Shown here: positions 1-64,000 of the stretch, piece by piece | How positions within the stretch are numbered: position 1 is the stretch's first letter | Layout of the letters: the number at the start of each line of letters is the position of its first letter | Assembly: GCA_029263335.1 (NCBI GenBank) | Contig: JAJCXS010000147.1 | Location: forward strand, 2,682 to 66,681 | DNA: 64,000 nucleotides | Source: Acidobacteriota bacterium | Lineage (GTDB): Bacteria > Acidobacteriota > UBA890 > WLXD01 | Direction of reading: 5' to 3' | The notes under the pieces: generated by a model | Seen by the model: the letters and a program-made list of their open reading frames with translations, nothing else | Databases searched by the model: none | What the model was told of the DNA's origin: nothing | Translations under genes and position numbers: made by a program

Positions 1-139
1 ACGGAGCTATCGAGTCAGTGCTTCGTCACCGTTCCGGTGGCAGGTCGATGGCGACTCGATGCCGCCGGCCACCGAGCTGGAAATCGGCATCCTTCCCGGG
101 CGCGTGCGTCTTATCGTGCCGACCGAAACGGACTGAGGG

Positions 140-781
140 TCAACTGTTCCCCGCCTCCGGCCGCGGGCGACTAACGTGAGCGTTCCCTGCTATGGCGAAG
201 CGCAGAGGCTCTTGGGCCCATTCGCCAGCGTAGTCCACGCCGACTCGTGGTCCGACGGCGATCGTCCGCGTTGGCAGTTGGCGTCGCCGCAGCAGTTCTA
301 CGAACAGTCGATTGTCGGAGACCATGTCTACACCGTCGAGGCGGCGGTCAATTGCCATCGCCTGGCAGAGCTTGCCCGGTCCGGAACACAGGTCGACGTC
401 GCGTCTTGCCGCTGATCGGCGACGGTGCATCGTGTCCATGCGTTGCTCCGGCTGCAGGGCGCGCAGCAAGACCGCAACGGGTTGTTCTGCACGACCCGCG
501 ACAACGTTCATGCAGCAGTGCATGCCGTAGACGAAGTAGACGTAGGCATGTCCACCGATGTTCCACATGCTTCGGTTGCGTCGCGTGTGCCGGCCGCCAT
601 AGGTATGTGCGGCGCGGTCGGCGACGCCCAAGTACGCCTCGGTCTCGACGATGATTCCGCTGGTGCGGATCCCGCGGTAACGGCGCACCAGTCGTTGTCC
701 CAGGAGCCGCCGCGCCACAACTACCGGGTCGCGGTTGAAGAAGCTGCGGTCGGCGCGCTCCGTAGCGCCCGACTCAGGCAT
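140..781 (-). CDS. mpg: DNA-3-methyladenine glycosylase (MPG/AAG family)
   Basis: Translation has the conserved MPG-family N-terminal block (FFNRDPVVVARRLLGQRLV...ETEAYLG...HTYGGRHTRRNRSMW...HAYVYFVYGMHCCMNVV). The ORF is full length. Confidence 0.8.
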   Translation of the reverse strand: MPESGATERADRSFFNRDPVVVARRLLGQRLVRRYRGIRTSGIIVETEAYLGVADRAAHTYGGRHTRRNRSMWNIGGHAYVYFVYGMHCCMNVVAGRAEQPVAVLLRALQPEQRMDTMHRRRSAARRDVDLCSGPGKLCQAMAIDRRLDGVDMVSDNRLFVELLRRRQLPTRTIAVGPRVGVDYAGEWAQEPLRFAIAGNAHVSRPRPEAGNS

Positions 782-1646
782 CGCCCGGCACGGCCGGCTG
801 GAGGGCGGGCTCTATCCGCCGGGCCACGACGTAACCGGCGGCACCCAGCAGGAGGCCGAAGATCGGATCGAGGGCATGGTGATAGCCCAAATAGACCGTG
901 GCCACGCTCATACCCGCCAACAGCGGTATCAGTAGCTTTCCCAGGCGTGGCAGGAAGCGCAGCGCCACCAGCGTGCAGACCATCGATCCGGCAATGTGGG
1001 ACGAAGGGAAGGCCGCGCCGGTGACACCGTCGGACGACTGCAGCGAGCGAATCACGTCGCCGAGGAAGAAGCCGGTGAACAGGCTCGGTTGCAGGTCCGG
1101 GTACTGCTGCAGAATCTGCGGGGGGCTCTTGGCGGGGAGCAACGCGAACAACGTGAAGTTGATGGCGTAGGTGAGCACAATGGCGCCGTAGCCGGCGATC
1201 GCACCGTCGACACGGCGCTTGGCGACGAGTACCACCGGTACCGCCAGGAAGAGGTAGTAGCTCAGGTAGCAAAACGCCATCATCTCGTCGAGCCAGGGTC
1301 GGAAGAGCGACTGTACGAGCACCGTCGGATGACCACCGAAGAGAGCGGCATCGCCGCGCATGAGCCAGTCGGTCGTCCAGTAGGAACCCCAGAGAAGGGG
1401 GATCTCATGTTCCAGCTGCCCCCACCAGAACAACAGCAAGGGCAGGGGGTACAGGGCGCGTGCGATTGTCCAGAAGCGACCACGGGGCGCCAGGCGAACG
1501 AGCGTCGGGATCATGGCGATGATGGCGAGATGGATCGCGACACGGCTCCACCGGCCCGGCACGTCGGTGCCCCCCACCACAAGCAACAGAGTCGCTGCCG
1601 TGTTGTAGGCGAGGGCTGTTCGGTCGGCTAGTTTGAACTCTCGCAC
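774..1646 (-). CDS. PAP2-family phosphatase, integral membrane
   Basis: Multiple hydrophobic segments. PAP2 signature motifs PSSH (FPSSHIAGSM) and SRxxxxxHxxxD-like (YLGYHHALDPIFG) are present. Confidence 0.7.
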   Translation of the reverse strand: MREFKLADRTALAYNTAATLLLVVGGTDVPGRWSRVAIHLAIIAMIPTLVRLAPRGRFWTIARALYPLPLLLFWWGQLEHEIPLLWGSYWTTDWLMRGDAALFGGHPTVLVQSLFRPWLDEMMAFCYLSYYLFLAVPVVLVAKRRVDGAIAGYGAIVLTYAINFTLFALLPAKSPPQILQQYPDLQPSLFTGFFLGDVIRSLQSSDGVTGAAFPSSHIAGSMVCTLVALRFLPRLGKLLIPLLAGMSVATVYLGYHHALDPIFGLLLGAAGYVVARRIEPALQPAVPGDA

Positions 1647-1788
1647 GATGGCAGTTTCGGCTTTGAGAAGAGGTGCCTCGGGGCTCTCCGAGGTTCCGAT
1701 GGAAGTGTAATTAAAGTGGTGCAGGGCCGATAACCATCGGGTACCATCCCAGAGACCGCTAGAAGCCCACGTCTGGAGTCTGAGTTTC

Positions 1789-2097
1789 GTGAAGAGAATC
1801 TATGTAGGTAATTTGTCTTGGAGTACCTCTGACGAGGATCTCCGCGAGTTCTTCTCTCAGTTCGGAACCGTGCAGGACGCCACTGTCATCACGGACCGGG
1901 ACACGGGTCGCTCGCGTGGCTTCGGTTTTGTCGAGATGGAAGATGCCGACGGCGACAACGCCATCTCTGAAGCCAACGGCGCTTCGCTCGGCGGGCGCAA
2001 CCTGCGCGTCAACGAAGCTCAGCCCCGCGGCAGCAGCGGTGGCGGTGGCGGCGGCGGTCACCGTGGCGGTGGCGGCGGCGGCGGGGGTCGCTGGTAG
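1789..2097 (+). CDS. RRM-domain glycine-rich RNA-binding protein
   Basis: RNP2 (IYVGNLSW) and RNP1 (RGFGFVEM) motifs, followed by a Gly-rich tail (GGGGGGGHRGGGGGGGG). Confidence 0.85.
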   Translation: MKRIYVGNLSWSTSDEDLREFFSQFGTVQDATVITDRDTGRSRGFGFVEMEDADGDNAISEANGASLGGRNLRVNEAQPRGSSGGGGGGGHRGGGGGGGGRW

Positions 2098-2123
2098 CAC
2101 CAGTCCTCCAGTCAAGAGATATG

Positions 2124-2158
2124 GCGCGGGCAGCTGCTGAGCTGCCCGCGCTTTTCTT
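2124..2158 (+). terminator. Rho-independent terminator downstream of the RRM gene
   Basis: Perfect 11-bp GC-rich inverted repeat GCGCGGGCAGC / GCTGCCCGCGC with a 6-nt loop, followed by TTTTCTT. Confidence 0.65.
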
Positions 2159-2175
2159 GTGTGGGGCTGGGTAGG

Positions 2176-3216
2176 CTAGCGCGTCCAGATCTGCGAGTTT
2201 GGGAAGAAGGCCAACCAACCCGACTCGTACGCCAGCACCGTCATGACCAGTTCGTCGGTGTTGTCGGTCGCCCACGCCGTGAGTCCCTCGGCGTCGAAAT
2301 GGATCGTCACCGCCTGCTCGTTCACCTGCAGTTGCAGGGGCGTGTCCGCCTGCTCGAGCTCGCGCAGGGGAAAGAACCGCGCCTCGTCGCCGAGTACCAG
2401 GCCCAGGCCCAGCGTGGAGACATCGTGTCCGGCTTCGCTGCTGCGCCGAGTGCCAGGCTCGAAATCCTGGTACACGTAGCGTCGCCCCTCGCGCTCCAGC
2501 ACCATTACCCGCGTGTCGGGATGCCGGCTGCGCCAGAACCCCCAAGTCGCCTGCAACGTGGGAATCGACTCCAGCGGTGTGCCTTCCATGGGCCCGCTGA
2601 TCGACTGGCCGGCGAGTTGTGACCAGACGCTGTCGGTCTCCCGGTCGACGATCAGCAGGTTGTTATCGACGAGGCCCTCGGCGAAGTCGAAGGTAAGTTC
2701 CTTGCCACCTTGACGACGGGCGTACACGACGCCCGAGCCAGTGATGGGTCACCAGGTGGGAGCGAGGGAGGTGTCGCCCACTACATCGTTCACAACCTCG
2801 ACGGCGGCCAGGTAGCGGATCGGGTAGGCCATCGGCTGGCCGTCGATCATCACTCCGAGTACCAGTTCGTCGTCTGCCAGGTCCGCCTCGTCGGCAGCGA
2901 TCGACGCCGGGTCCACCGGGACCTCTCGAACCCGCATCTCCATGAGCTCTGCGGGTGCTCCGGGGCGCGGCTGCACGTTGGCGCGCACCGTGCGGCCTTC
3001 TTCTTGTGGCGCCCCCGGCTGTGGTGAAGCTGCCGCCGGGGCGACCGCCATGATCGCGCCCAGCGTCACGAGAGCCATGAGCCAGGGACTAGGCCGAAGG
3101 GTGGACCTCATTACATCTCCCAATGCGGTAGGCGGCCCGTCAGCATGACGATCTCGGAGAGCCGAGAGCAGGCCGCAAACTCTACGTCTCGCGATCGAGG
3201 CCAGAGCATAGAGCAC
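2176..3216 (-). CDS. DUF3179-family secreted protein with an in-frame UGA at 2749-2751 (candidate selenocysteine; alternatively a pseudogene)
   Basis: The two track ORFs 2749..3216 and 2176..2727 are in the same frame. They are separated only by a TGA and six sense codons. Joined, they give a typical DUF3179 protein (…LVLGVMIDGQPMAYPIRYLAAVEVVNDVVGDTSLAPTW-[TGA]-PITGSGVVYAR…ELTFDFAEG…LLIVDRETDSVWSQ…). The TGA sits where the family has the first Cys of its conserved VT[YF]CPL[CT]G[ST] motif. Confidence 0.55.
2717..2735 (-). promoter_or_regulatory. Candidate SECIS-like hairpin 13 nt downstream of the in-frame UGA
   Basis: mRNA reads UGA-CCCAUCACUGGCU-CGGGCG-UCGUGUA-CGCCCG. That is a 6-bp all-GC stem with a 7-nt loop containing GU. 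Confidence 0.35.
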
Positions 3217-3354
3217 TCGTCGGCGCAGCTGCCAGCGGATGATTCGAACCGGTGTGGGCCAGGTGTCAACGAAACGACCTTCTCGCGAGTATTGCAGTAG
3301 GTAGATGCCCCGACCGAGGGCGTACCCAACCTACCTGCGAACCGGAGATTACGG

Positions 3355-3741
3355 ATGAAGACACTGCACCACGCCATGATGGGCGTCACGATGATCGCGA
3401 TCTTGGCGGCCGCCGCTGGCGTGATTCACCCGTGGGCCACGACTGCTGAGGCGCAACACAGCGCGAGCCGGCAACACGGCGAGGTCGATGACCCACAGGA
3501 GCACTTCGCCGCGCTGGCCGACATGCTCACGCTCACGGCAGCACAGCGCGAGGCGCTGCAGGCGCCGTTTGCGGAGGCCTTTGCGGCCATGCAGCAACTG
3601 CACCAGCTGCACGACGTGATCGCGGCTGAGCTGACCGATGAGCAAAGCGAGGTTTTCGGCAACATGATCCACAAGGCGATGGCCGAGCAGATGGGTCATC
3701 ACGAAGACCAGGCAGATCACCGAGGCCACAGTCACCCGTAG
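3355..3741 (+). CDS. Periplasmic LTXXQ-motif (Spy/CpxP-like) protein
   Basis: N-terminal signal-like hydrophobic segment. An LTxxQ motif is present (LTLTAAQREALQ). The protein is helical and Gln/His-rich, with a His-rich C-terminus. It lies immediately upstream of an ECF sigma gene. Confidence 0.5.
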   Translation: MKTLHHAMMGVTMIAILAAAAGVIHPWATTAEAQHSASRQHGEVDDPQEHFAALADMLTLTAAQREALQAPFAEAFAAMQQLHQLHDVIAAELTDEQSEVFGNMIHKAMAEQMGHHEDQADHRGHSHP

Positions 3742-3765
3742 CGGAGCGGCCGGGTCCCGGGGCGC

Positions 3766-4347
3766 TTGGCGTATGCTCCCCGGGACGAAGCCATGAAAGA
3801 TGAACAGAACCGGACCGATGAGGAGTTGGCGCGGGCAGCGAGGCGCGGCGACGCTGATGCCTACGATGTGCTCGTCCGGCGTTACCTGCGTCCGGCGATG
3901 GCACTCGCCTGGCAATACACGCGCCGGCTCGAGGATGCCGAGGACGTTGTCCAGGAGGGTTTCCACCGCGTCGTGCGGTCCCTGGCCGAGTACGACGACC
4001 GCCGTTCGTTCAGCCCGTGGTTCTACACGATTGTCCGCAACGTCGCTCGGACGGCGATCAGCAAGGATGGTCGGCGCGCCGCACTCGCTCCACTCACTCT
4101 CCTGGAAGACGAGCCGCCAGCCGCGACATCAGCCGATCCCGTGGCGGCCAGCGACGTGGCGCATGCCATCGACAATCTCGCCCCCATGCAACAGGCCTGC
4201 GTGCGGCTGTGCGACATGGAAGGGTTCACCAGCGGCGAGGCGGGCACGATGCTCGGCATCGGCGAGGCTACGGTGCGTACGCACCTGCACCGTGCGCGCA
4301 AACAGCTCAGGGTCGCGATGGCTACGCGACAGGGTATGCTCCCATGA
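3766..4347 (+). CDS. ECF-type RNA polymerase sigma-70 factor
   Basis: Sigma-70 region 2 (AYDVLVRRYLRPAMALAWQYTRRLEDAEDVVQEGF…FSPWFYTIVRNVA) and region 4 (QQACVRLCDMEGFTSGEAGTMLGIGEATVRTHLHRARKQLR). Confidence 0.85.
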   Translation: MAYAPRDEAMKDEQNRTDEELARAARRGDADAYDVLVRRYLRPAMALAWQYTRRLEDAEDVVQEGFHRVVRSLAEYDDRRSFSPWFYTIVRNVARTAISKDGRRAALAPLTLLEDEPPAATSADPVAASDVAHAIDNLAPMQQACVRLCDMEGFTSGEAGTMLGIGEATVRTHLHRARKQLRVAMATRQGMLP

Positions 4348-4703
4348 TGGCTGAGAATCCGGTCTCGAAGTTGCCCGAGGACCCCGCGTACTGGCGACGT
4401 TTGTCGCGGCAGATTAGCGATGACGCCGCGGCGCCCCTGGCGGCGTACGCCGGCGAACACGACGTCTGGTATGGGTCATTGGCCCGTAACGCGCCATGGG
4501 TCGTGGCAGCGTCCGCTGCGGCGATGCTGGTGCTCTGGTTCGCCCTGCCGACCACAGATTCTCCGCAGGTGGCTCGTTGGTTCGAGTCTTCGCTCGCACC
4601 AAACGAGATTGCTGGAACGCTCGTGGGTGGGCCGGTGCCGCCCAGCGTGGACGAACTGATGGCCCAGTTTCCTCCGGCGCTCGATGGCGAGGGCACGCGA
4701 TGA
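4345..4703 (+). CDS. Putative anti-sigma factor / small membrane protein
   Basis: ATG at 4345 overlaps the sigma stop (ATGA). The protein has one transmembrane segment (PWVVAASAAAMLVLWFALP). The track ORF 4017..4703 is the same frame extended upstream through the sigma gene. Confidence 0.45.
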
Positions 4704-5077
4704 GCGGCCCAGGCCTTCGCGCCGCGGCAGCACTGCTGTTCGTGTTCGCGGCCGGAGTTTTCGCCGGCATCTTTCTCGACAGACATCACCTGATGGCACC
4801 GGCGACGGATGCCACGCCGGCGCAGGAGCACGCGCGGGCTCTCGCCGATCTGCGGGAGTCTCTCGAGCTCGACGAGCACCAGATGGATCGGATCCATGCC
4901 ATTCTTGCCGACAATCAGCAGATCGTGCAGCAGATGTGGGAGCAACTTCGCCCCGAGGTGCAGACCGCGATGCGGCATGTACACGAAGAGATCGCCGAGC
5001 AGCTGCGTCCCGAGCAGATTGACCGGTTCCACGACTGGCTGAACCGACACGGGACCGGGCCCGGACCGACTCACTGA
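4700..5077 (+). CDS. Periplasmic Spy/CpxP-like (heavy-metal-resistance/LTXXQ-like) protein
   Basis: ATG at 4700 overlaps the previous stop. The protein has a signal/TM segment (AAAALLFVFAAGVFAGIF) and repeated helical, Q/E-rich blocks (DEHQMDRIHAILADNQQIVQQMWEQLRPEVQ…EQLRPEQIDRFHDWL). Confidence 0.45.
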   Translation: MSGPGLRAAAALLFVFAAGVFAGIFLDRHHLMAPATDATPAQEHARALADLRESLELDEHQMDRIHAILADNQQIVQQMWEQLRPEVQTAMRHVHEEIAEQLRPEQIDRFHDWLNRHGTGPGPTH

Positions 5078-5103
5078 TTTCTCCACTGCAGGTAAACCAC
5101 CGC

Positions 5104-7512
5104 ATGAACAACTTCAAAGCTGCCGCGAAATCGCTTCTTTCCACCCCGGGCCCGACGCTGGTGGTCATCGCGACCTTGGCCATCGCGATTGGTGCCAACA
5201 CCGCGATCTTCAGCGTCGTTAACGGTGTGCTATTACGCTCGCTCGGTTTCGGCGACGAGGGACAGCTGGTGGTGCTGTGGCAGACCAACGAGGCTCAGGG
5301 TCTGGAGAACTCGCGATTCTCGATGGGCGACTATCGCGACGTGCGTGAAAGCGCCGCGGCCTTCGATGGGCAGGTCGCGATCTACCGGTACGTCGGCTTC
5401 ACCATGACGGCGCTCGAGCGACCGGCGCGGGTCAGCTCGTTGGTCATTTCGCCGCGCGTTTTTCGCGTGTTGCAGGCCGGGCCCGAAGTCGGTCGAGTCT
5501 TCGATGAAGATGACGAGAAGCCTGGCAGCGAGAAACAGGTTGTCCTGACCCATGCGTCCTGGACGCGGCGTTTCGGCGCGGATCCGGAGATCGTCGGCAC
5601 GACCGTAGAACTGGACAGCGAGCCGTACACCGTAGTGGGCGTTAGCGAGGAGGGCTTCCATTTTCCGCCCGGCGACGACCAGGTGGAGATGTACACCCCG
5701 TTGACGCTCGACGACGGGATCCTGCTCGATCGAGCCCATCGCATGTTCGACACGGTGGCCCGTCTCAGCGACGGTGCCTCCGTCGCGGCGGCGAACGATG
5801 AGGTAAGCGCTATCGCGGAACGGCTCGACCGTGAGTTCAGCGACACCAATGAAGGCTGGGGAATGCGAGTTCGGCCGCTACGCGCGGAGGTCCTCGGCGA
5901 TGTCGCCGCGACGCTGTGGGTGCTTTCGGCCGCGGTGTTCCTCGTACTCCTCATCGCTTGCGCCAACATCGCCAACGTTCTGGTGGTTCGGTCCTCAGCC
6001 ACGGCGCGAGAGTTTGCGGTGCGTGCGGCAATGGGTGCCCGGGCCGCCGACCTGGCCAAGCGTTCGCTGGCCGAGAGTCTGTTGCTGGGGCTGTTCGGCG
6101 GCGGCGTCGGATTGTTGATAGCGCTGTGGGGCGTGGCCTTCCTGCGAGCGGTGATGCCGGCAGAGGTTCCACGCGGCGCGCAGATCAGTCTTGATGGCAC
6201 GGTACTCGTGTTCGCGGCCGCGCTGTCGATCGGAGCCAGCGTTCTGTTCGGCTTGCTGCCGGCGTTTCGCAGCATGTCGCCCAACCTCGCTGAACTGCTC
6301 AAGCCCGCCGGAGCTTCCGGAACCACCGTGGGAGGCGCTCGCCGGCTGCGCGAACTGATGGTGGTTGTCGAGGTTGCCCTGGCCATGGTGCTGCTCGTGG
6401 GTGCCGGGCTGATGGTGCGCAGTTTCGCGCGGCTGAACGAAGTTGACCCTGGCTTCCGACAGGATGGCGTCGTAGCGGTTGCCGTCGAGTTGCCCCGTTC
6501 GCGTTACCAAACGGACGAGCGACGGACCTTCTTCAAGCAGCTCGTAACGCGGGTGGCCGACTTGCCCGGCGTGAAGGGAGCGGGCGGTGTGTCGGATCTG
6601 CCAATGAGTGAGGTTGGCGTCGCTTTTGAAATGAGTTTCACCGTGCTCGGGTTGGACTCGCTCGCCCCGACGGCACGGCCGAACGCCGATTTCCGCGCCA
6701 TTCTTCCTGGCTATATCGAGGCGATGGGGATCGAGCTGATCCGGGGACGTTCCTTCGACATTCTCGATGGCGAGGACGATCGCAAGATCGCCTTGGTCAA
6801 CGAGACGTTGGTGGAGCGCTACTTCAAGGACATCGACCCGATAGGGCAGATGCTGCGCATGCCGATGGCCGGCGATCTGGAGATCGTCGGCGTGGTTTCT
6901 GACATCCGCCACGGTGGGCTGCAGTCGGAATTCGCTCCCGAACTGTTTATTCCATACGACCAGATATCCATGAGCGAGATGCACATTGTCGTGCACTCGG
7001 ACCTGGAGCCGGGGGCAGCGGCAGCGGCCGTGCGTGACGTGCTTGCCGACATGGATCCGCAGCTCGCACCCACGGCGGTCGTTGCCATCGCCGACCTTCT
7101 CTGGGAGTCCGTCGCCCAGCCGCGCTTCAACACCGCGTTATTGGTCGCGTTGGCTATCTGCGCGGCGGTACTGGCCAGCGTGGGCACCTACGGCATCGTC
7201 GCCTACACGGTCACCCAACGCACCGGCGAGATCGGTGTGCGCATGGCTCTGGGCGCGGATTCGAGCGCCACCGTTGCGATGATCGTGCGTCAGGCGCTCG
7301 GCATCGTCGTCCTGGGGGCGTTCGTGGGGCTGTTGGGGGCGTTCGGGGCGACGCGGTTCTTGACCCAGTTGCTCTTCGGTATCCGGCCAACGGATCCGCT
7401 CACCTACGGGCTGGTACTTGTCGTCGCGGTTGTTGTCGGCGGCGTGGCCGCCTGGATGCCCGCGCGTCGCGCCACTCGCATCGACCCGGTCTCGGCGCTC
7501 CGCGAAGACTAA
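5104..7512 (+). CDS. ABC-transporter permease, FtsX/MacB-like duplicated (ADOP family)
   Basis: 802 aa. It contains two FtsX-type 4-TM modules, each preceded by a large periplasmic domain. The N-terminus is TM1 (LVVIATLAIAIGANTAIFSVVNGVLLR), typical of MacB-like ADOP permeases. Confidence 0.85.
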   Translation: MNNFKAAAKSLLSTPGPTLVVIATLAIAIGANTAIFSVVNGVLLRSLGFGDEGQLVVLWQTNEAQGLENSRFSMGDYRDVRESAAAFDGQVAIYRYVGFTMTALERPARVSSLVISPRVFRVLQAGPEVGRVFDEDDEKPGSEKQVVLTHASWTRRFGADPEIVGTTVELDSEPYTVVGVSEEGFHFPPGDDQVEMYTPLTLDDGILLDRAHRMFDTVARLSDGASVAAANDEVSAIAERLDREFSDTNEGWGMRVRPLRAEVLGDVAATLWVLSAAVFLVLLIACANIANVLVVRSSATAREFAVRAAMGARAADLAKRSLAESLLLGLFGGGVGLLIALWGVAFLRAVMPAEVPRGAQISLDGTVLVFAAALSIGASVLFGLLPAFRSMSPNLAELLKPAGASGTTVGGARRLRELMVVVEVALAMVLLVGAGLMVRSFARLNEVDPGFRQDGVVAVAVELPRSRYQTDERRTFFKQLVTRVADLPGVKGAGGVSDLPMSEVGVAFEMSFTVLGLDSLAPTARPNADFRAILPGYIEAMGIELIRGRSFDILDGEDDRKIALVNETLVERYFKDIDPIGQMLRMPMAGDLEIVGVVSDIRHGGLQSEFAPELFIPYDQISMSEMHIVVHSDLEPGAAAAAVRDVLADMDPQLAPTAVVAIADLLWESVAQPRFNTALLVALAICAAVLASVGTYGIVAYTVTQRTGEIGVRMALGADSSATVAMIVRQALGIVVLGAFVGLLGAFGATRFLTQLLFGIRPTDPLTYGLVLVVAVVVGGVAAWMPARRATRIDPVSALRED

Positions 7513-8234
7513 CCGTGGGCTAGTTCGTCGGGATCCAGTACGCCCGCGGTCGCATCGGTGGGCGTTTCCACGGCTGTTCCAGGGAAGACATAGCCGACGC
7601 CGTGCTTGGTGCGGATTCGGGCGCTGCCCAGCTTGCGACGCAGATTGCGCACATGAGTGTCGAGGGCCCGTTCACCCGATGCGGCACCGCGCCCATGGGC
7701 CAGTCGCGCAAAGTCGTCCCTCGTAACTGCACTACCGGCGTTGCGCATCATCAGCGCGAGCAGGTCGAACTCCAAGCTGGTCAAGTGCACGGTCTTGCCG
7801 CCATCGGTAACACGGTAGCTCCCCGGGTAGAGCTTGAGCCCTGCGCCCGCAAGGGGCGCTGTCGGTGACGGCCGACGATACTTCCGGCGCAGTAGCGCTC
7901 CCACCTGAGCACGAAGCTCGGTGGGGTCCGCCGGTTTCGCCAGGTAGGCGTCGGCACCGATCTCGAGGCCGATGGCGCGATCGATCTGCGCTCCACGGCT
8001 ACTCAGAACGAGCACGGGAACAGCGTTTTCGCGCCGCAGTTGAGTAAGAAAGGTAGCGCCGCTCATGCCTGGCAGTACGACTTCCAGAATGACGAGCGCG
8101 TAGTCGTTCTTGCGGGTCGCCTCGAGGCCGGCACTGCCGTTGGCGACGGTCGTCCAGCGGATCGTGTCGTTGCCGATCACCGTGGGCAGTGTTCGCCCGA
8201 CGCCCGGATCCGGATCGACGATCAGCACTCGCAC
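7509..8234 (-). CDS. OmpR/PhoB-family response regulator; atypical, with Glu at the phospho-acceptor position
   Basis: Receiver domain followed by a winged-helix domain (…LKLYPGSYRVTDGGKTVHLTSLEFDLLALMMRNAGSAVTRDDF…RNLRRKLG…GVGYVF). The usual hhhhD motif reads ALVILEVVLPGMSG. The likely start is the GTG just after the upstream gene's stop. The track ORF extends to 8312. Confidence 0.75.
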   Translation of the reverse strand: MRVLIVDPDPGVGRTLPTVIGNDTIRWTTVANGSAGLEATRKNDYALVILEVVLPGMSGATFLTQLRRENAVPVLVLSSRGAQIDRAIGLEIGADAYLAKPADPTELRAQVGALLRRKYRRPSPTAPLAGAGLKLYPGSYRVTDGGKTVHLTSLEFDLLALMMRNAGSAVTRDDFARLAHGRGAASGERALDTHVRNLRRKLGSARIRTKHGVGYVFPGTAVETPTDATAGVLDPDELAHG

Positions 8235-8236
8235 GG

Positions 8237-10102
8237 TTAGCGCGCCCCTGCGCCATCGGCGCTCATCGGTGCCGTGGCAGTCCGAGGGCCGCGAAGGTGG
8301 TTGGTGGCGCATCGATAGCCGCCGTTGCGGATCACGCTAGAGGTCAACGGCGGTAGCAACCGCAGATCGATGTTGGCGGCACGGAATACTTCGATAGCCG
8401 CGGCATCGCCACGCGGGATGCCGCTGGCGAAGCTCTCTGCCCGGTGTCCGCCGTCCCAGGCCGAGATGACGACATTGTTCCAGCCGATCAGGAAGTCCTC
8501 GTGCTCCAGGTCGGGTTGGTCGGCAAGCATGCTGGTGGGCGCCAGTAGCACCGGGGCTCGCCGGACGAAGAACCCTGCGCTGTCGAGGTTATCCGCTACG
8601 CTATCCAGGAAAGCAGCCAGCTGCGAGGCGCGTTGCCCGCTCGATGTCTGGGTGAGACTGGCAAGGACATCCGTCGCAGCATCGATCCCGTAGGTTCGGC
8701 GGAGGGCCGAGATATCGTCTGCCGACAGGGCTTGCAGCAGCTCGTGGCCGCCATCGACGCTGGCCACGATCGCGCGCGGCGGCGACGTTGCATCCGCTGC
8801 GACGATCGTCACCAGCGAGTCCAGATCGAACCCGCCGCCGCCTGCCAGGCGCCACAGCGCTGCGCTCCGTTCCTCTGCGGTGCCGGAACGCGGTAGCGCG
8901 TGGACGAAGCGGGGCTGACGATCGAAGAGCTGCCCAAGCTGGGCCGCGGCCGCCTCCGCCGCGTCGAGATACGTGTCGATACCCTCCGCCGTGGAGAACG
9001 ACTCGACCGGCACACGGTCCAGACCCATGTGCTCGAGGATCGCCCACTCGAGCGAATGAACGCTTACCCATACATGATCTCGAGTGAGCAGAATCTGGCC
9101 GTTGTGAAAGGGTGTCGGCGAGGTCTGCCAGCGCGGTTCATGCCAGCGGGCATCGAGTTCGCTCGGCAATTGCGCCACCAGCAGGCGTCCGAGGCTGGAG
9201 TCGTCTTCGCGACCGAGCTGCTCGTTGGGTCGAACAATGACGCTGACGCCACCATCGCCACGGCGCGCGAGGATCATCGGATCGCGTGGCCATGGGCTAT
9301 AGCCGCGCCCCTGCGTCAAGAGCAGATGTGTACGGGGGGAACGCGTCGGCCTCAGGGACGCCGCCATGGCCTGATCGGCCATGACCAGAATGTCGCGCTC
9401 GGGCGCGATGCTCTCGAGGGCCTCCAGGAAGCGCTCGGCTTCGGTCGCACCGATGAACTGGGACGTCAGCACGAGCACCGTCGCGACAATCGGAAGGTCG
9501 CTGTCGATGACCAGATCGCTGCTGTGCGCGGGAGCAACGTAGCGGCTGGTGCTCGAACGCTCGATCAAGCCCCAGGCGGCCGCCACGGTTTCGGCGATCT
9601 CGAAGTCCACGCCGGTAATCCGATTCAGCCCCTCGAGCATCGCCTGGCGCAGGCCCGCCGTGAGAGTAACGTCGCTGCCCTGGCGCAGCAGCGCGACGAC
9701 CTGGTAGCGGAAGGCGACGTCTTCGACGAAAAGCCGGGGATTGACGAGCTGAACGGTCAGCAGGCGGTCCAGGTCGGTCTCCGTCCACGTGGCGCGGGCA
9801 TCGAGCTCGTGTGCCATGGCGCGAACCGTAGCTGAGAGGTAGGCGCCGAGGGCCGATTCGGGCCCGGTCTGCGCGAGTTCGCGACTCAACAGCACCAGCA
9901 CCGGTCCTGACCGGGGGCCCCACTCGAGCAGGTATGCCGACAGCTGTTGCGAGGTTACCTCGGTCATCACCGTTGCGGCCGTTGCAGATGCCGGCAGCCG
10001 GTCGACGGGCGACACGCTCGCCGCCGAAGCCCACGGCGGCGCCCCCATAGCTGTCGCTACGGAAAGTACCAAGAGGACCCTCGATGCGATGCTGAAAGAC
10101 AT
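8237..10102 (-). CDS. Secreted agmatine-deiminase/PAD-like protein (guanidino-group modifying enzyme superfamily), unusually large
   Basis: Signal peptide present. A WxRDxxP-like motif (YSPWPRDPMIL) and a C-terminal catalytic-Cys motif (NGGYRCATNHL) resemble agmatine deiminase and porphyromonas-type PAD. Confidence 0.5.
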   Translation of the reverse strand: MSFSIASRVLLVLSVATAMGAPPWASAASVSPVDRLPASATAATVMTEVTSQQLSAYLLEWGPRSGPVLVLLSRELAQTGPESALGAYLSATVRAMAHELDARATWTETDLDRLLTVQLVNPRLFVEDVAFRYQVVALLRQGSDVTLTAGLRQAMLEGLNRITGVDFEIAETVAAAWGLIERSSTSRYVAPAHSSDLVIDSDLPIVATVLVLTSQFIGATEAERFLEALESIAPERDILVMADQAMAASLRPTRSPRTHLLLTQGRGYSPWPRDPMILARRGDGGVSVIVRPNEQLGREDDSSLGRLLVAQLPSELDARWHEPRWQTSPTPFHNGQILLTRDHVWVSVHSLEWAILEHMGLDRVPVESFSTAEGIDTYLDAAEAAAAQLGQLFDRQPRFVHALPRSGTAEERSAALWRLAGGGGFDLDSLVTIVAADATSPPRAIVASVDGGHELLQALSADDISALRRTYGIDAATDVLASLTQTSSGQRASQLAAFLDSVADNLDSAGFFVRRAPVLLAPTSMLADQPDLEHEDFLIGWNNVVISAWDGGHRAESFASGIPRGDAAAIEVFRAANIDLRLLPPLTSSVIRNGGYRCATNHLRGPRTATAPMSADGAGAR

Positions 10103-10334
10103 GCTTTCGCGTCAGCGCCGTGCGCAAGGGGGGGTAGTGAAGTGGGCGAGAACCGGGGGTCTTGCGAGTTCTCACAATCACTGTAACAAGAGCGGGGGTG
10201 ACGATTCAGGGGCAAAAAGGACCCGGCGCAGGGGTTTCTTGGGGGGGAATGTAAAGAAACGTAAAGGTCCACTGAGAGTGCAACGAGTCGCTAGACTGTG
10301 CCCTTCGTAGAAGCCCTTTTTGTGGAGCCGACTC

Positions 10335-13300
10335 ATGCGCCATTCGTCTCGTCTTGTTGTTGCCGCGTTAGCGTTACTAGCCCTGGGTCTGCTGGTCGTC
10401 TGCCCTGGCGTGGTGTCCGCGCAGGTCGACGCTCGGATGTTGCGCTATGCGGACGTCTCCGCCACGCACATCGTCTTCGTTTACGCTGGCGACATCTGGG
10501 TGGCTGCCAAGGCGGGTGGGGTCGCGCAGCGGCTGAGCACGCCGACCGGCGAGGAACAGTTTCCGCGCTTCTCGCCGGATGGATCGCGCATTGCCTTCCA
10601 GGCGAACTACGACGGCAACGTCGACATCTATGTGGTGCCCACACTCGGTGGTCAGGTCGAGCGGTTGACCCATCATCCATTGCCCGATCGTATGCTCGAC
10701 TGGTATCCGGACGGCAACTCGATACTGATCGCCAGCTTCATGCAGACCGAGAAGATGCGCTATCGGAAGTTCTTCCGTATCGGCGCGAACGGCGGGCTGC
10801 CCGAACGGCTCCCCGTTCCCTATGGCGAGTTCGGCGCGCTCTCGCCCGACGGCGGCACGATTGCCTACATGCCCAAGAGCCGCGACTTCCGTACCTGGAA
10901 GCGCTACCGCGGTGGTACGGCGCCCGAGATCTGGTTGTTCGATCTGGACAGCTACGCGGCCACCAATATCACCCAGAACATGGCCAACGATGGCCACCCG
11001 ATGTGGCACGGCGACACACTGTATTTCCTGTCCGACCGCGGACCGCGCGAGCGCGCCAACATCTGGGCGTATGACCGCATTGCCGGTACGAGCAGACAGG
11101 TGACGCAGTTCACCGACTTCGACGTGCGGTTTCCGGCGATTGGCCCGCAAGACCTGGTCTTCGAGGCCGGCGGCCGGCTCTACCTTCTCGATCTCGCCAG
11201 CGAGCAAATGAATGAGGTGCAGATCGAAGTAGTAACGGATCGCTCTACCTTGAAGCCGTACTCCGAGCGCGTGGGAGGGCAGCTCGCCAGCGCGGGGATC
11301 TCGCCCAGCGGTGCGCGGGCAGTGATCGAGGCCCGCGGCGAGATGTTCTCGGTGCCGGCCGAGAAAGGCATCGTGCGCAACCTCTCGCGCAGCTCCGGCT
11401 TCGCGGAGCGCTGGCCGCAGTGGTCGCCCGACGGGCGTTGGATCGCTTACTTCAGCGACGAGACCGGCGAGTACGAACTGACCGTCCGTGCGGCCGACGG
11501 CAGCGGCGAGCCGCAGCGGCTCACAACCCTGGGCGAAGGCTTCCGTTACACACCGTACTGGTCGCCCGATAGCAAGAAGCTGGCCTTCATCGACCAGGCC
11601 ATGCAGATCTGGATCCACGATCGCGATGCCGGCACGACCACGAAGATCGATGAGGGGCTCTACCTGTATCACGGTGGCCTCGCCAACTTCGAGCCGGACT
11701 GGTCGTCGGACAGCAACTGGCTCGCCTACTCGCGCGGTCTGCCGAATCGGCATAACGCGGTGTTTCTCTACGACACCTCCGGCGGCGAACGCCACCAGGT
11801 GACGAGTGGCTTCTATAGCGAGGCGTCGCCGCGTTTCGATCCGGAGGGCGAGTATCTGTACGTGCTCACCAACCGCGATCTTTCGCCCAGCTACAGCGAC
11901 ACCGACAGCACGTTCATCTACGCCAACACGACGAACGTGGCGGCGGTTGCCCTGCGCAACGATGTCCCCTCGCCGTTGGCCCCGGAGAGCGACGAGGAGC
12001 AGGTCGCGGACGACGCGGAAGGCGATGCGGACGATGAGAATGACGCCGACGGCAATAGCGATGCCGACGCCGACGCCGACGCCGATGCCGACGCCGATAC
12101 CGACGAAGACAAGGGCCTGCGAATTGATCTCGAGGACTTCGAACGCCGTCTGGTCGTGTTGCCCGTCGCCGCCGGTAACTACGCCGGGCTCGATGCCGTA
12201 TCGGGCAAGGTGATCTATCACCGTGCTCCGCGTACCGGGGCCGATGGGGGCGACAGTCCGATCCTGTTCTGGGACCTTGGCGAGCGCGAGGAGAAGACGA
12301 TCATCGGTGATGCCGGTGGCTTCGCCGTTGCCGCCAGCGGCAAGAAGATGCTCGTGCAGAGTGGGCCGCGGCTCGGCATCATTTCGGTCGCGCCGGGGCA
12401 GAAGCTCAGCGCTGCGCTGGACCTGGCCTCGCTCGAAATGGTCATCGAACCAGCCGCCGAGTGGCGGCAGATCTTCAACGATGCCTGGCGGCTGTTTCGC
12501 GACTACTTCTACGTCGCCAATATGCATGGCACCGACTGGCAGAACATCGGCGAGCGCTACAGCGAACTGCTCGATGACGTGGTCACTCGATGGGATCTCG
12601 ACTTCCTCATCGGCGAGCTGATCGGCGAGCTGAACGCCGGCCACACCTACAACCGCAGCGGCGATACGGAGCAAGCAGCGCAGCGCAACGTGGGCATGCT
12701 CGGCGTCGACTTCGAATTGAACGACGGCGCCTTCCGGATCGCTCGGATTCTCGACGGCGCGGCATGGGACAGCGAGGTGCGCTCGCCGCTTGCGCTGCCG
12801 GGCGTGAACGTCTCGGAGGGAGACTACCTGCTGGCGGTCAATGGAGTGCCGCTCGACACCGGGCGAGATCCCTGGGCCGCTTTTCAGGGTCTGGCCGGCG
12901 ACGTGGTGGAGCTCACGGTGAGCGACACGCCATCGATGGAGGGGGCCCGCAGGGTCCTCGTGGAGCCGCTGGGCAGCGAGGTGCGCCTGCGTAACCTGGC
13001 CTGGATCGAGGCCAACAGGCAACGCGTCGACGATGCCACCGACGGCCGCGTCGGTTACGTCTACGTTCCGGATACCGGCACTGGTGGACAGACCGAGTTG
13101 ATGCGGCAGTGGGCCAATCAGATCGACAAGGAAGCACTGATCATCGACGAGCGCTTCAATAACGGTGGTCAGATTCCGGATCGGTTCATCGAGATGCTCG
13201 ACCGGCCTCTGTACAGTTACTGGGGCGTGCGCGACGGCGATGATTGGCAGTGGCCCCCGGTGGCTCAGATCGGTCCCAAGGTCATGCTCATCAACGGTTG

Positions 13301-13652
13301 GAGCGGATCGGGCGGTGACGCATTCCCGTTCTTCTTCCGACACGCGGGCCTCGGGCCGCTCATTGGCACCCGCACCTGGGGCGGGCTCATCGGTTACACG
13401 GGGGCACCCTCGCTGGTGGACGGAGGCGGACTCGCCATCCCGACCTTCGGCATCTACTCGCTCGAGGGTGAGTGGATCATCGAGGGCTATGGCGTCGATC
13501 CCGACATCGAGGTCGTCGACAATCCCACCGACCTGGCGAACGGCATCGATCCACAGATCGAAGCCGGGATCACCGAGATCCTACGTCTGCTCGAAGAGAA
13601 CCCGCCAACGCGCCCGGCTCGACCGGCTGCACCGGATCGTTCCCAACGCTAG
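10335..13652 (+). CDS. Tricorn protease homolog (S41-family, beta-propeller + PDZ + C-terminal peptidase)
   Basis: Signal peptide. Characteristic N-terminal block (…SATHIVFVYAGDIWVAAKAGG…RLT..TGEEQFPRFSPDGSRIAFQANYDGNVDIYVV), a PDZ region and a C-terminal S41 domain (…NGWSGSGGDAFPFFFRH…GTRTWGG). There is an acidic low-complexity insertion (DADGNSDADADADADADADTDED). Confidence 0.85.
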   Translation: MRHSSRLVVAALALLALGLLVVCPGVVSAQVDARMLRYADVSATHIVFVYAGDIWVAAKAGGVAQRLSTPTGEEQFPRFSPDGSRIAFQANYDGNVDIYVVPTLGGQVERLTHHPLPDRMLDWYPDGNSILIASFMQTEKMRYRKFFRIGANGGLPERLPVPYGEFGALSPDGGTIAYMPKSRDFRTWKRYRGGTAPEIWLFDLDSYAATNITQNMANDGHPMWHGDTLYFLSDRGPRERANIWAYDRIAGTSRQVTQFTDFDVRFPAIGPQDLVFEAGGRLYLLDLASEQMNEVQIEVVTDRSTLKPYSERVGGQLASAGISPSGARAVIEARGEMFSVPAEKGIVRNLSRSSGFAERWPQWSPDGRWIAYFSDETGEYELTVRAADGSGEPQRLTTLGEGFRYTPYWSPDSKKLAFIDQAMQIWIHDRDAGTTTKIDEGLYLYHGGLANFEPDWSSDSNWLAYSRGLPNRHNAVFLYDTSGGERHQVTSGFYSEASPRFDPEGEYLYVLTNRDLSPSYSDTDSTFIYANTTNVAAVALRNDVPSPLAPESDEEQVADDAEGDADDENDADGNSDADADADADADADTDEDKGLRIDLEDFERRLVVLPVAAGNYAGLDAVSGKVIYHRAPRTGADGGDSPILFWDLGEREEKTIIGDAGGFAVAASGKKMLVQSGPRLGIISVAPGQKLSAALDLASLEMVIEPAAEWRQIFNDAWRLFRDYFYVANMHGTDWQNIGERYSELLDDVVTRWDLDFLIGELIGELNAGHTYNRSGDTEQAAQRNVGMLGVDFELNDGAFRIARILDGAAWDSEVRSPLALPGVNVSEGDYLLAVNGVPLDTGRDPWAAFQGLAGDVVELTVSDTPSMEGARRVLVEPLGSEVRLRNLAWIEANRQRVDDATDGRVGYVYVPDTGTGGQTELMRQWANQIDKEALIIDERFNNGGQIPDRFIEMLDRPLYSYWGVRDGDDWQWPPVAQIGPKVMLINGWSGSGGDAFPFFFRHAGLGPLIGTRTWGGLIGYTGAPSLVDGGGLAIPTFGIYSLEGEWIIEGYGVDPDIEVVDNPTDLANGIDPQIEAGITEILRLLEENPPTRPARPAAPDRSQR

Positions 13653-13691
13653 AGACAAGGTTCGTAGCGATTACCCCCTAGGAGAATTCCC

Positions 13692-14039
13692 GTGGTTGGA
13701 CCGCCAGCGATGAGTTCGGATCACGTCGTCACGCTGTTTTGGAGCCGTCTGCGCGACGATCTTGGAGAGGACGGCTTGGCTGATTATCAGCGCGATCTCG
13801 AGCACATCCTCGCGTTGGCTCGTGCCATGCCCGGATTCGTCTCGGTAGCCCCTTACACAGGCCCGGATGGCGAGCGTCTGACGATTGTCGTGTTCGACTC
13901 CGAGGAATCCCAGACCGCCTGGCGACGACACCCTGAGCATGTGGCGGCACAGCGTCGCGGCAAGGATCGGTACTACGCTGGTTATCAGATCGTCGTGGCC
14001 GGCCCGAAACGGTTTCACGCCGGTGGACCAGCGCAGTAG
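13692..14039 (+). CDS. Antibiotic-biosynthesis-monooxygenase (ABM) domain protein
   Basis: ABM-like ferredoxin-fold sequence (VVTLFWSRL…FVSVAPYTGPDGERLTIVVFDSEESQTAWRRHPEHVAAQRRG). GTG start at 13692 is preceded by GGAGA at a 6-nt spacing. Confidence 0.6.
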   Translation: MVGPPAMSSDHVVTLFWSRLRDDLGEDGLADYQRDLEHILALARAMPGFVSVAPYTGPDGERLTIVVFDSEESQTAWRRHPEHVAAQRRGKDRYYAGYQIVVAGPKRFHAGGPAQ

Positions 14040-14053
14040 AGGGCTGCGTCAGG

Positions 14054-16753
14054 TCAATCCGTTCGTAGCGACTCAACCGGGTCGATGGTGATCGCGCGTC
14101 GTGCCGGGACCAGACTCGCGGTCAGAGCGACCAAGGCCAGCACGGTGGCGGCGCCGATGTAGGTCGGGATGTCGGTGGCGCTAACGTCGTAGAGCAGCGA
14201 GGCGATCAAGCGGCTCGCCGCCGCGGCGATCGCCAGACCGACAACGATACCGGCTCCGACCCAGACCATGCCCTGGCCCACGACCCAGCGAGCCACGTCG
14301 GTGCCGCGGGCGCCGAGCGCCATACGGATGCCGATTTCACGGCTGCGCTGGGCCACCGAATTGGCGACGACGCCGTAGATCCCGATCGCGGCGAGTGTCA
14401 GCGCGAGGCCAGCGAACAAAGCCACCAGCATGGCGGAGAAACGGGGTTCGGAAACAGAGGCGTTGACCAACCCGTCGAGGGTCACGACATTCTCGATGGT
14501 CTGATCGGGGTTCACCGCCCAGATCGCATGGTTCACTGCGGCCTGGAGCCCTGTGGGCTCGGTACTCGTGCGGACCACCAGCGTCATGCCGGAGCGGGTG
14601 ATCTGCTGGACGGATGTGTAGAGAACGTTGACCACCTCTTCGTCGAGGCTCGACTGAGTCACGTTGCCGACGACACCGATGATGGCGACTTCGCCGTTGC
14701 CTACGCCCAGCCGGCTACCTACGGCGTCGCCGTCGGGGAAGTGCCGGTCGGCCATCGCCTGGTTGATGATTCCGCGCAGTTCGCCGGCCTCGCGGTTGTC
14801 GCGCTCGTCGAAGCCGCGGCCGGCCATCAGCGGAATCCCCATGGCGGCAAAAGCGTCATCGGAGGCCCAGCGTAGATATGCCGTGGGCCATTGACCTTCC
14901 GGTGGTGCCGGATTGCCCACAACCATGAAGTCGAGGTCCTCGCCCTGGAAAGTGTCCGGGGTGAGTGGCATCGGTCGAATGAGCCCGGCGATCTCGACGC
15001 CGGGTACGTCGCGGACACTTTGCAGGATGTCGCCAAAGAACTGGCTGATGTCTGCGGAGCCTTCGAGCTTGTACCCCGGTGCCGAGACCTTCATGGCGAC
15101 GGTGTGGTCGCCATCGAAACCGGGCTCGACCTGGAGCAGCTCGTTCAAGCTGCGCAGTAGCAGACCGGCTCCGATCACGAGAACAACGACCATCGCTACC
15201 TCGGCGACAATCAAGAGGCCGCGCATGCGGACCCGCCCCTCGGTCTGGGAGCCGCTGCCGCCGGCCAGTTTGAGTTCGCTCTGCAGGTCGCCGCGCCAGG
15301 CGCGCCAGGCCGGCGCGAGGCCGAACATCAGCCCGGTGAGAAGCGAAGCCCCGAGCGAGAACGCGACGACCGCGGGATCGATGCCGACCTCCGCCAGACG
15401 GGGAACCTCGTCAGGTGCCGCAGCGACCAGCAGCTTGATCGACAGGCTACCGAGTAGAAGACCTGCGCAGCCGCCGATGGCGGCAAGGAGTGCCGACTCC
15501 GTGAGGAGTTGGCGGGCCAGTCGTCCTCGGCCCGCCCCCAGCGCCGCGCGCACTGCGAATTCGCGAGTCCGGCCCTGGGCCCGGACCAGCATCAGGTTGG
15601 CGACGTTGGCACAGCAGATCAGCAGCACGACGCCGACCGCGCCGAGCAGAGTGAGCAGGCCAGTGCGGGCGTCACCCGTCACCTGATCGTGCAGCGGCAC
15701 GATGCGCACCTCGGTGAGTTCGTCGTTGCTGTCTGGGTACTCCGCGGCGAGGCGCTTGGCGACCGTATCCAGATCGGCCTGCGCCGCCTCCATGGTCACT
15801 CCCGGTGCCAGTCGACCGACGGCATGGAGGAAGCGCACCCCGCGCCGCCGCGGTACTCCGCTCTCGGGTATGACCGATAGCGGTACCCAGAGTTCGCCCT
15901 CCGCGGACGGATAGTCGAAGGTCGCCGGCATGACACCGATCACGATGTAGGGCGTGTCACTGAGCGTGATCGTGGAACCAACGATCGCCGCGTCGCCGGC
16001 GAAGCGCGTCTGCCACGTACCGTAGGAAAGCACTGCGACGGCGTTGTCGCCTTCCGCATGGTCCGCCACGACGATCGGGCGACCGAGAAGCGGCGCGACC
16101 GCTAGGGTCTCGAAGAATCCTTCCTCGACGAAGTGGGCCAGTACGCGGTCGGGCCGGTCATCGCCTGTCAGCACGAAGCCTCCCATTGAAACAGCCGGGA
16201 AGGCGGTCATCTGCGAGAAGGACTCGCCTTGATCGCGCCAGTCGCGAAAATCGTGCGGCGATACCGTGCCGCGCACACTGTCGCGCACAGGATAGGCCGA
16301 GTAGATGCGCACCAGTTGCTCGGCGTCCGGATAGGGTAGCGGCCGCAGGAGCACAGCGTTGACCATGCTGAAGATCGCGGCGTTGGCACCGATGCCGAGC
16401 GCGATGGTGAGGATCGCGGCGAGCGCAAACACGGGACTCTTGAGCAGCGACCGGAAACCGTAGCGAATGTCTTGCAGGATCGATACGAACATTTCAACAG
16501 GTCCGAGTCGGGGAGATTCGGGGTTGGGCAGCGGCGCACGGCGCAGCGGCCGAGCGTCGCGAGAAAGGGCTAGACGAAGGGCTTGCGCCCAGTACCAGAG
16601 CGCGGTCGCAAGTCGCGAATGTAGCCTGCACCGCTCAGCGAACTCCTCGCGCAGATCGCCGACGACGAAACTGCCAACGCCGGAGGCGGCGAGCCGTCGC
16701 CGCAGCCAGCGCTCGACGAGGCGCGGTGGGGAAGGAATCGAATCGCTGGACAC
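14054..16753 (-). CDS. ADOP-family FtsX-like duplicated ABC permease with N-terminal 'permease prefix' domain
   Basis: 899 aa. N-terminal cytoplasmic prefix (…[32 protein letters not shown]), then two FtsX modules with large periplasmic loops. Confidence 0.85.
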
Positions 16754-16755
16754 AG

Positions 16756-17085
16756 TCAGCCGTCGAGAGCCCGTTCCAACCCTTGGGAGAGGTTGGCAAT
16801 GGCGCGCTGCGAGTGCCGCAGAGCAATGAGTCCGGGTTCCGTTACCTGGAAGCGGCGGCGCGGGATGCCGCCGCGCTCCGGGGTGCTGTCTTCGACCTGC
16901 CAGTCGAGGAATCCTTTCTCCTGCAAGCGGGTCAGTGTGCCGTAGAGCGCTCCACGCGCGACGCTGCGGCTAGCCTGTTCCTCGATCTGCTCGCGTACCC
17001 GAATCGCGTGTGCGTGTTCTCCCAACTGCATCACCGCGAGCATGACGAGATGCTCAAACTCTCCCAGGAATGTCGCTGTACCCAT
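16756..17085 (-). CDS. PadR-family transcriptional regulator
   Basis: Winged-HTH PadR signature ([29 protein letters not shown]…[16 protein letters not shown]). It lies directly upstream of the ADOP permease, with a 2-nt gap. Confidence 0.85.
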
Positions 17086-17272
17086 GTGGTCCTCTCGGCC
17101 GGCCCAACTGCGGATGGGTTCGGGATCGGAAATCGCTGTCTAGTTTCCAGACAGTGACTACAATACTGACACTGAGTGTTCCGCACAAGCCCTAGAAGAC
17201 AAGTGTGGCTCCTGGTGTCCGCGCTGCAGCGGCCGGGTCGCGACGGCGACCTCGTGCGGCGGGTCGTGTCGG

Positions 17273-17656
17273 CTAGCCGAGCCGCTGCTCGTCCGCGTCC
17301 TGGGGCCGGCCCCCTTCCTGGGGAGCCTCCTCGGGACTTACCTCGGGGGCCGGCATGCCTTCCGGAACAGGGGTGTCGAACAGGTCGCGGGAGGTAGATT
17401 CGCCGACCGAGCTGAGCAGCCAGTACATGCCGAAGGCGACAGCGAGCAAGGCGACCAGCATGACGACAATGGAGATCTTGTTCCACTTCGACAGGCGGAA
17501 GGGCTCGGGCTCGGGGCCGTGCTCGCGCGCCGCTTCGATAAGACGCTCGGCGCATTCCGGGCACTCCTTGCAGTGCTCGATAATGCGGAACTTCTTGTAG
17601 CGGCCGAGCTCGTCGCGGGCGTAGTTGACCATGTCCTGGTCGTTCGGATGACTCAT
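17273..17656 (-). CDS. Hypothetical small membrane protein with N-terminal CxxC…CxxC zinc-ribbon-like motif
   Basis: IEHCKECPECAERL, then one TM segment (ISIVVMLVALLAVAFGMYWLL) and an acidic/Pro-rich tail. Confidence 0.4.
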   Translation of the reverse strand: MSHPNDQDMVNYARDELGRYKKFRIIEHCKECPECAERLIEAAREHGPEPEPFRLSKWNKISIVVMLVALLAVAFGMYWLLSSVGESTSRDLFDTPVPEGMPAPEVSPEEAPQEGGRPQDADEQRLG

Positions 17657-17733
17657 GCGGACGATTGTACCCGTTCGGGCCCGGCGTCTTCTTGCGCTGC
17701 GGCCGCGGGCGTCGCCGCGCGATCGAGCTGGTC

Positions 17734-18057
17734 TCAGGCCGAGCTATGGGGGACCGATTCCGACATACGGCGCAGGCGTCGCTGAGCCGCGCGCACGGCG
17801 TGCTCACCTTCCGCAGTTGCACGCGCGATGCGGCGCGGGCGACCGCCGGTTGGCGACGAGGAGGGTTCGCCCGTGAAGCGGAGGTACGCCTTGGCCTCCA
17901 GCCGTCGAAGCGTGGAGTACACGGCGCCAAACGACACGTCGCGCTCGGCCCGTTCCGTGATGAGTCGCCGGATCGGCACTCCGTAGGCCTCGTCCCCAAG
18001 TTGCATCACCGCCAGCAACACGAGGTGCTCGAATTCGCCCAGATAGTCGTTGGCCAT
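17734..18057 (-). CDS. PadR-family transcriptional regulator
   Basis: GEFEHLVLLAVMQLGDEAYGVPIRRLI…GAVYSTLRRLEAKAYL. It lies 1 nt downstream of an ADOP permease gene. Confidence 0.85.
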   Translation of the reverse strand: MANDYLGEFEHLVLLAVMQLGDEAYGVPIRRLITERAERDVSFGAVYSTLRRLEAKAYLRFTGEPSSSPTGGRPRRIARATAEGEHAVRAAQRRLRRMSESVPHSSA

Positions 18058-18058
18058 G

Positions 18059-20656
18059 TCAGTCGGCTCGCAGCACGGTAGCGGGATCGACGTGCGCGGC
18101 CCGCGCTCCGGGAATCAACGTGGCGGCAGCCGCCACGGCCACGAACGCGAGGAACACACCGGTATAGATAAAGGGATCGAGCGGATTCATGCGCCCGAGC
18201 GCGACCCCGAGGAGGGGGCTGAAGCCTGCGCTCAGGACGAAGCCGATCACCAGGCCAGGGGCGACGGCGCGCAAACCGGTCCGCGTGACGAAGCGCAGCA
18301 CCGATCGTCGATCGGCGCCGAGTGCCTTGCGAACACCGATCTCCGGCAAGCGTCGCTGCACCTCGAACGCCAGGGCTCCATACAGGCCGATCAGGGCGAC
18401 CAGCGCGGTGCTCACGCCTCCGAGCATCGCGAGGACTCCACCGGTCTGATAGATCCGTCCGATGTAGTTGATCAAATCCCTGATTCGAGTGGTGTCGGTT
18501 CCACCGAACGACCCGGTGACCCCGAGGTCCGGGTCGATTTCAGCGATCGCGGCACGCACCGACGCGGTGGCCATTTCCGGGCCGGTGAAGAGAAGATGGA
18601 AGTTGGTCGGCTCGACCGCTCCGAAGGGGAGATAGACACGTGCCAGTTCGCGCGCGCGGGCGCCCCGGTAGACGGACAGATCGGCAGTAACACCGACGAT
18701 CCGGACCCAGCGATCGCCTCCGGTGGCCGGCAGCCGGACCCGCTGGCCGACCGCGCTCCGCCCGTTCAGGTAGGTGTTCACGAAGCTGCTGTTGACCACT
18801 GCGACGAGCTCGTCGGAGGTCGAGGTGGCCCGTGGCAGCCCCACTCCGGCAATGGTCTGCAAGCCAAACAGGTCGAAGTAGCCCTCGTCTGCCACGATCA
18901 CACGCACAAGCGGCGGGCGGGCGGCGGGGTCCGGTTCGGCGCCTTCGATCTCGAGGCGATCGACAGAATTTTCGAGCCCGGGCACAACGTTCACGAAGAT
19001 CAGCGTTCCGACATCCGCATTGTCGCGCAGGCCGGCGCTGAGCGCTCCGCGGAGAGCGCGGCGCCCGGCCGGCTGCGCGTAGCGTGGTCCGTCCAGCGCG
19101 ACGCTCAGCAGATACACGTCGTCGGCGCGCAGATCGGCCGCTGACTGTGACCGCAGCAGGGCCCCTCCCATGAGGCTCGCGATGATCAAGGCAAGGGCGG
19201 ATATTGTTACCTGGGCATTGAGCAGTACGCCCGAGAGGCGCCCGCGGCGTCCGCCAACCACCGCCGTCGCATCGGATCGCAGCACCTCGCTCAGGTCGGC
19301 GCCGCGCAGACGGATGGCGGGCAGCAGTCCGGAAAGCGTCCCGGCAACAACCGCGAGTCCCAGGGTGAAGAACACCACGGATGGTTCGAACTGGACCCTC
19401 ATCCAGTAGTAGCCCCAATGGCCCGACAGAGTCGACTGTATGTAGTCGATCGCAGCGGTTGCCAAGCCGAGTCCGACGACGGCTCCGGCGAGTGAAATCA
19501 CCAGTGCCTCCACCAGCATCTGGAGGAAGACCTGGGAGGGGCCGGCGCCGATGGCGGCGTGCACGGCAAGTAGATCAGCGCGCGCCAGGGCGCGCCCGAG
19601 CAACAGGTTCGAGACATTCGAGCATGAGACCAACACCAGCGCGATGACCAGGACGAGCATGGTCGCCAAGATCATCTTCTCGCCGCCCTCGCCACGCTTT
19701 TCGGTGAAGCGGGGTACTTCCACCCGCAACCCCGGGGCGCCCTCGTCGTCGGCGTAGCGTCGTGCCTCCAGCAGGCTCCTGACTTCCTCGCTCGCTCGGG
19801 TCGGCGTGGCGGCGGGCGCCAGCCGTCCGACCATCTCGAAGTTGTTGCCTGGAGTTGAAGGATCGAGCAGCGCCCATAGGTCGTGATTGAAGGGGAATCG
19901 ATGACCTGCCGGCATGACGCCGACGATTACGCGCACGGCGCCGTCGACTCGAACCTCCTTGCCGACGACACCGCGGTCAGCCGCGAAGTGATCGCGCCAC
20001 AGGTCGTCGCTGATCACGATCCCGGTAAGCTCATCGTCCGCCGTTGGGAGACGACCCAGTTGTGGCATCTCGCCGAGCAACTCGAAGACCTGCGCGGTCA
20101 TCGCCACGCTTGGTACCCGAACCGGGTAGCCACGAGCGGCGCGAACGCTGGCGCTGCCGGTCGTCACGGCGCCCAGTTGGGCGAACGACTGGGTCGCGGA
20201 ACGCACGCTCTCGAGATCTACGATGTCGAGCGCGACGCCGCGACCCCGCTCGTCGAGCACACGGACCCAGCGCACGTCTTTACCGTCCGCAACGGGAAGC
20301 GGACGGCTGAAGCCGGCGTAGGTCCCATAGATCGCCGCGGCAGCGCCGAACCCCAGCCCCAGCGTGATGGCGGCGAGCACCGGCACGCCCGGTTGCCGAC
20401 GGATATTGCGCACCGTCAAGACCAGCGCCAGAAAGGGTTTCAACCCGCGGCCGCGATAGCGAAGGTCTCGAAGTTCGTACAGACCGACCGTCAAGACCTC
20501 TCGGTATGTCCACCAATCTACGCGCAGCCTCCCGCTCCCCGTCGCCCGGCGGCGTCCAGCCTCGTCGGCGATGTCTTGCAGGGCCTCATCAACATGCCGA
20601 CAGCCGCAGACGGACAGATACACGCGAGCGCAACGTCGGGCGAGTGAAGGCCGCAT
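18059..20656 (-). CDS. ADOP-family FtsX-like duplicated ABC permease with prefix domain
   Basis: 865 aa. N-terminal prefix (…DIADEAGRRRATGSGRLRVDWWTYREVLTVGLYELRD), then two FtsX modules. Confidence 0.85.
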   Translation of the reverse strand: MRPSLARRCARVYLSVCGCRHVDEALQDIADEAGRRRATGSGRLRVDWWTYREVLTVGLYELRDLRYRGRGLKPFLALVLTVRNIRRQPGVPVLAAITLGLGFGAAAAIYGTYAGFSRPLPVADGKDVRWVRVLDERGRGVALDIVDLESVRSATQSFAQLGAVTTGSASVRAARGYPVRVPSVAMTAQVFELLGEMPQLGRLPTADDELTGIVISDDLWRDHFAADRGVVGKEVRVDGAVRVIVGVMPAGHRFPFNHDLWALLDPSTPGNNFEMVGRLAPAATPTRASEEVRSLLEARRYADDEGAPGLRVEVPRFTEKRGEGGEKMILATMLVLVIALVLVSCSNVSNLLLGRALARADLLAVHAAIGAGPSQVFLQMLVEALVISLAGAVVGLGLATAAIDYIQSTLSGHWGYYWMRVQFEPSVVFFTLGLAVVAGTLSGLLPAIRLRGADLSEVLRSDATAVVGGRRGRLSGVLLNAQVTISALALIIASLMGGALLRSQSAADLRADDVYLLSVALDGPRYAQPAGRRALRGALSAGLRDNADVGTLIFVNVVPGLENSVDRLEIEGAEPDPAARPPLVRVIVADEGYFDLFGLQTIAGVGLPRATSTSDELVAVVNSSFVNTYLNGRSAVGQRVRLPATGGDRWVRIVGVTADLSVYRGARARELARVYLPFGAVEPTNFHLLFTGPEMATASVRAAIAEIDPDLGVTGSFGGTDTTRIRDLINYIGRIYQTGGVLAMLGGVSTALVALIGLYGALAFEVQRRLPEIGVRKALGADRRSVLRFVTRTGLRAVAPGLVIGFVLSAGFSPLLGVALGRMNPLDPFIYTGVFLAFVAVAAAATLIPGARAAHVDPATVLRAD

Positions 20657-20854
20657 CAGGGGGTCCTGTTGATCGTGGATGGGCGGGCTCTCGTTGGTTT
20701 CTGTACATCGTACACTAACTGTCGATGAAAGACTCGGTCGACGTGCGAGGTGGGGTTGCGGAAGATGTGGGGTATGGTGCGGCGCGACGCCAGCAGCCGG
20801 ACAGTTTGGGATAGAGTGCGACGGTTCGTGTCCATTCCTTCTCGCCGAGAGCCC

Positions 20855-22252
20855 ATGACTTCTCGCCCGTGCCCGATCTCGAGCCGCTCGATCGCTGTAG
20901 TGACTCTGGCGGCTGCGATGTTGGCCGGATGTTCGGCCCCGGCCGACGTTGAACGACAGTCAGAGTCGACGCCCTACATGGAGGCGGCATTGCAGGCCGC
21001 GACCTGGATACGAGCGCAGGAGGTTCGGTCGCCTTCCGGGTCGGCGTGGCCGGCCGATCCCTACGACACCGCCACCGTCGTGACCAATCTCTACACCGGC
21101 ACTCCGGGGGTGGTCCTCTTCTTCCTCGAGCTCTATCACCACACCGGCGACAGCAGCTATCTCGCCGATGCCGCGGCGGGCGCCGACTATCTGATGGCGC
21201 GCTTCGCTGGTGGCAGGCCCGGCGAGGGCGACACCGGGACCGTCGACGCGACGACACAGACGGCAGGCTTTTACACCGGCGTCGCCGGCATCGCGTTCGT
21301 ACTGCACGAGACCTTCAAAGCCACGGGTGATAACCGGTACCGCGCAGGCGCCATGGAGGCGGTCGACCGCGTTCATCAGCAAGCCCGCGAGCGTGAAGAG
21401 GGCGTCGACTGGATCGACTCCACCGACATCGTCAGCGGCACCGCCGGCACCGGCCTGTTCCTGCTGTACGCGGCACGTGAGATGGGACATGCCGAGTCGC
21501 TCCAGTTGGCCGAACGAGCCGGGTGGCGTTTGCTCGAACAGGCCGAGGAGGCGGGCGCGGGAATGCGGTGGCGCATCAACGCGGAGTATCCGCGCGTGAT
21601 GCCCAACTTCTCGCACGGCACGGCTGGAGTGGCCTATTTCCTGGCGGCGCTGCACCAGGCCACGGGTGAGTCGGCGTTTCTCGACGCGGCCATCTCGGGC
21701 GCCAATCAGCTGCTCGAACTTGCCGAGACCGAGGGCGACGTGTGTTTGATCTTCCATCACTCGCCGGACGGCGAGGGGCTGCAATACCTGAGCTGGTGCC
21801 ACGGCCCCGCTGGCACGGCACGTACCTTCTACAAGCTGTTCCAAGTCACTGGCGATCCAGTGTGGATGCAATGGACCGACAGGTCGGCCAACGGCATTCA
21901 CCAAAGTGGCATTCCCGACCAGCTCACCGAGGGATTCTGGAACAACGTCGGTCAGTGCTGCGGCTCCGCGGGCGTCGCCGAGTTCTCGCTCGCGATGCAT
22001 CGAACAACCGGAGCGCCCCGCCACCTCGAGTTCGCCCGCCAGGTTGCCGACAACCTGCGCGGCCGCGCAACCGCGGACGCCGGCGGGCTCATGTGGATCC
22101 AGGCCGAGAACCGTATCCAGCCCGAGTTCCTGGTGGCCCAGACCGGGTACATGCAGGGAGCTGCCGGCATCGGCATCCTGCTGCTGCATCTCGACGCCGC
22201 AATCCGGGGTAGCGATTACAGCGGCATCGTCTTTCCAGACGCGCCCTACTGA
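20855..22252 (+). CDS. LanC-like (lanthionine-synthetase-C-like) lipoprotein
   Basis: Lipoprotein signal (AAAMLAGCSAP). alpha/alpha-toroid GxxG repeats, plus Cys/His motifs in LanC-like arrangement (NFSHGTAGV, SWCHGPAGT, GQCCGSAG). No LanB/LanM-type dehydratase nearby. Confidence 0.65.
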   Translation: MTSRPCPISSRSIAVVTLAAAMLAGCSAPADVERQSESTPYMEAALQAATWIRAQEVRSPSGSAWPADPYDTATVVTNLYTGTPGVVLFFLELYHHTGDSSYLADAAAGADYLMARFAGGRPGEGDTGTVDATTQTAGFYTGVAGIAFVLHETFKATGDNRYRAGAMEAVDRVHQQAREREEGVDWIDSTDIVSGTAGTGLFLLYAAREMGHAESLQLAERAGWRLLEQAEEAGAGMRWRINAEYPRVMPNFSHGTAGVAYFLAALHQATGESAFLDAAISGANQLLELAETEGDVCLIFHHSPDGEGLQYLSWCHGPAGTARTFYKLFQVTGDPVWMQWTDRSANGIHQSGIPDQLTEGFWNNVGQCCGSAGVAEFSLAMHRTTGAPRHLEFARQVADNLRGRATADAGGLMWIQAENRIQPEFLVAQTGYMQGAAGIGILLLHLDAAIRGSDYSGIVFPDAPY

Positions 22253-22404
22253 TGCGCTTTCCCAGCGGGCGCGGTAGCCTTCGCGGCCATGGGTAGATTC
22301 CAGCTCGGCCACTGCGAGATCGGGGAGAAGCGCAGGTCACTCGAAACCCGGGTCCCGGAGAGGTAATAGAATACCTGGACTAATCATTCCAAGATGGAGC
22401 AACG

Positions 22405-24519
22405 ATGCAGGCGACGCGGACGACGATTCTGAATGCTGGGGCCGTCGAGCAGAAGCGCGAGGAGATCCGTAAGTACTTCCACGACACTTACGACATCTAC
22501 GAAGAACTCTTCGAGGGCATGGCGGGCGATGCTGCCTACTACCTGCGCCCCGAGCCGCTGCGGCATCCGCTGATCTTCTACTACGGCCACACCGCGGTCT
22601 TCTTCGTCAACAAGCTGCGCGTGGCAGGCATCGTGGACGAGCGTGTCGATGCTCGCATCGAGTCGATGATGGCCATCGGCGTCGACGAGATGTCCTGGGA
22701 CGACCTGGACAAGACCGATTACGACTGGGCGACCGTGGCGGAGGTGAAAGCCTATCGGGACGAGGTCCGCACCCTGGTGGACGGTGTGATCAGCAACTCC
22801 GAGCTGACCCTGCCGATCGACTGGAGCAGCCCCTTCTGGATCGTGATGATGGGCATCGAGCACGAGCGTATTCACCTGGAAACGTCGTCTGTGCTGATCC
22901 GTCAGCTACCCATCGAGAGCGTCCGCCCGATACCGGGTTGGCAGCACTGCCCCGATGCCGGGGAGGCTCCCGAGAACGGTTTGGTCGCGGTCGCGGGCGG
23001 CGGTGTGGCCGTGGGTAAGAGTCGTGAGTCGGCAGTGTACGGGTGGGACATCGAATACGGCGGCCACGAGGCGGAGATCGACGGATTCCAGGCCGGGCGC
23101 CACCTGGTCTCGAACCGCGAATACCGCGCGTTCGTCGAGGACGGTGGCTATGACAACGAGTCGTGGTGGACCGACGAGGGCTGGCGCTGGCGGACCTACA
23201 AGAAGGCCGGCCATCCGCTGTTCTGGATTCCTGACGGCGACGAAGGCTATCGCTATCGCGCCATGCTCGAAGAGATCGACATGCCGTGGAACTGGCCCGT
23301 CGACGTCAACTATCTCGAGGCCAAGGCGTTCTGCAACTGGCTGGGCGCGAGATCGGGCAAGAGCATACGGCTGCCTACCGAAGACGAGTGGTATCTGATG
23401 GCTCAGCGAATTGAAACGGACCAGCCGGACTGGAGCGAAGCTCCCGGCAACATCAACCTGGAGTACTGGGCTTCGGCCTGTCCGGTGGATCGTTTCGAGA
23501 GCGACGGGCTGTTCGACGTGATTGGCAACGTCTGGCAGTGGACCGAGACCGCGATCGACGCCTTGGAAGGCTTCGAGGTGCATCCTGCATACGACGATTT
23601 CTCGGTGCCAACGCTCGACGGCAAACACAACCTGATCAAAGGTGGCTCGTGGGTATCGACTGGCAACGAGGCCACGCGAGACGCGCGCTACGCGTTTCGT
23701 CGTCACTTCCCACAACACGCGGGTTTCCGCTACGTCGAGGCCCCCGAGCCGCCGGCCGTGGAAGCTAACGTGTACGAGACCGACGAGTCGATCTCCGAGT
23801 ATCTGGAGTTCCACTACGGCGATGAGTACTTCGGCGTCGGCAATTTTCCGGCGGCGTGCGTTCGCGAGGTGATGGCGGCGATCGGCGACGCACCCAAACG
23901 TAAGGCGCTCGACATGGGGTGCTCCGTCGGCCGATCGAGCTTTGAACTGGCCCGTGATTTCCAGCATGTCGATGCGTTGGACTTCTCCACGCGGTTCGTG
24001 TTCAGCGCGATCGAGCTGCAGAAGCGCGGCGTTCGGCGGTATGTGATCCGCGACGAAGGCGATCTGATGGCGTATCGCGAGGCTCGTCTGGAAGGGCTCG
24101 GCCTGGCTGAAACTGCCGGCCGCGTCGAGTTCGCTCAGAACGACGCATGCAATCTGAAAACCAACTACACCGGGTACGACCTGATCTTTGCCGCCAACCT
24201 GATCGATCGGCTGTACGATCCCGCTGCGTTTCTGAGGATCGCGCGCGAGCGTCTGGTGCCCGGGGGCTACCTGGCCCTGACTTCGCCCTACACGTGGCTT
24301 GTCGAGCATACGGAAAAGAAGAAATGGCTTGGCGGCATCAAAGAAGACGGCGAGAACGTCACCGGTTTGCAGGGGCTGCACCGGCTTCTCGATGCGCACT
24401 TCGAGACCGTGGGCGAGCCGGTCGATATCCCGTTCGTGATTCGTGAGACCAAGCGTAAGCACCAGCACACGATCGCGGAGTTGACGGTGTGGCGAAGAAG
24501 GTCCGATACGCGCAACTAG
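22405..24519 (+). CDS. ovoA: 5-histidylcysteine sulfoxide synthase OvoA (ovothiol biosynthesis). DinB-like domain, FGE-sulfatase domain and SAM methyltransferase domain.
   Basis: Three-domain architecture typical of OvoA. N-terminal DinB_2-like (YYGHTAVFFVNKL…IEHERIHLE). Central FGE-sulfatase (…GNVWQWTE…KGGSWVS). C-terminal class-I methyltransferase (ALDMGCSVGRSSFELA…YDLIFAANLIDRL). Confidence 0.9.
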   Translation: MQATRTTILNAGAVEQKREEIRKYFHDTYDIYEELFEGMAGDAAYYLRPEPLRHPLIFYYGHTAVFFVNKLRVAGIVDERVDARIESMMAIGVDEMSWDDLDKTDYDWATVAEVKAYRDEVRTLVDGVISNSELTLPIDWSSPFWIVMMGIEHERIHLETSSVLIRQLPIESVRPIPGWQHCPDAGEAPENGLVAVAGGGVAVGKSRESAVYGWDIEYGGHEAEIDGFQAGRHLVSNREYRAFVEDGGYDNESWWTDEGWRWRTYKKAGHPLFWIPDGDEGYRYRAMLEEIDMPWNWPVDVNYLEAKAFCNWLGARSGKSIRLPTEDEWYLMAQRIETDQPDWSEAPGNINLEYWASACPVDRFESDGLFDVIGNVWQWTETAIDALEGFEVHPAYDDFSVPTLDGKHNLIKGGSWVSTGNEATRDARYAFRRHFPQHAGFRYVEAPEPPAVEANVYETDESISEYLEFHYGDEYFGVGNFPAACVREVMAAIGDAPKRKALDMGCSVGRSSFELARDFQHVDALDFSTRFVFSAIELQKRGVRRYVIRDEGDLMAYREARLEGLGLAETAGRVEFAQNDACNLKTNYTGYDLIFAANLIDRLYDPAAFLRIARERLVPGGYLALTSPYTWLVEHTEKKKWLGGIKEDGENVTGLQGLHRLLDAHFETVGEPVDIPFVIRETKRKHQHTIAELTVWRRRSDTRN

Positions 24520-24547
24520 CAACGCTCGGCCGAGCCGACAGGAGGAA

Positions 24548-27235
24548 GTGGTGAGAGCGATCCGTGCGTCAGTGGGTGGCCTCGTTCTTCTCTCGGCGGT
24601 ATGGGGCACCGGCCCGAGCCTCGTCGCCCAGAGCGATCAGCTGGCGGCCGTTTTCAACGCGACGGAGTTCCGCAACATCGGACCGTTCCGCACCTCGGCG
24701 TGGGTCGTCGAGGTTGCCGTGCCGGAGACGCCCCTGCACGAGCACATCTACACGATGTACGCGGCCACCCGTAGCGGCGGTCTTTGGAAGACGACCAACA
24801 ACGGCGTTACCTGGCAGGTGGTCTCCGACAGCATCGATGTCGCCGCGGTAGGCGCCGTGGCGCTGTCACCCTCCGATCCGCTGCAGGTCTGGATGGGTAC
24901 CGGCGCCAACGATCTGGCGCGCTCGTCGTACTCGGGCAAGGGGCTGTACAAGTCGACCGACGGCGGCGGGACCTGGGCGTTTGTCGGGCTGGGGGACTCG
25001 CATCACATCGCGCGGATTCTCGTGCACCCGACCGACCCCGACACCGTGTGGGTGGCGGCCATGGGTCACCTGTTCTCGCGCAACGAAGAGCGTGGCGTCT
25101 TTCGCACCCGAGACGGCGGTAGCACGTGGGAAAAGGTGCTGTACATCGACGACGGCACCGGGGCTGTTGATCTCGCCATCGATCGCGACGCTCCCGACAC
25201 GCTCTTTGCGGCGATGTACGAGAAACACCGCTCCGACTGGCGCCTGGTGCTCGGCGGCCCGGGGACGGCCGTGTATCGAACCGACGACGGCGGCGACGAC
25301 TGGCGGAAGCTCGACGGGATTCCCGAGGGCGCGATCGGTCGCATCGGCCTCGACTACAACCAGGCGAGTGATGTCCTGCACGCCATCGTGGAGAACGTGA
25401 ACCCGCGGCCTGCCGGTTGGCCGGTGCGCCATGATGCCTGTTCGCCGCAGCGCGAGATCGAAGCGGACGTGATCGGCAACGAGGTGTATCGGTCGGAGGA
25501 TCACGGTGAGACGTGGACCAAGACCCACGGCGACGGCGTGGATGTGGCCGGCTCCAAGGCGCCCTATTCGTTCAACCAGATCATCACCAATCCGTCCGAT
25601 CCCGGTCACATCCTGGTCAACAGCGACAGCATGTACGAGTCGCGCGACGGCGGCGCCACCTGGACGTGCGGGTTCTTTGGCAGCGTGTTCGGCGATTTCC
25701 GCACCATGTGGTGGGACGAGCAGGACCCCGAGCGCATTGTCATCGGCAGCGACGGCGGCGTGAACATCTCATACGACGGCGGGGAGACCGCGGATTACGC
25801 TCTCAACATCCCCGTGGGCGAGGTCTATGCCATCGGCGTCGACATGGATGACCCTTACAGCGTGTACGCCGGGCTGCAGGATCACGACTCCTGGAAGGGG
25901 CCGAGCAATGCTCCCAGCGGCCGCATCACCCTGGAAGACTGGACAACGGTCGGCACCGGCGATGGCATGTACAACCAGATCGATCCGACCGACTCGCGTT
26001 GGGTCTACAACTCGTGGCAGACGGGTGGCCAGCGCCGCTTCGACCAGGAGACGGGCCGGGCCACTTCGATTCAGCCAACGCGCGACGAAGGCGCCCCGAC
26101 GCTGCGCTATAACTGGATCACCCCGCTGGTGCTCTCGCCGCACAATCCACAGATCATCTACACCGGCGCGCAGGTGCTGTTCCGATCGCTCAACCGCGGC
26201 GACGACTGGCGCGAGATCAGCCCGGATCTGACCTCCGACGATGAGCGCTGTGGTCTCAACTCGGGCTACGTGCCCTTCTGTACGATCACCTCGATCTCGG
26301 AGTCGCCGCTCGAGCCGGGGTTGATCTGGGTCGGGACCGACGACGGCAAGGTGCACCTGACCACCGACCAGGGTGCGACCTGGAACGAGGTCACCGCTGC
26401 CGTTGCCGCTGCGGGAGGTCCGGCCGATCGTTACGTGAGCCGGGTATTCGCGTCGCCGCACAATCCGGCCATCGCGTTCGTGGCCAAGAGCGGGTTCCGT
26501 GACGATGACTTCCACCCGTATCTATATCGCACCGAAGACTATGGTCAGACGTGGGAGTCCATTGGCGGCGGCCTACCCGATGCACCCGTCAACGTTGTGG
26601 TGCAGGATCTGGCCAACGCGGAGTTGCTCGTCGTCGGCAATGACCTCGGCGTGTGGGTATCGATCGACGGCGCCGAGTCCTGGCATCGGTTGCGCGCCAA
26701 CCTGCCCACCGTGCCCGTTCACGATCTGACGATTCACCCCCGCGAGTCAGATCTGGTTCTCGGGACGTACGGTCGCGCGGTTTGGGTGGGCGACATCACG
26801 CCAATCAGGCGATTGGCCGCGGACGATCTGCAAGAGCCGCTGCACCTGTTCGAACCCGAGCCGCGGGCGCACTACGGCCTGCGGGCCTTGGGCAACTTCC
26901 ATCTCTTCGGCGATCGGTACCTGTCAGTACCCAACGAGCCCGATGGGCTGATGATCCAATACCTGCTCGAGGTCGCCGATGAGGACGGTGCAAAGGTGAC
27001 CGTAGCGGACAGCGCCGGCACGGAAATCGCCACACTGACCGGGCCGGCCGAGGCCGGATTCAACCAGGTTCTCTGGGACATGCGGCCGGGAGACGCGCCG
27101 ACCGGAGAAGACTGGCAGTCGCGCATGCGCCGCTTCAACACGCCGACACTACCGCCTGGTGCCTATCGAATTCGTGTCGAGGCGAGCCATCACGACGCGA
27201 CCACGACCGGCGTGATTCGGGCGCGCATCCGGTAA
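24548..27235 (+). CDS. Sortilin/VPS10-like BNR (Asp-box) repeat beta-propeller protein, secreted
   Basis: Signal peptide. About 10 BNR/Asp-box motifs S/TxDxGxTW (TDGGGTWAF, RDGGSTWEK, SEDHGETWTK, SRDGGATWTC, TDQGATWNEV, TEDYGQTWESI…). GTG start at 24548 is preceded by AGGAGGAAG. Confidence 0.8.
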   Translation: MVRAIRASVGGLVLLSAVWGTGPSLVAQSDQLAAVFNATEFRNIGPFRTSAWVVEVAVPETPLHEHIYTMYAATRSGGLWKTTNNGVTWQVVSDSIDVAAVGAVALSPSDPLQVWMGTGANDLARSSYSGKGLYKSTDGGGTWAFVGLGDSHHIARILVHPTDPDTVWVAAMGHLFSRNEERGVFRTRDGGSTWEKVLYIDDGTGAVDLAIDRDAPDTLFAAMYEKHRSDWRLVLGGPGTAVYRTDDGGDDWRKLDGIPEGAIGRIGLDYNQASDVLHAIVENVNPRPAGWPVRHDACSPQREIEADVIGNEVYRSEDHGETWTKTHGDGVDVAGSKAPYSFNQIITNPSDPGHILVNSDSMYESRDGGATWTCGFFGSVFGDFRTMWWDEQDPERIVIGSDGGVNISYDGGETADYALNIPVGEVYAIGVDMDDPYSVYAGLQDHDSWKGPSNAPSGRITLEDWTTVGTGDGMYNQIDPTDSRWVYNSWQTGGQRRFDQETGRATSIQPTRDEGAPTLRYNWITPLVLSPHNPQIIYTGAQVLFRSLNRGDDWREISPDLTSDDERCGLNSGYVPFCTITSISESPLEPGLIWVGTDDGKVHLTTDQGATWNEVTAAVAAAGGPADRYVSRVFASPHNPAIAFVAKSGFRDDDFHPYLYRTEDYGQTWESIGGGLPDAPVNVVVQDLANAELLVVGNDLGVWVSIDGAESWHRLRANLPTVPVHDLTIHPRESDLVLGTYGRAVWVGDITPIRRLAADDLQEPLHLFEPEPRAHYGLRALGNFHLFGDRYLSVPNEPDGLMIQYLLEVADEDGAKVTVADSAGTEIATLTGPAEAGFNQVLWDMRPGDAPTGEDWQSRMRRFNTPTLPPGAYRIRVEASHHDATTTGVIRARIR

Positions 27236-27322
27236 TGCCCGCGCGGCACCGGTGACGGCACCGCCTGGCAAGCCATAGAATTTTTCTTGTTCCACGTCGT
27301 CGGCTCGCGTGTCTAACGGGAT

Positions 27323-28009
27323 ATGAGCCCAATTCATGTCCCTCCAGCGGTCCCGGCGAACCAGCCAAACAAGCCAAAGGGCAAGGTGCTGATGTTCCCT
27401 CGTCGGGTGAAATCTCTACGAGATCTCGACGACGAGGCTCTGGTGGGCATGCTGCGCGAGGATCCAGATCGTGAAGACGTCCGCGACGAACTCTTCGGAC
27501 GTTATACGCGCCGTGTCGCCAGTTGGTGTCTGGGCATCGCCCGCACGCCGGAGGAAGCGCAGGACATCGCGCAGGATGTGATGCTGCTGGTCCACCAGCG
27601 GCTGCACACCTTCCGGGTCGAGAGCAAGTTTTCGACGTGGCTGTATACGATCGCCCGCCGTGTGGCACTGAATCGGGCTCGCGCCGGCTCCGTACGCCGA
27701 ACCGAGACGCTCGATCAGATGCCGGAGGCCGCCTCCGAGCGGACCGAACACGCGCCCGAGGAACTCGCGGAGCGGGCGCAGGTACACGAGCGCTTGCGCG
27801 AGGCGATGCGGCGAGATCTCACGGCGCAGGAGGCCGAGATCCTCATTCTGCATTTCGCGCACGGACTGACGTTCGATGAGCTAACGGCCCGCTATCAGTT
27901 GGACAACAAGTCCGGCGCCAAAGCGGTGGTCGTGTCGGCGCGACGCAAACTGGAACGGCGGTTCGGCCGCTGGCTGGAAACACAAACCGGTGGGAGACCC
28001 TGGTCATGA
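27323..28009 (+). CDS. ECF-type sigma-70 factor
   Basis: Region 2 (…RYTRRVASWCLGIARTPEEAQDIAQDVMLLVHQRLHTFRVESKFSTWLYTIARRVA) and region 4 (LTAQEAEILILHFAHGLTFDELTARYQL…AVVVSARRKL). The true start may be an internal Met. Confidence 0.75.
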   Translation: MSPIHVPPAVPANQPNKPKGKVLMFPRRVKSLRDLDDEALVGMLREDPDREDVRDELFGRYTRRVASWCLGIARTPEEAQDIAQDVMLLVHQRLHTFRVESKFSTWLYTIARRVALNRARAGSVRRTETLDQMPEAASERTEHAPEELAERAQVHERLREAMRRDLTAQEAEILILHFAHGLTFDELTARYQLDNKSGAKAVVVSARRKLERRFGRWLETQTGGRPWS

Positions 28010-28719
28010 CGAATCAAACACTGGATAGCCTGATCTCTGACGTCGCGCACCAGCGCCAGCCTCATTGCACGCCTATCGAGATGCTCCACGCCTGGGTAAC
28101 GGGCCAGCTGTCCGAAGACCAGGCCGAGCACGTGCGGACCCATGTGGAAGAGTGTTCGTTCTGCTCGGCCGAGGCGCGGCTTGCGGGCTGGTTCGAGGAC
28201 CCGGCCGCCTCGCCGGCGGTGGACAATCTCGCCGCCCGATTGGCTGGCGGCCAACCACGAAGCGTGGTGCTCGAGTCCGCCGCCGACGTAGCGAGCACGA
28301 GTTGGCGATCGCCCCGGTGGCTGGTGATGGGTCTCGCCGCCGCGGCTACGGTGCTGCTCGTGGTTGGCGCGTACTCAGCGGCTCCGCCGGTGGTTCCCGA
28401 GCTCTTGGACGGACAGGTCGTGCGGGGTGGCACGGTGCATGTACTAGAACCACAGGGAGATGTTTCGGCGATACCCGAGCGCGTAATATGGGAGGGTGGC
28501 TCGGCCGACACGTACCGAGTCGAGTTGCTGGCTGTCGACGGCGAGATTCTGTGGCTGTCGAGTGCGGCGACGGTGGCGGAATTGCCGGCTACGGCCCAGG
28601 ACAAGCTCGAGCGCGGTGTCACCTACCGGGTACGCGTTACGCCGGTCGACAGCGACGGCGAGCTGCTGGGCCGGGCGACGGAAGCCGATTTCAGGATCGA
28701 GAGGCTCCAGATTGAATAG
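28006..28719 (+). CDS. Anti-sigma factor with zf-HC2 motif and one TM helix
   Basis: Overlaps the sigma stop (ATGA). H-x3-C-x2-C (HVRTHVEECSFCSAEARL), then a TM segment (WLVMGLAAAATVLLVVGAY) and a periplasmic beta-rich domain. Confidence 0.6.
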   Translation: MTNQTLDSLISDVAHQRQPHCTPIEMLHAWVTGQLSEDQAEHVRTHVEECSFCSAEARLAGWFEDPAASPAVDNLAARLAGGQPRSVVLESAADVASTSWRSPRWLVMGLAAAATVLLVVGAYSAAPPVVPELLDGQVVRGGTVHVLEPQGDVSAIPERVIWEGGSADTYRVELLAVDGEILWLSSAATVAELPATAQDKLERGVTYRVRVTPVDSDGELLGRATEADFRIERLQIE

Positions 28720-28727
28720 AGCGTCAG

Positions 28728-30047
28728 TTGAATAGGGCGTTGGCGCGGCTACTGCTGACGGCAGTGCTGATGGTCAGCGGACTAGCCATCAGTCCGCCCG
28801 CGAAAGCCATGCGTCCGCCGCTTGTGCTGCGCGTGAACGACGTGGCTGGCAAGGCCGGCTCCATCGTGGCCGTCGTGCTGCGCACTACATCTGCGCGCCC
28901 GATCCGCCAGGGACGGATCTCTGTCCGACCACGTCGCCGCGCGAAGAATCGCCGCGAGTTCCGCGGGCCGTCGCCGTTCATCGGATTGCAGGACTACCGC
29001 GTGCTCTCTTCTGGCAGCAATGACCCACTGGCCGTGGGTGTCTTGCAGGATGACGCCAGGGGGCAGCGGGTTACCCTGCAGTTCACCTCCAACGGTGCTT
29101 CGGTGAATCGCACGGATGGAACGTTGGCGGTGCTCTATCTGCAGCTGCGGGACCGACTCAAGCCGGGCGATCAGTTCGCGCTCGAACTCGAGGACGTGGA
29201 ATTGCTGGACGTCAACGGGCTGCCGCTCCCGCTCGCCCCCTTGGCGGGAGTCTTGAAGGTGCAGGGTGCGCAACGAAAGGCCGAACTTACCGTTGATACG
29301 CGCGACGTAGAGCCGGGTGACGATGCCCGTTTCGGCATCCAGTCGCTGACGCCGCTCCCGCTCGGATCGGGCACCTTCGTGCTCAACTACGATCCCGCGG
29401 TTGCCGCCGAGACACCTCGTGTCTGGCTTAACAAGAAGCAGGGCTCGCGGCGGTCCTCGGTAGACACAAGCGTTCCCGGCAGAATCGAAGTTCAGTTCGA
29501 GTCGCCCGACGGCAACTTCAACGAGATTCCTGGCGAGATCCTCTCGGTCCGCATGGAGACGGTCAAGAACATTGCGCCGGGAAGCCGTGCCGCGATCACC
29601 TTCGACACCGCGGCGACGGTACTCCGCGATCCGGACGGAAACATCGTTCCCTTCCGGATGCGCAACGGTGTCCTGCGCTTTGTCGCGGATGACGACGACG
29701 ATGACGGAGACGACGATGGCGACGACGGCGACGACGGCGACGACGGTGACGACGGTGACGACGGCGATGATGATGACGACGGCGACGATGATGACGACGA
29801 CGATGAAGGGAAGTTTGACGCCATCGCGTTGACCGCCGACGTGGCCACCGGCTTGATCGGTCTGGCGGACGGTACGATCGTCTTGGCCCTGCCGCAGGTG
29901 CAGTGGGAGGACGGCGACTTCACCGACCTGGGTAGTCTCGCCACCGCGATACAGAGTGGTCTGACCGTTCGCGTCCGCGGGGAGGGGACGGCGAACGCCG
30001 AAGGCGCCATCGTGGCCACAGAAATTCGCGCTGAACTCAAAGACTGA
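28728..30047 (+). CDS. Secreted protein with poly-Asp/Gly tract and C-terminal DUF5666-like beta domain
   Basis: Signal peptide (LLLTAVLMVSGLAISPPAKA). A roughly 40-aa pure D/G tract (DDDDDGDDDGDDGDDGDDGDDGDDGDDDDDGDDDDDDDEG) is encoded by GAC/GAT/GGC repeats. The C-terminal block TVRVRGEGTANAEGAIVATEIRAE is paralogous to the repeat unit of the 32711..34261 protein. Confidence 0.6.
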   Translation: MNRALARLLLTAVLMVSGLAISPPAKAMRPPLVLRVNDVAGKAGSIVAVVLRTTSARPIRQGRISVRPRRRAKNRREFRGPSPFIGLQDYRVLSSGSNDPLAVGVLQDDARGQRVTLQFTSNGASVNRTDGTLAVLYLQLRDRLKPGDQFALELEDVELLDVNGLPLPLAPLAGVLKVQGAQRKAELTVDTRDVEPGDDARFGIQSLTPLPLGSGTFVLNYDPAVAAETPRVWLNKKQGSRRSSVDTSVPGRIEVQFESPDGNFNEIPGEILSVRMETVKNIAPGSRAAITFDTAATVLRDPDGNIVPFRMRNGVLRFVADDDDDDGDDDGDDGDDGDDGDDGDDGDDDDDGDDDDDDDEGKFDAIALTADVATGLIGLADGTIVLALPQVQWEDGDFTDLGSLATAIQSGLTVRVRGEGTANAEGAIVATEIRAELKD

Positions 30048-30092
30048 TCGCGGCGCACGGCTCTCAGCATGGGCAGGTGCGGAGCGCTCTGA

Positions 30093-32531
30093 CTAGATTC
30101 GTTGACGCCGGCGAGACCGGCTGGCGAGCCCGGCGCCGGCGAGAACCAGCAGTATCGTTGCGCCCAACTGAAAACGATACCGATGCCATAGCGGCAGACG
30201 CACCGGTTGAGCGTCGCCCACGACGAGGTAGGCCGCCCAGACGTCGGGACGGTTCCCGTAGCCGGCCGCAATGATACGGCGGCGAGCCTCGCGCAGAGCT
30301 TCTGACGCCGGTAGTCCACGCCCCAGAAAGTGATAGAACTGCTGCATGAAGGCGGCGGACTCGGCGTCCCCCACCGCCCATCGCGTGGCCACGACGGCCT
30401 CGGTTCCGGCGGCGATGAACGCACCGGTCAGGCTGTTGAAGGCATCTGCTGTGCGCCCGCCCGACAAGTCGACCGTGCTGCAGGCTGCCAGCACCGTGAG
30501 TTGAACGTCGATCGAGCCGAGCGCGATCTCCTCCTGTCGCAAGAGCCCATCACTGTCCGAAGTAGGGCTGAGCAGGATGGCGCTTGACCCCGGGTCGGAA
30601 TCGACGATGGCGTGCGCGGCGATGTGGAGAACGCTGGGTGATGTAGCGGCCAGTTGCCAGAATGCTCCCTCGGTGGCCTCCGCCCCGGTCCGGATACTCT
30701 CGCTACCACCGCCCAGTTGCCGCTCCGCATCGCGCACTTCGATACTGGCGTGGGGCAGCGGCGTGCTCCAGGTCTCCCAGAGACTGGAGGTCAGCCCCGC
30801 GGGCGCTACTGCGGGCCCGAGCGGCTGGGCCAGTGCCGCGAAGTTCCGAGCTTTGTGCGGCAGCGCAGTACGCGCCAGAAAAGAACCGCTTGGCCAATAG
30901 GTCAACGCCGCGTCGACGCCAAGAGGTCTCTCGGGCGTGCCCAGCATCGCGAAAGGCAGTCCATGCAGAAACCCGTCCGTTGCGATGTGTAGTCGGCTTG
31001 CCGGGGCCTCCGTGCCGACGAGACGCGTGCCGACACTGCGTCGCAGATCGAGCGCGGGCTCTCCGCGTTGAATGCGCGCGATCAACGTTCTGACCGACCG
31101 CTTCAGCGAGGTGGGTTCAGGTAGCGCGGTCACCTCAATCGAACCCGCACGAATCAGCCATCGCCAGGTGTCGTTCTCGTCGATGAAGTACTCGATCAGG
31201 GCCTCATCCTGGGCGAGGACTCCCTGAATCGTGTCCAGTCGCCGAACGCGGCGGCGTGTTTCCGGCTGCGGCAGAGCGTCGAGCAGACTCCGCGACTTGG
31301 CGCGTTGAATGACGTCGAAGGCGCGGGCGAACAGATGAGGTTCGTCAGTCAGCGCCCGCTCCGTCCATAGCCGATGCGCTGTCTCGTAGACCTCACGCTG
31401 AGAGTTGAGGAAGGTGGCGCGAAGCACCAGATCGGGGGCGCTGGCGCGACTTGTCTCCAGTAGCGCGAGGGCGGCTTCGAGATGACCGTCCACGTCGCCA
31501 TCGTTCCCCATCGCGTGCCGCAACCGGGCGAGGAGGGCGTGTGCCGACCACTGCGCGTCCGGGCTGCCAACCTCCTCGGCGACGGCAAGGGCAGCGGCTG
31601 CTGCTTCCAGGGCACGCCTGTTGTGACCCGCCGCCTCATAGCTCCGGGCCTGCTGATAGAGCGCCCGCGCCTCTTCGGGTCGATCGCGTTGTTGCCGTGC
31701 GATATCGATCGCCTCGGTGGCGTCGGCGATGCTGGCTTGGATGTCACCGCGGAGTCGCTGCGCGACGGCGCGATTAACGGCGATCGACGCGGCGGCGCCC
31801 TCGTCCGGCGCAAGGGAATCGAGTTCTCGCAGCGAGCGCCCTGGGTCGCCCAGTGCCGCATACAGAGCGGCGCGGTTGATGTGGATCTCCAGGCCATACT
31901 CGGGCAGCGTTGCGAGCGTGTCGTCATCGAGCAGATCGAAGGCTCCACGCAGGTCGCCGAGGTCCATCAGCAGAACGGCCCGATTGACGCGCGCGATCGC
32001 TACCTGTCGCTGGAACCACTCATCCTGGCTGTCCCGTGCGCGCTCCTCGACGGCTCGATATTGCTGCGAGGCGGCCCCGAATCGGCCGAGCTCGGTAAGC
32101 ACAGCCCCGAGGTTCGATCGCGTCATGGCTTCGAGCTCGGGCGAATCATCGGCCAGCGTGAGCGCAAGAGCTTCGCTCAGGGCTCGTTCGGCGGGTTCCA
32201 GTTCGCCCAGCGATTGCAGTGCCAGCGCGAGGTTGTTGCGGTTGTCCGCTACAAGTTCCGCTTCGCCATCATCGGCCAGCAGTTGCTCTGCCAGCCGGCA
32301 GCGGTCCAGTGCTTCCTGGTAACGCTCCAGGTCGACCAAGATCGCACAGGCGTTGTTGTGGGCGATCGCCTGATCGACGGGGTCCGCCAGTTCCTGTAAG
32401 GCGAGGTCGTACTCGCTCAGCGCCGCTTCGATATTGCCAGCGACATGAAGTTCGATGGCGTTGTCGAGACGCTCCACCTGCCCGGCAGGCAATAGCGCCA
32501 GGGCGCCGAGTGCCAGAGCCGGCAGGCTCAT
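30093..32531 (-). CDS. TPR-repeat + CHAT-domain (caspase-like) protein
   Basis: Signal peptide, then about 10 TPR-like helical repeats (…AIAHNNACAILVDLERYQEALDRCRLAEQLL…). C-terminal CHAT domain with His/Cys dyad context (VLHIAAHAIV…QLTVLAACSTV). Confidence 0.8.
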   Translation of the reverse strand: MSLPALALGALALLPAGQVERLDNAIELHVAGNIEAALSEYDLALQELADPVDQAIAHNNACAILVDLERYQEALDRCRLAEQLLADDGEAELVADNRNNLALALQSLGELEPAERALSEALALTLADDSPELEAMTRSNLGAVLTELGRFGAASQQYRAVEERARDSQDEWFQRQVAIARVNRAVLLMDLGDLRGAFDLLDDDTLATLPEYGLEIHINRAALYAALGDPGRSLRELDSLAPDEGAAASIAVNRAVAQRLRGDIQASIADATEAIDIARQQRDRPEEARALYQQARSYEAAGHNRRALEAAAAALAVAEEVGSPDAQWSAHALLARLRHAMGNDGDVDGHLEAALALLETSRASAPDLVLRATFLNSQREVYETAHRLWTERALTDEPHLFARAFDVIQRAKSRSLLDALPQPETRRRVRRLDTIQGVLAQDEALIEYFIDENDTWRWLIRAGSIEVTALPEPTSLKRSVRTLIARIQRGEPALDLRRSVGTRLVGTEAPASRLHIATDGFLHGLPFAMLGTPERPLGVDAALTYWPSGSFLARTALPHKARNFAALAQPLGPAVAPAGLTSSLWETWSTPLPHASIEVRDAERQLGGGSESIRTGAEATEGAFWQLAATSPSVLHIAAHAIVDSDPGSSAILLSPTSDSDGLLRQEEIALGSIDVQLTVLAACSTVDLSGGRTADAFNSLTGAFIAAGTEAVVATRWAVGDAESAAFMQQFYHFLGRGLPASEALREARRRIIAAGYGNRPDVWAAYLVVGDAQPVRLPLWHRYRFQLGATILLVLAGAGLASRSRRRQRI

Positions 32532-32710
32532 CTGACCCTCCTGAGCGTAGGCGGCGATGCGATGCTTTGACGATATCAGAGCAGCGAGTGCCTACGGACG
32601 TAGCGGCCTGGGCGACCAACCTGCACCAACGGAGAACGGGGCCGCACAGCGCCCCAACGGACGCTGTGCGACCCCGATCTGTACGCCGACAGGAAGGTCC
32701 GGCGCTAGAT

Positions 32711-34261
32711 CTAATCGCGAATCTCGACACTCGCCTGTAGTTGCCAGGCGCTGCCATCCAGGAACGTACCGCTGACGGTCACGGTTGTCCTGTCACCATC
32801 TGATAGGTCGGCGACGAGCTGGATTGCGGCCGCCTTGGAGAACTCGGCTCTCAGGTCGCTTGAGCCGAAGCGGGTGTCGACGGGAGCGATGGACAGGCCG
32901 TTCCGGCCCATACGGATGCTGGCGACGTCGATCAGGCGCCAGTCGCCGTCATCGATGCGGACCTCGAGGGTGCTACCGCCGCTGCCGGAGTTGGACCCGG
33001 AGGCCCAGTCCAGACGCCACTCGTCCGGGTCGAGACGGAGGCTCATCAGATCGTCGTCGTCATCACCGTCGTCGTCATCATCGTCATCACCGTCGTCATC
33101 GTCGTCGTCACCGTCACCGTCATCGTCATCGTCATCGTCCGCGTCGTCATCATCATCGGCGTCGTCATCACCGTCGTCGTCATCACCGTCGTCGCCGCCG
33201 GTGTTGTCGGTTTCGGCCTTGATCGCGGTGGCCAGGATGCGGCCGTCAAGCTGCTCGTCGCCGTTGCCTTCAACGCGCGATGGCGTGCCGGCCGTCACGG
33301 CCTGATCCAGGGCGTCGAGCGAGAAGACGTCGCCAAGTCCGTCCCAGATCGTCGAGCTATCGACCACCACCGTAGTGCCATTCGTGAGCATGACGGAGCT
33401 GCCGGGCACGTTCACACTACCGACGGTACCGCTGAACTGCCGGGAGGTGCCGATGACCGTGTCGGTTTCGGCCTTGATCGTCGTGGCCAGAACGCGGCCG
33501 TCGAGCTGCTCGTTGCCGTCGCCCTCGATACGTGTTGGTGTGCCTGCCGCCACAGCTTGAGCCAGGGCGTCGAGCGACAAGATGTCGCCAAGTCCGTCCC
33601 AAACCGTCGTGGCGTCCACCACCACCGTCGTGCCGTCGGTGAGCTGGACAGAGCTGCCAGGCACATCGACGCTGCCGACAGCGCCGTCGAACTGCCGGGC
33701 GGCGCCGACAAACTCAGTGGTCTCTGCCTTGAGGTCGGTGGCAAGCAACGAGCCGTCGGCGCGCACGTTCGCGGTGCCTTCAATGCGGACGTCGGCGCCG
33801 CGGCCGAGCGCGTCATCTACCGCACCGAGGTCGAACACATCACCGAGAGCATCCCAGCGCGTCGTGCCGTCTACGAAGATCGACGTTCCCGTCGTCAGGA
33901 CCAGCGCAGAAGCGGCGCTGTCCACGCGAGCCACAGCGCCAGCGAAGGTCTGGCTTGCGCCGCCTCCGCCGGATGAGTCGTTGCCCGTCGAGGTGTTGCT
34001 CGAATTCAGGAGATCGAGGTTGGGGGCGGTAGGATCGCTCGATGCGCTACAGCCGACGAGGGACAGGATGCCCAGCATCAGGGCCAAGCGAACAGAGAGT
34101 TTAGGAGTGCGTGTCACGATGGAACTCCAGCTGCGGCTCTGGGATTGGTGGGAGCGGCCGTCAGGGGATAGGACACGCGATACGGCCGGGCCGGAACACA
34201 AATCGACTGAACTGGAGGCATCCGGGGACAGCCCTGGCCACAGGCCTCGCCGCACAGGCAA
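32711..34261 (-). CDS. Secreted protein with three tandem ~85-aa beta-rich (DUF5666-like) repeats, a poly-Asp/Gly tract and a C-terminal domain
   Basis: Signal/lipoprotein-like N-terminus (LGILSLVGCSAS). Three repeats (F.G.VGSV.VPGSSV.LT.GTTVVVD..T.WDGLGD..SLDAL.QAV.AGTP.R.EG.G.EQLDGR.LAT.IKAETD). A roughly 55-aa D/G tract follows (GGDDGDDDDGDDDADDDDDADDDDDDDGDGDDDDDDGDDDDDDDGDDDDD). Confidence 0.65.
   Translation of the reverse strand: MPVRRGLWPGLSPDASSSVDLCSGPAVSRVLSPDGRSHQSQSRSWSSIVTRTPKLSVRLALMLGILSLVGCSASSDPTAPNLDLLNSSNTSTGNDSSGGGGASQTFAGAVARVDSAASALVLTTGTSIFVDGTTRWDALGDVFDLGAVDDALGRGADVRIEGTANVRADGSLLATDLKAETTEFVGAARQFDGAVGSVDVPGSSVQLTDGTTVVVDATTVWDGLGDILSLDALAQAVAAGTPTRIEGDGNEQLDGRVLATTIKAETDTVIGTSRQFSGTVGSVNVPGSSVMLTNGTTVVVDSSTIWDGLGDVFSLDALDQAVTAGTPSRVEGNGDEQLDGRILATAIKAETDNTGGDDGDDDDGDDDADDDDDADDDDDDDGDGDDDDDDGDDDDDDDGDDDDDLMSLRLDPDEWRLDWASGSNSGSGGSTLEVRIDDGDWRLIDVASIRMGRNGLSIAPVDTRFGSSDLRAEFSKAAAIQLVADLSDGDRTTVTVSGTFLDGSAWQLQASVEIRD
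33195..33950. repeat. Three tandem ~255-nt coding repeats inside the 32711..34261 gene
   Basis: Near-identical nucleotide blocks recur about 252-255 nt apart (e.g. gtgtcggtttcggccttgatcg(c/t)…gcggccgtc(a/g)agctgctcgt), matching the protein-level repeats. Confidence 0.6.
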
Positions 34262-34300
34262 CCATGCAAGCGCTGCAGACAGCGTCGGTAGACGAACTCC

Positions 34301-36682
34301 CTACAGGGGAGCCAGTGTCAGCGTCGTATTGCCCATGCGCAACATCAGTTCACCGCTAGCGGAATCCACCGTGTACCAGGGGTGGCCATCGCCGCTGTCG
34401 GGCGAACCCAGCGTCATCATCTGCACGAACCAGCGGTGCAGCGTTTCGCCGAACGAGTCTTCGGGCAGCGTGGCGCGGTTGAAGCGATAGATCACACGTT
34501 GCAGCACGACTGCCGCGGGGCCGCTGATGCCACCCATGGCTTCGAACCATGTCTTGTCGAGCTTGAGGAAGAACTTGTGGTTGGTGGTGAAGAAGTCGCC
34601 CTGGTCCTCCCGCGAGGTCTTGAGCGGCACCCACCAGCGCCCTTCGAACTCCTCGGGCTCCTTGTCCTCGTCCACCTCGAAGCCAAGCTCCACAAAGCCG
34701 CGGAACACCGCGTTCTTCTTGACGTAGTCGCGAATGAGATCGGCGCTCACGTTCACGCGCTCGCTCAACGATTCAGCCGGGATCAGGCCGTCGTAGGTAG
34801 CGTCCTCGAACTCGAACCAGACATTGTTGGCGCTGAGCCGCATCTTCTCGGGTCCTTCGCGCAGCAGCTCCAGATCGCCGGTGATGTCGACCTCTGTATC
34901 GCCCACGCGGATCGTCTTGCCGCGCATTTCAGAGGGCAGAGTACAGACGAGGATTCTCGGACTCAGGGTGCGCGCAGGATCCTTGTTCGAAAGCACCAGG
35001 TCGATCCGGTTGGTCGGAGGTAGCGGGCTGCCTTGTTGGCAGGCCTGGCTGCTGTTCGAGAAGCACAGCAGATTGGCGGCGTCGGTGCTCAGGCTGAGCG
35101 ACTGCTCGGCCGGGTGCAGCGCCGCAGACCACTCGAAACCGCTCGTGTCGCCCGCCGTCAGGCCGAAGCTGGCCCGCAAGTAGAGCTGGTCTGGTTGGGC
35201 GGGCAGGTCGATGCTGATGCGCAGCGCCGATACTTCGGGTAGTTCGAAGCTCTCCGGGTCGGCGCAGTACGGGTCGCGGTCAACCGCGAAGGCGCCGCGC
35301 GCGGACAGCGACCAATGATCCGGAAAAGCGGGCGTGTCGGTGAAGCGCCTCCACGGATCGCGGTGCAGCAGGTGTTTGGCGTGGTCGTGCCAGTTGCCAT
35401 CCAAATCGATGGCAGCCAGCGCCGCCTGGTTGTTGCCCGACTGCAGATGGGCCTGGAGCACAGCCTGCACTCGATACAGGCCATCGGTCGCTTCGAGGTC
35501 GTGCCACAACATGTGCACCGGATACTCGAGCGTCATGATGCCCAGAGGTGCCTTCAGAAAGAAGGTGCGCATGGCGCGGTGATAGATGTTCTCGCCTGTG
35601 ACCGTCGACAGCGGATTCTGCCCAGTGACCTTCTTCGCGCCCCAGTCGGCGAGCGATTCCGTTAACCATCTGTACGGGGTCTCGAACGGCACCTGGCGTA
35701 GCTGGTAGTGGAACGCGTGGAACATCTCGTGGGCAAGCGTGTGGGCGCGGATCGATGACCACGGGGTGTTTGTGCCCGAGGACGCGGAGGTGGGGTCGAG
35801 GCTCATGTAGATGATCGACTTCCCAGGCCCTTGGTACTTGTGTACGCCGCCGGAGCTGGTTCCCGTGCCGGAGGCGATGGCCTCGGTGAAGGCGACCACG
35901 ATGCTCTCCGGTCCCAGAGCTGACGGCGAGGTCTGAAACAGAGCCAGGTAGCGCGACCAGGCTTCCTGGATCACCGGGATCGCCGCGTAGACCTCCGACT
36001 GCACCGCGATGGCGTTCAGGGCGCTCGTCGATTGCGGCCAGATCATCGTTACGTTCTGGTTGAGTTGCTGCCAACAATGCTGGGCCGCGGACGCCGTGAT
36101 CGCGTAACCGCTGACGTTGCCCGTTGGTGGAAACCACAGGCTTCCTTCCTGTGGACAGCTCTGCGCCGTTGCCGCGGAGACGCGCAGGGTCGCGAAGCTC
36201 GATGAGGCCAGGCTGGCGGCGGCTTGCGACCGCGTGCCCGGAGAGGATCGTGCGCCAGGAAAGAACGGGTGGTCGGGATGCCACCAGGGCAGGCGCCAGA
36301 TCCCCAGTTCCGCGTCTTCACGGTCCGTGATGTCGAGAATCGCCTCGATATCGTCGAGGACATGGTCCGATTCGGACTCTCCCTCGCCCAGGCGGTACCG
36401 GCTCGGTGGCGCCTCGCCCCAGCCGAAAGCGCGGTGCAACCGATAGCGAACGTACTCGCCTGGCGCAACGTCGCCCACGGACAGAGCTTCCTGCAGGAGC
36501 GCGGCGGTGGTCGGTTCGGGTTCGGCAGCGCGATCAAAGCCGCCGCCAGCGGCTTCGCCAAGAGGGTCCATCGAGATCGGCCAGTTCGGCCCCTCGGCCG
36601 CGGCACCGCAACCCGCGCCCAACCATGGAACGAGGACCATCCCTAACACTCCGATGCGGCGTAGCGGGTGCCGGTTTCTCAC
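34301..36682 (-). CDS. Lipoprotein, putative zinc metallopeptidase (HExxH)
   Basis: Lipobox (VPWLGAGCGAA). Zincin motif HTLAHEMFHAFHY. Large protein with no further recognisable domains. Confidence 0.55.
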   Translation of the reverse strand: MRNRHPLRRIGVLGMVLVPWLGAGCGAAAEGPNWPISMDPLGEAAGGGFDRAAEPEPTTAALLQEALSVGDVAPGEYVRYRLHRAFGWGEAPPSRYRLGEGESESDHVLDDIEAILDITDREDAELGIWRLPWWHPDHPFFPGARSSPGTRSQAAASLASSSFATLRVSAATAQSCPQEGSLWFPPTGNVSGYAITASAAQHCWQQLNQNVTMIWPQSTSALNAIAVQSEVYAAIPVIQEAWSRYLALFQTSPSALGPESIVVAFTEAIASGTGTSSGGVHKYQGPGKSIIYMSLDPTSASSGTNTPWSSIRAHTLAHEMFHAFHYQLRQVPFETPYRWLTESLADWGAKKVTGQNPLSTVTGENIYHRAMRTFFLKAPLGIMTLEYPVHMLWHDLEATDGLYRVQAVLQAHLQSGNNQAALAAIDLDGNWHDHAKHLLHRDPWRRFTDTPAFPDHWSLSARGAFAVDRDPYCADPESFELPEVSALRISIDLPAQPDQLYLRASFGLTAGDTSGFEWSAALHPAEQSLSLSTDAANLLCFSNSSQACQQGSPLPPTNRIDLVLSNKDPARTLSPRILVCTLPSEMRGKTIRVGDTEVDITGDLELLREGPEKMRLSANNVWFEFEDATYDGLIPAESLSERVNVSADLIRDYVKKNAVFRGFVELGFEVDEDKEPEEFEGRWWVPLKTSREDQGDFFTTNHKFFLKLDKTWFEAMGGISGPAAVVLQRVIYRFNRATLPEDSFGETLHRWFVQMMTLGSPDSGDGHPWYTVDSASGELMLRMGNTTLTLAPL

Positions 36683-36704
36683 CGTTGCTCCTTCGATAGT
36701 GCGG

Positions 36705-38057
36705 TCAGATCCAGTAGCGCATGAGCAAGGCGGTTGCCGTTACAGCCCCACTCAACACGCCGTAAGCGGGCACGCCTGTTCGCAGTATCCGGTCCCGGGC
36801 CGCGGGTTCGAAAACTCTCGCGCCGATTGGCTGCAGCACGGATACTCCAACCATCGCGGCCAGCGGCACCAAGGGAATGAGATAACGGCCCACCAGCCCG
36901 ATCACCCAGGCGTTGCCTACCGGAGTGAAGGTCACGTACAGGGCACCGCCGATGATCGCCAGGGTGCCGGCACAAATCGCGGCGAGCCCCGCGATTTGTG
37001 CACCGCTCAGGCGATAGGCGCGCCGCGCCAATAGCGGAGACAGAGCCAATAGCACCAATGAAAGCACCTTGAAACTTGCGGGTAACCGCGTGTCGAGACT
37101 ACCAAGGTGGCCCACGACCTGGCTGAGGACCGACCCCCAGTACAGACTCAGCGTCTGCCAGGCGACCGACAGCCCCAGAAACGGGTTGGTGACGAGCTGC
37201 TCGAGTTGGACGCGCGGGTCCACTCCCGCGGGCAGGGGGAAGCCGGTGACTCCAGCTAGCCAAAAACTACTCATGGCGACTTGCACCACCGCGAACCCGC
37301 CCAACCATTTCCACCTTTGCTGCGGGTGACCCCAACGAGCAGCCGGAACTACGAGGATCGCCCATGGCAGTAGCCAATACCCCAGCTTCGTTAGAGAAAC
37401 TCCGATCGCGAGCAGGAAGTAGCCGGCGAGCTTCTTATTGTCGGCAACCTCCGAATTCTCGAGCTGCTGCGCTACCCAGGCGACCAGCAAGAAGCCGAGG
37501 CTGAGCGTTATCGCGTCGGCCGACAGACTGGCCATCTGAGTTACCACGGTGGGGAACAGAGCCAGTACGGCGAGTGTTGGTGCCAGCGAATCGCTCATGC
37601 GGAGCGAAACGCCGAGCAGCAGTGTGCCGATGAGCAGGTTGACCAGACGGCCCAGGTACATCAGCGCCAGCGGTCGCGGAGCGAACGGCTCGACAACCAC
37701 CATGGCGATCGCCGGGCCGAGATGGTTGATCGGCGGGTAGAGGGCGGCGGCGCCGAACGCGGCGAGGCTTTCGTCGTCGTCGATTCGCAGCTGCCACGCG
37801 TCGCTCAACAACTCGGGCGGATACTCGAGTTCGGGTCGGTGCCGGATTCCTCCGGTCGCCGTCTCGGCGAAGTCCACAATCGCCCGAGGCAGATAGTCCC
37901 TGCCCGAGCGGTCCGTGAAGCCACCGTGGCCAATCGAGTAGGCACGCAGGAAGTGCACAGGCTCGTCCGGCGGCTGCAACGGAGGGGTCAGGACCCCCGC
38001 ACTGATCCCGCACAGAAAGAAGATGCACTGGACTACGAGTCGCTCTCGGGCGTTCAT
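36705..38057 (-). CDS. Polytopic membrane protein, DUF2142-like (putative glycosyl/arabinosyl-transferase-like)
   Basis: About 11 predicted TM helices. N-terminal periplasmic loop with the PDExxHFxRAYxIxxG pattern typical of DUF2142. Adjacent to a GT2 gene. Confidence 0.5.
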   Translation of the reverse strand: MNARERLVVQCIFFLCGISAGVLTPPLQPPDEPVHFLRAYSIGHGGFTDRSGRDYLPRAIVDFAETATGGIRHRPELEYPPELLSDAWQLRIDDDESLAAFGAAALYPPINHLGPAIAMVVVEPFAPRPLALMYLGRLVNLLIGTLLLGVSLRMSDSLAPTLAVLALFPTVVTQMASLSADAITLSLGFLLVAWVAQQLENSEVADNKKLAGYFLLAIGVSLTKLGYWLLPWAILVVPAARWGHPQQRWKWLGGFAVVQVAMSSFWLAGVTGFPLPAGVDPRVQLEQLVTNPFLGLSVAWQTLSLYWGSVLSQVVGHLGSLDTRLPASFKVLSLVLLALSPLLARRAYRLSGAQIAGLAAICAGTLAIIGGALYVTFTPVGNAWVIGLVGRYLIPLVPLAAMVGVSVLQPIGARVFEPAARDRILRTGVPAYGVLSGAVTATALLMRYWI

Positions 38058-38774
38058 TCAGCGCCGCACTCCCGCTGCCAACAGAAAGAACGGTCGCATG
38101 ATCGACCACCAGTCCAATACCGGGCGGATCTTCGAGAGCCTACCTTTGCCGAGGTGACCGTACTCGATGGTCACGGATACTTCCACGATGCGCAGTTTCT
38201 GTCGGCAGACCCAGAAGTGGATGTAGTGCTCTAACTCGTACTGATTCAGCCACGATTGGTGCAGGTTGATCTGCGGCGACTCGAAGATGTCCAAGCGGTA
38301 AGCGCGGTACCCGCAGGTGATGTCGGTGTTGTCGTGAGCCGTGAGTCGGTTGGCGATCCATGTCGCGATGGGAATCGCGAAGCGGCGAAACCTCGGCAGG
38401 TCGCCGCCGGGGTCGGCTTTCAGGAAACGGCTGCCCTGCACGTAGTCCGCGTTGCCCTCGGTGATCGGTGCCGTGATGGCGGGCAGCTCTTCGGGGCGCA
38501 TCTTGCCGTTGGACGACATGATCACCACGAAGTCGTAGTCGTGTGCCACCGCGTGGTCGATCCCGGTGCGGATAGCGGCCCCGACGCCACGATTCGTTCC
38601 GTGTCGCAGTACGGCAACGCCCATTGCCTCTGCGAGCTCGGGTGACCCATCTGTCGAGCCGTCATCGACCAGGACGGCGTCGAGGCCACGTGCCGCGTGC
38701 GCGCGCAACCGCGTCAGGAACCGTTCGATCTCGAGAGCCTGGTCGTAATTGACGACAACAACGAGGCCCCGCAT
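38058..38774 (-). CDS. Family-2 glycosyltransferase (polyprenyl-phosphate sugar transferase-like)
   Basis: GT-A fold motifs: VVVVNYDQ, VLVDDGSTDGS, and the DxD-like DYDFVVIMSSNG. Confidence 0.8.
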   Translation of the reverse strand: MRGLVVVVNYDQALEIERFLTRLRAHAARGLDAVLVDDGSTDGSPELAEAMGVAVLRHGTNRGVGAAIRTGIDHAVAHDYDFVVIMSSNGKMRPEELPAITAPITEGNADYVQGSRFLKADPGGDLPRFRRFAIPIATWIANRLTAHDNTDITCGYRAYRLDIFESPQINLHQSWLNQYELEHYIHFWVCRQKLRIVEVSVTIEYGHLGKGRLSKIRPVLDWWSIMRPFFLLAAGVRR

Positions 38775-39397
38775 CAGGTATTCGCGCCCGATGCGGAATC
38801 GCCGGGGTGGTTCTCAGTGATGACGGCGCGTGCCAGAGCAACGACCTCCGGCTCGAGCTTCTCGTGACAGCAGTCGCGCAGCAGCTCAGCCGGGCGCGTG
38901 CCCAGAGGCATCTGGGTCTCGCCACAGCTGCACAGCATCTTGTTGGCCTTAACACCCGATCCGAAGCCGACCGCCAGGTGAAATGGCGGCACCGAATGCG
39001 TGAGGACGGTTCCTGCGCCCACCATCGCGAAGGCCCCCACGGTGACGCCGCAGGTGATGATCGCGCCGGCGCCGATGGCCGCGCCAGCGTGCACGAAAGT
39101 TGAAACGGGTTGCCACGAGCGGGTGCCCGCACGCGGGTAGCGATCGTTGGTGAACACAACGGCCGGGCCGATGAACGCCCAGGGCCCAATCTCCACACCC
39201 GCGTACACATTGACGCTGTTCTGGATACGACTGCCCTCACGAATCGTCACGCCAGGGTCGACGTACACATCGCGCCCGAGAGACACGCGATCACAGACTT
39301 TCGCCGTGGCGCGTACGTGGCAGTGATGCCAGATGGTGACGTCGCGTCCGATCTCCGCACCGTCTTCGATAATCGCGGTCGGGTGGATTCGTGTCAT
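38774..39397 (-). CDS. Left-handed beta-helix (hexapeptide-repeat) sugar N-acetyl/acyltransferase
   Basis: Consecutive hexapeptide repeats (IHPTAIIEDGAEIGRDVTIWHHCHVRATAKVCDRVSLGRDVYV…GAAIGAGAIITCGVTVGAFAMVGAGTVL). Start taken at the Met of MTRIHPTAII. The track ORF extends to 39517. Confidence 0.75.
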   Translation of the reverse strand: MTRIHPTAIIEDGAEIGRDVTIWHHCHVRATAKVCDRVSLGRDVYVDPGVTIREGSRIQNSVNVYAGVEIGPWAFIGPAVVFTNDRYPRAGTRSWQPVSTFVHAGAAIGAGAIITCGVTVGAFAMVGAGTVLTHSVPPFHLAVGFGSGVKANKMLCSCGETQMPLGTRPAELLRDCCHEKLEPEVVALARAVITENHPGDSASGANT

Positions 39398-39561
39398 CGG
39401 CACTCCGGGCGCGGAGGACAGATTTCGCAGCGTATCAGGCTCGCGGCCCGCGGGGGGGGGAGCTGCCTCGATAACGGTCGGCGTTATGCCAGCGGCGGCG
39501 CAAGACACTACGATCAAGAGACTACGATGAGGAATCGAGGGCCGCTGGCGAAACTGGAGAG

Positions 39562-40017
39562 GTGTCGCGCATGAGCGATCAACACGACAGCAAGAACGAC
39601 TTGTCGCATTTGACCGAAACGCAGCGCCGAGTCACTCAGGATAGCGGCACCGAACCGCCTTTCGACAACGAGTTCTGGGACAACCATGAACCGGGGATCT
39701 ATGTCGACATCGTGAGCGGGGAGCCGCTGTTCGCGTCGACGCACAAGTACGATTCCGGCTGTGGCTGGCCGAGCTTCACCGCCGCGCTGACCGCGGACCA
39801 TGTCAACGAGCTTACGGATGATAGTCACGGCATGGTGCGCACCGAGGTGCGTTCGACGACGGCCGACTCGCACCTCGGTCACGTGTTCGAAGATGGGCCC
39901 GGGCCGACGGGGCTACGCTACTGCATTAACTCGGCCGCTCTCCGGTTCGTTCCGCTGGATGATCTCGAGAGCGAGGGCTTCGGCGAGTACCTGCACCTCT
40001 TCAAGTCAAAGAGCTAG
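39562..40017 (+). CDS. msrB: Peptide-methionine (R)-S-oxide reductase MsrB
   Basis: MsrB signature GCGWPSF, catalytic RYCINSAAL, and HLGHVF. Confidence 0.9.
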
Positions 40018-42953
40018 CCGCTGTTCTTGAGCGCCTCGTGTGGCGCGATGCGAAGCGCGCGCAGCGTCGGCGCGAGGCATGCGGGAATCCCGACCAGCAC
40101 TACGACGCCAATGGCCGTGAACAAGGTCAGTAGCACCGGGGACTGGGCGGCCGGGCCACCTTCGTCGGGTGCTGAGTTCGCGAGAAGGAGGGCCAGGGGC
40201 AGGCCCAGCGCGATTCCGACCGCGAACTGGCCCATCGCGCGTTTCGCCACGGTGAAGGCGATGTCGCGTCGCTGCGCCCCGATCGCCGAGCGGAGTGCGA
40301 GTTCCGCGCTCCGCTCGGTTACCGAGAATGACAGGATTGCGTAGACACCCGAGGCCGCGAGCACCAGCAGCACGGCCACGAGAACGCCGCTGCCGAGACT
40401 CACAGCCTGCATCACGTACCAGTCTCCCTCGACCACCTGATCGAGTGCCATCGGCGTGGCGATGACTGCCAGGGGGTCCACCTCGTGCAGGATCGCACGC
40501 AGTCGCGGCGCGAACGCAAGGGGATCGTCGCCCACGTGAATCGCCAGTCGTACCGGGTTGGCGTCTCCGGGCGCGAGCGGGTGATAGATGCCCTCGCCCG
40601 AGAACGGCCTTACGAGCGTCATGCCGAGATTGTCGACCAGGCCGACGACCTCGTGCCACGGACCGGGCTTGCCATCGGGGCCCTGCCGATGACGAAGGCG
40701 TCGCCCGATGGGGTTGATTCCACCCAGTACGTTTTCCACGAACGGCGTGTTGACGATTACGACGTGGCTGTTGTCGCCAAGATCGCCGGCCTGGAAGCCG
40801 CGACCCGCCAGGACGGGCTGCTCCAGCGCTTCGAAGAAACCGATGTCGACGTTCGCTGAGCGGACTCTGTACGCCACCGGTTCTCCCTCGGTAGCGTCGC
40901 CTTCGATCTCGATCCAGCGGGCGGCGTGGTCCATGCGCGGTAGCGCCGTGGCGACGCCGACGCCGCGAATGCCGCCCTCGGCGTTCAGACGATCAACCAG
41001 GGCGATCTGGGTAGCGCCCATGCGGGCCGCCAGGGCACCGGAGTCGGATGACCCTGCTCCCGTGGCCGCCTCGATTCCAGGGATCGCAAGCTGCGCCGAC
41101 AGATACTGGTCGACCGGAATTCCGGCGACGTCGTCGGTGCCCGCGATGTTCTTCACCACGTCGGCCATGGTGAGGGCGAAGCCCACGATCGCCACCGCCA
41201 GCGCCACGTCGGCAACGATCAGGACACCGGAAACGCCACCATATCGGGTGCCGGTTCGTTGCGAGCGAGAGCGTTCGATGTTCGCGCGAATGCCCTGCCC
41301 GGTGAGCTTGAGGGCGGGCACAACGCCGACCCCAGCGGCGCTGAAGACGGCCAAGGCAAACGCCCACGACGCCGTCCACGGCGTGACGCTCAGGTCCACC
41401 CAGTAGGGAAGCTGCCCGTCCGCGAGTCGATGCATGAGGGGGCTCAGAGCCTGGTCGATCAGTAGCAGGCCAAACCCGGCGGCCAGAACAGCAAGTACCA
41501 GCGACTCAACGAACATCTGCCCGACGATGCGACTCCGCGCTGCGCCCAAAGCGGTTCGTATCGCCAGCTCGGTGGCGCGGTTCGAGTTGCGCGCGAACAT
41601 GAGCATGCCGACGTTCGCGCACGCAACGCTGAGAAGAACCAGGGTCAGGAGCTGGGCAACGTAGAAGTCGGGCTGACCGCGCATGCCGCTCTTCGCCAAA
41701 CCGAAGGCCAGCAACGCGAAGGGCGTCACCTCGGCGCGGAGCCGCGCGTGCGCCTCCGGAAACTGCGTTGCCATGGGTCCGTCGATGGCCAGCAGCTCCG
41801 CCTCGGCAGTGGTCGCATCCGTACCCGCGGCCAGGCGCCCGAAGATGTTGAGCGCGCGGCCGTGCCGGGGCTCTTGCGCCGGGTTCTCCCGCAGCGGTAG
41901 CCATAGCTGATGTTGCACGGGAAACCGGAAGCTGTCCGGCATGACGCCGACGATGCGATGCGCGCGATCACCGATCTGCAGTGTCCGCTGTAAGACGTCA
42001 GGGTCTCCTGCGAGTCGCGACTGCCAGAAGGTGTGGCCGATGACGACTACCGCAGGTGCATCGACGTCTTCGTCGGCCGGTTGCAGGGTCCTGCCGAGCA
42101 GGGGACGCGTACGCAGGATCTCGAACGCCGACGCCGTGGCTTCAGCGCCCGACGACGGGGCTACACGCTCGCCTTCCACCAGCACGTTGAAGGCTCCCGT
42201 CCGGAACGCGCCGAGCGTTTGGAACGAGGTCATCGCGCCGCGCCAACGGTCGTAGTCGTACATCGTCGTGCGATCGGTGCCGCTGGTCGCGGTATTCCAG
42301 TACCGAAGCAGCCGAATCTGGTCGCCGTCCTCGACAGGGAGCGGAGCCTCGAGGGCGTTGAACACGTGGAATGGGGCCAGCCCGGTCGGAATTCCGAGCG
42401 TGAGCGTTGCCGCCGCGACCAGCGAGAGTGACGGGTGTTTTACCAGCATCCGCACACCCGTCTTGACGTCCAAACGAGATATCGGCAGGTAGACCCGGAG
42501 TCCGCGTGCGCGCCACATCGCCATCGCCGACCCGACGACGTTGGTCGCGTAGCGCCAGTGCGCCCGCCGCGTCGGTATGCCGCTATCGAGGTCGTGTTGC
42601 AGCGCGTCGTCCAGATCGCGCAGCACGAAGGGAGCCTCGTGGCCTCGGATGCTGAGCATCGCCAGACGGCGCAGCACGGCCCGCACGGAGAAGCGTGGCG
42701 CCGTCATCGTTCTTGCGCCAGCTTGTCGAGCTGGGCGAGCAGTCCGCCCGCCATCGCCTGGATGGTCGAGTAGGTTTCCTGCAGCGCGCGCGCGCCAGTC
42801 GGCTCCAGCCGATAGTACTTGCGTGGCCGTCCCACCTGGCCGGCCGTTGTTGCGCCGACGCGGGCATTCACCATGCCGCGGTCCGCGAGTCTCCCGAGAG
42901 CCGTGTAGATCGCCCCGGAAGATGCCGTGCGCCCCGTGCGCTCCTCGATACAC
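40014..42953 (-). CDS. ADOP-family FtsX-like duplicated ABC permease with prefix domain
   Basis: 979-aa track ORF. It has a prefix-like N-terminus and two FtsX modules. The start is uncertain. MTAPRFSV, about 85 codons in, is plausible. Confidence 0.8.
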
Positions 42954-43048
42954 TGCCGGATCGCACCGCCGTACGCGTTGTCACCGAGCTCCACGACGGC
43001 GAAGAGAATCAACTGTTCGAACTCACCTAGATAGCTCAATGCCGGCAT
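42704..43048 (-). CDS. PadR-family transcriptional regulator
   Basis: [54 protein letters not shown]. Overlaps the start region of the downstream permease. Confidence 0.85.
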   Translation of the reverse strand: MPALSYLGEFEQLILFAVVELGDNAYGGAIRQCIEERTGRTASSGAIYTALGRLADRGMVNARVGATTAGQVGRPRKYYRLEPTGARALQETYSTIQAMAGGLLAQLDKLAQER

Positions 43049-43086
43049 CCTGAATCGGGGAACGCGGTGCGTTGTCCGTCGCGCTC

Positions 43087-43120
43087 AGTAGATTTTACTA
43101 CGGTGTAGTTAAAGTAATAC
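43087..43120. promoter_or_regulatory. Candidate PadR operator: two copies of the palindrome ACTACnnnGTAGT in an AT-rich patch upstream of the PadR gene
   Basis: ACTACGGTGTAGT (43087-43099) and ACTACACTGTAG (43109-43120), separated by TAAAGTAAT. These are the only AT-rich palindromes in the padR 5' region. Confidence 0.35.
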
Positions 43121-43267
43121 TACACTGTAGCTAAATGCGCCAGCGACGATCCATCGGAAGCCCATTGGGCGAGTAGACACCAGGCGGGACGGTGTTCGAC
43201 GACGTGAACGCGTCGAGCCTCACCGGATGGATCCCGCACCGACCCTGACGCGGGCTACTATGGCGGC

Positions 43268-43453
43268 ATGATGAAACGTGGAACCGGCACCGGCATGGGC
43301 ATCGCACTCGGAGTGGCGCTTGGAGCGGCGTTCGGCGACGTGGGCCTCGGTCTTGCTCTCGGCCTCGCCATCGGCGCGGCCTTGGATGGCGCGAATCATG
43401 TCGCTGCCGGCAAGACCGACGGCGGCGAAGCAGACAACGACGGCGCCCGCTGA
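43268..43453 (+). CDS. Small Gly-zipper membrane protein (hypothetical)
   Basis: 61 aa, GxxxG-rich (GIALGVALGAAFGDVGLGLALGLAIGAALDG). Short, so low confidence. Confidence 0.3.
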   Translation: MMKRGTGTGMGIALGVALGAAFGDVGLGLALGLAIGAALDGANHVAAGKTDGGEADNDGAR

Positions 43454-43534
43454 CGCACCGACCGTTCGCTACACGCACGAAACCCCCGCAAGCAGCCGTT
43501 CCTGAGCTGCCAGCGAGGGTTCGATCTCCCGCGA

Positions 43535-43552
43535 ACGGGAAGGTAGCCCTAA
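43535..43552. repeat. attL-like direct repeat: copy of the tRNA-Glu 3' end
   Basis: GGAAGGTAGCCCTAA (with flanking CGG) at 43538-43552 is repeated at 52472-52486. The right-hand copy is the 3' end of the tRNA-Glu gene. Confidence 0.5.
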
Positions 43553-43916
43553 TGTCTCCGAGTTGGAACAACCTGGCGGCATGGCTCCTAGCGGTCGAGG
43601 AACTCCAGCCGGCGGCATCTGCATGCTGAGAGAGCCCCGAAGTCAGTCGGATGCCTTTCCCTACATGTTCCCTACCGGGATATGAACCATGTATGGCAAG
43701 CAAGTGCGGGAGCCCCTGCAAGAGCCGCGTAACCGCTGTGTAGCCACTAAGTGCGGCAGTCCTCTGCCAGACCGCTCGAATGAGCGGGATAGCGAGCGCC
43801 TGCTGCGCGGTGAGACCATCGCCGGTGATGAATTCATGGCCAACTAGGTGGCGGAGAGCTTCAGCGGCGGTCGCCCCCGGCGAAGCCCAGAGCGATTCGT
43901 CAGCTGTTGGCTCATG

Positions 43917-44660
43917 TTATGCGGACTCGCTCGGCGCGCCTCCGAAGAGATGCTCGATCAAGCCCGCAGCGAACGGGAGCGCTCGTAGGAGTTGGTGAGT
44001 GTCCACTAGCTTCTTCGCGTGCGCGTGAAGGGCAGGCTCATCGCCAACAGGTATGTTCCGCACAGTGGATTCCCCGGTGCGTGTGTCGATGACGCGCACC
44101 TTGCCGGCAGTGGTCTGAGCCGTGATCTTCTTGATGTTGTAGTGGCTGTACGGATTGCGCACCTCATCCTTGAACCGCAGGAGTTCCTCGCGGAGGTGCT
44201 CCGAGATGATCCCGGCCTTGCGAGCACGAAGCACGGCAGGGTGGAACGTCATGCTCTCAAACTCGTCCCATTTCTCGGCGTCGTAAGCCCACTTTCCGAG
44301 TTCGGCCTTGTAGGTAGCCTGTTTCAATGCGAATTCAACGAGGATACCGAGCAGAGTCACCGCGGCGCCGTGCAAGCCGAAAATCGCACACTCGATGATC
44401 TCGTTCCAAAGAAAGCCCAGGTTTGGCTGGATGTGTTGAGGGATCTCAGGGAGATGCGGGATCAACACGGAGGCCGCCCTCCGACGGGTCTTGAATAGCC
44501 GGTCGAGGGTCTCTTCGGGCGGCAGCTCGGTCGGAGGATCGAACTCGACACCGGCATCCTTCAGATCGTCCAGCGCGCCGGGGCCAGCAACGATTACATC
44601 AGACCCCTTGGCCATCTTCTCGATCACGTCGGCTAGATTCGGCGGCTCCTTGTCCGTCAT
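43917..44660 (-). CDS. Hypothetical protein (island cargo, third gene of the minus-strand cassette)
   Basis: 247-aa ORF with no recognisable motifs. Lower GC than its surroundings. Confidence 0.5.
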   Translation of the reverse strand: MTDKEPPNLADVIEKMAKGSDVIVAGPGALDDLKDAGVEFDPPTELPPEETLDRLFKTRRRAASVLIPHLPEIPQHIQPNLGFLWNEIIECAIFGLHGAAVTLLGILVEFALKQATYKAELGKWAYDAEKWDEFESMTFHPAVLRARKAGIISEHLREELLRFKDEVRNPYSHYNIKKITAQTTAGKVRVIDTRTGESTVRNIPVGDEPALHAHAKKLVDTHQLLRALPFAAGLIEHLFGGAPSESA

Positions 44661-44870
44661 GCCCCCTCCTTTTCCGCATCATGGCTCAGAGCCTCAGCTG
44701 CAGCGCGGCGGCTCCCTCTAGTAGGAACTGCGAAGGCTCTGGATTTCCGAATTGTTCGGAGTGTTTAGCGCCGCCGGCTTCGGGCTCATGTTGTCCATCC
44801 GGCGCTGTTGCGATGAAGCCGCTACCGGAGACGAAGGATCGGACTCTCGAATGAGCCGGCCGCGCTGGTT

Positions 44871-46571
44871 TCAGAAGTTCAGTCCCAAGAGCCCCAGCAT
44901 CCATTCGAGGACCGAGCCATCAAGAGGTACCAAGCCGAGCGTCAGCACTACGAGGGCGACGGTCAGACCTACGAGGATCAGTGTGAGCCGCCCCACCTTC
45001 CCTTGCAGGTGCACATTCTCAATCGTGCCGCGGACCGTCCCGTGCTGCAGGAGGAGATCTCGCAACAGTCGCTCCAACTGCGTTAGGCGGACGCTTCGCC
45101 GGAACACGCTCGTACGCAGCGCTTCGGCGAGTGTCGTGTCCGCCGAATAGAGTTCCGACACCACCGGCTCGAATCGGCCAACCTCGGACTCGAAAGTTCC
45201 ATCGTCCGCAGCGATCTGCTCGAGGTCCGCAACAGTCGTCGCAACGTCCAAGCAAACCGACAAGTCTCCGTAGAGACCGGGCAGAGACCTGTGGGCCATC
45301 TCCTCGGCGCTACTCGGGAGACGAGCATCCCGAAGCACTTGGAGTCGCTCCTCGTACGTTGTAATCAGGGCGAGGGTCGCCCAGCGGCTGAGTAGGCCGG
45401 TCAGGTGCCCGTTCGTGGAGCTCGTGAGAGCGTGCTGAAGGTTGCCGCTGTAGTTCCGGAGATCCCCCTCGGACAAGTTGTCTTCGTGCAGCGTGGCCGC
45501 TGCGTGGAACCGCGAGCCCTCGTATCCCAGCAACGGCCAGGCGAACCGCAGGCCAGGATACGATTTGCTCGCCCAAGCATCCGAGTCAGCCTGCATGTTG
45601 AGCAACATGAGCCAGTCGGGGGTTGGACGTGCGTCGACGAACGGCTCGGTCCCAGTAAACGTCACGAGTTCGCACGTCGGCAGCGCGTCGCCGTCTGTTC
45701 CTTCCGTGAAGACACCGGGAAGATGCTCTCGGAACCAGTACGCGGCGCGCTTACGCCACTCATCGCGGTGTTTCCAGATCTCAGCGCTCTTCTGATTCCC
45801 CGAACTGAGTAGTCGGAGGTGTTTGGAGTCAGGAGGGGCCGCTTGGTGTCGCCGGTCCCGCCGCAGTATCTGCTCGTAGCGGCCGGTTGCCTGCTCGTTT
45901 AGGACGAACCCGACGACGATCGCAGTTACCGATGCGGAGAGGCCATACATCGTTGCCATCGCGTGATCCACGTCTCTGGGAAGTGGGACATTGCGCGTCC
46001 CCCACCACGACGTAGCCCCTGGTTCCCGGAGGGGCCCGAGGTTGTACCAGCCGCCACCAAACGGGGCCCCGCGTAGACTCTTGAGATGGGATGTGGGCGT
46101 GCTTCCGGCTATCCCGGGATCCTCGGTCGTCCAACCGAGATCTTCGAAGCTCTGAGCCAACCTCGCCGCATGCGGCGGCGCGTAGAGCTCCACGGCCCAG
46201 ACGCAACGCAGGTGGATGGAGTCATCCTCGCCCGGCGTGGTTCTGCGGTTGTCTTCTTCGTCAAACTCTCGAGTCTCACGCAGCAGCTCGCGCATATCCG
46301 GGTGCCGGACGAGGCGCGGCAGGTAGTGGTGGAGCGTCTCGTGGCATTGCCGCCGAGTCCGGGTAGCGATCGAAGCGAACCGTGTTCCGGCCTTCCGTGT
46401 CCCTCTCCATATCGTCTCCCAGAGGCGTGTGACCAGCGCAGCGGCCCGTGAGTAGGCGCGTCCAACTCCACTCCGAATCAACTTCCAAGTGCGTGTGGCT
46501 CGCGCAGCAAGCCACGCCTTGGCCTGTCGAACACCGCTCCACATCGAGTCCCGGATGCTACGCAGGCTCAT
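44871..46571 (-). CDS. Hypothetical protein with C-terminal transmembrane anchor (island cargo)
   Basis: 566-aa ORF. Single C-terminal TM helix (RLTLILVGLTVALVVLTLGLV). Otherwise no recognisable domain. Confidence 0.5.
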   Translation of the reverse strand: MSLRSIRDSMWSGVRQAKAWLAARATRTWKLIRSGVGRAYSRAAALVTRLWETIWRGTRKAGTRFASIATRTRRQCHETLHHYLPRLVRHPDMRELLRETREFDEEDNRRTTPGEDDSIHLRCVWAVELYAPPHAARLAQSFEDLGWTTEDPGIAGSTPTSHLKSLRGAPFGGGWYNLGPLREPGATSWWGTRNVPLPRDVDHAMATMYGLSASVTAIVVGFVLNEQATGRYEQILRRDRRHQAAPPDSKHLRLLSSGNQKSAEIWKHRDEWRKRAAYWFREHLPGVFTEGTDGDALPTCELVTFTGTEPFVDARPTPDWLMLLNMQADSDAWASKSYPGLRFAWPLLGYEGSRFHAAATLHEDNLSEGDLRNYSGNLQHALTSSTNGHLTGLLSRWATLALITTYEERLQVLRDARLPSSAEEMAHRSLPGLYGDLSVCLDVATTVADLEQIAADDGTFESEVGRFEPVVSELYSADTTLAEALRTSVFRRSVRLTQLERLLRDLLLQHGTVRGTIENVHLQGKVGRLTLILVGLTVALVVLTLGLVPLDGSVLEWMLGLLGLNF

Positions 46572-46694
46572 GGTTCCAGGAGTGACTGAGTGAGCCGGTC
46601 GGCGAGACTGCCGCGTGACAAGAGCGCCACGTGCCCTCCGAATGTTTGAGTGCTAGCAACCGCGCAGAGGATCTGCAACGTTTGTGGTCGGGCC

Positions 46695-49600
46695 TCATGC
46701 CCCTTGCTCGGTGCCAGATAGTGCCTCGAGGAACTGGCGCAGCGTGATGATGCGCTCCGTCGGGAATGGGAGCTCGGCAGCGAACTGGAAGGGAACGGGC
46801 CTGTTAGTGACTAGGTAGCCGGTCACCTCGACACTCCGAACATCCCGGTGAGGTAGATGGTTGACCCAGTCAGCATGAGCTTCCAGCCATTCCAGTCGTC
46901 GAACGTGTCGCCCGAGACGATCCGTCGCGTCGCCGGCGAAGTCCACCAGCCGATCTACAATACCGCTCAGGCCGTAGCTCGGCTGCAGCCGCTTGCACTC
47001 CACGGCCAGCACCGTGCTGCTCCCGGCTCGCCAAGCCAGGACGTCGATGTCGCCGAGTTCGTCCGGTGCCCCAAGCCGCGCCATAGGCACCTCCGTCTCG
47101 GTGGACCACCCCAACTGTCGCAGTGCATCGGACACCGAGATCGTGAACTCTCGTCCGCGTTCGTCGACTCGGCGCCCGACCAATCTGCCCATCTGCGGGC
47201 TCTCGAAGTACTCCGGACGCAGAGCGCCGGTCTCTATCCCATGGGTGATGTAGCTGAATGAAGACGCTAGTGAACTGACGCCGTACACGACGGTTGAATC
47301 AGCATCTCCCAATTGCACCAGTGGTCGCGAGACCACCGACAGCTTGCGGCCGTACTTCCATGGGTACCAGTCGCGGCTCGAGTATCCCTCGGGGGCTTGG
47401 TCCCAGCGGTTGCGGGGCCAGAGGGAGAGGCGGTCAAGTAGACGCCTAGCTCGCTCCTCGGGCAGGCCGCTGCTGATGGCGATCTGCGCGAACTCCTCGC
47501 TATGGGACTCGACTACCGCCTGCTCCGCATCGATCGCCTTGTCAATCAGTGAGGCCACGAACCCGCCTAGTTCCTGAGGCGTGGCTCCATACTCCGCTTC
47601 GAAGGCGGCGGTGGTTCCTGGCTCGTCCAGCCAGAGTGGTCCGCCTCCAGTTCCCCCCGTCACTTCGAAGTGGTGTTCGTACTCGTGATCGGTCTCGTGG
47701 AGGAGATGCTCCTGCGTCGATCTGGTGTAGTGAGTCGCCAGATCCCCGAGGGAGTCTCCGTCTATGTGCACCTCGCCGTTCGCGCAGATCACGGCTCGCT
47801 CGATCAATCCGCGGTGCGCGGCGTCTGCGTAACCCCCGAAGCGGCAAAGCGTTCGGCATCCCGCGAGCAGGTCGTCGTATTCGGATTGCTCAGGGGATGG
47901 ATGTCCGTCAAGGGGCGCCTCACAGACCGCGATCTCCGCGATGACTTTAGCCGCCTGCGATATGAGACCGCGTTCCGCCTCTTCACGGGCCGCAACGTCC
48001 GTCGCTTCGTTCCCGTAGAGTGCCCCGAGCGCTCTCGCGGTCCTTCGGAAGTGTGCTCTTTGCTGGGCGATTTCTTCCATCACGTGCAAGGAACGGGTCA
48101 CAAGTGCGTGGCGACCAAACTGCCCGATCTTGGTCCGCAATCGATCCGCGACGTCGGCGGCGCATACTTTCAGCACGTCGCGGCAGCGTTCACTGGTAGC
48201 CAACGTCTCTGCCGGCTGCCCGCCCGCCAGGGCCATTAGCCAGGGAGCATCATCAAGCCCGTGCAGACGTGACTTTGTGCCGGGCATGTGCGGCCGAAGC
48301 AGGTCGAGCGGGCTCGGCCTGTCGAAGAGGTGGATGTGCCGGATGTCCTGGTTGGGCATGAGGCTGTGCTCCAGTCTCCACCGCTCCGCCTCGCGCTCAT
48401 CGGCGCTAAGGTCTGGCGCTACCAGGCGCAGAATCGACTCTGCCAGCATCCGGAACAGTTCACGATCACCGTGGTTCGCAGGTTGGGTGAAGTAGTGGCG
48501 GTAGCCCGGGTAGATCCGTACGAGCACGGTGTTTTCGCGGCAAGTGGCCTCCATCGCGACATCACCGACATCTTCGTCGGGCTCTCCAGCGTCCTCCCAG
48601 GCTTCCGGCTCCTGAATATCGATGAGGAGCCGAGGCGCCGGCGTGCGCGGCCAGTTCGTGGCGAGGATCCTGACGATTGCTGCGGTCCACTTTAGAGCCG
48701 CCTCCCAGAGCAGGTACGCGACTTCGCTGGGGCCGTTGTTGCCCGCTTGTGCGCATACCCAAACGAGAGACTGGTCGGCCTCGATGACGCCGGCCAGGGT
48801 GCCGCTCCTCGCGGAATCCGCAGACGCGTATACGGGCTGGCCGGTAAGTGAATCGAACAGCGCATCCGCGTCCAAGCGAGATACCACTGTGGCCGGTTCG
48901 CCGGGTGTGTGGGGCGCGCCATGCTCATCGTGAAGGCTCTGCGTCCGGCAGCGTTGTTCGTGAAGTCGCATGCCCTCGACAAGAAACAGGCCGCGAACTG
49001 TGGGGAGGGGAAGGTCGCACGGGATCGGCCGTCCGTCATTGAGCATGAATTCCGCAACCACGGCCTCAAAACCGTAGGCGGTTTGTACGCGAAGTCCCGC
49101 AGCTTCTAGTCTTTCTAGGTGTCGCTGGAGCTTCCAGATCCACAGGAAAGTGCACTCTCGGACCAGCGCCATTAGGCTGAACTCGTAGAGGCCTAAGACG
49201 ATGACGTCTTCACCGGCCGCGGAGGCAAGCTCGGCTTCGATGTCGCCGCCACACCCGCAAAGTAAGAGGAGCGTGAGGGCGTCTTCCTCGGCCTCTCCAA
49301 GGATCTCCGCAAACCGACGCTGCTCGGTGTCGGTCCTCGTTATCCGAACATCTAGGTGTCGCCCGCCAGCGTCACCTGGCTCCGGGGTCAAATGAAGCAC
49401 CGTCGCCTGTTTCTGCTCATCGAACTGGACTCGGAGCCTACTCAGGCCCGGCACACCGGTAATGGACGGATCCTCTAGAAGAGTCGTGGCACCTCCGAAT
49501 CGAGGCATACAGTCACTAGCGACCTTCCGGTGCGCGGACGCCATCGCCTGGCAAAGCTCCCCGCCCCGGTTCACCCGCTCGAAAGAACGATAGATGTGTC

Positions 49601-50336
49601 GGCGAATCGCTGGTCCGAGGTAGCTCGGGACAGGGAGAACAAAGCTGGATCGCACACGGACTAACGGTCGCGTTAATAGCGGCGAGTCGGACAGGCGTGC
49701 GTCGGAGAGGTGCTGGCGTTCATCGACGTCCACGCAGAAATGGACGAGACTAGACGCGTCGATCCCAAGGTGCTCCAGTTCTGCGGCTTCGAAAGTAACG
49801 CGGTCAGCCAGGTCGTCCAGATCGACCGTCTCGATAACAGCCTCGATAGAACTGGGCTCGTCTGCCGTGGCCCATCTCTCGACTCCGGAGCGCGCCGCGA
49901 CGGCCCGAGTTAGACGAAGCAGAGCGTCCAGCCCGGATTGGCAATCGACCGGAGAGTTAGGTGGGAGCGTCAAGGTAGCGTTGATGAACAGCTGTGTGTA
50001 GAACGCGTTGCCTGTATTGATGCCCTGGAGCAGCAAGTACGTGTCGTCGGCGGCCACAGGCGCGGCGAACACGTCTTCCGGGGGGTCCTCCATGCGGGCG
50101 ACTGGGCAAGACCCCAGACCGTCTGCGCCGAGGAACTGGACCAGGTCCTGCGCGTTTGCTAGTTGACCTCCAGCCGAGACGGCAGCGGCGACGTGGCTGG
50201 CGCACTCCAGCCGAAGTTGGTTCGTCTGCAGTTCGGGAAGTGTTTGGAGACCGCCGATCACGGCGACGGTTCGTTCACTAAACGGGCGCAGCGAGCTTCG
50301 AAGGGTGCCGCCGGTGAATTGACTCACGCTCGGCAT
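46695..50336 (-). CDS. Large hypothetical protein (1213 aa) with C-terminal PD-(D/E)xK restriction-endonuclease-like motif (island cargo)
   Basis: C-terminal …APDELGDIDVLAWRAGSSTVLAVECKRL… fits PD-x(n)-D-x(n)-ExK. No Walker A/B motif found. The rest is unassigned. Confidence 0.55.
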   Translation of the reverse strand: MPSVSQFTGGTLRSSLRPFSERTVAVIGGLQTLPELQTNQLRLECASHVAAAVSAGGQLANAQDLVQFLGADGLGSCPVARMEDPPEDVFAAPVAADDTYLLLQGINTGNAFYTQLFINATLTLPPNSPVDCQSGLDALLRLTRAVAARSGVERWATADEPSSIEAVIETVDLDDLADRVTFEAAELEHLGIDASSLVHFCVDVDERQHLSDARLSDSPLLTRPLVRVRSSFVLPVPSYLGPAIRRHIYRSFERVNRGGELCQAMASAHRKVASDCMPRFGGATTLLEDPSITGVPGLSRLRVQFDEQKQATVLHLTPEPGDAGGRHLDVRITRTDTEQRRFAEILGEAEEDALTLLLLCGCGGDIEAELASAAGEDVIVLGLYEFSLMALVRECTFLWIWKLQRHLERLEAAGLRVQTAYGFEAVVAEFMLNDGRPIPCDLPLPTVRGLFLVEGMRLHEQRCRTQSLHDEHGAPHTPGEPATVVSRLDADALFDSLTGQPVYASADSARSGTLAGVIEADQSLVWVCAQAGNNGPSEVAYLLWEAALKWTAAIVRILATNWPRTPAPRLLIDIQEPEAWEDAGEPDEDVGDVAMEATCRENTVLVRIYPGYRHYFTQPANHGDRELFRMLAESILRLVAPDLSADEREAERWRLEHSLMPNQDIRHIHLFDRPSPLDLLRPHMPGTKSRLHGLDDAPWLMALAGGQPAETLATSERCRDVLKVCAADVADRLRTKIGQFGRHALVTRSLHVMEEIAQQRAHFRRTARALGALYGNEATDVAAREEAERGLISQAAKVIAEIAVCEAPLDGHPSPEQSEYDDLLAGCRTLCRFGGYADAAHRGLIERAVICANGEVHIDGDSLGDLATHYTRSTQEHLLHETDHEYEHHFEVTGGTGGGPLWLDEPGTTAAFEAEYGATPQELGGFVASLIDKAIDAEQAVVESHSEEFAQIAISSGLPEERARRLLDRLSLWPRNRWDQAPEGYSSRDWYPWKYGRKLSVVSRPLVQLGDADSTVVYGVSSLASSFSYITHGIETGALRPEYFESPQMGRLVGRRVDERGREFTISVSDALRQLGWSTETEVPMARLGAPDELGDIDVLAWRAGSSTVLAVECKRLQPSYGLSGIVDRLVDFAGDATDRLGRHVRRLEWLEAHADWVNHLPHRDVRSVEVTGYLVTNRPVPFQFAAELPFPTERIITLRQFLEALSGTEQGA

Positions 50337-51116
50337 CGAAGAAATCCTCTGCTAATGGGAAGGCTCAGGCGCCTCAGTCGCAGACTTGTCTTGCCGATGA
50401 GCCCGCCGACTAGGCGCAGGAACAGAGCTGAGGTCTCGACCCGGCGCGCCGACTGGAATAGCTGGTCCCGGCTTGTCGAAATCAGTCGGAGATCCCGGGT
50501 GCGACCGCAGTGTCGTACCTCAGAGATAACCACTGTGGACAGCCTTTTGCGATGTTCTTCTGCCGTTGTCCAGGCGCGTGGTCACGGGCGAGGTAGCCGA
50601 TCGCCAGATTGTGACGGGATCGCGTTCTTCGCGGGGACGCGGGAGATGTGCGCTGCTTAGGTCGGCACACACCTGCGCGCCGCTTGGCGATCCCGGCGAT
50701 TCCTTGACCCGCAAAATGCTCGGAAGAAAAGCGGGCCGCGCCTTCCGCCAGCGCGGGCGTGCAGCGCGAGCTCTTCACGCCTGACGGCGACGACACAGCG
50801 AGTGCTCAGCGACGTGTGGGGCGCCGTGGAGCGTCCTCCGGGGGAGACGCTCGTCGCCGCTGCTTGCGGAATCCGTGTCCGGAGCTCCAGGAAGTGTCGG
50901 AGTCGGGTGGCATCAGAGCAGCGATCCAGTCGGTGATGGCTAGCGAGGCCCTATTCTGCCCATGCAAGCCGACAGATTCTGTCGCTATAGGCGCAGGGGA
51001 AGCAAGTTCGGTCTACTTCCCACGTTGGGGGCGAATACGATAGATTTCATTCTGACGTCGCCCGGCGCGGGTCAACCACCAAGACAACTTGTTTTCTCGA
51101 CGCCCCAAAGCGCTGC

Positions 51117-51365
51117 TTGCAGTCGCTGGAGGGCAGGGGAACCGGGTCCGACGGGCTCGGTCTTGGTGGGATGGTCTCAGTAGAAGAGTGCCGGGCACTT
51201 ATTAGAAGCTCTGGGCTGCAGGGACGCGAATTCTCGGACGATGAGATCCGAGAACTACGCGATCATCTCGCCGAGCTCACGCGCCTACTGCTGACCGCTG
51301 CCCCTCCGGCGGCGGTACGTGCGACGGACAAGACAACGACGTCTCCGGAGACTTGCGATGGCTAG
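51117..51365 (+). CDS. Small hypothetical protein immediately upstream of the recombinase (possible regulator/excision factor)
   Basis: 82-aa ORF ending 8 nt into the recombinase start. No motif assigned. Confidence 0.25.
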   Translation: MQSLEGRGTGSDGLGLGGMVSVEECRALIRSSGLQGREFSDDEIRELRDHLAELTRLLLTAAPPAAVRATDKTTTSPETCDG

Positions 51366-52515
51366 TCGAGCTGTCGGGTATGTGAGGGTCTCGACTCCAG
51401 AACAGGCGGAGGCCAACACAAGCCTGGCTCACCAAGAGCGGGAGATTCGGCGATTCGCAGATCGCTCCGACATTGAGCTTCTCGAGGTCTTCGTTGAACG
51501 CGGGGTCTCCGCTCGTTCTCTTAAACGCGTTGAACTGAACCGACTAAGGACCTTCTACGCCGATAGGTCCAACAACGTCGATAGCCTGATCATCTGGAAG
51601 TTCGACCGGCTGTGTCGGGACGTTCGAGGCCATGTCGTACTTCGTGCCGAACTCCACGCCGCTGCGATCCAGGTCATCTCGGTTACTGAACCGACGTCGG
51701 ACGATCCTGCGGGGGTTCTGATGGAGAACATTCTCGCCTCGTTCGCCCAGTTCGAGAACGACGTCAGAGCCGAGCGTACGCGGGCCGGCATGGGATCAAC
51801 GGCGAGGCGCGGACGTTGGCAGACTAGGGCTCCGTTCGGATACCGACGGGGCTCGGCTGACGGTCCCAGCCTTCTGTTGCATGAGACGGAAGCGCCAGTT
51901 GTGCGCGAAATATTCGAACGTTCCGCCGGGAACTGCAGTCGCGAGCAGCTGGTACGGGAATTTGAAGCCCGCGGCGTTGTGTCCAAGACAAACCGACCGT
52001 TATCGGGGAAGGCTTTGCATCGGATCCTCACGAACCCGGTCTACCTGGGCAAGGTCGTCTGGAAGGGGAACACGTATCCAGGCGATTTCGAGCCTATCGT
52101 CGGCTCGCCCCTGTTCCAACGGTTGCAGGGGCGCATCCGGCGCGGCGCCCGCGTTCCCTCGGGCTCCGACAAGCGACAACAGGAGCGCATCTCTGCCGAG
52201 CGTTCTCGGATCGAGAAGGTGGTCTACGAACTCGAGGCTGCTACGAGTCCCGCGTACATCAACTATCAGTGGCTGACCCAGATGCTCACCGAGCCTGCCG
52301 AGATCTGGGACCGACTAGACGGTCCAGCGCGGCGGACATTTCAGCGGCTTGTCTTCCCCTTCGGACTACCTGTCGCGGGTCGGGCAGTTGGAACAGGCGA
52401 ACCGGCGCCTATCTTCCTACTAGTGCGGGAGAAAACGAAAAGCCGAGACGTGCAAGACGCCTCGGCTTCCCGGAAGGTAGCCCTAACGGGATTTGAACCC
52501 GTGTCTCCGCCTTGA
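51358..52515 (+). CDS. Large serine recombinase (resolvase/invertase catalytic domain + recombinase domain)
   Basis: N-terminal catalytic motif AVGYVRVSTPEQ with Ser nucleophile, …IIWKFDRLCRD…, then a recombinase domain (…GRWQTRAPFGYRR…). The ORF runs into the tRNA gene on the opposite strand. Start chosen at MASRAVGYVRVS. Confidence 0.85.
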   Translation: MASRAVGYVRVSTPEQAEANTSLAHQEREIRRFADRSDIELLEVFVERGVSARSLKRVELNRLRTFYADRSNNVDSLIIWKFDRLCRDVRGHVVLRAELHAAAIQVISVTEPTSDDPAGVLMENILASFAQFENDVRAERTRAGMGSTARRGRWQTRAPFGYRRGSADGPSLLLHETEAPVVREIFERSAGNCSREQLVREFEARGVVSKTNRPLSGKALHRILTNPVYLGKVVWKGNTYPGDFEPIVGSPLFQRLQGRIRRGARVPSGSDKRQQERISAERSRIEKVVYELEAATSPAYINYQWLTQMLTEPAEIWDRLDGPARRTFQRLVFPFGLPVAGRAVGTGEPAPIFLLVREKTKSRDVQDASASRKVALTGFEPVSPP

Positions 52516-52552
52516 GAGGGCGGTGTCCTGGGCCAGGCTAGACGATAGGGCC
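52478..52552 (-). tRNA. tRNA-Glu (anticodon CUC)
   Basis: Hand-folded cloverleaf. Acceptor GGCCCUA/UAGGGCU (G1·U72), anticodon stem CCGCC/GGCGG with loop CUCUCAA (anticodon CUC), T-arm ACGGG-UUCAAAU-CCCGU, discriminator A. CC is encoded but not the terminal A. Confidence 0.7.
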
Positions 52553-52662
52553 ACGTAGTTCGTGTGCATGCCTGGCTAGCGCACGAACTTGAGACGGTAG
52601 CCGGGGGATGGCGGTCGCGCAAGCCCTGTTCTGCAGCGTCCGCTCGCGCTTCTGGTGCTAGG

Positions 52663-53199
52663 TCAGGGACCTGGGCTGGTCGCGGCCATCTGTTCCCACA
52701 GGAAGCCCATCGGCATACCGTTGACGAGCTCGTTGGGACCCTTGGTCCTGATGTCGAGGCAGAGCTGCCCGCCTGGGGGTACGACGAGGTCTTCAGTAAC
52801 TTCGACCGTCCGCTCGATTCGGCCCGTGGCCTTGTCTACTTTCCACGCGGGTGGCCGAAACTTGAAGAGCGTCTTGCCTGCGGCGTTGGTACCTGTGAGG
52901 GATATCTGCAGTTTGCGCGGGAATCCCACTGCTCGCGCGCCATCGCGAGATGCAGGAGGCTCGTCGATGTCGAGCTCGAGCGAGTAGAGCGCCGCGTAGA
53001 GTTCGACCGGGCTGCTGCCGAACACGGTGCATTTGACTCGATTCCAACGTGAGCGTGGGTAGCAGCGCGTAGGATGCCCGTCATCGTCGTAGGGGCATTG
53101 AACGTTGAAGGCGAAGAACACGTAGTCGAAGGTGCAGGCGTTCGTGATCAGCATTAGCGCCACGACAGAAAGAATCAGGGTTCGCCGAAACATGTTCAC
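52663..53199 (-). CDS. Secreted hypothetical protein
   Basis: 178-aa ORF with N-terminal signal peptide (LILSVVALMLITNA) and several Cys. No known motif. Confidence 0.45.
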   Translation of the reverse strand: MNMFRRTLILSVVALMLITNACTFDYVFFAFNVQCPYDDDGHPTRCYPRSRWNRVKCTVFGSSPVELYAALYSLELDIDEPPASRDGARAVGFPRKLQISLTGTNAAGKTLFKFRPPAWKVDKATGRIERTVEVTEDLVVPPGGQLCLDIRTKGPNELVNGMPMGFLWEQMAATSPGP

Positions 53200-53277
53200 C
53201 TCGCTGATGCCCAGGCCGCAGGAGCTGCGGCACGATCCATTACCTGGGGGACGGTAAAAGGCGCGCGGCGGGTGGCG

Positions 53278-53976
53278 CTATCCCCGGAACCGGGTATTCG
53301 CGTTGAGCAACTGCTGTTCGTAGGCGACGCGTACGGCAGCAGCGCGCGAGTTCACCTGCAGCTTTCGGTAGATGTTCTTCACGTGCGTTCGCACGGTGTG
53401 CGGGCTGATGCACAGTCGCTTGGCAATCTCGGATTCGGTGTCGCCTTGCACGATCTGCTCGAGCAACTCCACCTCGCGAGCTGACAGCGTTCCCGCCGGG
53501 TCGGTCGTCGCCGCCGGGCCCTCTGGAGCAGTGGCCGGTGCCTGGCTCAGAAGATGCAGTACGTTTCGAGCTACTGGCCGCGATAGCGGCACGCCGCCTT
53601 CGTGCACCTCGGCGATGGCGTTCGCGATGGTCTCCGCGGGGGAGTCCTTTAGCAGGTAGCCGGCGGCGCCGGCCTGAATAGCGGCGAGAATCGTTCGCGG
53701 CTCTTCGAAGACCGTGAGCATCAGGGCCCCAATCGTTTCGTGCTCACGCGCCAGGCGCGCCGCGACCTCGATCCCGGACGTATCCGGCAGACCGATGTCG
53801 ACGAGGGCGACGTCCGGCGGTTGCTCCTGCCGCGCCAGGAGATCGAAGAACTCCTGGGCTGTCGCGGCGCAGAAGGTGATCTCCATCTGTGGGAAGAAGG
53901 CCAGGCGCTGCGCGAGCTGACGTCGGAACGGCTTGTTGTCGTCCAGGAGTGCCACTCGAATGCGCATGGCGCCAGA
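53278..53976 (-). CDS. LuxR/NarL-family response regulator
   Basis: Receiver domain (MRIRVALLDDN…VALVDIGLPDTSG…) and C-terminal LuxR HTH (LSAREVELLEQIVQGDTESEIAKRLCISPHTVRTHVKNIYRKL). Start taken at MRIRV. The track ORF extends to 54192. Confidence 0.8.
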   Translation of the reverse strand, partial: SGAMRIRVALLDDNKPFRRQLAQRLAFFPQMEITFCAATAQEFFDLLARQEQPPDVALVDIGLPDTSGIEVAARLAREHETIGALMLTVFEEPRTILAAIQAGAAGYLLKDSPAETIANAIAEVHEGGVPLSRPVARNVLHLLSQAPATAPEGPAATTDPAGTLSAREVELLEQIVQGDTESEIAKRLCISPHTVRTHVKNIYRKLQVNSRAAAVRVAYEQQLLNANTRFRG

Positions 53977-54022
53977 GTGCCTGCCCAAGGGAGTGTCGCG
54001 CAATCCCCCGATCCGGGTATCG

Positions 54023-57000
54023 TCAGCTTCGGCGCATCGGTGGTAGCGGCAGCACCACACGAATAGCGGTGCCGCCGGCCGTCTCGGACTCGAGCGAGAA
54101 GTTGCCGCCGATCTGCTCGGCGCGGATGCGCATTCCGGCCAGGCCGAAGCCCTGGTGCCCGGGAGGCGGCTGTCGGAAGGCGCCATCATCACGAATCTCG
54201 ACGTGCAGGGAGTCGGCCGCGTCCGTCAGGAGCCGGACCTGCACATGATGGGCGTCGGCGTGGCGAATCGCGTTCTGTACCGCCTCCTGGATCAGGCGGA
54301 AGATCTCGAGGGCGTGGCCCGAGGACAACACCGCGCGCCGATCTCCGGCTGCCTCGCACCGGAGCGAGGGCTTGTCGCGGAGCTGCTGCTGCTCATGCAG
54401 GTGCTCGTGGATCTGGTCGGCCAACTCCCCCACGGTGACCTGCTCACGGTTGAGTGACCAGACCGTTTCGTGCAGCTGGTCCATGGCGCGCTGCGCCTCG
54501 GCGCGGAGCGTTACCAAGTGATCGTCGACATCCTCGCGATTGCCGGAGCCAGCTGTCAGCTGGGCTAACTCGACACCTGCCAAGATCGTTGACACCCGGG
54601 CGCCGATGTTGTCGTGCAGATCACGGGAGATGCGCTCCCGTTCGAGATGGATCTGGCGGGCGAGTTCGAGGTCGCGCACGCGGCGGCGTAGCGCCCGGGT
54701 AGATACCTGCCGGATCGTCAGCGCCAGCGCCGTGAACAGTCCGGATGCCGCTAGCAAGCGGAACCATAGCGTCGCCCACCACGGCGGCGGGACATCGATG
54801 GCGATCGAGACTCCTTCGCGGTTCCAGACACCGTCCGCATTGGCAGCCCGCACGTGAAACCGATACGTACCGGGTGCCAGCGCCGGATAGCGCGCCTGGC
54901 GCTGCGCCCCGGCCTGCACCCATTGAGGGTCGAAGTTGTCGAGGCGGTAGGCGTAGGCGGTGCGCTCGGGGTCGGAGAACGTGAGCGCGGTGAACTCGAA
55001 GGTCAGTCCGGTGTCGTCGTGGGGCAGGCGCAGTGATTGTCGGCCGTAGGGGTCGATCGTAACGGCGCCCTCGCGCCGCAGCCGTTCAATCGACGTGATC
55101 ACGACGGGTGGGGGATGCGGATTGTCGAGCAATCGTTGCGGGTCGAGAACGGTTGTGCCTGCGAGGCTGCCGAAGGCGAGCCGGCCGTCGCTGAGACGTG
55201 CGGCGGCGCGTCGATTGAACTCGGCATGCGGCAGCCCGTCGCCGGTTGTGTATCGGCGGGCGACACTCGAGCTGTTCGGATCGAGGGGGTGCTGAAACCG
55301 CAGCAAGCCGTTGTTCGTGCTGACCCACAGCGCGCCATCGTTGTCGTGGACCAACGCGTAGGCCGGGGCGGCGGGGAGTGAGCGTGTCAGTTCGGCCTCC
55401 GACAGTTCGCCGGACGCTGGATCGAAGACGAAGAGGCCCCGATCGCTGCCCAGCCACAGGTTCCCGTCGCCGCACTCGGCAATGGCCCAGAAGCCCTCGC
55501 TGCCGCGCAGTGCGCGTGCGTCGCCCAGCGCAAAGCGTGTCGTGCGCAGCGTGGTTGGGTCGAGGTGATACAGATCGCTCCCCGACGTGCCGACCCATAG
55601 AGATCCGTCGCCCGTGACCGCGAGTCCCGCGACGCCCGGTTGCTCCGGCCGGTCCTCGGCGATCCCTTTCACCCTGACGGCTGCATGCGTCGCGGCATCG
55701 ATGCGGAAGAGGCCCGAGCTGGTCCCGGCCCACACTTGCCCGGACAGATCGTGCGTGACGGCGAAAACGGCGGGTTCGGAGGACGCGGAATCCACCGCGA
55801 GCGCAACGAGCGCGAAGCGGCCCGTGTTCGCATCGAGCGCGCACAGGCCGCGGTCCGTGCCCATCCAGGTCTGTTCGCCGGGGCCAGAGTGAACGGCCCA
55901 CACTTCGCTGCCGCACAGGCTGTCGGCTCCGGGCAATTCGGCGTAGCGGTGTGCGTCACCGGTCGTGAGGTCGAGTCGCGTTAGTCCGCCACCGATGGTC
56001 CCAATCCACAGATTACCGTCGTCCGAGGCGACGCTGACCACCGGGCCGGCACCGGGTGAAGCGGGGTCGGTAGGGTTGTGCACAAAGTTGCGGAACGGCT
56101 TCGCGAACGGATCCAATCGCACCAGCCCGGCCGCGGTGGCGAGCCAGATGGCCCCCTCCTGGTCCTGTGTGATGTCCCAGAAGCGCGTCGAGAGCGGTTC
56201 GGGGGCGGTGCTTTCGATCACCATAGACTGGGCGGTCTCGCCAGGCAGAATGCGGTACAGCCGGTCGGCACCCACCCAGATCGTGCCGGCACGGTCGCGC
56301 AGCATCGGCAATACGGACGCCGTGATGTGTTCGGCTCCGGGAGCATCTCCGAACTGACTGTCCGCCGGATCGAACGTGCCGACACCGCGCGTGTGACCCA
56401 CCCACAAGCGACCGGTCTCATCCTCGAACTCCACCAACGCCCGTGCCCACGGCGACTGCGTACGGGTGACGCCGCCATCGGCATCGACTCGGTACAGCCG
56501 GCCGCGCTCTGTACTCAGCCATGTGCGGTCCTGACTGTCGTACAGGATTCTCCAGACGGGGTCCTCCGCGAACGGCGCCGGGTCGGACTCCGCCCAGGGC
56601 AGGGCCGCGACGGGCTCGAACCGGTCGTCTTCGGCCAGGTAACGGAACAGACCCTGCGGAGCGGCCACCAGGAGTCGACCTTGCGCATCCTGGGCGAACG
56701 CCTGCGCCTGCAACGAATAGTGATGGAATACGCCGGCCCCGCGTTCCAGACGGTCGATGCCTGCTGCCGTTCGGATCCACAGATTGCGATCGCCGTCTTC
56801 CCAGAGTCGGCGCACCGTATTGTTGGCCAGCGATCCGGGCACGTCGGGGTCGTGCCGGAACGTAGCGAACGAGACGCCATCGAAACGGTTGAGGCCGTCG
56901 ATCGTGCCGACCCACATGAACCCTTGATGGTCCTGCAGAAGCGTGAAGGCCGAGTTGTTCGATAGTCCCTGGCGGGTGTCGATCGCGCCGATCGCGCCAG

Positions 57001-57093
57001 AGTCGACGTTCTGCTGCGCGCGTGCCGGGCGCGGGGCCAACACGCCGGCGGCCGCAAGAGTGAGCATCATGGATGCGATCACAGCAGGTTGCC
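54023..57093 (-). CDS. Sensor histidine kinase with periplasmic two-component-regulator beta-propeller (Reg_prop/Y_Y_Y) repeats and HisKA_3 + HATPase_c
   Basis: Signal peptide. Many about 40-aa propeller repeats (…LWVGT..GL..…), a Y_Y_Y region and a TM segment. H-box (ERERISRDLHDNIGARVS) and ATPase G-boxes (…HVEIRDDGAF…GFGLAGMRIRAEQIGG). No fused receiver domain. Confidence 0.8.
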
Positions 57094-57307
57094 GGATTGT
57101 CATAGGGTGCGTGGCCCCTCTCCGCAACGGTTGATGTCCGTCGTCGACTGCGAGCCATTGTAAGGGGTATGGGACGGCGGAGGACGGAACGCGGTGGCGC
57201 AGCGACGCAGCGACGCTCCGGCTGTGATAGGAAGAACGGATCAATCACTCTGATTTGACTGCCGCGCAGCCCGCCCCCATCTGGCGACGCGGCCCGAGGG
57301 AGACTCC

Positions 57308-60300
57308 ATGTCGCGATTTGGCCGCGTTGTGCTTGCTCTGTTGCTTGCCGTTGTTCTCGTTCCTGCCTTCATGGCGGCGCCCGTCGGAGCCCAGGAGGAG
57401 GCGGAAGACGATGGCCCGGATATGGCCAAGCAGGTGGCCGGGCTGTCCTGGCGCAGCATCGGTCCAGCGTTCATGTCGGGTCGCATTTCCGACATCGCGG
57501 TTCATCCGGACGACCGGCACACCTGGTTCGTTTCGGTTGCTTCGGGCGGGTTGTGGAAGACCACCAACGCCGGGGTGAACTGGAAGCCGGTGTTCGACAA
57601 CTACTCGTCGTACTCGGTGGGCACGGTGGTGATCGATCCCAACGATCCGCAGATCGTCTGGGTGGGCACGGGTGAGAACAACAGCCAGCGCTCGGTGGCC
57701 TACGGCGACGGCATCTACAAGTCGGTCGACGGCGGCAACACCTTCAAGAAGATGGGGCTCGAGAACTCCGAGCACATCGCTCGCATCCGCGTGCATCCGG
57801 AAGACTCGAACACGGTCTACGTGGCGGCACAGGGACCGCTGTGGGCATCCGGCGGCGATCGCGGCGTCTACGTGACCGGCGACGGCGGCGAGAACTGGAC
57901 CAAGATTCTCGAGATTAGCGAGAACACCGGCGTCACCGACCTGATCGTCGACCCGCGCGACCCCGACGTCATGTATGCGGCTGCCTATCAGCGACGCCGG
58001 CACGTCTGGACTCTGCTCGACGGCGGACCCGAGGGCGGTATCTACAAGACCACCAACGGCGGCGAGAGCTGGGACAAGCTCACCCGCGGCCTGCCGGCGG
58101 GAGACATCGGCCGTATCGCTCTCGCTATCTCGCCCCACAAACCGGACGTGATCTACTCGCTCGTGGACGCAGCCGAAGGTCGCGGCACCTACGTGTCGGA
58201 GAACGGTGGTGCCAGCTGGAGCAAGCGCAGCAGCTACGTCTCTGGCAGCCCGCAGTACTACCAGGAACTCGTCGTCGATCCGCATGATCCCGACAAGGTC
58301 TACTCGATGGACACCTTCGCCCAGGTGACCGAGGACGGCGGTCGCACCTGGAACGCGGTCGGCGAGCAGGACAAGCACATCGACAACCACGCCCTGTGGA
58401 TCGATCCTGACGACGCGCGCCACCACATCAACGGTAACGACGGCGGTCTGTACGAGAGCTTCGACGCCGGCAGCACCTGGCGCTTTATTCCCAACCTGCC
58501 GATCACGCAGTACTACAAGATTGCCGTCGGCAACGATGCGCCCTTCTATACGGTCTGCGGCGGCACCCAGGACAACGCCACCCATTGCGGCCCGGCGCGC
58601 ACCAACACCATTAACGGCGGTCGCGACGCGGACTGGTTCGTGCCGGTGTTCGGCGACGGCTTCGACCCCGTTATCGATCCCAGCAACTCCGACATCATCT
58701 ACGCGCAGTGGCAGCACGGCGGCCTGATCCGTCACGATCGTCGCACCGGCGAGAGCATCGACGTGAAGCCGCGCGAATCGGCCGACGGCCCGGCGCTGCG
58801 CTGGAACTGGGACTCGGCCATCTTGATCAGTCCGCACAACCCGGAGCGCCTGTACTTCGGCGCCCAGATGCTGTTCCGCAGCGACGATCGGGGAGACTCC
58901 TGGCAGCCGGTCAGTGGCGATCTCACCCGCAACCTCGACCGCAACCAACTCGACATCTTTGGTCGCGTCTGGGGCGTCGACTCGGTGCGCAAGAACAACT
59001 CCACCTCGTTCTACGGCACGCTGGTGTCGTTCGACGAGTCGCCGGTGGTTGAAGGCCTGCTGTACGCGGGCTCGGACGACGGTGTGGTTTCGGTGAGCGA
59101 GGACGGCGGCGCCAACTGGCGACGCGTCGAGTCGTTCCCGAGCGTGCCGGAGATGACCTACGTCAACGACCTGTTCGCCTCGCGCCACGATGCCGACACG
59201 GTCTACGCGGCGTTCAACAACCACAAGAAGGGCGACTTCGCGCCGTATGTGCTGATGAGCACGGATCGCGGCAACACCTGGACCTCGATCACAGCCGATC
59301 TGCCCGAGCGCGGCTCGGTCTACACGTTCAACCAGGATCACGTCGATGCCGATCTGTTGTTTGTCGGCACCGAGTTCGGCGTCTGGTACTCACCCGACCA
59401 CGGCGGCCGCTGGGTCGAGCTTGGCTCCGGCATGCCCACCATCGCCGTGCGCGACCTGGAGATCCAGCGCGAGATGAACGACCTGGTCGCCGGCACCTTC
59501 GGCCGCGGCTACATCATCCTCGACGACTACTCGCCGCTGCGGCACACTGGCGCGCCGGCCGATACGGTCGAGGCTGCGGTGTTCCCGGTGCGCGAGGCGC
59601 TGGCCTATATCGAGCGCACGCCGCTGGCGCTCAGCGGGCGGGCCTTCCAGGGGTCGGACTACTTCCTGGCCCCGAATCCCGACTTTGGCGCCACCTTCAC
59701 TTACTGGCTGGGCGACATGCCCAAGACCCGCGAGGCGGCGCGCAAGAAGCGCGATGCGGAGCTGGCCAAGGAAGGGGAGGACGTGTTCTATCCGACCTGG
59801 GAGGAACTCAAGGCCGAGGACCGCGAGCACGATCCATCTGTGTTTCTGGTGGTGCGTGACGTCGACGGCAACGTCGTGCGCCGTGTCCCGGGCGCGGCCC
59901 GCGGCGGCGTTCATCGTGCGTCCTGGGACCTGCGCTATGCCGGTTTCGGGCCGGTCAGCGCCGGCTCCGACGGCAACGGTCCGATGGCCATGCCTGGTAA
60001 CTACACGGTAGAGATCGTGCGCTGGCACGACGGCAGTGTCGAGACGCTGACCGAGCCGGCGCCGTTCGAGGTGGTCGCGCTGGGTGATCCCACGATTCCG
60101 GTGCAGGATCGTGCCGAGGTAGCTGCCTTCAACGCCGACGTCGGGCGCTTGCAGCGCGCCATCATGGGCACCAACGCGGCGGCTGGTGACGCCGCCGAGC
60201 AGCTCGATATGATGGAGCAGGCCGTGCGCCGTCATCCCCAGGTGGACCTCGCGCTCATCGAGCAGGTCGAGGCCATGAAGCAGACACTGACCGACATGCG

Positions 60301-64000: not shown

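Follow-up and report, generated by a model that had tools for sequence, protein, structure and literature searches.

A DUF3179 (PF11376) gene with a predicted selenocysteine codon and a conserved candidate SECIS hairpin in an Acidobacteriota-like genome

Results

Organization of the DUF3179 gene and its surroundings

The stretch of DNA that was analysed (64 kb, referred to here as the window) belongs to an Acidobacteriota-like MAG and carries on its minus strand two open reading frames, 2749..3216 and 2176..2727, that lie in one frame and are parted only by a TGA at 2751-2749. Translated from 3111 to 2176, the frame comprises 311 codons, one of them an internal stop with the surroundings ...DTSLAPTW*PITGSGVVYARRQGG..., the joined translation reading ...LAPTW*PITGSGVVYAR... 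across the stop; the TGA is thus the sole interruption of a shared frame, as had been read from the sequence originally. When the stop was replaced by Cys, the joined product matched PF11376 with 151.5 bits (cut-off 27; E = 4.4e-44) over residues 69-285, a span that includes the stop, and its assignment to the DUF3179 family therefore holds. No NCBIfam model matched the protein. Public annotation splits the gene into ORFs of 120 and 183 amino acids, and in public gene calls both halves are separately annotated as PF11376.

Translation, the Pfam match, alignment with Cys homologues and dN/dS indicate a complete gene running from ATG 3111 to TAG 2178-2176 (2176..3111, minus strand), with 311 codons including a predicted Sec121. 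ATG 3111 is the likely start codon because a GGGAG with a putative Shine–Dalgarno role (3117..3121, minus strand; read from the sequence) lies 5 nt upstream and the N-terminus that follows resembles a signal peptide; it was preferred to GTG 3216, which is merely the mechanical start of the ORF. The signal peptide, MRSTLRPSPWLMALVTLGAIMAVAPAAAS (3025..3111, minus strand), is predicted by eye from sequence features and implies that the product would be exported. Bacteroidota homologues of DUF3179 have N-termini of the lipoprotein type.

On its 3' side the DUF3179 gene is separated by a bidirectional terminator-like, GC-rich hairpin (2123..2152; stems of 12–13 bp, on both strands) from a convergent gene for an RRM protein (1789-2097, plus strand). 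On its 5' side, a divergent intergenic region of 243 bp (3112..3354), in which no match to a sigma-70-type promoter was found, separates it from an operon (3355 onward, plus strand) encoding a small exported protein, an ECF sigma factor and a MacB-type permease. The gene had been described in the original prediction as divergently paired with an envelope-stress-like ECF sigma operon. The divergent arrangement is real, but a functional link between DUF3179 and an ECF envelope-stress operon was rejected, as the gene order, in which DUF3179 stands between the RRM protein and an oppositely oriented set (small exported protein, ECF sigma factor, two small proteins, MacB-type permease), is common only to the window and its closest relative, L003. 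The pairing is therefore a feature of the lineage and not a functional clue. No conserved neighbour gene was found among the Sec-type loci or across 78 public loci, and since conserved genomic partners are lacking, the locus gives no new handle on DUF3179 function.

The small proteins flanking the ECF sigma gene (3766-4347), encoded at 3355-3741, 4344-4703 and 4700-5077 (all plus strand), matched no Pfam or NCBIfam family. In the product of 3355-3741 the N-terminus is signal-peptide-like and the C-terminus is rich in His, and by eye the small proteins look like a periplasmic sensor of stress or metal of the CpxP/Spy kind.

The in-frame TGA occupies a conserved Cys column

A search across 5.8 billion proteins returned 191 homologues. 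Cys stands at the UGA column in 12 of 12 full-length homologues, within the motif TWCPL[TSV]G[TS], where the present gene reads T-W-U-P-I-T-G-S if the UGA (2749..2751, minus strand) is taken as Sec121. Approximately 100 of the best 120 of these 191 homologues are C-terminal fragments of 175–199 amino acids (56–59% of the query), protein P0001 among them, that start at (M/V)YARR, i.e. at the GUG in the loop of the hairpin described below. Such a number of 3' fragments indicates that gene callers have split the same gene in many genomes, halting at the UGA and restarting just after it. A protein of a different kind, P0085 (214 amino acids; source contig 524 kb), has the N-terminal part of DUF3179 joined directly to the last ~95 residues and lacks both the Sec/Cys motif and the middle of the protein; either a deletion or a faulty assembly may account for it.

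The column was also read in DNA, using a scan in which each GTDB species was represented by one genome and which yielded 78 public loci. Across 86 tblastn segments (these loci and the gene's own copies), the column was TGA in 43 and Cys in 40, i.e. one or the other in 83 of 86; the remaining three were short, secondary and outside the motif. Trp was never found at the column, the aligned residue in these segments always being Cys where it was not TGA, and the motif of the wider family, [VL][TA][YF]-C-[PT]-L-[CT]-G-[ST], was present among them. The placement of the UGA on a conserved Cys column, proposed from the one sequence, is thereby confirmed.

Reading the DNA across the 78 loci gave 36–37 distinct orthologous sequences with TGA at the column, and orthologues sharing both the TGA and a downstream hairpin, for which the original prediction had called for a search, do exist. 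The carriers span six or more phyla or classes and include Acidobacteriota (Vicinamibacterales, 'Marinacidobacterales' and Terriglobia), Krumholzibacteriia, Planctomycetota, Polyangiaceae, KSB1 and Chloroflexota; TGC or TGT was found at the column in Bacteroidota, Arenicellales and various Proteobacteria. Distant paralogues also have TGA at this position: L066 (W-U-P-I-C), L079 (F-U-P-L-C) and second copies in L021 and L069. The second, divergent paralogue on L021, a Planctomycetota contig (6847-7239, minus strand), carries its TGA at the Cys column in the context YW-U-PLMQ and has a hairpin of its own. On the Acidobacteriota contig L014, a Cys-type paralogue (VTYCPLTGTG) lies divergently beside a Sec-type gene (9251-9670, minus strand, and 10001-10855, plus strand), so that a single genome naturally holds paralogues of both kinds.

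The one internal stop, in a gene that public annotation divides into ORFs of 120 and 183 amino acids, could also have arisen by nonsense mutation or through a mistake in assembly or base calling, which would make the gene a pseudogene or an artefact. The identical TGA is however present in two contigs from separate sequencing runs (L001 and L002), both of which match the window, and it recurs at the same column in the 36–37 orthologues from several phyla. By comparison with five orthologues, dN/dS was 0.05–0.25 over the 45 codons before the TGA and 0.10–0.27 over the 74 codons after it, so that both sides are under purifying selection; the conservation of the downstream hairpin at synonymous sites (below) also speaks against a chance lesion. 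A TGA shared across runs and orthologues, with low dN/dS on either side, excludes a pseudogene or sequencing error for practical purposes, and we regard this as the least probable of the explanations considered here, with next to no weight left to it. The earlier judgement that a decayed pseudogene was an unlikely reading is borne out by the same data.

A candidate SECIS hairpin under constraint at synonymous sites

A hairpin of the SECIS type (CGGGCGU-CGUGU-ACGCCCG; 2717..2735, minus strand) starts 13 nt after the UGA, with a predicted folding energy of -11.3 kcal/mol when folded alone. The all-GC stem of 6 bp that had been noted at this position (CGGGCG/CGCCCG) is present, and a closing U-A pair extends it to 7 bp and leaves a loop of 5 nt, CGUGU, that contains G and U. 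Among 36 distinct Sec-type sequences, pairing of the seven stem positions holds in 98% of cells, with near-invariant nucleotides. Among sequences keeping the same amino acid, the entropy of the third codon position was 0.19–0.63 bits at codons +5 to +10 (S-G-V-V-Y-A), which is the exact span of the hairpin, by comparison with mostly 1.2–1.9 bits at flanking four-fold-degenerate codons. A constraint at the RNA level thus overlies the coding constraint at the hairpin, as expected of a bacterial SECIS.

Covariation within the main clade was weak, with L036 alone showing a double change (G-C to A-U) and a result equalled by 23–26 of 500 shuffles; as the hairpin hardly varies, this test has little power, so that it is conservation, not covariation, that supports the hairpin. 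Compared with shuffled sequence, the 81-nt region showed no significant gain in folding (z = -1.1). In distant Sec forms the stems are different, namely CCGGUC/GACCGG in L066, GGGAGC/GCUCCC in the second copy of L021 and GACUG/CAGUC in the second copy of L069, each beginning 13–14 nt after its own UGA and each with G and U in its loop. Cys forms are without a comparable hairpin (mean -3.8 versus -13.1 kcal/mol in Sec forms), a contrast that is confounded by G+C content since the Cys forms come from genomes of lower G+C.

The arrangement is like that of E. coli fdhF-type SECIS/SelB recoding in that the stem-loop lies immediately 3' of the UGA and inside the coding sequence, and in that the apical loop, which includes G and U, begins ~20 nt downstream of the UGA. 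It is unlike the fdhF element in its short stem of 7 bp, almost all G-C and of unrelated sequence, with no bulged U evident. Models of the bSECISearch type place the apical loop ~16–37 nt from the UGA and include a conserved G in the loop, and the DUF3179 hairpin fits such a model. Its position close to the UGA on the 3' side, the G in its apical loop and the suppression of synonymous variation strongly support the hairpin as a candidate SECIS.

The same evidence bears on whether the UGA could be a true stop, either dividing the gene into two polypeptides (120 amino acids, and 183 amino acids from GTG 2727) or allowing low-level near-cognate read-through with Trp or Cys and without Sec. The stop is in a UGA-C context, and UGA-C is a leaky stop context; a GTG is also available eight codons downstream. 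That GTG (2725..2727, minus strand; the start of ORF 2176..2727 and of the database fragments) nevertheless lies in the apical loop of the conserved hairpin, with no Shine–Dalgarno sequence seen before it by eye, and the 183-residue 3' fragment called from it appears to be spurious. Read-through with Trp is at odds with homologues in which the aligned residue is always Cys and never Trp, and a nucleotide constraint such as that on the hairpin is expected under SelB binding. Adding the structural and tRNA evidence given below, we consider a true stop or Sec-free read-through to be very improbable, and selenocysteine at the UGA to be the preferred reading.

Structural context of the Sec/Cys position

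A profile search of the PDB with the DUF3179 family found no related solved structure. An AlphaFold model was made of a Cys homologue, P0005 (52% identical; pLDDT 86, pTM 0.81). The model is almost all beta, and the Cys is at the end of a strand (127-134) that is followed by a tight turn and a further strand (139-144). On this model, splitting the gene at the UGA would break one compact domain, a further argument against translation as two polypeptides.

The P0005 model shows weak similarity to a Rieske-like fold when compared with Rieske [2Fe-2S] domains (naphthalene dioxygenase ferredoxin, 2qpz, and the NirD-like 3c0d). The CxH...CxxH cluster ligands are absent and there is no Pfam Rieske match, so a Rieske [2Fe-2S] protein was rejected; at most, the model would suggest a Rieske-like fold. 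hhalign gave no similarity to E. coli HcaC or NirD, and Foldseek found no significant match to the P0005 model in the PDB. A thiol/selenol oxidoreductase with CxxC or UxxC on a thioredoxin fold was likewise considered and rejected, as the protein does not have this combination of motif and fold.

Selenocysteine machinery and other features of the window

None of selA, selB, selD or the gene for tRNA-Sec was found within the 64-kb window: SelA, SelB and SelD had no Pfam match among 38 ORFs scanned along it, tblastn with the E. coli SelA, SelB and SelD proteins found no match, either here or across related loci totalling 1.19 Mb, and the tRNA content of the window is tRNA-Glu alone. For a genome of several megabases this absence carries little weight. 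It fits a true stop, and also a lineage that has recently lost Sec decoding, in which the gene would be an intact relic that is no longer fully translated. A tRNA-Sec gene was however identified near an orthologue, on the Planctomycetota MAG contig L021 (132-227, plus strand), ~4.3 kb from the Sec-type DUF3179 gene there (ARAGORN; Rfam RF01852, 69.5 bits), which counts against a true stop. As for a relic, the closest relative (L003, 81% identity) keeps both the TGA and the hairpin, with dN/dS of 0.05–0.10, and the gene in the window has no lesions other than the TGA; we therefore think a recent loss of Sec decoding about as improbable as a true stop. A PLP enzyme beside the L021 tRNA-Sec was examined as a possible SelA and rejected, being a PhnW-like aminotransferase.

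A scan of the window for other genes with an in-frame TGA gave no further selenoprotein candidate. A same-frame TGA junction at 38058 was rejected as a Sec gene, since it consists of two adjacent genes, the stop of a glycosyltransferase being followed directly by an ATG. The window also encodes an MsrB (39562-40017, plus strand; TIGR00357, 196 bits) as an uninterrupted ORF of 151 amino acids with the Pfam 'SelR' domain, which despite its name is not part of the Sec machinery.

Several other genes of the window were recorded. A full-length OvoA gene (22405-24519, plus strand), for the 5-histidylcysteine sulfoxide synthase of ovothiol biosynthesis (TIGR04344, 679 bits; TIGR04345, 323 bits), lies directly downstream of a gene for a LanC-like protein (20750-22252, plus strand), and its presence would point to ovothiol synthesis in this Acidobacteriota-like MAG. 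Four large genes for permeases of the MacB_PCD/FtsX type (5104-7512, 14054-16753, 18059-20656 and 40014-42953) occur within the 64 kb; expansions of such permeases are common in Acidobacteriota. A tricorn-protease-like gene (10320-13652, plus strand) encodes 1110 amino acids with PD40, Tricorn_C1, PDZ_Tricorn and Peptidase_S41 domains. A large serine recombinase gene (51319-52515, plus strand; Resolvase and Recombinase domains) abuts the window's only tRNA gene, tRNA-Glu(CTC) (52476-52552, minus strand), a junction that may mark where an integrated element ends; just upstream of the recombinase are several large ORFs with no Pfam match (43917-50336).

Discussion

We conclude that the in-frame TGA is very probably a genuine selenocysteine codon in an intact DUF3179 selenoprotein gene, a reading that draws on comparative sequence evidence. 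The original prediction of a UGA encoding Sec with a SECIS downstream is upheld by the at least 36 distinct orthologues with TGA, by selection on both sides of the codon, by the frozen synonymous sites of the hairpin and by the tRNA-Sec on L021. The proposed mechanism is that the UGA at 2751-2749 would be recoded, with the hairpin at 2735-2717 acting as a bacterial SECIS that brings SelB-GTP-Sec-tRNA(Sec) to the ribosome stalled at the UGA, such that Sec would be inserted in place of termination; in this organism we infer that the insertion is SelB-dependent. The product would be a protein of ~311 amino acids with a signal peptide and with Sec in U-P-I-T at the place where homologues have Cys (CxxC/T/S/V). 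On the analogy of Cys/Sec pairs elsewhere, the Sec residue probably forms the reactive centre of an extracytoplasmic site, of either redox or metal(loid)-binding type.

The suggestion that DUF3179 is a novel selenoprotein family does not stand, as the family is already catalogued. A 'DUF3179 domain-containing protein' (PF11376; motif UxxC/T; one Sec) is included in a list of prokaryotic selenoproteins (PMC9312934, 2022), with MBW1804167.1 as the example and with credit to the Olavius symbiont study of Zhang and Gladyshev (2007; PMC1976440). The DUF name is not used in PMC1976440, where the family presumably stands under an older label. A 2026 review (PMC13188914) also lists the DUF3179 selenoprotein (PF11376; UxxC/T; one Sec), with MDJ0986319.1 as the example. 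Acidobacteria are mentioned neither in that review nor in an ISME J 2016 paper. In the literature we found no experimental Se incorporation for DUF3179 proteins, and the family rests on computational prediction.

The present gene encodes a PF11376 protein with one predicted Sec, and its W-U-P-I-T-G is the UxxT form of the listed UxxC/T motif. In Pfam family, position of the Sec motif, number of Sec residues, downstream SECIS-like hairpin and existence of Cys homologues it is like the listed selenoprotein, and nothing essential differs. What marks this copy is its place in an Acidobacteriota-like MAG, its membership of a clade with a near-invariant hairpin and the sequence PLTGSGVVYAR, and its division in two by public gene calls. 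The gene is therefore a further, unannotated copy of a catalogued selenoprotein family and not a new discovery; what could be new is at most the function and the fold.

On that point we put forward, as a speculation that we ourselves think improbable, that the UxxT clade may be a selenoenzyme located outside the cytoplasm and widespread among sediment and marine Acidobacteriota and the organisms neighbouring them, with a Rieske-like beta fold and a lone Sec at the place of the cluster-binding loop. If this were true, the Sec of the UxxT clade would take part in catalysis or metal(loid) binding of a kind so far undescribed among selenoproteins.

For annotation, the finding means that this gene and ~100 of the best 120 homologous entries are split in public calls, the UGA having been read as a stop and the GUG of the SECIS loop taken as a new start. 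The locus adds a clean, highly conserved example of a predicted SECIS, and recognition of the gene marks the host lineage as a probable user of selenocysteine.

Follow-up and report, generated by a model that had tools for sequence, protein, structure and literature searches.

The window analyzed in this study, a 64,000-nucleotide stretch of an Acidobacteriota contig, contains a locus of five open reading frames arranged as two convergent units (Table 1). The plus-strand unit encodes a sigma factor, an anti-sigma factor, and a secreted protein (pD1); the minus-strand unit encodes a lipoprotein (pD2) and a TPR-CHAT protease. All five reading frames, two Asp/Gly tracts, and a domain common to pD1 and pD2 were found at the positions given in the original prediction. 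The proposed translational coupling, or near-coupling, of the first three genes was borne out: the anti-sigma gene start overlaps the sigma stop by 4 nucleotides (nt), and 8 nt separate the anti-sigma stop from the pD1 start. The genes for the sigma factor, the anti-sigma factor, and the secreted cohesin-fold protein thus appear to constitute one co-transcribed operon. pD2 had been placed on the strand opposite that of the CHAT gene; its reading frame is in fact on the minus strand as well, running in the same direction as the CHAT gene and located upstream of it. In the window's clade, these two genes are 179 nt apart, and no terminator-like site was found between them.

An independent assembly of the locus (L001; 7 mismatches in 9925 nt) has identical tract lengths, and the reading frame is unbroken across the Asp/Gly tracts in the orthologs from loci L002 and L003, which share the window's gene arrangement, tracts included; therefore, neither the locus nor its tracts are an assembly artefact.

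Table 1. Genes, domains, and putative promoters of the locus (positions within the window)
Feature	Position	Strand	Remarks
Putative sigma operon ECF promoter	27288..27314	+	-35 TGTTCC 27288-27293, 16-nt spacer, -10 TGTCT 27310-27314
Sigma gene	27323-28009	+	ECF (group IV) sigma factor, 228 aa
Anti-sigma gene	28006-28719	+	Anti-sigma factor, 237 aa, with a CHCC zinc motif and one predicted TM helix
Anti-sigma predicted TM helix	28318-28383	+	Residues ~105-126; single hydrophobic stretch, hydropathy read from the sequence
Anti-sigma predicted periplasmic domain	28384-28716	+	~100 aa; near-invariant Arg140 in VVRGG
pD1 gene	28728-30047	+	Secreted protein, 439 aa
pD1 signal peptide	28728-28808	+	
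pD1 cohesin-fold module 1	~28818-29267	+	
pD1 cohesin-fold module 2	~29280-29684	+	
pD1 Asp/Gly tract	29685-29810	+	Residues 320-361
pD1 DUF5666 (OB-like) domain	29811-30044	+	
TPR-CHAT gene	30093-32531	-	Caspase-like protease, 812 aa
Predicted C-terminal TM helix	~30120-30173	-	Followed by RSRRRQRI
CHAT domain	30213-31013	-	Residues 507-773; PF12770, E = 3.8e-47
Catalytic Cys684	30480-30482	-	
Catalytic His640	30612-30614	-	
TPR region	~31332-32360	-	
pD2	ORF 32711-34261; likely gene 32711..34117	-	Lipoprotein, 468 aa from GTG 34117
pD2 C-terminal domain	32714-33049	-	~110 aa, clade specific
pD2 Asp/Gly tract	33050-33199	-	
pD2 DUF5666 domains (three)	33713-33949, 33458-33694, 33203-33439	-	
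pD2 probable start	GTG 34117	-	Lipobox LVG-C23, lipoprotein
Putative pD2 promoter	34171..34198	-	TGTTCC, 17-nt spacer, TGTCC; exact match, 53 nt before GTG 34117

Sigma and anti-sigma factors

The sigma protein comprises sigma-2 and sigma-4 regions only and exceeds the cut-off of the ECF superfamily model, scoring 70.9 bits against TIGR02937 (cut-off, 42.9; E = 9e-20); its match to Sigma70_r2 has an E value of 1.1e-14. The anti-sigma factor falls slightly below the cut-off of Pfam zf-HC2 (21.0 versus 22.2 bits; E = 3.6e-4). In an alignment of 51 homologs, its zinc motif, C21/H46/C50/C53 (C-x24-H-x3-C-x2-C), is kept, as is the single hydrophobic stretch at residues 105 to 126. Where enough upstream sequence was available (50 loci), sigma orthologs with 45 to 54% identity occupy the equivalent position in 39 loci, and an anti-sigma-type gene is present in 46.

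pD1 carries a two-cohesin-fold body

The AlphaFold2 (AF2) model of pD1 (pLDDT, 87.4) matched a cohesin dyad (PDB 3l8q) in Foldseek with an E value of 2e-14 and matched single cohesins with TM scores of 0.76 to 0.83, at root mean square deviations of 2.0 to 2.3 Å and 21% identity. A Pfam scan of pD1 gave no match, Cohesin included, and neither sequence reading nor Pfam revealed a dockerin-like sequence in the core module proteins. For these reasons, we classify the pD1 body, as modeled, as a cohesin-fold dyad and not as a cellulosomal cohesin. Like pD1, the cellulosomal dyad of ScaA from Acetivibrio cellulolyticus (3l8q) consists of two tandem cohesin-fold beta-sandwiches; however, the pD1 host is a Gram-negative member of the Acidobacteriota, and the pD1 gene lies within a sigma/anti-sigma operon. 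The two-cohesin-fold secreted protein represents an unannotated family: its 38 homologs (32 to 39% identity) lack any Pfam domain, and the family is small, with 171 cluster representatives at E values up to 1e-30 among 1.84 billion.

The shared domain belongs to DUF5666

The most likely start codon of pD2 is GTG 34117, which gives a product of 468 aa. A domain of approximately 79 aa is present once in pD1 (residues 362 to 436) and three times in pD2 (residues 109 to 180, 190 to 265, and 275 to 350), as had been proposed, and BLASTP aligned the pD1 copy with the pD2 units at 32 to 34% identity (E = 1e-10 to 2e-7). The suggested paralogy of pD1 and pD2 holds for this domain and for the tract but not for the 290-aa body of pD1, which is a different domain, the cohesin dyad. 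Of the homologous repeat copies, 12 of 16 individually matched Pfam DUF5666 (PF18914), the family that the original prediction had put forward (best E value, 2.8e-8). Whole pD2 reached 26.0 bits (cut-off, 27), and the window's own copies score weakly, yet they are clearly homologous to copies above the cut-off; the repeat is accordingly assigned, by homology, to DUF5666. One repeat, modeled with AF2 (pLDDT, 97.6), has the topology β1-β2-β3-helix-β4-β5. Repeats 2 and 3 of pD2 are a tandem duplication of 255 nt, and pD2 orthologs carry two repeats.

DUF5666 is a family without an assigned function; in the literature searched it is mentioned in passing only, and no characterized role, related or unrelated, was found. 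In this lineage, its members are lipoproteins with long acidic linkers and an ECF promoter motif, and in one case the domain is fused behind the cohesin dyad.

Poly-Asp tracts are variable

Both predicted Asp/Gly tracts are present. That of pD1 spans 42 residues (31 Asp, 9 Gly, 1 Ala, and 1 Glu), and that of pD2 (residues 355 to 404 of ORF 32711-34261) spans 50 (40 Asp, 8 Gly, and 2 Ala). Such tracts recur among the related loci, reaching approximately 95 Asp residues, and acidic linkers recur in exported proteins neighboring the module; however, the tracts vary and are missing from most loci, and most orthologous cohesin proteins have neither an acidic tail nor a DUF5666 domain. Because of this variability and frequent absence, the tracts look like accessory linkers and not like the conserved heart of the system. 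Near the module in loci L012 and L054 there is a protein with a poly-Asp tail and DxDxDG repeats that has no Pfam match; by our own reading of the sequence, these repeats appear to be of the thrombospondin type 3 kind.

TPR-CHAT protease

The CHAT domain scored 161.6 bits against PF12770 (cut-off, 24), and TPR families also matched the protein. H640 and C684 are invariant in all 41 orthologs. When the CHAT profile was compared with the PDB, the best match was DdvA (8rot_B; E = 6e-10), followed by Csx29 (approximately 7e-4) and separase (0.04); H640 aligns with H862 of DdvA, and C684 aligns with the Cys of the DdvA LAAC motif (C907). Nearly all orthologs retain the C-terminal TM helix with its Arg-rich tail, as well as an N-terminal hydrophobic segment, which in the window's protein (MSLPALALGALALLPAGQ) is signal-like and has no basic n-region. 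Based on the two terminal hydrophobic segments, judged from hydropathy by eye, and the Arg-rich C-terminal tail, TPR-CHAT is predicted to be periplasmic and tethered to the inner membrane.

Promoter motif and predicted regulon

A TGTTCC-N16-TGTC[TC] dyad was found upstream of 40 of 42 orthologous sigma genes (shuffle maximum, 11), with a spacer of 16 to 17 nt, the length being 16 nt everywhere except in two regions. The window contains a single exact N16 match, that of the sigma operon. There, the sigma ATG lies 8 nt past the -10 element, and the mRNA therefore probably has little or no leader; in 31 of the 40 loci, an ATG or GTG is found in frame 6 to 11 nt past the -10 element. The -35 element, TGTTCC, is unlike the GGAAC common to ECF promoters, and the strand was assigned from the fixed distance to the start codon.

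Although the regions upstream of the L002 and L003 orthologs have otherwise diverged, both retain the pD2 motif with a spacer of N16, and the motif precedes every DUF5666 lipoprotein gene that adjoins a module CHAT gene (L010, L013, L017, L025, L036, L041, and L042). In 1 Mb, we counted 67 exact matches, where we estimate that approximately 3 would be expected; almost every one precedes a sigma, DUF5666, cohesin-dyad, or Calx-beta gene, the last of these in other genomes and identified by PF03160 (E = 1.4e-74). We infer that the motif is the promoter read by this sigma factor, and since pD1 and pD2 share it, both are predicted to be transcriptional outputs. Upstream of the CHAT genes, neither the TGTTCC motif nor an enriched dyad of any kind was found, in keeping with a sensor component that is expressed constitutively. 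Given the short distance from pD2 and the lack of a detected terminator-like site, CHAT could, in the window's clade, be both sensor and output.

Conservation of the gene neighborhood

Because the survey of conservation started from the cohesin-dyad gene, all frequencies refer to cohesin-dyad loci and not to all CHAT or sigma genes. The neighborhood, whose conservation the original prediction had left to be checked, was present in 2 close and 53 distant loci, consistent with one functional neighborhood. In the 53 Thermoanaerobaculia loci, the core is an ECF sigma gene followed by genes for a zinc anti-sigma factor and a two-cohesin-fold protein, facing a convergent TPR-CHAT gene. The conserved core consists of the sigma factor, the anti-sigma factor, the cohesin-dyad protein, and TPR-CHAT and does not include the poly-Asp proteins. 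Among 45 loci with enough downstream sequence, a convergent TPR-CHAT gene lies within 9 kb in 35, directly adjacent in 28, and no CHAT gene was found within that distance in 7. Three cohesin-dyad genes stand alone (L004, L005, and L028), and a DUF5666 neighbor occurs in only 7 of the 53 loci.

In eight loci (L006, L007, L009, L012, L016, L031, L052, and L054), the cytoplasmic zinc domain has been exchanged for a receiver domain; the three proteins that were scanned, from L007, L012, and L031, matched PF00072 with E values of 6e-15 to 2e-21. These loci keep the TM segment, the periplasmic domain, the cohesin protein, and CHAT, and they have neither the sigma gene nor the promoter motif. In the window and in all related loci, the anti-sigma factor and TPR-CHAT have a gene each, on opposite strands. 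The literature searched contained no account of this arrangement, in agreement with the earlier view that it had not been described as such.

Discussion

We postulate that the locus encodes an extracytoplasmic signaling module together with part of its regulon, a reading to which we assign a probability of about one-half. It can be imagined that the periplasmic domain of the anti-sigma factor, the cohesin-dyad protein, and TPR-CHAT act as a joint sensor and that, upon a signal, CHAT would cut the anti-sigma factor outside the membrane. A candidate cut site would be the conserved juxtamembrane Arg140; alternatively, CHAT may begin by cutting the cohesin protein at its Arg-rich loop. Intramembrane proteolysis would then free the sigma factor, which would upregulate both its own operon and the genes for exported beta-rich surface proteins. 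The link of CHAT to the anti-sigma factor and the cohesin protein is inferred from adjacency and co-variation.

The logic of this proposed cascade is the same as that of RseA/DegS/RseP, in which the single-pass anti-sigma factor is cleaved first by a site-1 protease in the periplasm and next by an intramembrane protease, whereupon sigma-E is released. However, the site-1 protease of that pathway, DegS, is a PDZ serine protease and not a caspase-fold TPR-CHAT protein, and there is no cohesin-type partner. The regulated proteolysis of sigma-E is summarized elsewhere (PMC10028731).

Among known systems, DdvA/DdvS of Myxococcus xanthus comes closest; for it, cleavage by CHAT on the outer side of the membrane and subsequent action of RseP have been proposed (PMC11506125), and the scheme outlined above is that mechanism with TPR-CHAT as a separate protein acting in trans. 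Both systems have an ECF sigma factor, a single-pass anti-sigma factor with a CHCC zinc motif that holds it (here, by prediction), and a TPR-CHAT protein with a His/Cys pair, on the periplasmic side in DdvA and by prediction here. In DdvA, TPR-CHAT is fused to the anti-sigma factor in one 991-aa chain that would cut itself, a type that its authors found only in Myxococcota and one Comamonas (PMC11506125). In contrast, the acidobacterial module has a separate 812-aa TPR-CHAT protein with its own predicted membrane anchor, an anti-sigma factor with a periplasmic domain of only ~100 aa, a constant cohesin-dyad partner, and a predicted regulon of surface proteins instead of CBASS/CRISPR. A DdvA-type single-chain anti-sigma factor was rejected as an identity for the window's genes, the anti-sigma factor (237 aa) and TPR-CHAT being encoded separately.

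In the type III-E craspase, the TPR-CHAT protein Csx29 cleaves Csx30, an inhibitor of the ECF-type CASP-sigma (PMC10028731), and the module proposed here would likewise have a TPR-CHAT protein acting in trans on a sigma inhibitor encoded nearby. The craspase is, however, cytoplasmic, is activated by RNA-guided Cas7-11, and has no membrane step, whereas the protease of the module is predicted to be periplasmic. Identity with a craspase, which would entail association with Cas7-11/gRAMP and with Csx30/Csx31, was also rejected: there were no CRISPR-associated matches, PADLOC returned only a weak TPR match, and the neighboring genes are unrelated.

Other readings of the locus were considered. CHAT might have no role in sigma control and instead mature or release exported proteins; it might, for instance, cut pD1 and pD2 at the poly-Asp tracts or next to them, in keeping with the preference of caspases for cutting after Asp. 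The CHAT gene lies between those for pD1 and pD2, and at other loci it is flanked by a cohesin gene and a DUF5666 gene; the neighboring exported proteins repeatedly contain acidic linkers, and in the window's clade CHAT is perhaps co-transcribed with pD2. Nevertheless, we regard this explanation as unlikely. Most loci that keep CHAT have cohesin proteins without an acidic tract, few have a DUF5666 neighbor, the sigma promoter is missing from the CHAT genes, and the receiver-domain swap retains CHAT beside a transmembrane signaling protein. Furthermore, the conserved columns of the CHAT domain include 13 acidic and 4 basic positions, and the 54 residues that at least 93% of orthologs share include neither Arg nor Lys. 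In caspase-fold proteases, such acidic-rich conserved residues point to a basic P1 residue, not Asp. Cleavage within the Asp tracts is thus an improbable conserved function of a protease that is kept where the tracts are missing.

Alternatively, the cohesin-dyad protein may be the central component, anchoring dockerin-like or Ca2+-loop partners in an adhesive or matrix structure, with the sigma and anti-sigma factors forming an ordinary envelope stress regulator and CHAT being only loosely linked. The strong fold match to cellulosomal cohesin dyads, the Calx-beta proteins and OB-like lipoproteins of the regulon, the DxDxDG-repeat protein with a poly-Asp tail near the module in L012 and L054, and the Ca2+ that acidic tracts could bind are all consistent with such a scaffold. 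We nevertheless consider it quite unlikely, since the core proteins contain no dockerin-like sequence, the cohesin family is small, the adjacency of a convergent CHAT gene in 28 of 45 loci is too frequent for loose linkage, and the anti-sigma periplasmic domain stays together with the cohesin and CHAT genes when the cytoplasmic domain is exchanged. That the module senses phage in the periplasm and switches on antiphage genes, as in DdvA/DdvS, seems very improbable. DdvA, the nearest solved CHAT relative, does regulate a CBASS/CRISPR island, and TPR-CHAT proteases are common in defense systems; however, the genes with the sigma promoter motif encode exported structural proteins, PADLOC models found nothing beyond the weak TPR match, and no CRISPR or CBASS gene was present among the reading frames examined (20 to 40 kb of the window).

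In conclusion, the signaling module appears to be a conserved envelope-signaling gene set of the Thermoanaerobaculia (Acidobacteriota). Judged from their sequences, the poly-Asp tracts that drew attention to the locus would be flexible, strongly anionic linkers or tails that are typical of the regulon's exported proteins in one sub-lineage.

Gene content and organization

The genes predicted from the nucleotide sequence were borne out by the ORF map and by family scans: an ECF sigma factor gene, an anti-sigma gene, genes for two exported Asp/Gly-tract proteins (pD1 and pD2), and, between these two, the gene for a caspase-like TPR-CHAT protease (see the table below). The anti-sigma gene overlaps the sigma gene by 4 nt, and its product scored 21.0 bits against zf-HC2 in the family scan, slightly below the cut-off. 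The strand layout required correction: the placement of the CHAT gene between pD1 and pD2 stood, but pD2 shares the strand of the CHAT gene and lies upstream of it; since these two genes are co-directional, the region consists of two convergent units. The start codon of pD2 is probably GTG 34117, which would yield a lipoprotein with the lipobox LVG-C23.

Positions of features in the window and in homologous loci of other assemblies (L numbers)
Feature	Location	Strand	Remarks
Tricorn-type protease	window 10320-13652	+	PD40, Tricorn C1/PDZ, S41
LanC-like protein	window 20750-22252	+
DinB + FGE-sulfatase + methyltransferase fusion	window 22405-24519	+	704 aa
Sigma-operon promoter motif	window 27288-27314	+	dyad match
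ECF sigma	window 27323-28009	+	228 aa; Sigma70_r2 E 1.1e-14; TIGR02937 above cut-off
Anti-sigma	window 28006-28719	+	237 aa; C21/H46/C50/C53 zinc motif; one TM helix; ~100-aa outer domain
pD1	window 28728-30047	+	439 aa; start 8 nt past anti-sigma stop
TPR-CHAT	window 30093-32531	-	812 aa; CHAT E 3.8e-47
pD2 (ORF)	window 32711-34261	-	516 aa as ORF
pD2 repeats 2 and 3	window 33205-33708	-
pD2 promoter motif	window 34198-34171	-	N17 spacer
793-aa protein	window 34301-36682	-	HEMFH (HExxH) motif
DUF2142 membrane protein, family-2 glycosyltransferase, hexapeptide transferase	window 36705-39517	-
Large serine recombinase	window 51319-52515	+	Resolvase + Recombinase domains
Promoter motif of Calx-beta gene	L015 3794; L021 6600; L034 4406; L046 6586; L056 6558; L040 7918
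Second sigma/anti-sigma pair (examples)	L015 13617-14972; L022 13505-14690; L023 13599-14658; L034 13401-14481; L056 13895-15135
Receiver-type gene	L006 8853-9974; L007 9078-9968; L009 8977-9882; L012 6657-7583; L016 1-954; L031 100-1158; L052 8703-9896; L054 6467-7516
Protein with consecutive Asp between two Calx-beta-type repeat units	L031 6890-9388		~95 Asp; repeat type read from sequence
Tandem DxDxDG repeat protein	L012 2-1195; L054 2-1156		~70 Asp at end

The body of pD1 is modeled as a cohesin dyad

Residues 28 to 319 of pD1, which had no Pfam match, have 38 homologs with 32 to 39% identity, each spanning almost all of this segment; they are secreted, 330 to 365 aa long, and without any Pfam domain. 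An AlphaFold model of this body, built on the homolog alignment (pLDDT 87.4), matched cellulosomal cohesin dyads (3l8q; E = 2e-14) and single cohesins (TM score of about 0.8, rmsd of 2.1 to 2.3 Å, and 21% identity). Judged by this model, the pD1 body is a cohesin dyad of an unannotated family. The family is small, since a HMMER search of 1.84 billion cluster representatives returned only 171 members at E values up to 1e-30. Most members stop where pD1 runs on into its Asp tract; others bear a C-terminal tail that is acidic or a domain of about 100 aa that contains Cys. In the window's clade, the cohesin protein has gained a DUF5666 domain behind its acidic tail. Two adjacent matches in each of L019, L023, L033, L034, and L046 represent tandem cohesin-dyad paralogs located between the anti-sigma and CHAT genes.

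Conservation of the module

The sigma/anti-sigma/polyD/CHAT neighborhood was found to be kept in related genomes: the two close relatives, L002 and L003, have the same arrangement and both tracts, with CHAT identities of 78% and 74%. A survey anchored on the cohesin gene, in which genomes were scanned with the cohesin-dyad alignment, returned 53 loci, and these were then searched by tblastn and iterated HMMs. Nearly all were labeled Thermoanaerobaculia or Acidobacteriota in the titles of the metagenome-assembled genome records from which the labels were taken (one locus was labeled Gammaproteobacteria and one Holophagales). Upstream sequence was sufficient in 50 loci, of which 46 had an anti-sigma-type gene and 39 a sigma gene; downstream sequence was sufficient in 45, of which 35 had a convergent TPR-CHAT gene within 9 kb, directly adjacent in 28. 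Scans of metagenome contigs with the CHAT protein and the clade alignment yielded only distant matches and no close relatives. The 793-aa protein gene and the DUF2142 gene beside pD2 were not conserved with the module. About 14 loci carry a second, different ECF sigma/anti-sigma pair, divergent from the TPR-CHAT gene and situated where other loci have a DUF5666 lipoprotein gene.

In eight loci, the gene upstream of the cohesin gene encodes a receiver domain in place of the zinc domain, with the TM helix and periplasmic domain kept; in L007, L012, and L031, the three loci whose proteins were scanned, the receiver domain matched PF00072 with E values between 6e-15 and 2e-21. These loci have neither the sigma gene nor its promoter motif, and the cohesin dyad and TPR-CHAT are present. 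Just upstream of the receiver-type gene of L007, genes for an MCP, a HEAT-repeat protein, CheR, and CheB were confirmed, and the upstream set of L009 resembles that of L007 by ORF size and order. At least 90% of 51 homologs, zinc and receiver types included, retain a juxtamembrane arginine (Arg140, in VVRGG). We regard the swap of receiver and zinc domains, with the rest retained, as the strongest comparative argument for a single extracytoplasmic unit, made up of the periplasmic domain, the cohesin protein, and TPR-CHAT, with an exchangeable cytoplasmic output.

The TPR-CHAT protease

The residues His640 and Cys684 of the CHAT domain were invariant in 41 of 41 orthologs. The best solved match of the ortholog profile in the PDB was DdvA of Myxococcus xanthus (8rot_B; E = 6e-10), with the CHAT histidine aligned to DdvA H862 and the cysteine of the LAAC motif likewise aligned; craspase Csx29 (about 7e-4) and separase (0.04) came next. 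The ortholog profile was needed to reach DdvA, the single sequence retrieving TPR proteins only. Nearly all orthologs have a signal-like hydrophobic N-terminal segment and a C-terminal hydrophobic helix followed by an Arg-rich tail; from these features and the positive-inside rule, TPR-CHAT is predicted to be a periplasmic protein with a tether in the inner membrane. In the ortholog alignment, 13 columns of the CHAT domain are at least 85% acidic and four are at least 85% basic; two of the latter are R750 and R752, far toward the C terminus of the domain, and at the remaining two the window protein has Trp and His. Judged by other caspase-fold enzymes, such a composition would suit a basic P1 residue better than Asp.

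Promoter and predicted regulon

A dyad search found TGTTCC-N16-TGTC[TC] in 40 of 42 sigma upstream regions, against at most 11 in shuffles, with a spacer of 16 nt in all but two loci. In 31 of 40 loci (sigma upstream regions of L004 to L056), the -10 element is followed, 6 to 11 nt on, by an in-frame ATG or GTG; in the window, ATG 27323 is 8 nt after the -10 element TGTCT. With the start codon so close, the sigma mRNA is probably leaderless or nearly so, and the 228-aa sigma start is preferred over the 205-aa start of the gene caller (sister contig).

Exact matches to the promoter numbered 67 across about 1 Mb of loci, compared with roughly 3 expected by our own estimate. The motif precedes every DUF5666 lipoprotein gene located beside a module CHAT gene (L010, L013, L017, L025, L036, L041, and L042), and the pD2 site is kept in L002 and L003 with an N16 spacer and diverged flanks. 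It was also found before several stand-alone cohesin-dyad genes and before genes encoding secreted products, about 520 aa long (390 aa in L040), in which Calx-beta domains are joined by Gly/Asp-rich linkers. The Calx-beta protein of L056 matched PF03160 (E = 1.4e-74; three matched stretches in the 400 residues scanned); the assignment in the other loci is based on near-identical repeat sequences. In several loci, the sigma promoter is located about 1.7 kb downstream of these genes; no counterpart was seen in the window. The CHAT upstream regions had no sigma-type motif and no dyad enriched above shuffles, with a near match in 1 of 36. Since the motif precedes both the sigma operon and pD2, pD1 (which is cotranscribed with the sigma gene) and pD2 are predicted to be outputs of the sigma factor; the CHAT protease, from its upstream sequences, looks like a constitutive component. 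Because the 179-nt gap between pD2 and the CHAT gene contains no terminator-like site, the CHAT gene may also be read through from pD2 in the window's clade.

DUF5666 repeats and acidic tracts

The repeat of about 85 aa did prove to be DUF5666, with 12 of 16 homologous copies matching the Pfam family individually (best E = 2.8e-8), and the end domain of pD1 (its last 75 residues) recurs, as described in the original prediction, in three tandem units of pD2 (32 to 34% identity). In pD2, a 255-nt tandem duplication (80% DNA match) accounts for repeats 2 and 3, and the orthologs in L002 and L003 have only two repeats, so the third copy is recent in the window's lineage. The model of a single repeat (pLDDT 97.6) is a b1-b2-b3-helix-b4-b5 barrel with only weak PDB matches (E of about 0.1); several of these are entries that we take to be OB-fold or small-barrel proteins (RPA14/32, the LysRS N-domain, and enterotoxin B subunits), and with modest confidence we therefore call the modeled domain OB-like. 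The literature searched gave no function for DUF5666. Comparisons by hhalign revealed no hidden kinship among the cohesin dyad, DUF5666, the C-terminal domain of pD2, and the periplasmic domain of the anti-sigma factor, with probabilities of at most 1%.

Both Asp/Gly tracts are present as first seen, with 42 residues in pD1 (31 D, 9 G) and 50 in pD2 (40 D, 8 G, 2 A). Their lengths are identical in L001, an independent assembly that differs by 7 mismatches in 9925 nt; the mix of GAC and GAT is imperfect (72 to 76% unit matches), and the Asp codon ratio resembles that of neighboring genes. The codon mix and the agreeing assemblies rule out a pure DNA microsatellite or an assembly artifact. Among the cohesin-dyad homologs, those of L004 and L005 have C-terminal tails of about 62 and 55 Asp, respectively, and those of L006, L007, and L009, as well as proteins P0113 and P0110, have DSDTD-type tails. 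The DUF5666 lipoproteins have (DS/DT)n linkers in L010 and L017 and D/G/R/N-rich linkers in L013, L025, L036, L041, and L042, and protein P0091 has an acidic tract both between its two DUF5666 domains and at its end. Extreme poly-Asp runs also mark other exported proteins encoded close to the module, namely, the L031 protein with Calx-beta-type repeats and the DxDxDG repeat protein of L012 and L054. The DxDxDG repeats, which had no Pfam match, read as being of the thrombospondin-type-3 kind, and this protein could be a dockerin-like partner of the cohesin dyad. For an exported bacterial protein, an Asp run of 42 to about 95 residues is in itself unusual.

Among close relatives the position of the tract is constant, and its length and composition drift; for pD2, the tract of the window is D/G, that of L002 is D/S, and that of L003 is D/G/T. 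Most cohesin-dyad homologs have no acidic tract. Together, this drift and absence suggest that the tracts behave as fast-evolving anionic linkers or tails of exported regulon proteins in some lineages, accessory to the conserved core. A third acidic low-complexity tract of the window is the Asp/Ala-rich insert at ORF residues ~564 to 610 of the tricorn-type protease, DADADADADADTDED.

Other genes of the window

The 793-aa protein encoded upstream of pD2 had no Pfam, NCBIfam, or PADLOC match; from its HEMFH motif, it may be a zinc metalloprotease. The orthologous locus L002 is without this gene and has CotH, DUF4956, and VTC genes upstream instead. In the window, the genes past the 793-aa gene look like a surface-glycan cluster, which is not conserved with the module. 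The module is preceded by a sortilin/BNR gene, and just upstream of the latter are the adjoining genes for the LanC-like protein and for the DinB/FGE-sulfatase/methyltransferase fusion, the architecture of which resembles that of the ovothiol synthase OvoA. The serine recombinase, about 17 kb from the module, could be a sign of a mobile element.

DISCUSSION

We hold with high confidence to the descriptive part of this analysis, that is, the composition of the module as read from the sequences, its conservation, the intact catalytic pair, and the shared promoter. Our main reading, that the CHAT protease acts on the anti-sigma factor, we put at a probability of about 0.4 to 0.5. Periplasmic TPR-CHAT would serve as the sensor and as the site-1 protease for the anti-sigma factor, or for the receiver-type protein in the variant loci, with the cohesin dyad acting beside it as a cosensor or gatekeeper; intramembrane proteolysis would come next and set the sigma factor free, which would then lead to more expression of its own operon and of the genes for exported beta-rich proteins.

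The proposed protease step has a parallel in Csx29, which cuts the sigma inhibitor Csx30 (PMC10028731). The module does not belong to the craspase class, no CRISPR genes being seen among the ORFs examined between 20 and 40 kb of the window. The same model has been proposed for DdvA (PMC11506125), with which the module shares homologous parts and probably its logic, but in DdvA the TPR-CHAT is fused to the anti-sigma factor, whereas the protease of the module is a separate chain, and the module thus lacks the defining feature of the DdvA type. The self-cleavage proposed for DdvA could not be tested, since the signal is unknown and protease and substrate are one chain (PMC11506125); the separate proteins of the module can be mixed in vitro and mutated independently. 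DdvA was the only periplasmic TPR-CHAT protein in the literature searched, and the main text of an ECF classification paper (PMC7826278) contains no mention of CHAT, caspase, or cohesin. A 2021 survey mentioned caspase systems having an ECF sigma factor alongside a TPR protein, which are of a different type (DUF1822/EACC2).

Other explanations assign the protease, or the module as a whole, a different role. The CHAT protease might process the exported proteins themselves, possibly at their linkers, which we consider unlikely. We are also doubtful, to the point of thinking it improbable, that the module is a cohesin-centered surface scaffold accompanied by an ordinary stress sigma factor; it is not of the cellulosomal class, as there is no dockerin and no Pfam cohesin match here. 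A phage defense switch is highly improbable; no defense genes were found, PADLOC returning nothing relevant.

Returning to cleavage of the anti-sigma factor by the CHAT protease, a fuller version of this reading is tentative and, taken whole, rather unlikely: it envisions a new signaling architecture in which a tethered periplasmic TPR-CHAT would act in trans as a signal-gated site-1 protease, the cytoplasmic end of its target, a small transmembrane protein, would be interchangeable (zinc/ECF sigma or receiver/Che-like), the cohesin dyad would be an obligatory cosensor or securin-like gatekeeper, and the poly-Asp tails of the cohesin protein and of the regulon lipoproteins would provide tuning via Ca2+ or surface charge.

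In conclusion, because one periplasmic domain occurs with either a zinc/sigma or a receiver output, the sensor seems to be modular and to have been connected to two different signaling pathways. A promoter and a small regulon are predicted for an uncultured class of the Acidobacteriota, and a first functional context is provided both for the unannotated cohesin-dyad family and for another unannotated family, DUF5666, as a putatively OB-like lipoprotein domain.

Follow-up and report, generated by a model that had tools for sequence, protein, structure and literature searches.

An integrated element at the 3′ end of a tRNA-Glu(CUC) gene, with its attachment site inside its own serine recombinase gene

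The stretch of Acidobacteriota DNA analysed here (64,000 nucleotides, called the window below) contains a single tRNA gene, tRNA-Glu(CUC), placed on the minus strand at 52476-52552 by ARAGORN and at 52478-52552 by Rfam. A 15-nt core, GGAAGGTAGCCCTAA, spans the final 11 nt of this gene and 4 nt of its flank (52472-52486). With one mismatch allowed, the core has exactly two copies in the window and 0 matches in 100 shuffles; the second copy, at 43538-43552, corresponds to a displaced original tRNA-Glu 3′ end (11 nt) with 4 nt of the original downstream flank. The stretch between them has the form of a tRNA-integrated genomic island, with an intact tRNA gene at one end, the displaced 3′-end direct repeat at the other, and an insertion length of 8,934 bp. 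Directly past the tRNA 3′ end lies a terminator-like hairpin of 16 pairs followed by a T-run (52436-52472, minus strand), which belongs to the element. GC content of the insert is 62.4% versus 65.2% for the rest, and no other 8.9-kb stretch of the window is as low; non-overlapping stretches of this size range from 64.3 to 66.2%. Genes for a PadR regulator and a MacB/FtsX permease form the left flank. The sequence-only reading had pointed to a recombinase ORF running into the tRNA 3′ end, a repeat of that end about 8.9 kb away, a less GC-rich insert and a PadR-permease unit beside the left repeat, and all four observations were borne out. We also searched rebuilt attB and attP for dyad symmetry to place the crossover dinucleotide, and the best centres gave 9-10 of 20 matches, were scattered and were not shared between the two sites.

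The recombinase ORF occupies 51319-52515 on the plus strand (398-aa translation), with a likely start at ATG 51358 that gives a protein of 385 aa (51358-52515). Pfam detects a Resolvase domain (PF00239, E 1.5e-31) and a Recombinase domain (PF07508, E 4e-15, residues 189-275 of the 398-aa translation), and Y8, R10, V11 and S12 are invariant in alignment A1. The stop codon lies 39 nt inside tRNA-Glu, and the last 10 codons (TGFEPVSPP and the stop) are host tRNA in antisense reading. By BLASTP, residues 4-264 match residues 2-264 of protein P0002 and residues 278-385 match 399-499, which leaves P0002 residues 265-398 with no counterpart. This in-frame loss of about 121 aa corresponds to the zinc ribbon and half of the coiled coil; the protein has no PF13408 match in Pfam and no cysteine beyond residue 260. 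All close relatives keep a four-Cys ribbon with an embedded coiled coil. The earlier description as a large serine recombinase stands for the catalytic and recombinase domains, with the amendment that the zinc-ribbon/coiled-coil region is gone and that, judged from domain content, the protein is probably defective. Upstream, the stop codon of a 64-aa small ORF (51171-51365, plus strand; alignment A2) overlaps the recombinase ATG. In 68 of 90 related loci an HMM match to its small-protein family immediately precedes the recombinase gene, and the small ORF is a candidate accessory or directionality factor.

The largest gene of the insert (46695-50336, minus strand, 1213 aa) matches Upx in PADLOC (E 8e-108) and in NCBIfam (Upx_antiphage, E 2e-128 over residues 21-1186). 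The same residues, 21-1186, align with residues 50-1251 of PDB 9wuf_A (E 4.5e-78), nearly the full length. In the literature, Upx is an anti-phage system made up of a single gene (Gao 2020, as cited in PMC13601566; PMC13099982), and the C-terminal PD-(D/E)xK triad of SeUpx consists of D1161, E1176 and K1178 (PMC13099982, PMC13601566). D1098, E1113 and K1115 of the window protein align with this triad, and the motif DIDVLAW...VECK matches column for column. In sharing both the full-length homology and the D...ExK nuclease triad, the window protein is, by sequence, a full-length Upx anti-phage nuclease whose predicted catalytic D/E/K residues are intact. It is a divergent one, scoring 429 bits against an NCBIfam equivalog cut-off of 1900. 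The claim that the insert carried only uncharacterised genes was therefore mistaken. Exact look-ups of the Upx and recombinase proteins returned no additional contigs.

Two further cargo genes are less familiar. A 247-aa HEPN-like protein (43917-44660, minus strand) belongs to a family of 56 clusters; in 25 sequences R168-N169-P170 is invariant and H173 nearly so (RNPYxHYNIKKI; here RNPYSH). Its AF2 model (pLDDT 84) is mostly helical, with the Rx4-6H motif in a helical domain, and has a weak fold match to HEPN 1o3u (probability 0.54, TMt 0.60). Weak profile matches in the family are to DUF4145 (6 of 25 members, best E 6e-4), HEPN pEK499_p136 and HepT-like_2. We regard it as a candidate for an RNase toxin or an abortive-infection gene. 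The second is a 566-aa membrane protein (44871-46571, minus strand; 474 aa in the NCBI call) with CorA-like architecture, consisting of an alpha/beta head, long helices and a C-terminal transmembrane segment (AF2 pLDDT 91). In the fold search its top 37 PDB matches are all CorA, followed by the related ZntB, with E about 1e-3 and probability up to 0.97 but TM-scores of just 0.2-0.34; it has no Pfam CorA match. A word-indexed search gave no relatives and made this protein look like an orphan, but exhaustive HMMER recovered 903 representative relatives. A three-gene system of Upx, CorA-like and HEPN-like proteins was also considered and rejected, because no relative of Upx or of the 566-aa protein lay nearby in 80 metagenome loci of 247-aa relatives; no other conserved neighbour emerged in these loci. 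The remaining 0.83 kb or so (50337-51170) is presumably a divergent regulatory region. It shows no codon periodicity in a GC phase plot, no Rfam family and no tblastx or blastn match to related loci. No sigma-70-like promoter match occurs in the region. No replication or transfer gene is recognisable in the element.

An unoccupied site exists in a close relative. Contig L001 (Logan SRR15505513), a short-read metagenome contig of 1.86 kb, matches window positions 41736-43552 at 99.8% and then continues unbroken into 52472-52533, so that it joins the PadR flank straight to the tRNA with a single 15-nt core and only 47 nt past the core on the tRNA side. The left core copy of the window is the junction point in L001, and the 105-nt attB rebuilt from the window matches L001 exactly. 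The empty-site haplotype bears its own SNPs, distinct from the filled allele, and the filled site is present in contigs L009 and L010 of the sister sample SRR15505518. The proposal of site-specific insertion is upheld by this empty tRNA-Glu site. Neither the same genes without the repeat in close relatives nor a repeat frequent by chance, the two findings that had been named as telling against it, was encountered.

A genome scan for relatives of the recombinase was made with alignment A4, since A1 was too diverse. Among 83 complete relatives, 58 adjoin a tRNA gene (Ala, Glu, Lys or Arg) in the same convergent overlapping layout, the tRNA gene lying on the strand opposite to the recombinase gene, at its 3′ end, with fixed overlaps of -37, -38, -40 or -64 nt. 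Other elements of this kind (L003, L017, L024, L036, L041, L049 and L083) are delimited by direct repeats, 13-20 nt long, that span the tRNA 3′ end.

Beside the left core copy lies the orphaned 3′ end of the recombinase gene (43552-43629, plus strand), which is in frame with the core and encodes MSPSWNNLAAWLLAVEELQPAASAC and a stop. When the recombinase frame is read across the rebuilt attP, this conserved native C-terminal tail (SWNxL...) is restored, as it also is in L017, L083 and L003. The SWNxL tail is contiguous in relatives without an adjacent tRNA, and rebuilt and contiguous tails align with each other, with an invariant W and a nearly invariant N and V. Because read-through of the rebuilt attP restores a tail that is uninterrupted in the tRNA-less relatives, attP lies inside the recombinase's own coding sequence. 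In the literature we found no serine integrase gene reported to extend across its own attP, which is a weak negative. Overall, the insertion at this locus is confirmed. It is of a rare kind, and the integrase gene is unusual in being self-splitting.

Our main reading, to which we give a probability of about 0.9, is that of an integrative element in the tRNA-Glu(CUC) 3′ end that was placed there by a recombinase of a tRNA-targeting clade, has its attP in the recombinase gene, carries defence-type cargo and is probably immobile now. According to this model, a large serine recombinase of the clade would have inserted the 8,934-bp element, whose attP would carry the last 11 nt of the tRNA and 4 nt of flank, followed by the element's own terminator. 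With these parts supplied, integration would rebuild an intact tRNA, the 3′ end at the right core coming from element DNA, and leave the old 3′ end 8.9 kb away at a recombinant junction. With attP about 25 codons ahead of the natural stop, integration would also detach the conserved native tail, and the gene would then end in tRNA-antisense codons instead. The cargo would be three unlinked defence-type genes, Upx, the HEPN-like gene and the CorA-like membrane protein.

In our judgement there is an even chance that the exchange of tails is without functional consequence, with attP overlapping the 3′ end of the gene through compaction alone and the tail being dispensable. The exchange concerns only some 25 residues out of about 510, and tails vary among subclades; however, inside subclades they are conserved across distant hosts, the W is invariant, and in dozens of independent elements the stop falls at the same fixed position inside the tRNA. 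A bolder reading, which we offer tentatively, is that these bacterial serine integrases form a large clade that has apparently not been described, integrate at the 3′ ends of genes for tRNA-Ala, -Glu, -Lys and -Arg, and are encoded by a gene spanning attP. Each integration might then swap the tail of about 25 aa (SWNxL..., sometimes with an ssrA-like -RAA) for a tRNA-antisense peptide, as a bacterial serine counterpart of the archaeal 'suicidal' integrases, and the swap could switch recombination direction or protein stability, perhaps together with the upstream small ORF. Some native tails do finish in -RAA, resembling ssrA-type tags.

The zinc ribbon and coiled coil of serine integrases bind the outer motifs of att sites and mediate synapsis. 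As the window recombinase is without this region, the element has probably become immobile. It is rather unlikely that it still moves, either because the shortened recombinase works without its zinc ribbon or because a full-length relative elsewhere in the genome acts in trans. In favour of mobility, strains sharing more than 99.8% identity include both empty and filled alleles, and the in-frame deletion has left the ORF ending at its canonical tRNA position; against this, the lost region is kept by all close relatives, and the 64-kb window holds no second recombinase. Far less probable is an ancestral region with an empty allele produced by a chance deletion between the 15-nt repeats, an event that short repeats are able to mediate, because the repeat is the exact tRNA 3′ end beside a recombinase, the layout recurs in 58 related loci (flanking repeats in 7), the GC of the insert deviates, and rebuilding attP restores a conserved reading frame.

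Among known systems, our element resembles phiRSM1 (tRNA-Ser) and the Mycobacterium AICEs (tRNA-Leu), whose tRNA-targeting serine recombinases were called rare (Ghinet et al. 2011, PMC3218068). In each case a serine recombinase inserts an element into a tRNA 3′ end and the tRNA is regenerated. Unlike these, the target is Glu here and Ala, Lys or Arg in relatives, attP lies inside the recombinase gene, and the hosts of the clade belong for the most part to Acidobacteriota, Patescibacteria and other uncultured lineages. With Bxb1, phiC31 and A118 the protein shares the Resolvase catalytic and recombinase domains, and relatives in the clade also share the zinc ribbon and coiled coil that the window copy is without. 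In classical phage serine integrases the shared core measures 2-8 bp, and the genes that they disrupt usually code for proteins (PMC8092301), whereas cores in the present clade measure 13-20 bp because they must rebuild the tRNA. SSV-type 'suicidal' tyrosine integrases, said to be confined to archaea, likewise have an att site in the integrase's own gene, so that integration breaks the gene, which is split in the middle (review PMC8371274). Here the exchange affects just the final 25 or so codons, the tRNA provides a new stop, and the enzyme is a serine recombinase of an unrelated family; the two work similarly without shared membership. In mycobacteriophage integration-dependent immunity, attP also lies within a coding sequence and integration thereby alters the C-terminus of a protein, but the altered protein is described as the repressor and the integrase as of the tyrosine type (as summarised in PMC8092301), whereas here the altered protein is the serine recombinase itself.

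Integration into tRNA genes has been regarded as reserved for tyrosine integrases, and according to the Islander paper no serine integrase is known to use such genes. In the present clade, tRNA use by serine integrases extends over several phyla, and the long cores serve to rebuild the tRNA. In addition, the element shows Upx and two uncharacterised defence-type genes travelling as a minimal cassette. Should the exchange of tails change how active or stable the enzyme is, this would amount to a new form of directional control over serine integrases. Moreover, serine integrases are widely used tools in genome engineering, and the clade would add ones with conserved, predictable tRNA landing sites.

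The sequence-only reading had proposed a site-specific insertion at tRNA-Glu and a search for the empty site in a close relative, and such a site was found in a 1,864-bp Logan contig (L001, SRR15505513) retrieved by exact look-up of the PadR protein. This contig matches positions 41736-43552 at 99.8% and then runs straight into 52472-52533 with a single core copy, and the 105-nt attB rebuilt from both window junctions is matched exactly inside it. Two contigs from the sister run SRR15505518 span 35959-44031, across the left junction (L010), and 44461-49183, within the element (L009). Three SNPs are private to the empty haplotype, and the filled contig carries different ones. The 8,934-bp insertion is thus confirmed, and its presence varies between very closely related strains.

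The target, tRNA-Glu(CUC), is the sole tRNA in the window and lies on the minus strand at 52476-52552 by ARAGORN, in agreement with Rfam (52478-52552, the coordinates first proposed). The suspected duplication of its 3' end and flank is an exact 15-nt direct repeat, GGAAGGTAGCCCTAA, at 43538-43552 and 52472-52486, with exactly two copies in the window when one mismatch is permitted and no matches in 100 shuffles. The right copy consists of the tRNA's final 11 nt plus 4 nt of adjoining flank, and a terminator hairpin of 16 pairs directly after the tRNA is contributed by the element. The lower GC noticed by eye also holds, the insert (62.4% vs 65.2% in the remainder) being the lowest-GC 8.9-kb stretch within the 64 kb. 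Both flanks hold ordinary host genes, namely PadR and a MacB/FtsX permease on the left, and a LuxR-type response regulator and a propeller histidine kinase on the right.

The GC dip reaches to about 53500 because a 178-aa ORF just past the tRNA 5' side (52663-53199, minus strand), with a lipoprotein-like signal, is as low in GC (60.3%) as the element. This ORF has no Pfam match, its exact protein is absent from the searched collection, and it could be a remnant of an older insertion. On the left, the operator proposed in the sequence-only reading is probably the AT-rich patch at 43088-43137, which lies about 40-90 nt ahead of the PadR start and contains the inverted repeat TACTACGGTGTAG ... 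CTACACTGTAG. The stretch from PadR to the left junction contains a 61-aa Gly/Ala-rich small ORF (43268-43453, plus strand), called as a 52-aa gene in both L001 and L010 and without a Pfam match.

The large serine recombinase ORF (51319-52515, plus strand; Resolvase and Recombinase domains) enters the tRNA 3' end, as previously noted, and its stop codon lies 39 nt within the tRNA. Read through the rebuilt attP, the ORF continues as ...RKVAL-MSPSWNNLAAWLLAVEELQPAASAC-stop, and the detached native tail lies at 43552-43629. Rebuilding attP for three related loci (L017, L083 and L003) restored the tail as well. Moreover, the SWNxL tail is uninterrupted in seven genomic relatives lacking a tRNA, and on two tRNA-less viral contigs the recombinase ends ...LVDHPTPSWNSVRTWL...RAA-stop (L173) and ...LVDLLTPSWNPTLAWL...RAA-stop (L174). 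In an alignment of tails (A6), W is fully conserved, N and V almost so; a second kind of tail is common to two elements of the Patescibacteria type (L041 and L049). The restored and contiguous tails thus place attP inside the native recombinase gene. Integration swaps the last ~25 residues for tRNA-antisense codons, which end in TGFEPVSPP-stop at tRNA-Glu and TGIEPVTS-stop at tRNA-Ala. Native tails end in -RRAA (L017, rebuilt), -YRAA (L173/L081) or -PRAA (L174), and in -AASAC in the window; the -RAA type resembles ssrA-type degradation tags of mycobacteriophage integrases and repressors (PMC8092301).

This arrangement extends to a clade, surveyed by context look-ups and by scanning a single genome for each species. 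A tRNA lies on the opposite strand at the recombinase 3' end in 58 of 83 complete relatives, and the overlap, 39 nt in the window, is fixed in nearly all 58 loci. Targets are Ala-GGC (26 loci, 37 nt in most), Glu-UUC or Glu-CUC (25, 38-40 nt in most), Lys-CUU (5, 64 nt), Arg-UCU (1, 38 nt) and Ala-CGC (1, 49 nt). Hosts are mostly Acidobacteriota/Vicinamibacterales and Patescibacteria, with Verrucomicrobia, Nitrospira and others, and a few relatives come from contigs predicted to be viral. Within 10 kb, seven relatives have 13-20-nt direct repeats across the tRNA 3' end, delimiting 4-11-kb elements. Much longer direct repeats beside the tRNA end, not across it, fall outside this core pattern (L057, at least 60 nt, 2201-2262 and 11640-11701; L023, 36 nt, 1619-1654 and 11427-11462). 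Two upstream core copies in L024 (3047-3064 and 5476-5495) and in L036 (1207-1226 and 3600-3616) suggest tandem or stacked elements at one tRNA.

The window copy itself differs from its nearest relatives, which are 480-560 aa long, have a zinc ribbon and share at most 45% identity across the first ~265 residues. Its start is probably ATG 51358, giving the 385-aa product on record (P0001). In the alignment it has no counterpart of residues 265-398 of the relative P0002, where the four-Cys ribbon and one half of the coiled coil are located, and the C-terminal block is kept in frame. Serine integrases use the missing region to bind the outer att motifs and to bring about synapsis, so its loss suggests that the copy is inactive. 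No second recombinase was found in the 64-kb window, and this element copy is probably immobilised. In L024, L035 and L077 the recombinase ORF ends 316-372 nt short of the tRNA and looks frameshifted or decayed, so integrase decay after integration may be common in the clade. A 64-aa ORF (51171-51365) overlaps the recombinase start; members of its family immediately precede the recombinase in 68 of 90 related loci, and we would guess at an accessory or directionality factor.

Cargo of related elements is variable, including FtsK and RepSA (L003), a rolling-circle Rep (L049), type I restriction-modification (L004) and an AraC-type regulator. At one host site (tRNA-Glu, tRNA-Gln, DUF218, GltX), L003 and L006 have related recombinases and entirely different cargo, L006 carrying glycosidase and transposase-like genes. 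In the window, the view that the cargo holds only uncharacterised genes needs correction, for it includes the anti-phage protein Upx (1213 aa; PADLOC E 8e-108, NCBIfam E 2e-128; PDB 9wuf_A, E 4.5e-78, nearly full length). Its D1098/E1113/K1115 align with the catalytic D1161/E1176/K1178 of SeUpx (PMC13099982), and Upx senses phage terminase (PMC13601566). A 247-aa protein, from a family without annotation in which the motif RNPYxHYNIKKI is invariant, has a confident, helical predicted structure and weak but consistent matches to HEPN families. A 566-aa protein has 903 representative relatives and a confident predicted structure, whose best PDB matches are all CorA channels with low TM-scores. 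A single system of these three genes was rejected: Upx and 566-aa families were not found accompanying the 247-aa family in 80 metagenome loci elsewhere, and the three genes are therefore independent.

Serine recombinase integration in tRNA genes is rare according to Ghinet et al., with phiRSM1 and Mycobacterium AICEs as examples (PMC3218068), and classical serine integrases have common cores of 5-8 bp and disrupt protein genes (PMC8092301). Integrases that split their own gene are tyrosine enzymes and are described as confined to archaea (PMC8371274); the present clade behaves like a mild version of these without belonging to them. A limited literature search found no earlier report of its integrase architecture. 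The broader interest lies in tRNA targeting at the level of a clade, together with the tail swap.

Follow-up and report, generated by a model that had tools for sequence, protein, structure and literature searches.

The window analyzed here is a 64-kb stretch of DNA, in which positions 43538-52486 are occupied by an integrative element of ~8.9 kb whose entire cargo is three genes encoding proteins of 1213, 566 and 247 aa (Table 1). All three genes are on the minus strand, separated by gaps of 123 nt (between the 1213- and 566-aa genes) and 210 nt (between the 566- and 247-aa genes), in exact agreement with the ORF layout given in an earlier note on this DNA. The three share one orientation, the gaps are short and no intrinsic terminator is predicted in them, so that co-transcription and a lineage-specific functional link of the three are possible. 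A motif scan for Walker A ([AG]xxxxGK[ST]) gave no match in any of the three proteins, consistent with the statement in the note that the largest one has no Walker ATPase motif. The note had also found no recognizable domain outside a C-terminal nuclease motif, which no longer stands, as all three proteins could be placed: the 1213-aa protein in the Upx family, the 247-aa protein in the HEPN fold and the 566-aa protein in a CorA-like fold.

Table 1. Features of the element and its integration site; positions are those of the window.
Feature	Position	Strand	Basis or remarks
Left direct repeat (putative attL)	43538..43552	+	exact 15-nt repeat GGAAGGTAGCCCTAA
247-aa HEPN-fold protein	43917..44660	-	uncharacterized ~243-aa family; predicted metal-independent RNase, independent cargo
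HEPN Rx4H motif RNPYSH (R168-H173) of the 247-aa protein	44142..44159	-	translation and family conservation
566-aa protein, CorA-fold-like	44871..46571	-	large uncharacterized family tied to defence islands and mobile elements
Single C-terminal TM helix of the 566-aa protein (residues ~528-550)	44922..44990	-	RLTLILVGLTVALVVLTLGLVPL; Kyte-Doolittle peak 2.68
1213-aa Upx homolog	46695..50336	-	predicted N-terminal/middle sensor region and C-terminal PD-(D/E)xK domain
Catalytic core of the Upx nuclease, D1096-I-D1098 … E1113-C-K1115	46992..47051	-	encodes DIDVLAWRAGSSTVLAVECK, residues 1096-1115 of 1213
Serine recombinase (Resolvase and Recombinase domains), element integrase	51319..52515	+	Pfam PF00239 1.5e-31, PF07508 4e-15
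Right direct repeat (putative attR)	52472..52486	+	15-nt GGAAGGTAGCCCTAA, overlaps the tRNA-Glu 3' end
tRNA-Glu (anticodon CUC), integration target	52476..52552	-	ARAGORN; Rfam RF00005 61.8 bits
Reconstituted attB of the element (putative)			…CGGGAAGGTAGCCCTAACGGGATT…

The element and its integration site

The 15-nt repeat that bounds the element occurs in the window in two copies only, whereas none were expected from 100 shuffles. The combination of a tRNA-Glu(CUC) gene, a serine recombinase and exact direct repeats confirms that this is a tRNA-integrated element of the serine-recombinase type, as the earlier note had proposed. The G+C content of the element is 0.624, compared with 0.651 and 0.658 in the two flanks. 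The recombinase gave CcrB/XisF-like NCBIfam matches, and its translation probably starts at M14 (51358). Its ORF runs across the right repeat and terminates within the tRNA gene. A split integrase of the SSV type was considered and rejected, since joining the ends at the circular junction extends the recombinase ORF from 398 to 414 aa only. No tRNA remnant was detected to the left of attL by ARAGORN or Rfam.

The 1213-aa protein as a divergent Upx

Upx has been described as a single-gene defence, a monomeric PD-(D/E)xK nuclease that senses the phage large terminase, and its cryo-EM structure and trigger were published in 2026 (PMC13099982, PMC13601566). The 1213-aa protein matched the PADLOC model for Upx (PDLC02221) at 7.7e-108 and NCBIfam NF042954 at 2.1e-128, the latter match aligning residues 21-1186 with profile positions 32-1223 of 1240. 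In the PDB, it retrieved SeUpx (9wuf_A, E=4.5e-78), with which residues 21-1186 are collinear over positions 50-1251, and the 'Upx-like' Pfam family PF28173 is precomputed for exactly this protein. By homology, then, the 1213-aa protein is a full-length but divergent homolog of this known single-protein anti-phage nuclease. The score of 429 bits falls short of the NCBIfam equivalog cut-off of 1900 bits, and identity is ~25% to SeUpx and 29% to the nearest database relatives, so that the alignments place it as a distant member of the family, with no close relationship of orthology to SeUpx. The earlier description of the large protein as undescribed is thus overturned, as PADLOC, NCBIfam, PDB and Pfam all lead to a family with a published structure and trigger, while its view of the cargo as defence-type, with a large nuclease-tipped protein and carried on a tRNA-integrated recombinase element, is supported. 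Note that the Pfam scan run in this analysis returned no match for the protein, although PF28173 exists.

A word-indexed sequence search with the 1213-aa protein gave only three Upx matches, and a profile search of genome contigs with the Upx alignment gave one locus. The closest Upx locus is in a Candidatus Palauibacter MAG. Five other Upx loci lie mostly in variable, mobile-element or defence regions, containing IS elements, MmeI-type R-M and GmrSD; the neighbours at these five loci are unrelated, and no recurring partner gene was found among them.

The C-terminal PD-(D/E)xK motif pointed out previously was borne out in the alignment with SeUpx, where D1098, E1113 and K1115 correspond to the catalytic D1161, E1176 and K1178. 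These three residues are also invariant in the three-sequence alignment of the closest homologs, and defence is lost in the SeUpx mutants E1176A and E1176A/K1178A (PMC13601566, PMC13099982). As for the catalytic Asp, homology points to D1098 of 'GDID' and not to the D of 'PDELG'. In addition, an N-terminal EDPxEDVF motif is invariant and common to SeUpx and the 1213-aa protein.

A second, non-canonical nuclease site consisting of D122, D127, R129, E147 and D173 has been reported in the N-terminal region of SeUpx. This site was reported for SeUpx only, and is a feature of that protein. In the 1213-aa protein, none of the five residues is kept, and A95, T99, L101, N119 and R144 are found in their place as examined by phmmer and MAFFT. 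Because none of the second-site residues is conserved, the 'dual-nuclease' feature probably does not apply to the 1213-aa protein, and its N-terminal region is probably better read as a sensor. The two published Upx models disagree on this very point, one describing a dual nuclease activated by gp16 and the other a terminase sensor combined with a single nuclease. The Upx described here is very divergent, comes from an environmental bacterium of high G+C content and keeps the catalytic triad and EDPxEDVF but none of the second-site residues of SeUpx. It bears on this dispute and, for the family at large, speaks for the sensor reading.

The two smaller cargo proteins

The 247-aa protein has an all-alpha HEPN fold, and RNPYSH is the sole Rx4-6H match within it. 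In an alignment of 50 family members, whose identity to the window protein is 34-60%, every sequence has R168, N169 and P170, and at least 90% have H173. Curated HEPN family models were matched by these 50 sequences below threshold only, namely DUF4145 by 14 (best 6e-4), pEK499_p136 by seven and HepT-like_2 by two. PADLOC and PDB sequence searches with the 247-aa protein gave no match, and neither did PADLOC 2.0 and NCBIfam for its family. Homologs are found among TIR proteins with HigBA, GmrSD with a RiboL-PSP HEPN protein, a KAP NTPase and toxin-antitoxin pairs. No conserved partner was found for the family; the upstream (383, 391, 271 and 272 aa) and downstream (67, 61 and 86 aa) neighbours compared are mutually unrelated, and are unrelated also to the 566-aa protein and to anything encoded in 43540-43930. 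A viral-contig scan for the family and tblastn of phages and plasmids with the 247-aa protein gave nothing. The 247-aa protein is a stand-alone HEPN protein, most likely a latent RNase that would act as an abortive-infection or toxin module by itself, like HepS; a role in defence is suggested by its fold and neighbourhood.

In the 566-aa protein, an alpha/beta domain on the cytosolic side is joined by a long stalk helix to a single TM helix at the C-terminus, an architecture resembling that of CorA. The single C-terminal anchor named in the earlier note was recovered as one strong hydrophobic segment, and this arrangement is shared by the family: in 82 of 84 members, the last 120 aa contain a single segment of this kind, which is followed by a median of 15 residues. 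Ion conduction by CorA has two hallmarks, the GMN motif and a second TM helix. The motif is absent from the family, as only one of the 84 members has G[MI]N within its final 120 aa. The 566-aa protein has no Pfam CorA match, its similarity to M. jannaschii CorA (E≈0.2) is confined to the stalk/TM1 region, and the CorA-like models of PADLOC were matched at E≈0.003-0.03 by single family members only. By the defining features of the CorA family, the 566-aa protein is therefore outside it.

A word-indexed search with the 566-aa protein returned only the protein itself. However, an exhaustive HMMER search returned 903 relatives, on account of which the reading of this protein as an orphan was dropped. 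These 903 cluster representatives form a family of ~510 aa for which there is no model in Pfam, NCBIfam or PADLOC (2.0), and in the literature we found no account linking a CorA-like family to defence islands. Metagenomes were scanned for the family with a 12-sequence alignment, and a viral-contig scan gave nothing. Several relatives lie directly downstream of, and co-directional with, defence genes, as seen for Gabija (gap of 47 nt), a type ISP R-M system (85 nt) and a methylase pair (27 nt), and others are directly downstream of a PLD-SNF2 helicase with an Eco57I-type methylase. Relatives are also carried on plasmids, one inside a plasmid defence island and another on an 8.5-kb plasmid of which it is the main cargo. 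Several loci of the family have no recognizable defence neighbour, the adjacent genes being those for a protein kinase, an ABC binding protein, PD40 and lysozyme proteins or a plasmid backbone, and some homologs are isolated between opposite-strand genes. We consider it most likely that the 566-aa protein is an independent membrane-acting module, with fold and neighbourhood pointing to a role in defence.

Three probable modules on one element and their known counterparts

The earlier note had taken the three genes for one cassette. If they formed a multi-component defence or toxin system not described before, the effector would be the nuclease protein, with the smaller proteins as obligate partners, and the co-directional order, the gaps of 123 and 210 nt, the lack of a predicted terminator between the genes and the fact that they make up the whole cargo of the element would all fit this arrangement. 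However, the family of the large protein defends as a single gene (PMC13601566, PMC13099982), and each of the three families occurs in many different contexts. We sampled five Upx loci, 26 loci of the 566-aa family and nine of the 247-aa family (six distinct contexts), and a second triad member was present at none of them. Specifically, tblastn against 36 related loci (354 kb in total, including five of the nine loci of the 247-aa family) found no locus with more than one triad gene, and four further loci (L037-L040), for which gene lists were compared by size only, contained neither an Upx-sized gene (>1,100 aa) nor one of ~500 aa. As the triad genes are not co-conserved elsewhere, a three-gene system is unsupported; the absent co-conservation largely refutes it, and we now regard it as highly improbable. 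Rather, the triad would represent three independent single-gene modules that form a miniature defence island with no new three-component system, a reading to which we give a probability of roughly 0.7.

The short gaps behind unrelated nuclease systems could also be taken to mean that Upx acts in its usual way and that the CorA-like protein, possibly together with the HEPN protein, was recruited as a lineage-specific add-on, the CorA-like family perhaps being a portable accessory or back-up downstream of nuclease defences. Its genes directly follow Upx, Gabija, the type ISP R-M system, the methylase pair, and the PLD-SNF2 helicase and methylase, as such a role would have it, but the family has no fixed partner, some of its members are solitary between opposite-strand genes, a small plasmid carries one as its main cargo, and independent systems gathered in defence islands would show equal adjacency. 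We therefore consider recruitment unlikely. It is quite unlikely, too, that only Upx is defensive, with the CorA-like protein serving in ion transport, membrane function, maintenance or exclusion and the HEPN protein being an orphan toxin or a nuclease-dead scaffold. Although several CorA-like loci lack recognizable defence neighbours and neither small family is matched in PADLOC or NCBIfam, the CorA-like family lacks both hallmarks of ion conduction, the catalytic residues of the HEPN family are conserved as described above, and variable regions with many defence or toxin-antitoxin genes are a recurrent setting of both families.

The reading as three modules, namely Upx, a stand-alone HEPN protein and a CorA-like protein carried as cargo of a tRNA-Glu element, holds at the same probability as a whole and may work as follows. 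The serine recombinase would have inserted the element at the 3' end of tRNA-Glu(CUC). The N-terminal and middle regions of Upx, by homology, would act as a sensor. Their binding to the ATPase domain of a phage's large terminase would release the C-terminal PD-(D/E)xK nuclease (D1098/E1113/K1115), so that DNA is degraded and the infection aborted. The HEPN protein, with its RNxxxH motif, may be a latent RNase that acts on its own in abortive infection or as a toxin. The CorA-like family appears to travel alone and to turn up again and again next to defence systems of unrelated types and on plasmids; its cytosolic domain may sense some signal, upon which an oligomer would perturb the membrane, which is the weakest step of this scheme. 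As a more tentative extension, the ~510-aa CorA-like family might be an unrecognized, widespread membrane-acting anti-phage module, working alone or as a second layer downstream of Upx, Gabija, type ISP R-M, type II R-M-like and PLD-SNF2 systems, and the ~243-aa RNxxxH HEPN family a second new single-gene abortive-infection RNase.

What had been claimed as a new three-gene nuclease system thus resolves to a known core. The locus is a mini defence island in which the large protein is Upx and the other two genes represent reasonable new candidate families, neither of which is contained in PADLOC 2.0. The single-TM CorA-fold family and the stand-alone HEPN family are inexpensive and well-defined candidates for defence screens. 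The element itself is a compact vehicle that shows how defence-type genes bundle and move.

Compared with known systems, the 1213-aa protein is similar in size to SeUpx of Salmonella enterica (Gao_Upx; PDB 9wuf; 1272 aa) and is collinear with it from end to end; both are without an NTPase domain and without a recurring partner gene, and both typically belong to variable, mobile-element or defence regions. The strong divergence in sequence and the score under the equivalog cut-off set them apart. The 247-aa protein has in common with HepS (PMC13043305), AbiV and the HepT toxins a small stand-alone HEPN helical fold with a conserved Rx4H motif and, like the genes for single HEPN nucleases of the HepS type, its gene is on a mobile element and has no adjacent MNT-type antitoxin. 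In contrast to the divalent-cation channels CorA, ZntB and Mrs2 with their two TM helices, the 566-aa protein has a single one; it also lacks GMN, is ~150 aa longer and goes unmatched by Pfam CorA. A CorA-family membrane effector is known from type III CRISPR (PMC12255297), whereas no CRISPR or signal-generating partner is found near the 566-aa gene. Finally, the element differs from typical tRNA-integrated islets in its very small size, in its short recombinase (398 aa) without a zinc-ribbon match and in the recombinase reading frame that passes the right repeat into the tRNA gene. On the other hand, it resembles the genomic islets mobilized by large serine recombinases of the CcrB/XisF type in that the recombinase adjoins the tRNA, short repeats duplicate the tRNA 3' end, the G+C content is below that of the flanks and the cargo is of the defence type.

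The Upx homolog

The largest of the three genes, which the earlier note had taken for part of a candidate undescribed defence or toxin system, encodes a 1213-aa protein that was matched by the PADLOC Upx model (7.7e-108) and, over residues 21-1186, by NCBIfam NF042954 'anti-phage protein Upx' (2.1e-128). Its sole PDB relative was 9wuf_A, the cryo-EM structure of Salmonella enterica Upx (SeUpx; E=4.5e-78), with a collinear alignment (residues 21-1186 vs 50-1251). Furthermore, Pfam PF28173 'Upx-like' is recorded in the protein database for the exact sequence; our local Pfam copy gave no match. By these assignments the protein can be identified, on homology, as Upx, so that the description as undescribed does not hold. 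Identity to the Salmonella protein was ~25% over residues 403-1212, and the NF042954 score was 429 bits vs an equivalog cut-off of 1900; the sequence comparison places the protein as a distant family member. The core of the finding is thus a new, divergent member of the already known Upx.

The C-terminal PD-(D/E)xK pattern described earlier was recovered as the string PDELGDIDVLAW…VLAVECK, with DIDVLAWRAGSSTVLAVECK encoded at 46992-47051. GDIDVLAW…VECK of the window protein aligned with GDIDLLAW…IECK of SeUpx, indicating that D1098, E1113 and K1115 are the counterparts of SeUpx D1161, E1176 and K1178, the PD-(D/E)xK active site by structure and mutation (PMC13099982, PMC13601566). The two closest relatives in the database, at an identity of only 29% with the window protein, have all three residues unchanged. 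A motif search found no Walker A motif in any of the three proteins, in agreement with the earlier reading of the large one.

According to Zhou et al., SeUpx has a second nuclease site in its N-terminal part, consisting of D122, D127, R129, E147 and D173 (PMC13099982). The corresponding residues in the window Upx are A95, T99, L101, N119 and R144, on which phmmer and MAFFT agree, and the neighbouring EDPxEDVF motif is invariant. The stretch concerned is Upx residues ~83-120 (window 49976-50090), together with residue 144. EDPPEDVF did not vary among four Upx proteins that are very distant from one another. Since all five second-site residues are replaced next to an invariant motif, EDPPEDVF may be what matters functionally in the N-terminal region. 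The replacements agree better with the view of Evans et al. that the N-terminal part is a sensor for the phage large terminase, whose ATPase domain it binds (PMC13601566). SeUpx is in vitro a Mg-dependent 3'-5' ssDNA exonuclease with a preference for replication intermediates (PMC13099982), and Upx in vivo is toxic on terminase binding, consistent with programmed cell death (PMC13601566).

The element and its cargo

The three minus-strand ORFs lie where they had been placed earlier, with intergenic gaps of 123 and 210 nt, and the tRNA-integrated element beside a recombinase was likewise confirmed. The recombinase carries Resolvase and Recombinase domains, and a 15-nt repeat, GGAAGGTAGCCCTAA, occurs in two exact copies, the right one overlapping the tRNA-Glu 3' end. 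No third copy was found in the window with one mismatch allowed, and the chance expectation is none. The tRNA-Glu gene, the recombinase and the repeats together delimit an element of ~8.9 kb, whose G+C is 0.624 vs 0.651 and 0.658 in the flanks.

Coordinates of the element, its genes and adjoining features in the window
Feature	Position	Strand	Remark
PadR-like regulator gene	42704-43048		
Small glycine/alanine-rich ORF (MMKRGTGTGMGIALGVALGAAFGD…)	43269-43443	+	read by eye; just outside left repeat
Element	43538-52486		
Left repeat	43538-43552		exact copy
247-aa ORF	43917-44660	-	HEPN-type protein
566-aa ORF	44871-46571	-	CorA-fold-like protein
1213-aa ORF	46695-50336	-	Upx homolog
Upx start to recombinase gene	50337-51318		~1 kb
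82-aa ORF	51117-51365		overlaps recombinase start
Serine recombinase	51319-52515		
Hairpin and T-run	52472-52436		opposite strand
Right repeat	52472-52486		exact copy
tRNA-Glu(CUC)	52476-52552	-	

Several features were observed at the element's edges. The recombinase reading frame crosses the right repeat and terminates within the tRNA-Glu gene (52436-52515); circularisation of the element would lengthen the ORF from 398 to 414 aa. The opposite strand forms a strong hairpin there (16 bp, then a T-run) that looks like the terminator of the tRNA gene; the element would supply it. No convincing ORF and no Rfam match was found in the ~1 kb that separates the Upx start from the recombinase gene, a stretch that presumably holds divergent promoters or a regulatory region. 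The small ORF between the PadR-like regulator gene and the element may encode a small host membrane peptide.

We next consider whether the three genes form one system, as the earlier note proposed. Upx has been reported as a single-gene defence, with only Avs1 or a second Upx as known associations (PMC13601566). Five other Upx loci were compared (a Candidatus Palauibacter MAG, two metagenome contigs, a Bosea plasmid and a Sinorhizobium plasmid), of which one metagenome contig has many IS elements and an MmeI-type R-M gene and the other GmrSD and MmeI-type genes. None of the five contained relatives of the 566-aa or 247-aa protein, nor did a second member of the triad occur in the first five 247-aa-family loci or in 26 566-aa-family loci. 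A tblastn search with all three proteins against 36 loci (354 kb) yielded zero loci with more than one of them, and the gene lists of four later 247-aa-family loci showed no gene of Upx or 566-aa-family size. In the loci compared the genes are therefore not co-conserved, an outcome that the earlier note had itself named as refuting its proposal, and a single three-gene system is not supported. The locus is most likely a small serine-recombinase element at tRNA-Glu with three separate genes as cargo.

The 566-aa family

A word-indexed search with the 566-aa protein returned only itself, and exhaustive HMMER retrieved 903 cluster representatives at E≤1e-3 (181 at E≤1e-30). Members are mostly 500-530 aa and align to ORF residues ~80-545, and none of the homologs matches the first ~70 residues. 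The database copy is 474 aa and starts at M93 (window 46293-46571 encodes residues 1-93), and a conserved block of the family ([HY]R.FP….P) begins upstream of M93, the similarity to relatives setting in at residues ~56-80; the true start would therefore lie between M1 and ~residue 75.

No Pfam, NCBIfam or PADLOC model matched the family. The single C-terminal TM anchor noted before was recognized as one strongly hydrophobic segment (residues ~528-550). In the AlphaFold2 model (pLDDT 90, pTM 0.83), an alpha/beta domain (118-362) comes before a set of very long helices, and the final one (481-547) holds the membrane segment. All 50 of the Foldseek matches listed were CorA or ZntB, the best among them reaching E 4.7e-3 and probabilities up to 0.95 at low TM-scores, and the family profile matched M. 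jannaschii CorA weakly but collinearly in the stalk/TM1 region (E≈0.2). The model thus suggests a CorA-fold-like membrane protein. However, family members have a single TM helix, where CorA has two, and lack the GMN motif; for want of these defining features the protein lies outside the CorA family.

In the window and at loci L017, L026, L027/L028, L029-L031, L033 and L034, fetched around homologs, members of the family were seen beside unrelated defence systems or on plasmids. Immediately downstream and in the same orientation, the gene follows Upx in the window (123 nt apart), Gabija GajA/GajB on an element with a relaxase (47 nt), a type ISP R-M enzyme, with an SLFN/AlbA_2 protein after it (85 nt), an N6/N4 methylase pair (27 nt), and a PLD-SNF2 helicase with an Eco57I-type methylase, near a 1269-aa reverse transcriptase. 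On an Agrobacterium plasmid it is flanked by a SIR2/AAA-ATPase cluster, a DUF2290/ATPase pair and an HsdR-like gene, and a mobilisable (MOBV) plasmid of 8.5 kb, which also carries RelBE, has it as its main cargo. The remaining loci had uninformative or unrelated neighbours. We read the protein as an independent, mobile module that would act on membranes; alternatively, the family may be a portable accessory to nuclease systems.

At L017, the reverse-transcriptase-domain protein (12603-16412, minus strand) and a DUF4238 protein (10252-11121, plus strand) lie beside the homolog and the PLD-SNF2/methylase pair; this locus is a dense defence island, inside which there may be further uncharacterised systems.

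The 247-aa protein and the working of the locus

For the 247-aa protein 56 homologs were found, about 243 aa long; they come from metagenomes and, in a few cases, from genomes. Across an alignment of 50 sequences, R168, N169 and P170 do not vary, and Y171, H173 and Y174 are conserved to at least 90%; RNPYSH, the one motif of its kind in the protein, is an HEPN Rx4H motif of textbook type. Curated models gave no significant match, PADLOC none, and the Pfam matches of the family (DUF4145, HEPN pEK499_p136, HepT-like_2) were all sub-threshold, though in line with the motif. The AlphaFold2 model on this alignment is confident (pLDDT 91.3, pTM 0.85) and has an HEPN fold bearing the Rx4H motif.

Homologs were seen in six distinct contexts: beside GmrSD and a RiboL-PSP HEPN, upstream of a KAP NTPase, adjoining DUF433/PIN, adjoining RelB-like pairs, and downstream of three TIR proteins in two related contexts, both from the same metagenome sample. 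No conserved neighbour or small downstream antitoxin-like gene was found among the loci compared. The TIR contexts are co-directional rows (L037 2740-8738; L038 167-6165) of three TIR-domain proteins, a 652-674-aa protein (with a faint PHP match in one copy), a 103-aa protein and, last, the HEPN homolog; L037 has a tyrosine integrase gene immediately upstream of the row, and in L038 HigB/HTH follows. These rows, whose copies all come from related contigs, may be a multi-gene system or a mere island.

The ORFs, motifs, anchor and element of the earlier note were confirmed overall, and what novelty remains is in the two small families, chiefly the CorA-fold single-TM family recurring beside diverse defence systems; both are leads, not results. 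The analysis established homology, the conservation of catalytic residues, the folds, the boundaries of the element and the absence of co-conservation. For the activities and triggers of the three proteins, all of which we infer, the Upx sensor region would bind the phage large terminase at its ATPase domain, and this binding would then unleash the C-terminal D1098/E1113/K1115 nuclease. The HEPN and CorA-like proteins would probably add two further layers that differ in mechanism, one cleaving RNA and the other perturbing the membrane. HepS is a single HEPN protein that unites a phage-protein sensor and tRNA cleavage (PMC13043305), and by analogy the 247-aa protein is likewise best read as a putative stand-alone HEPN RNase, serving as an abortive-infection or toxin module.
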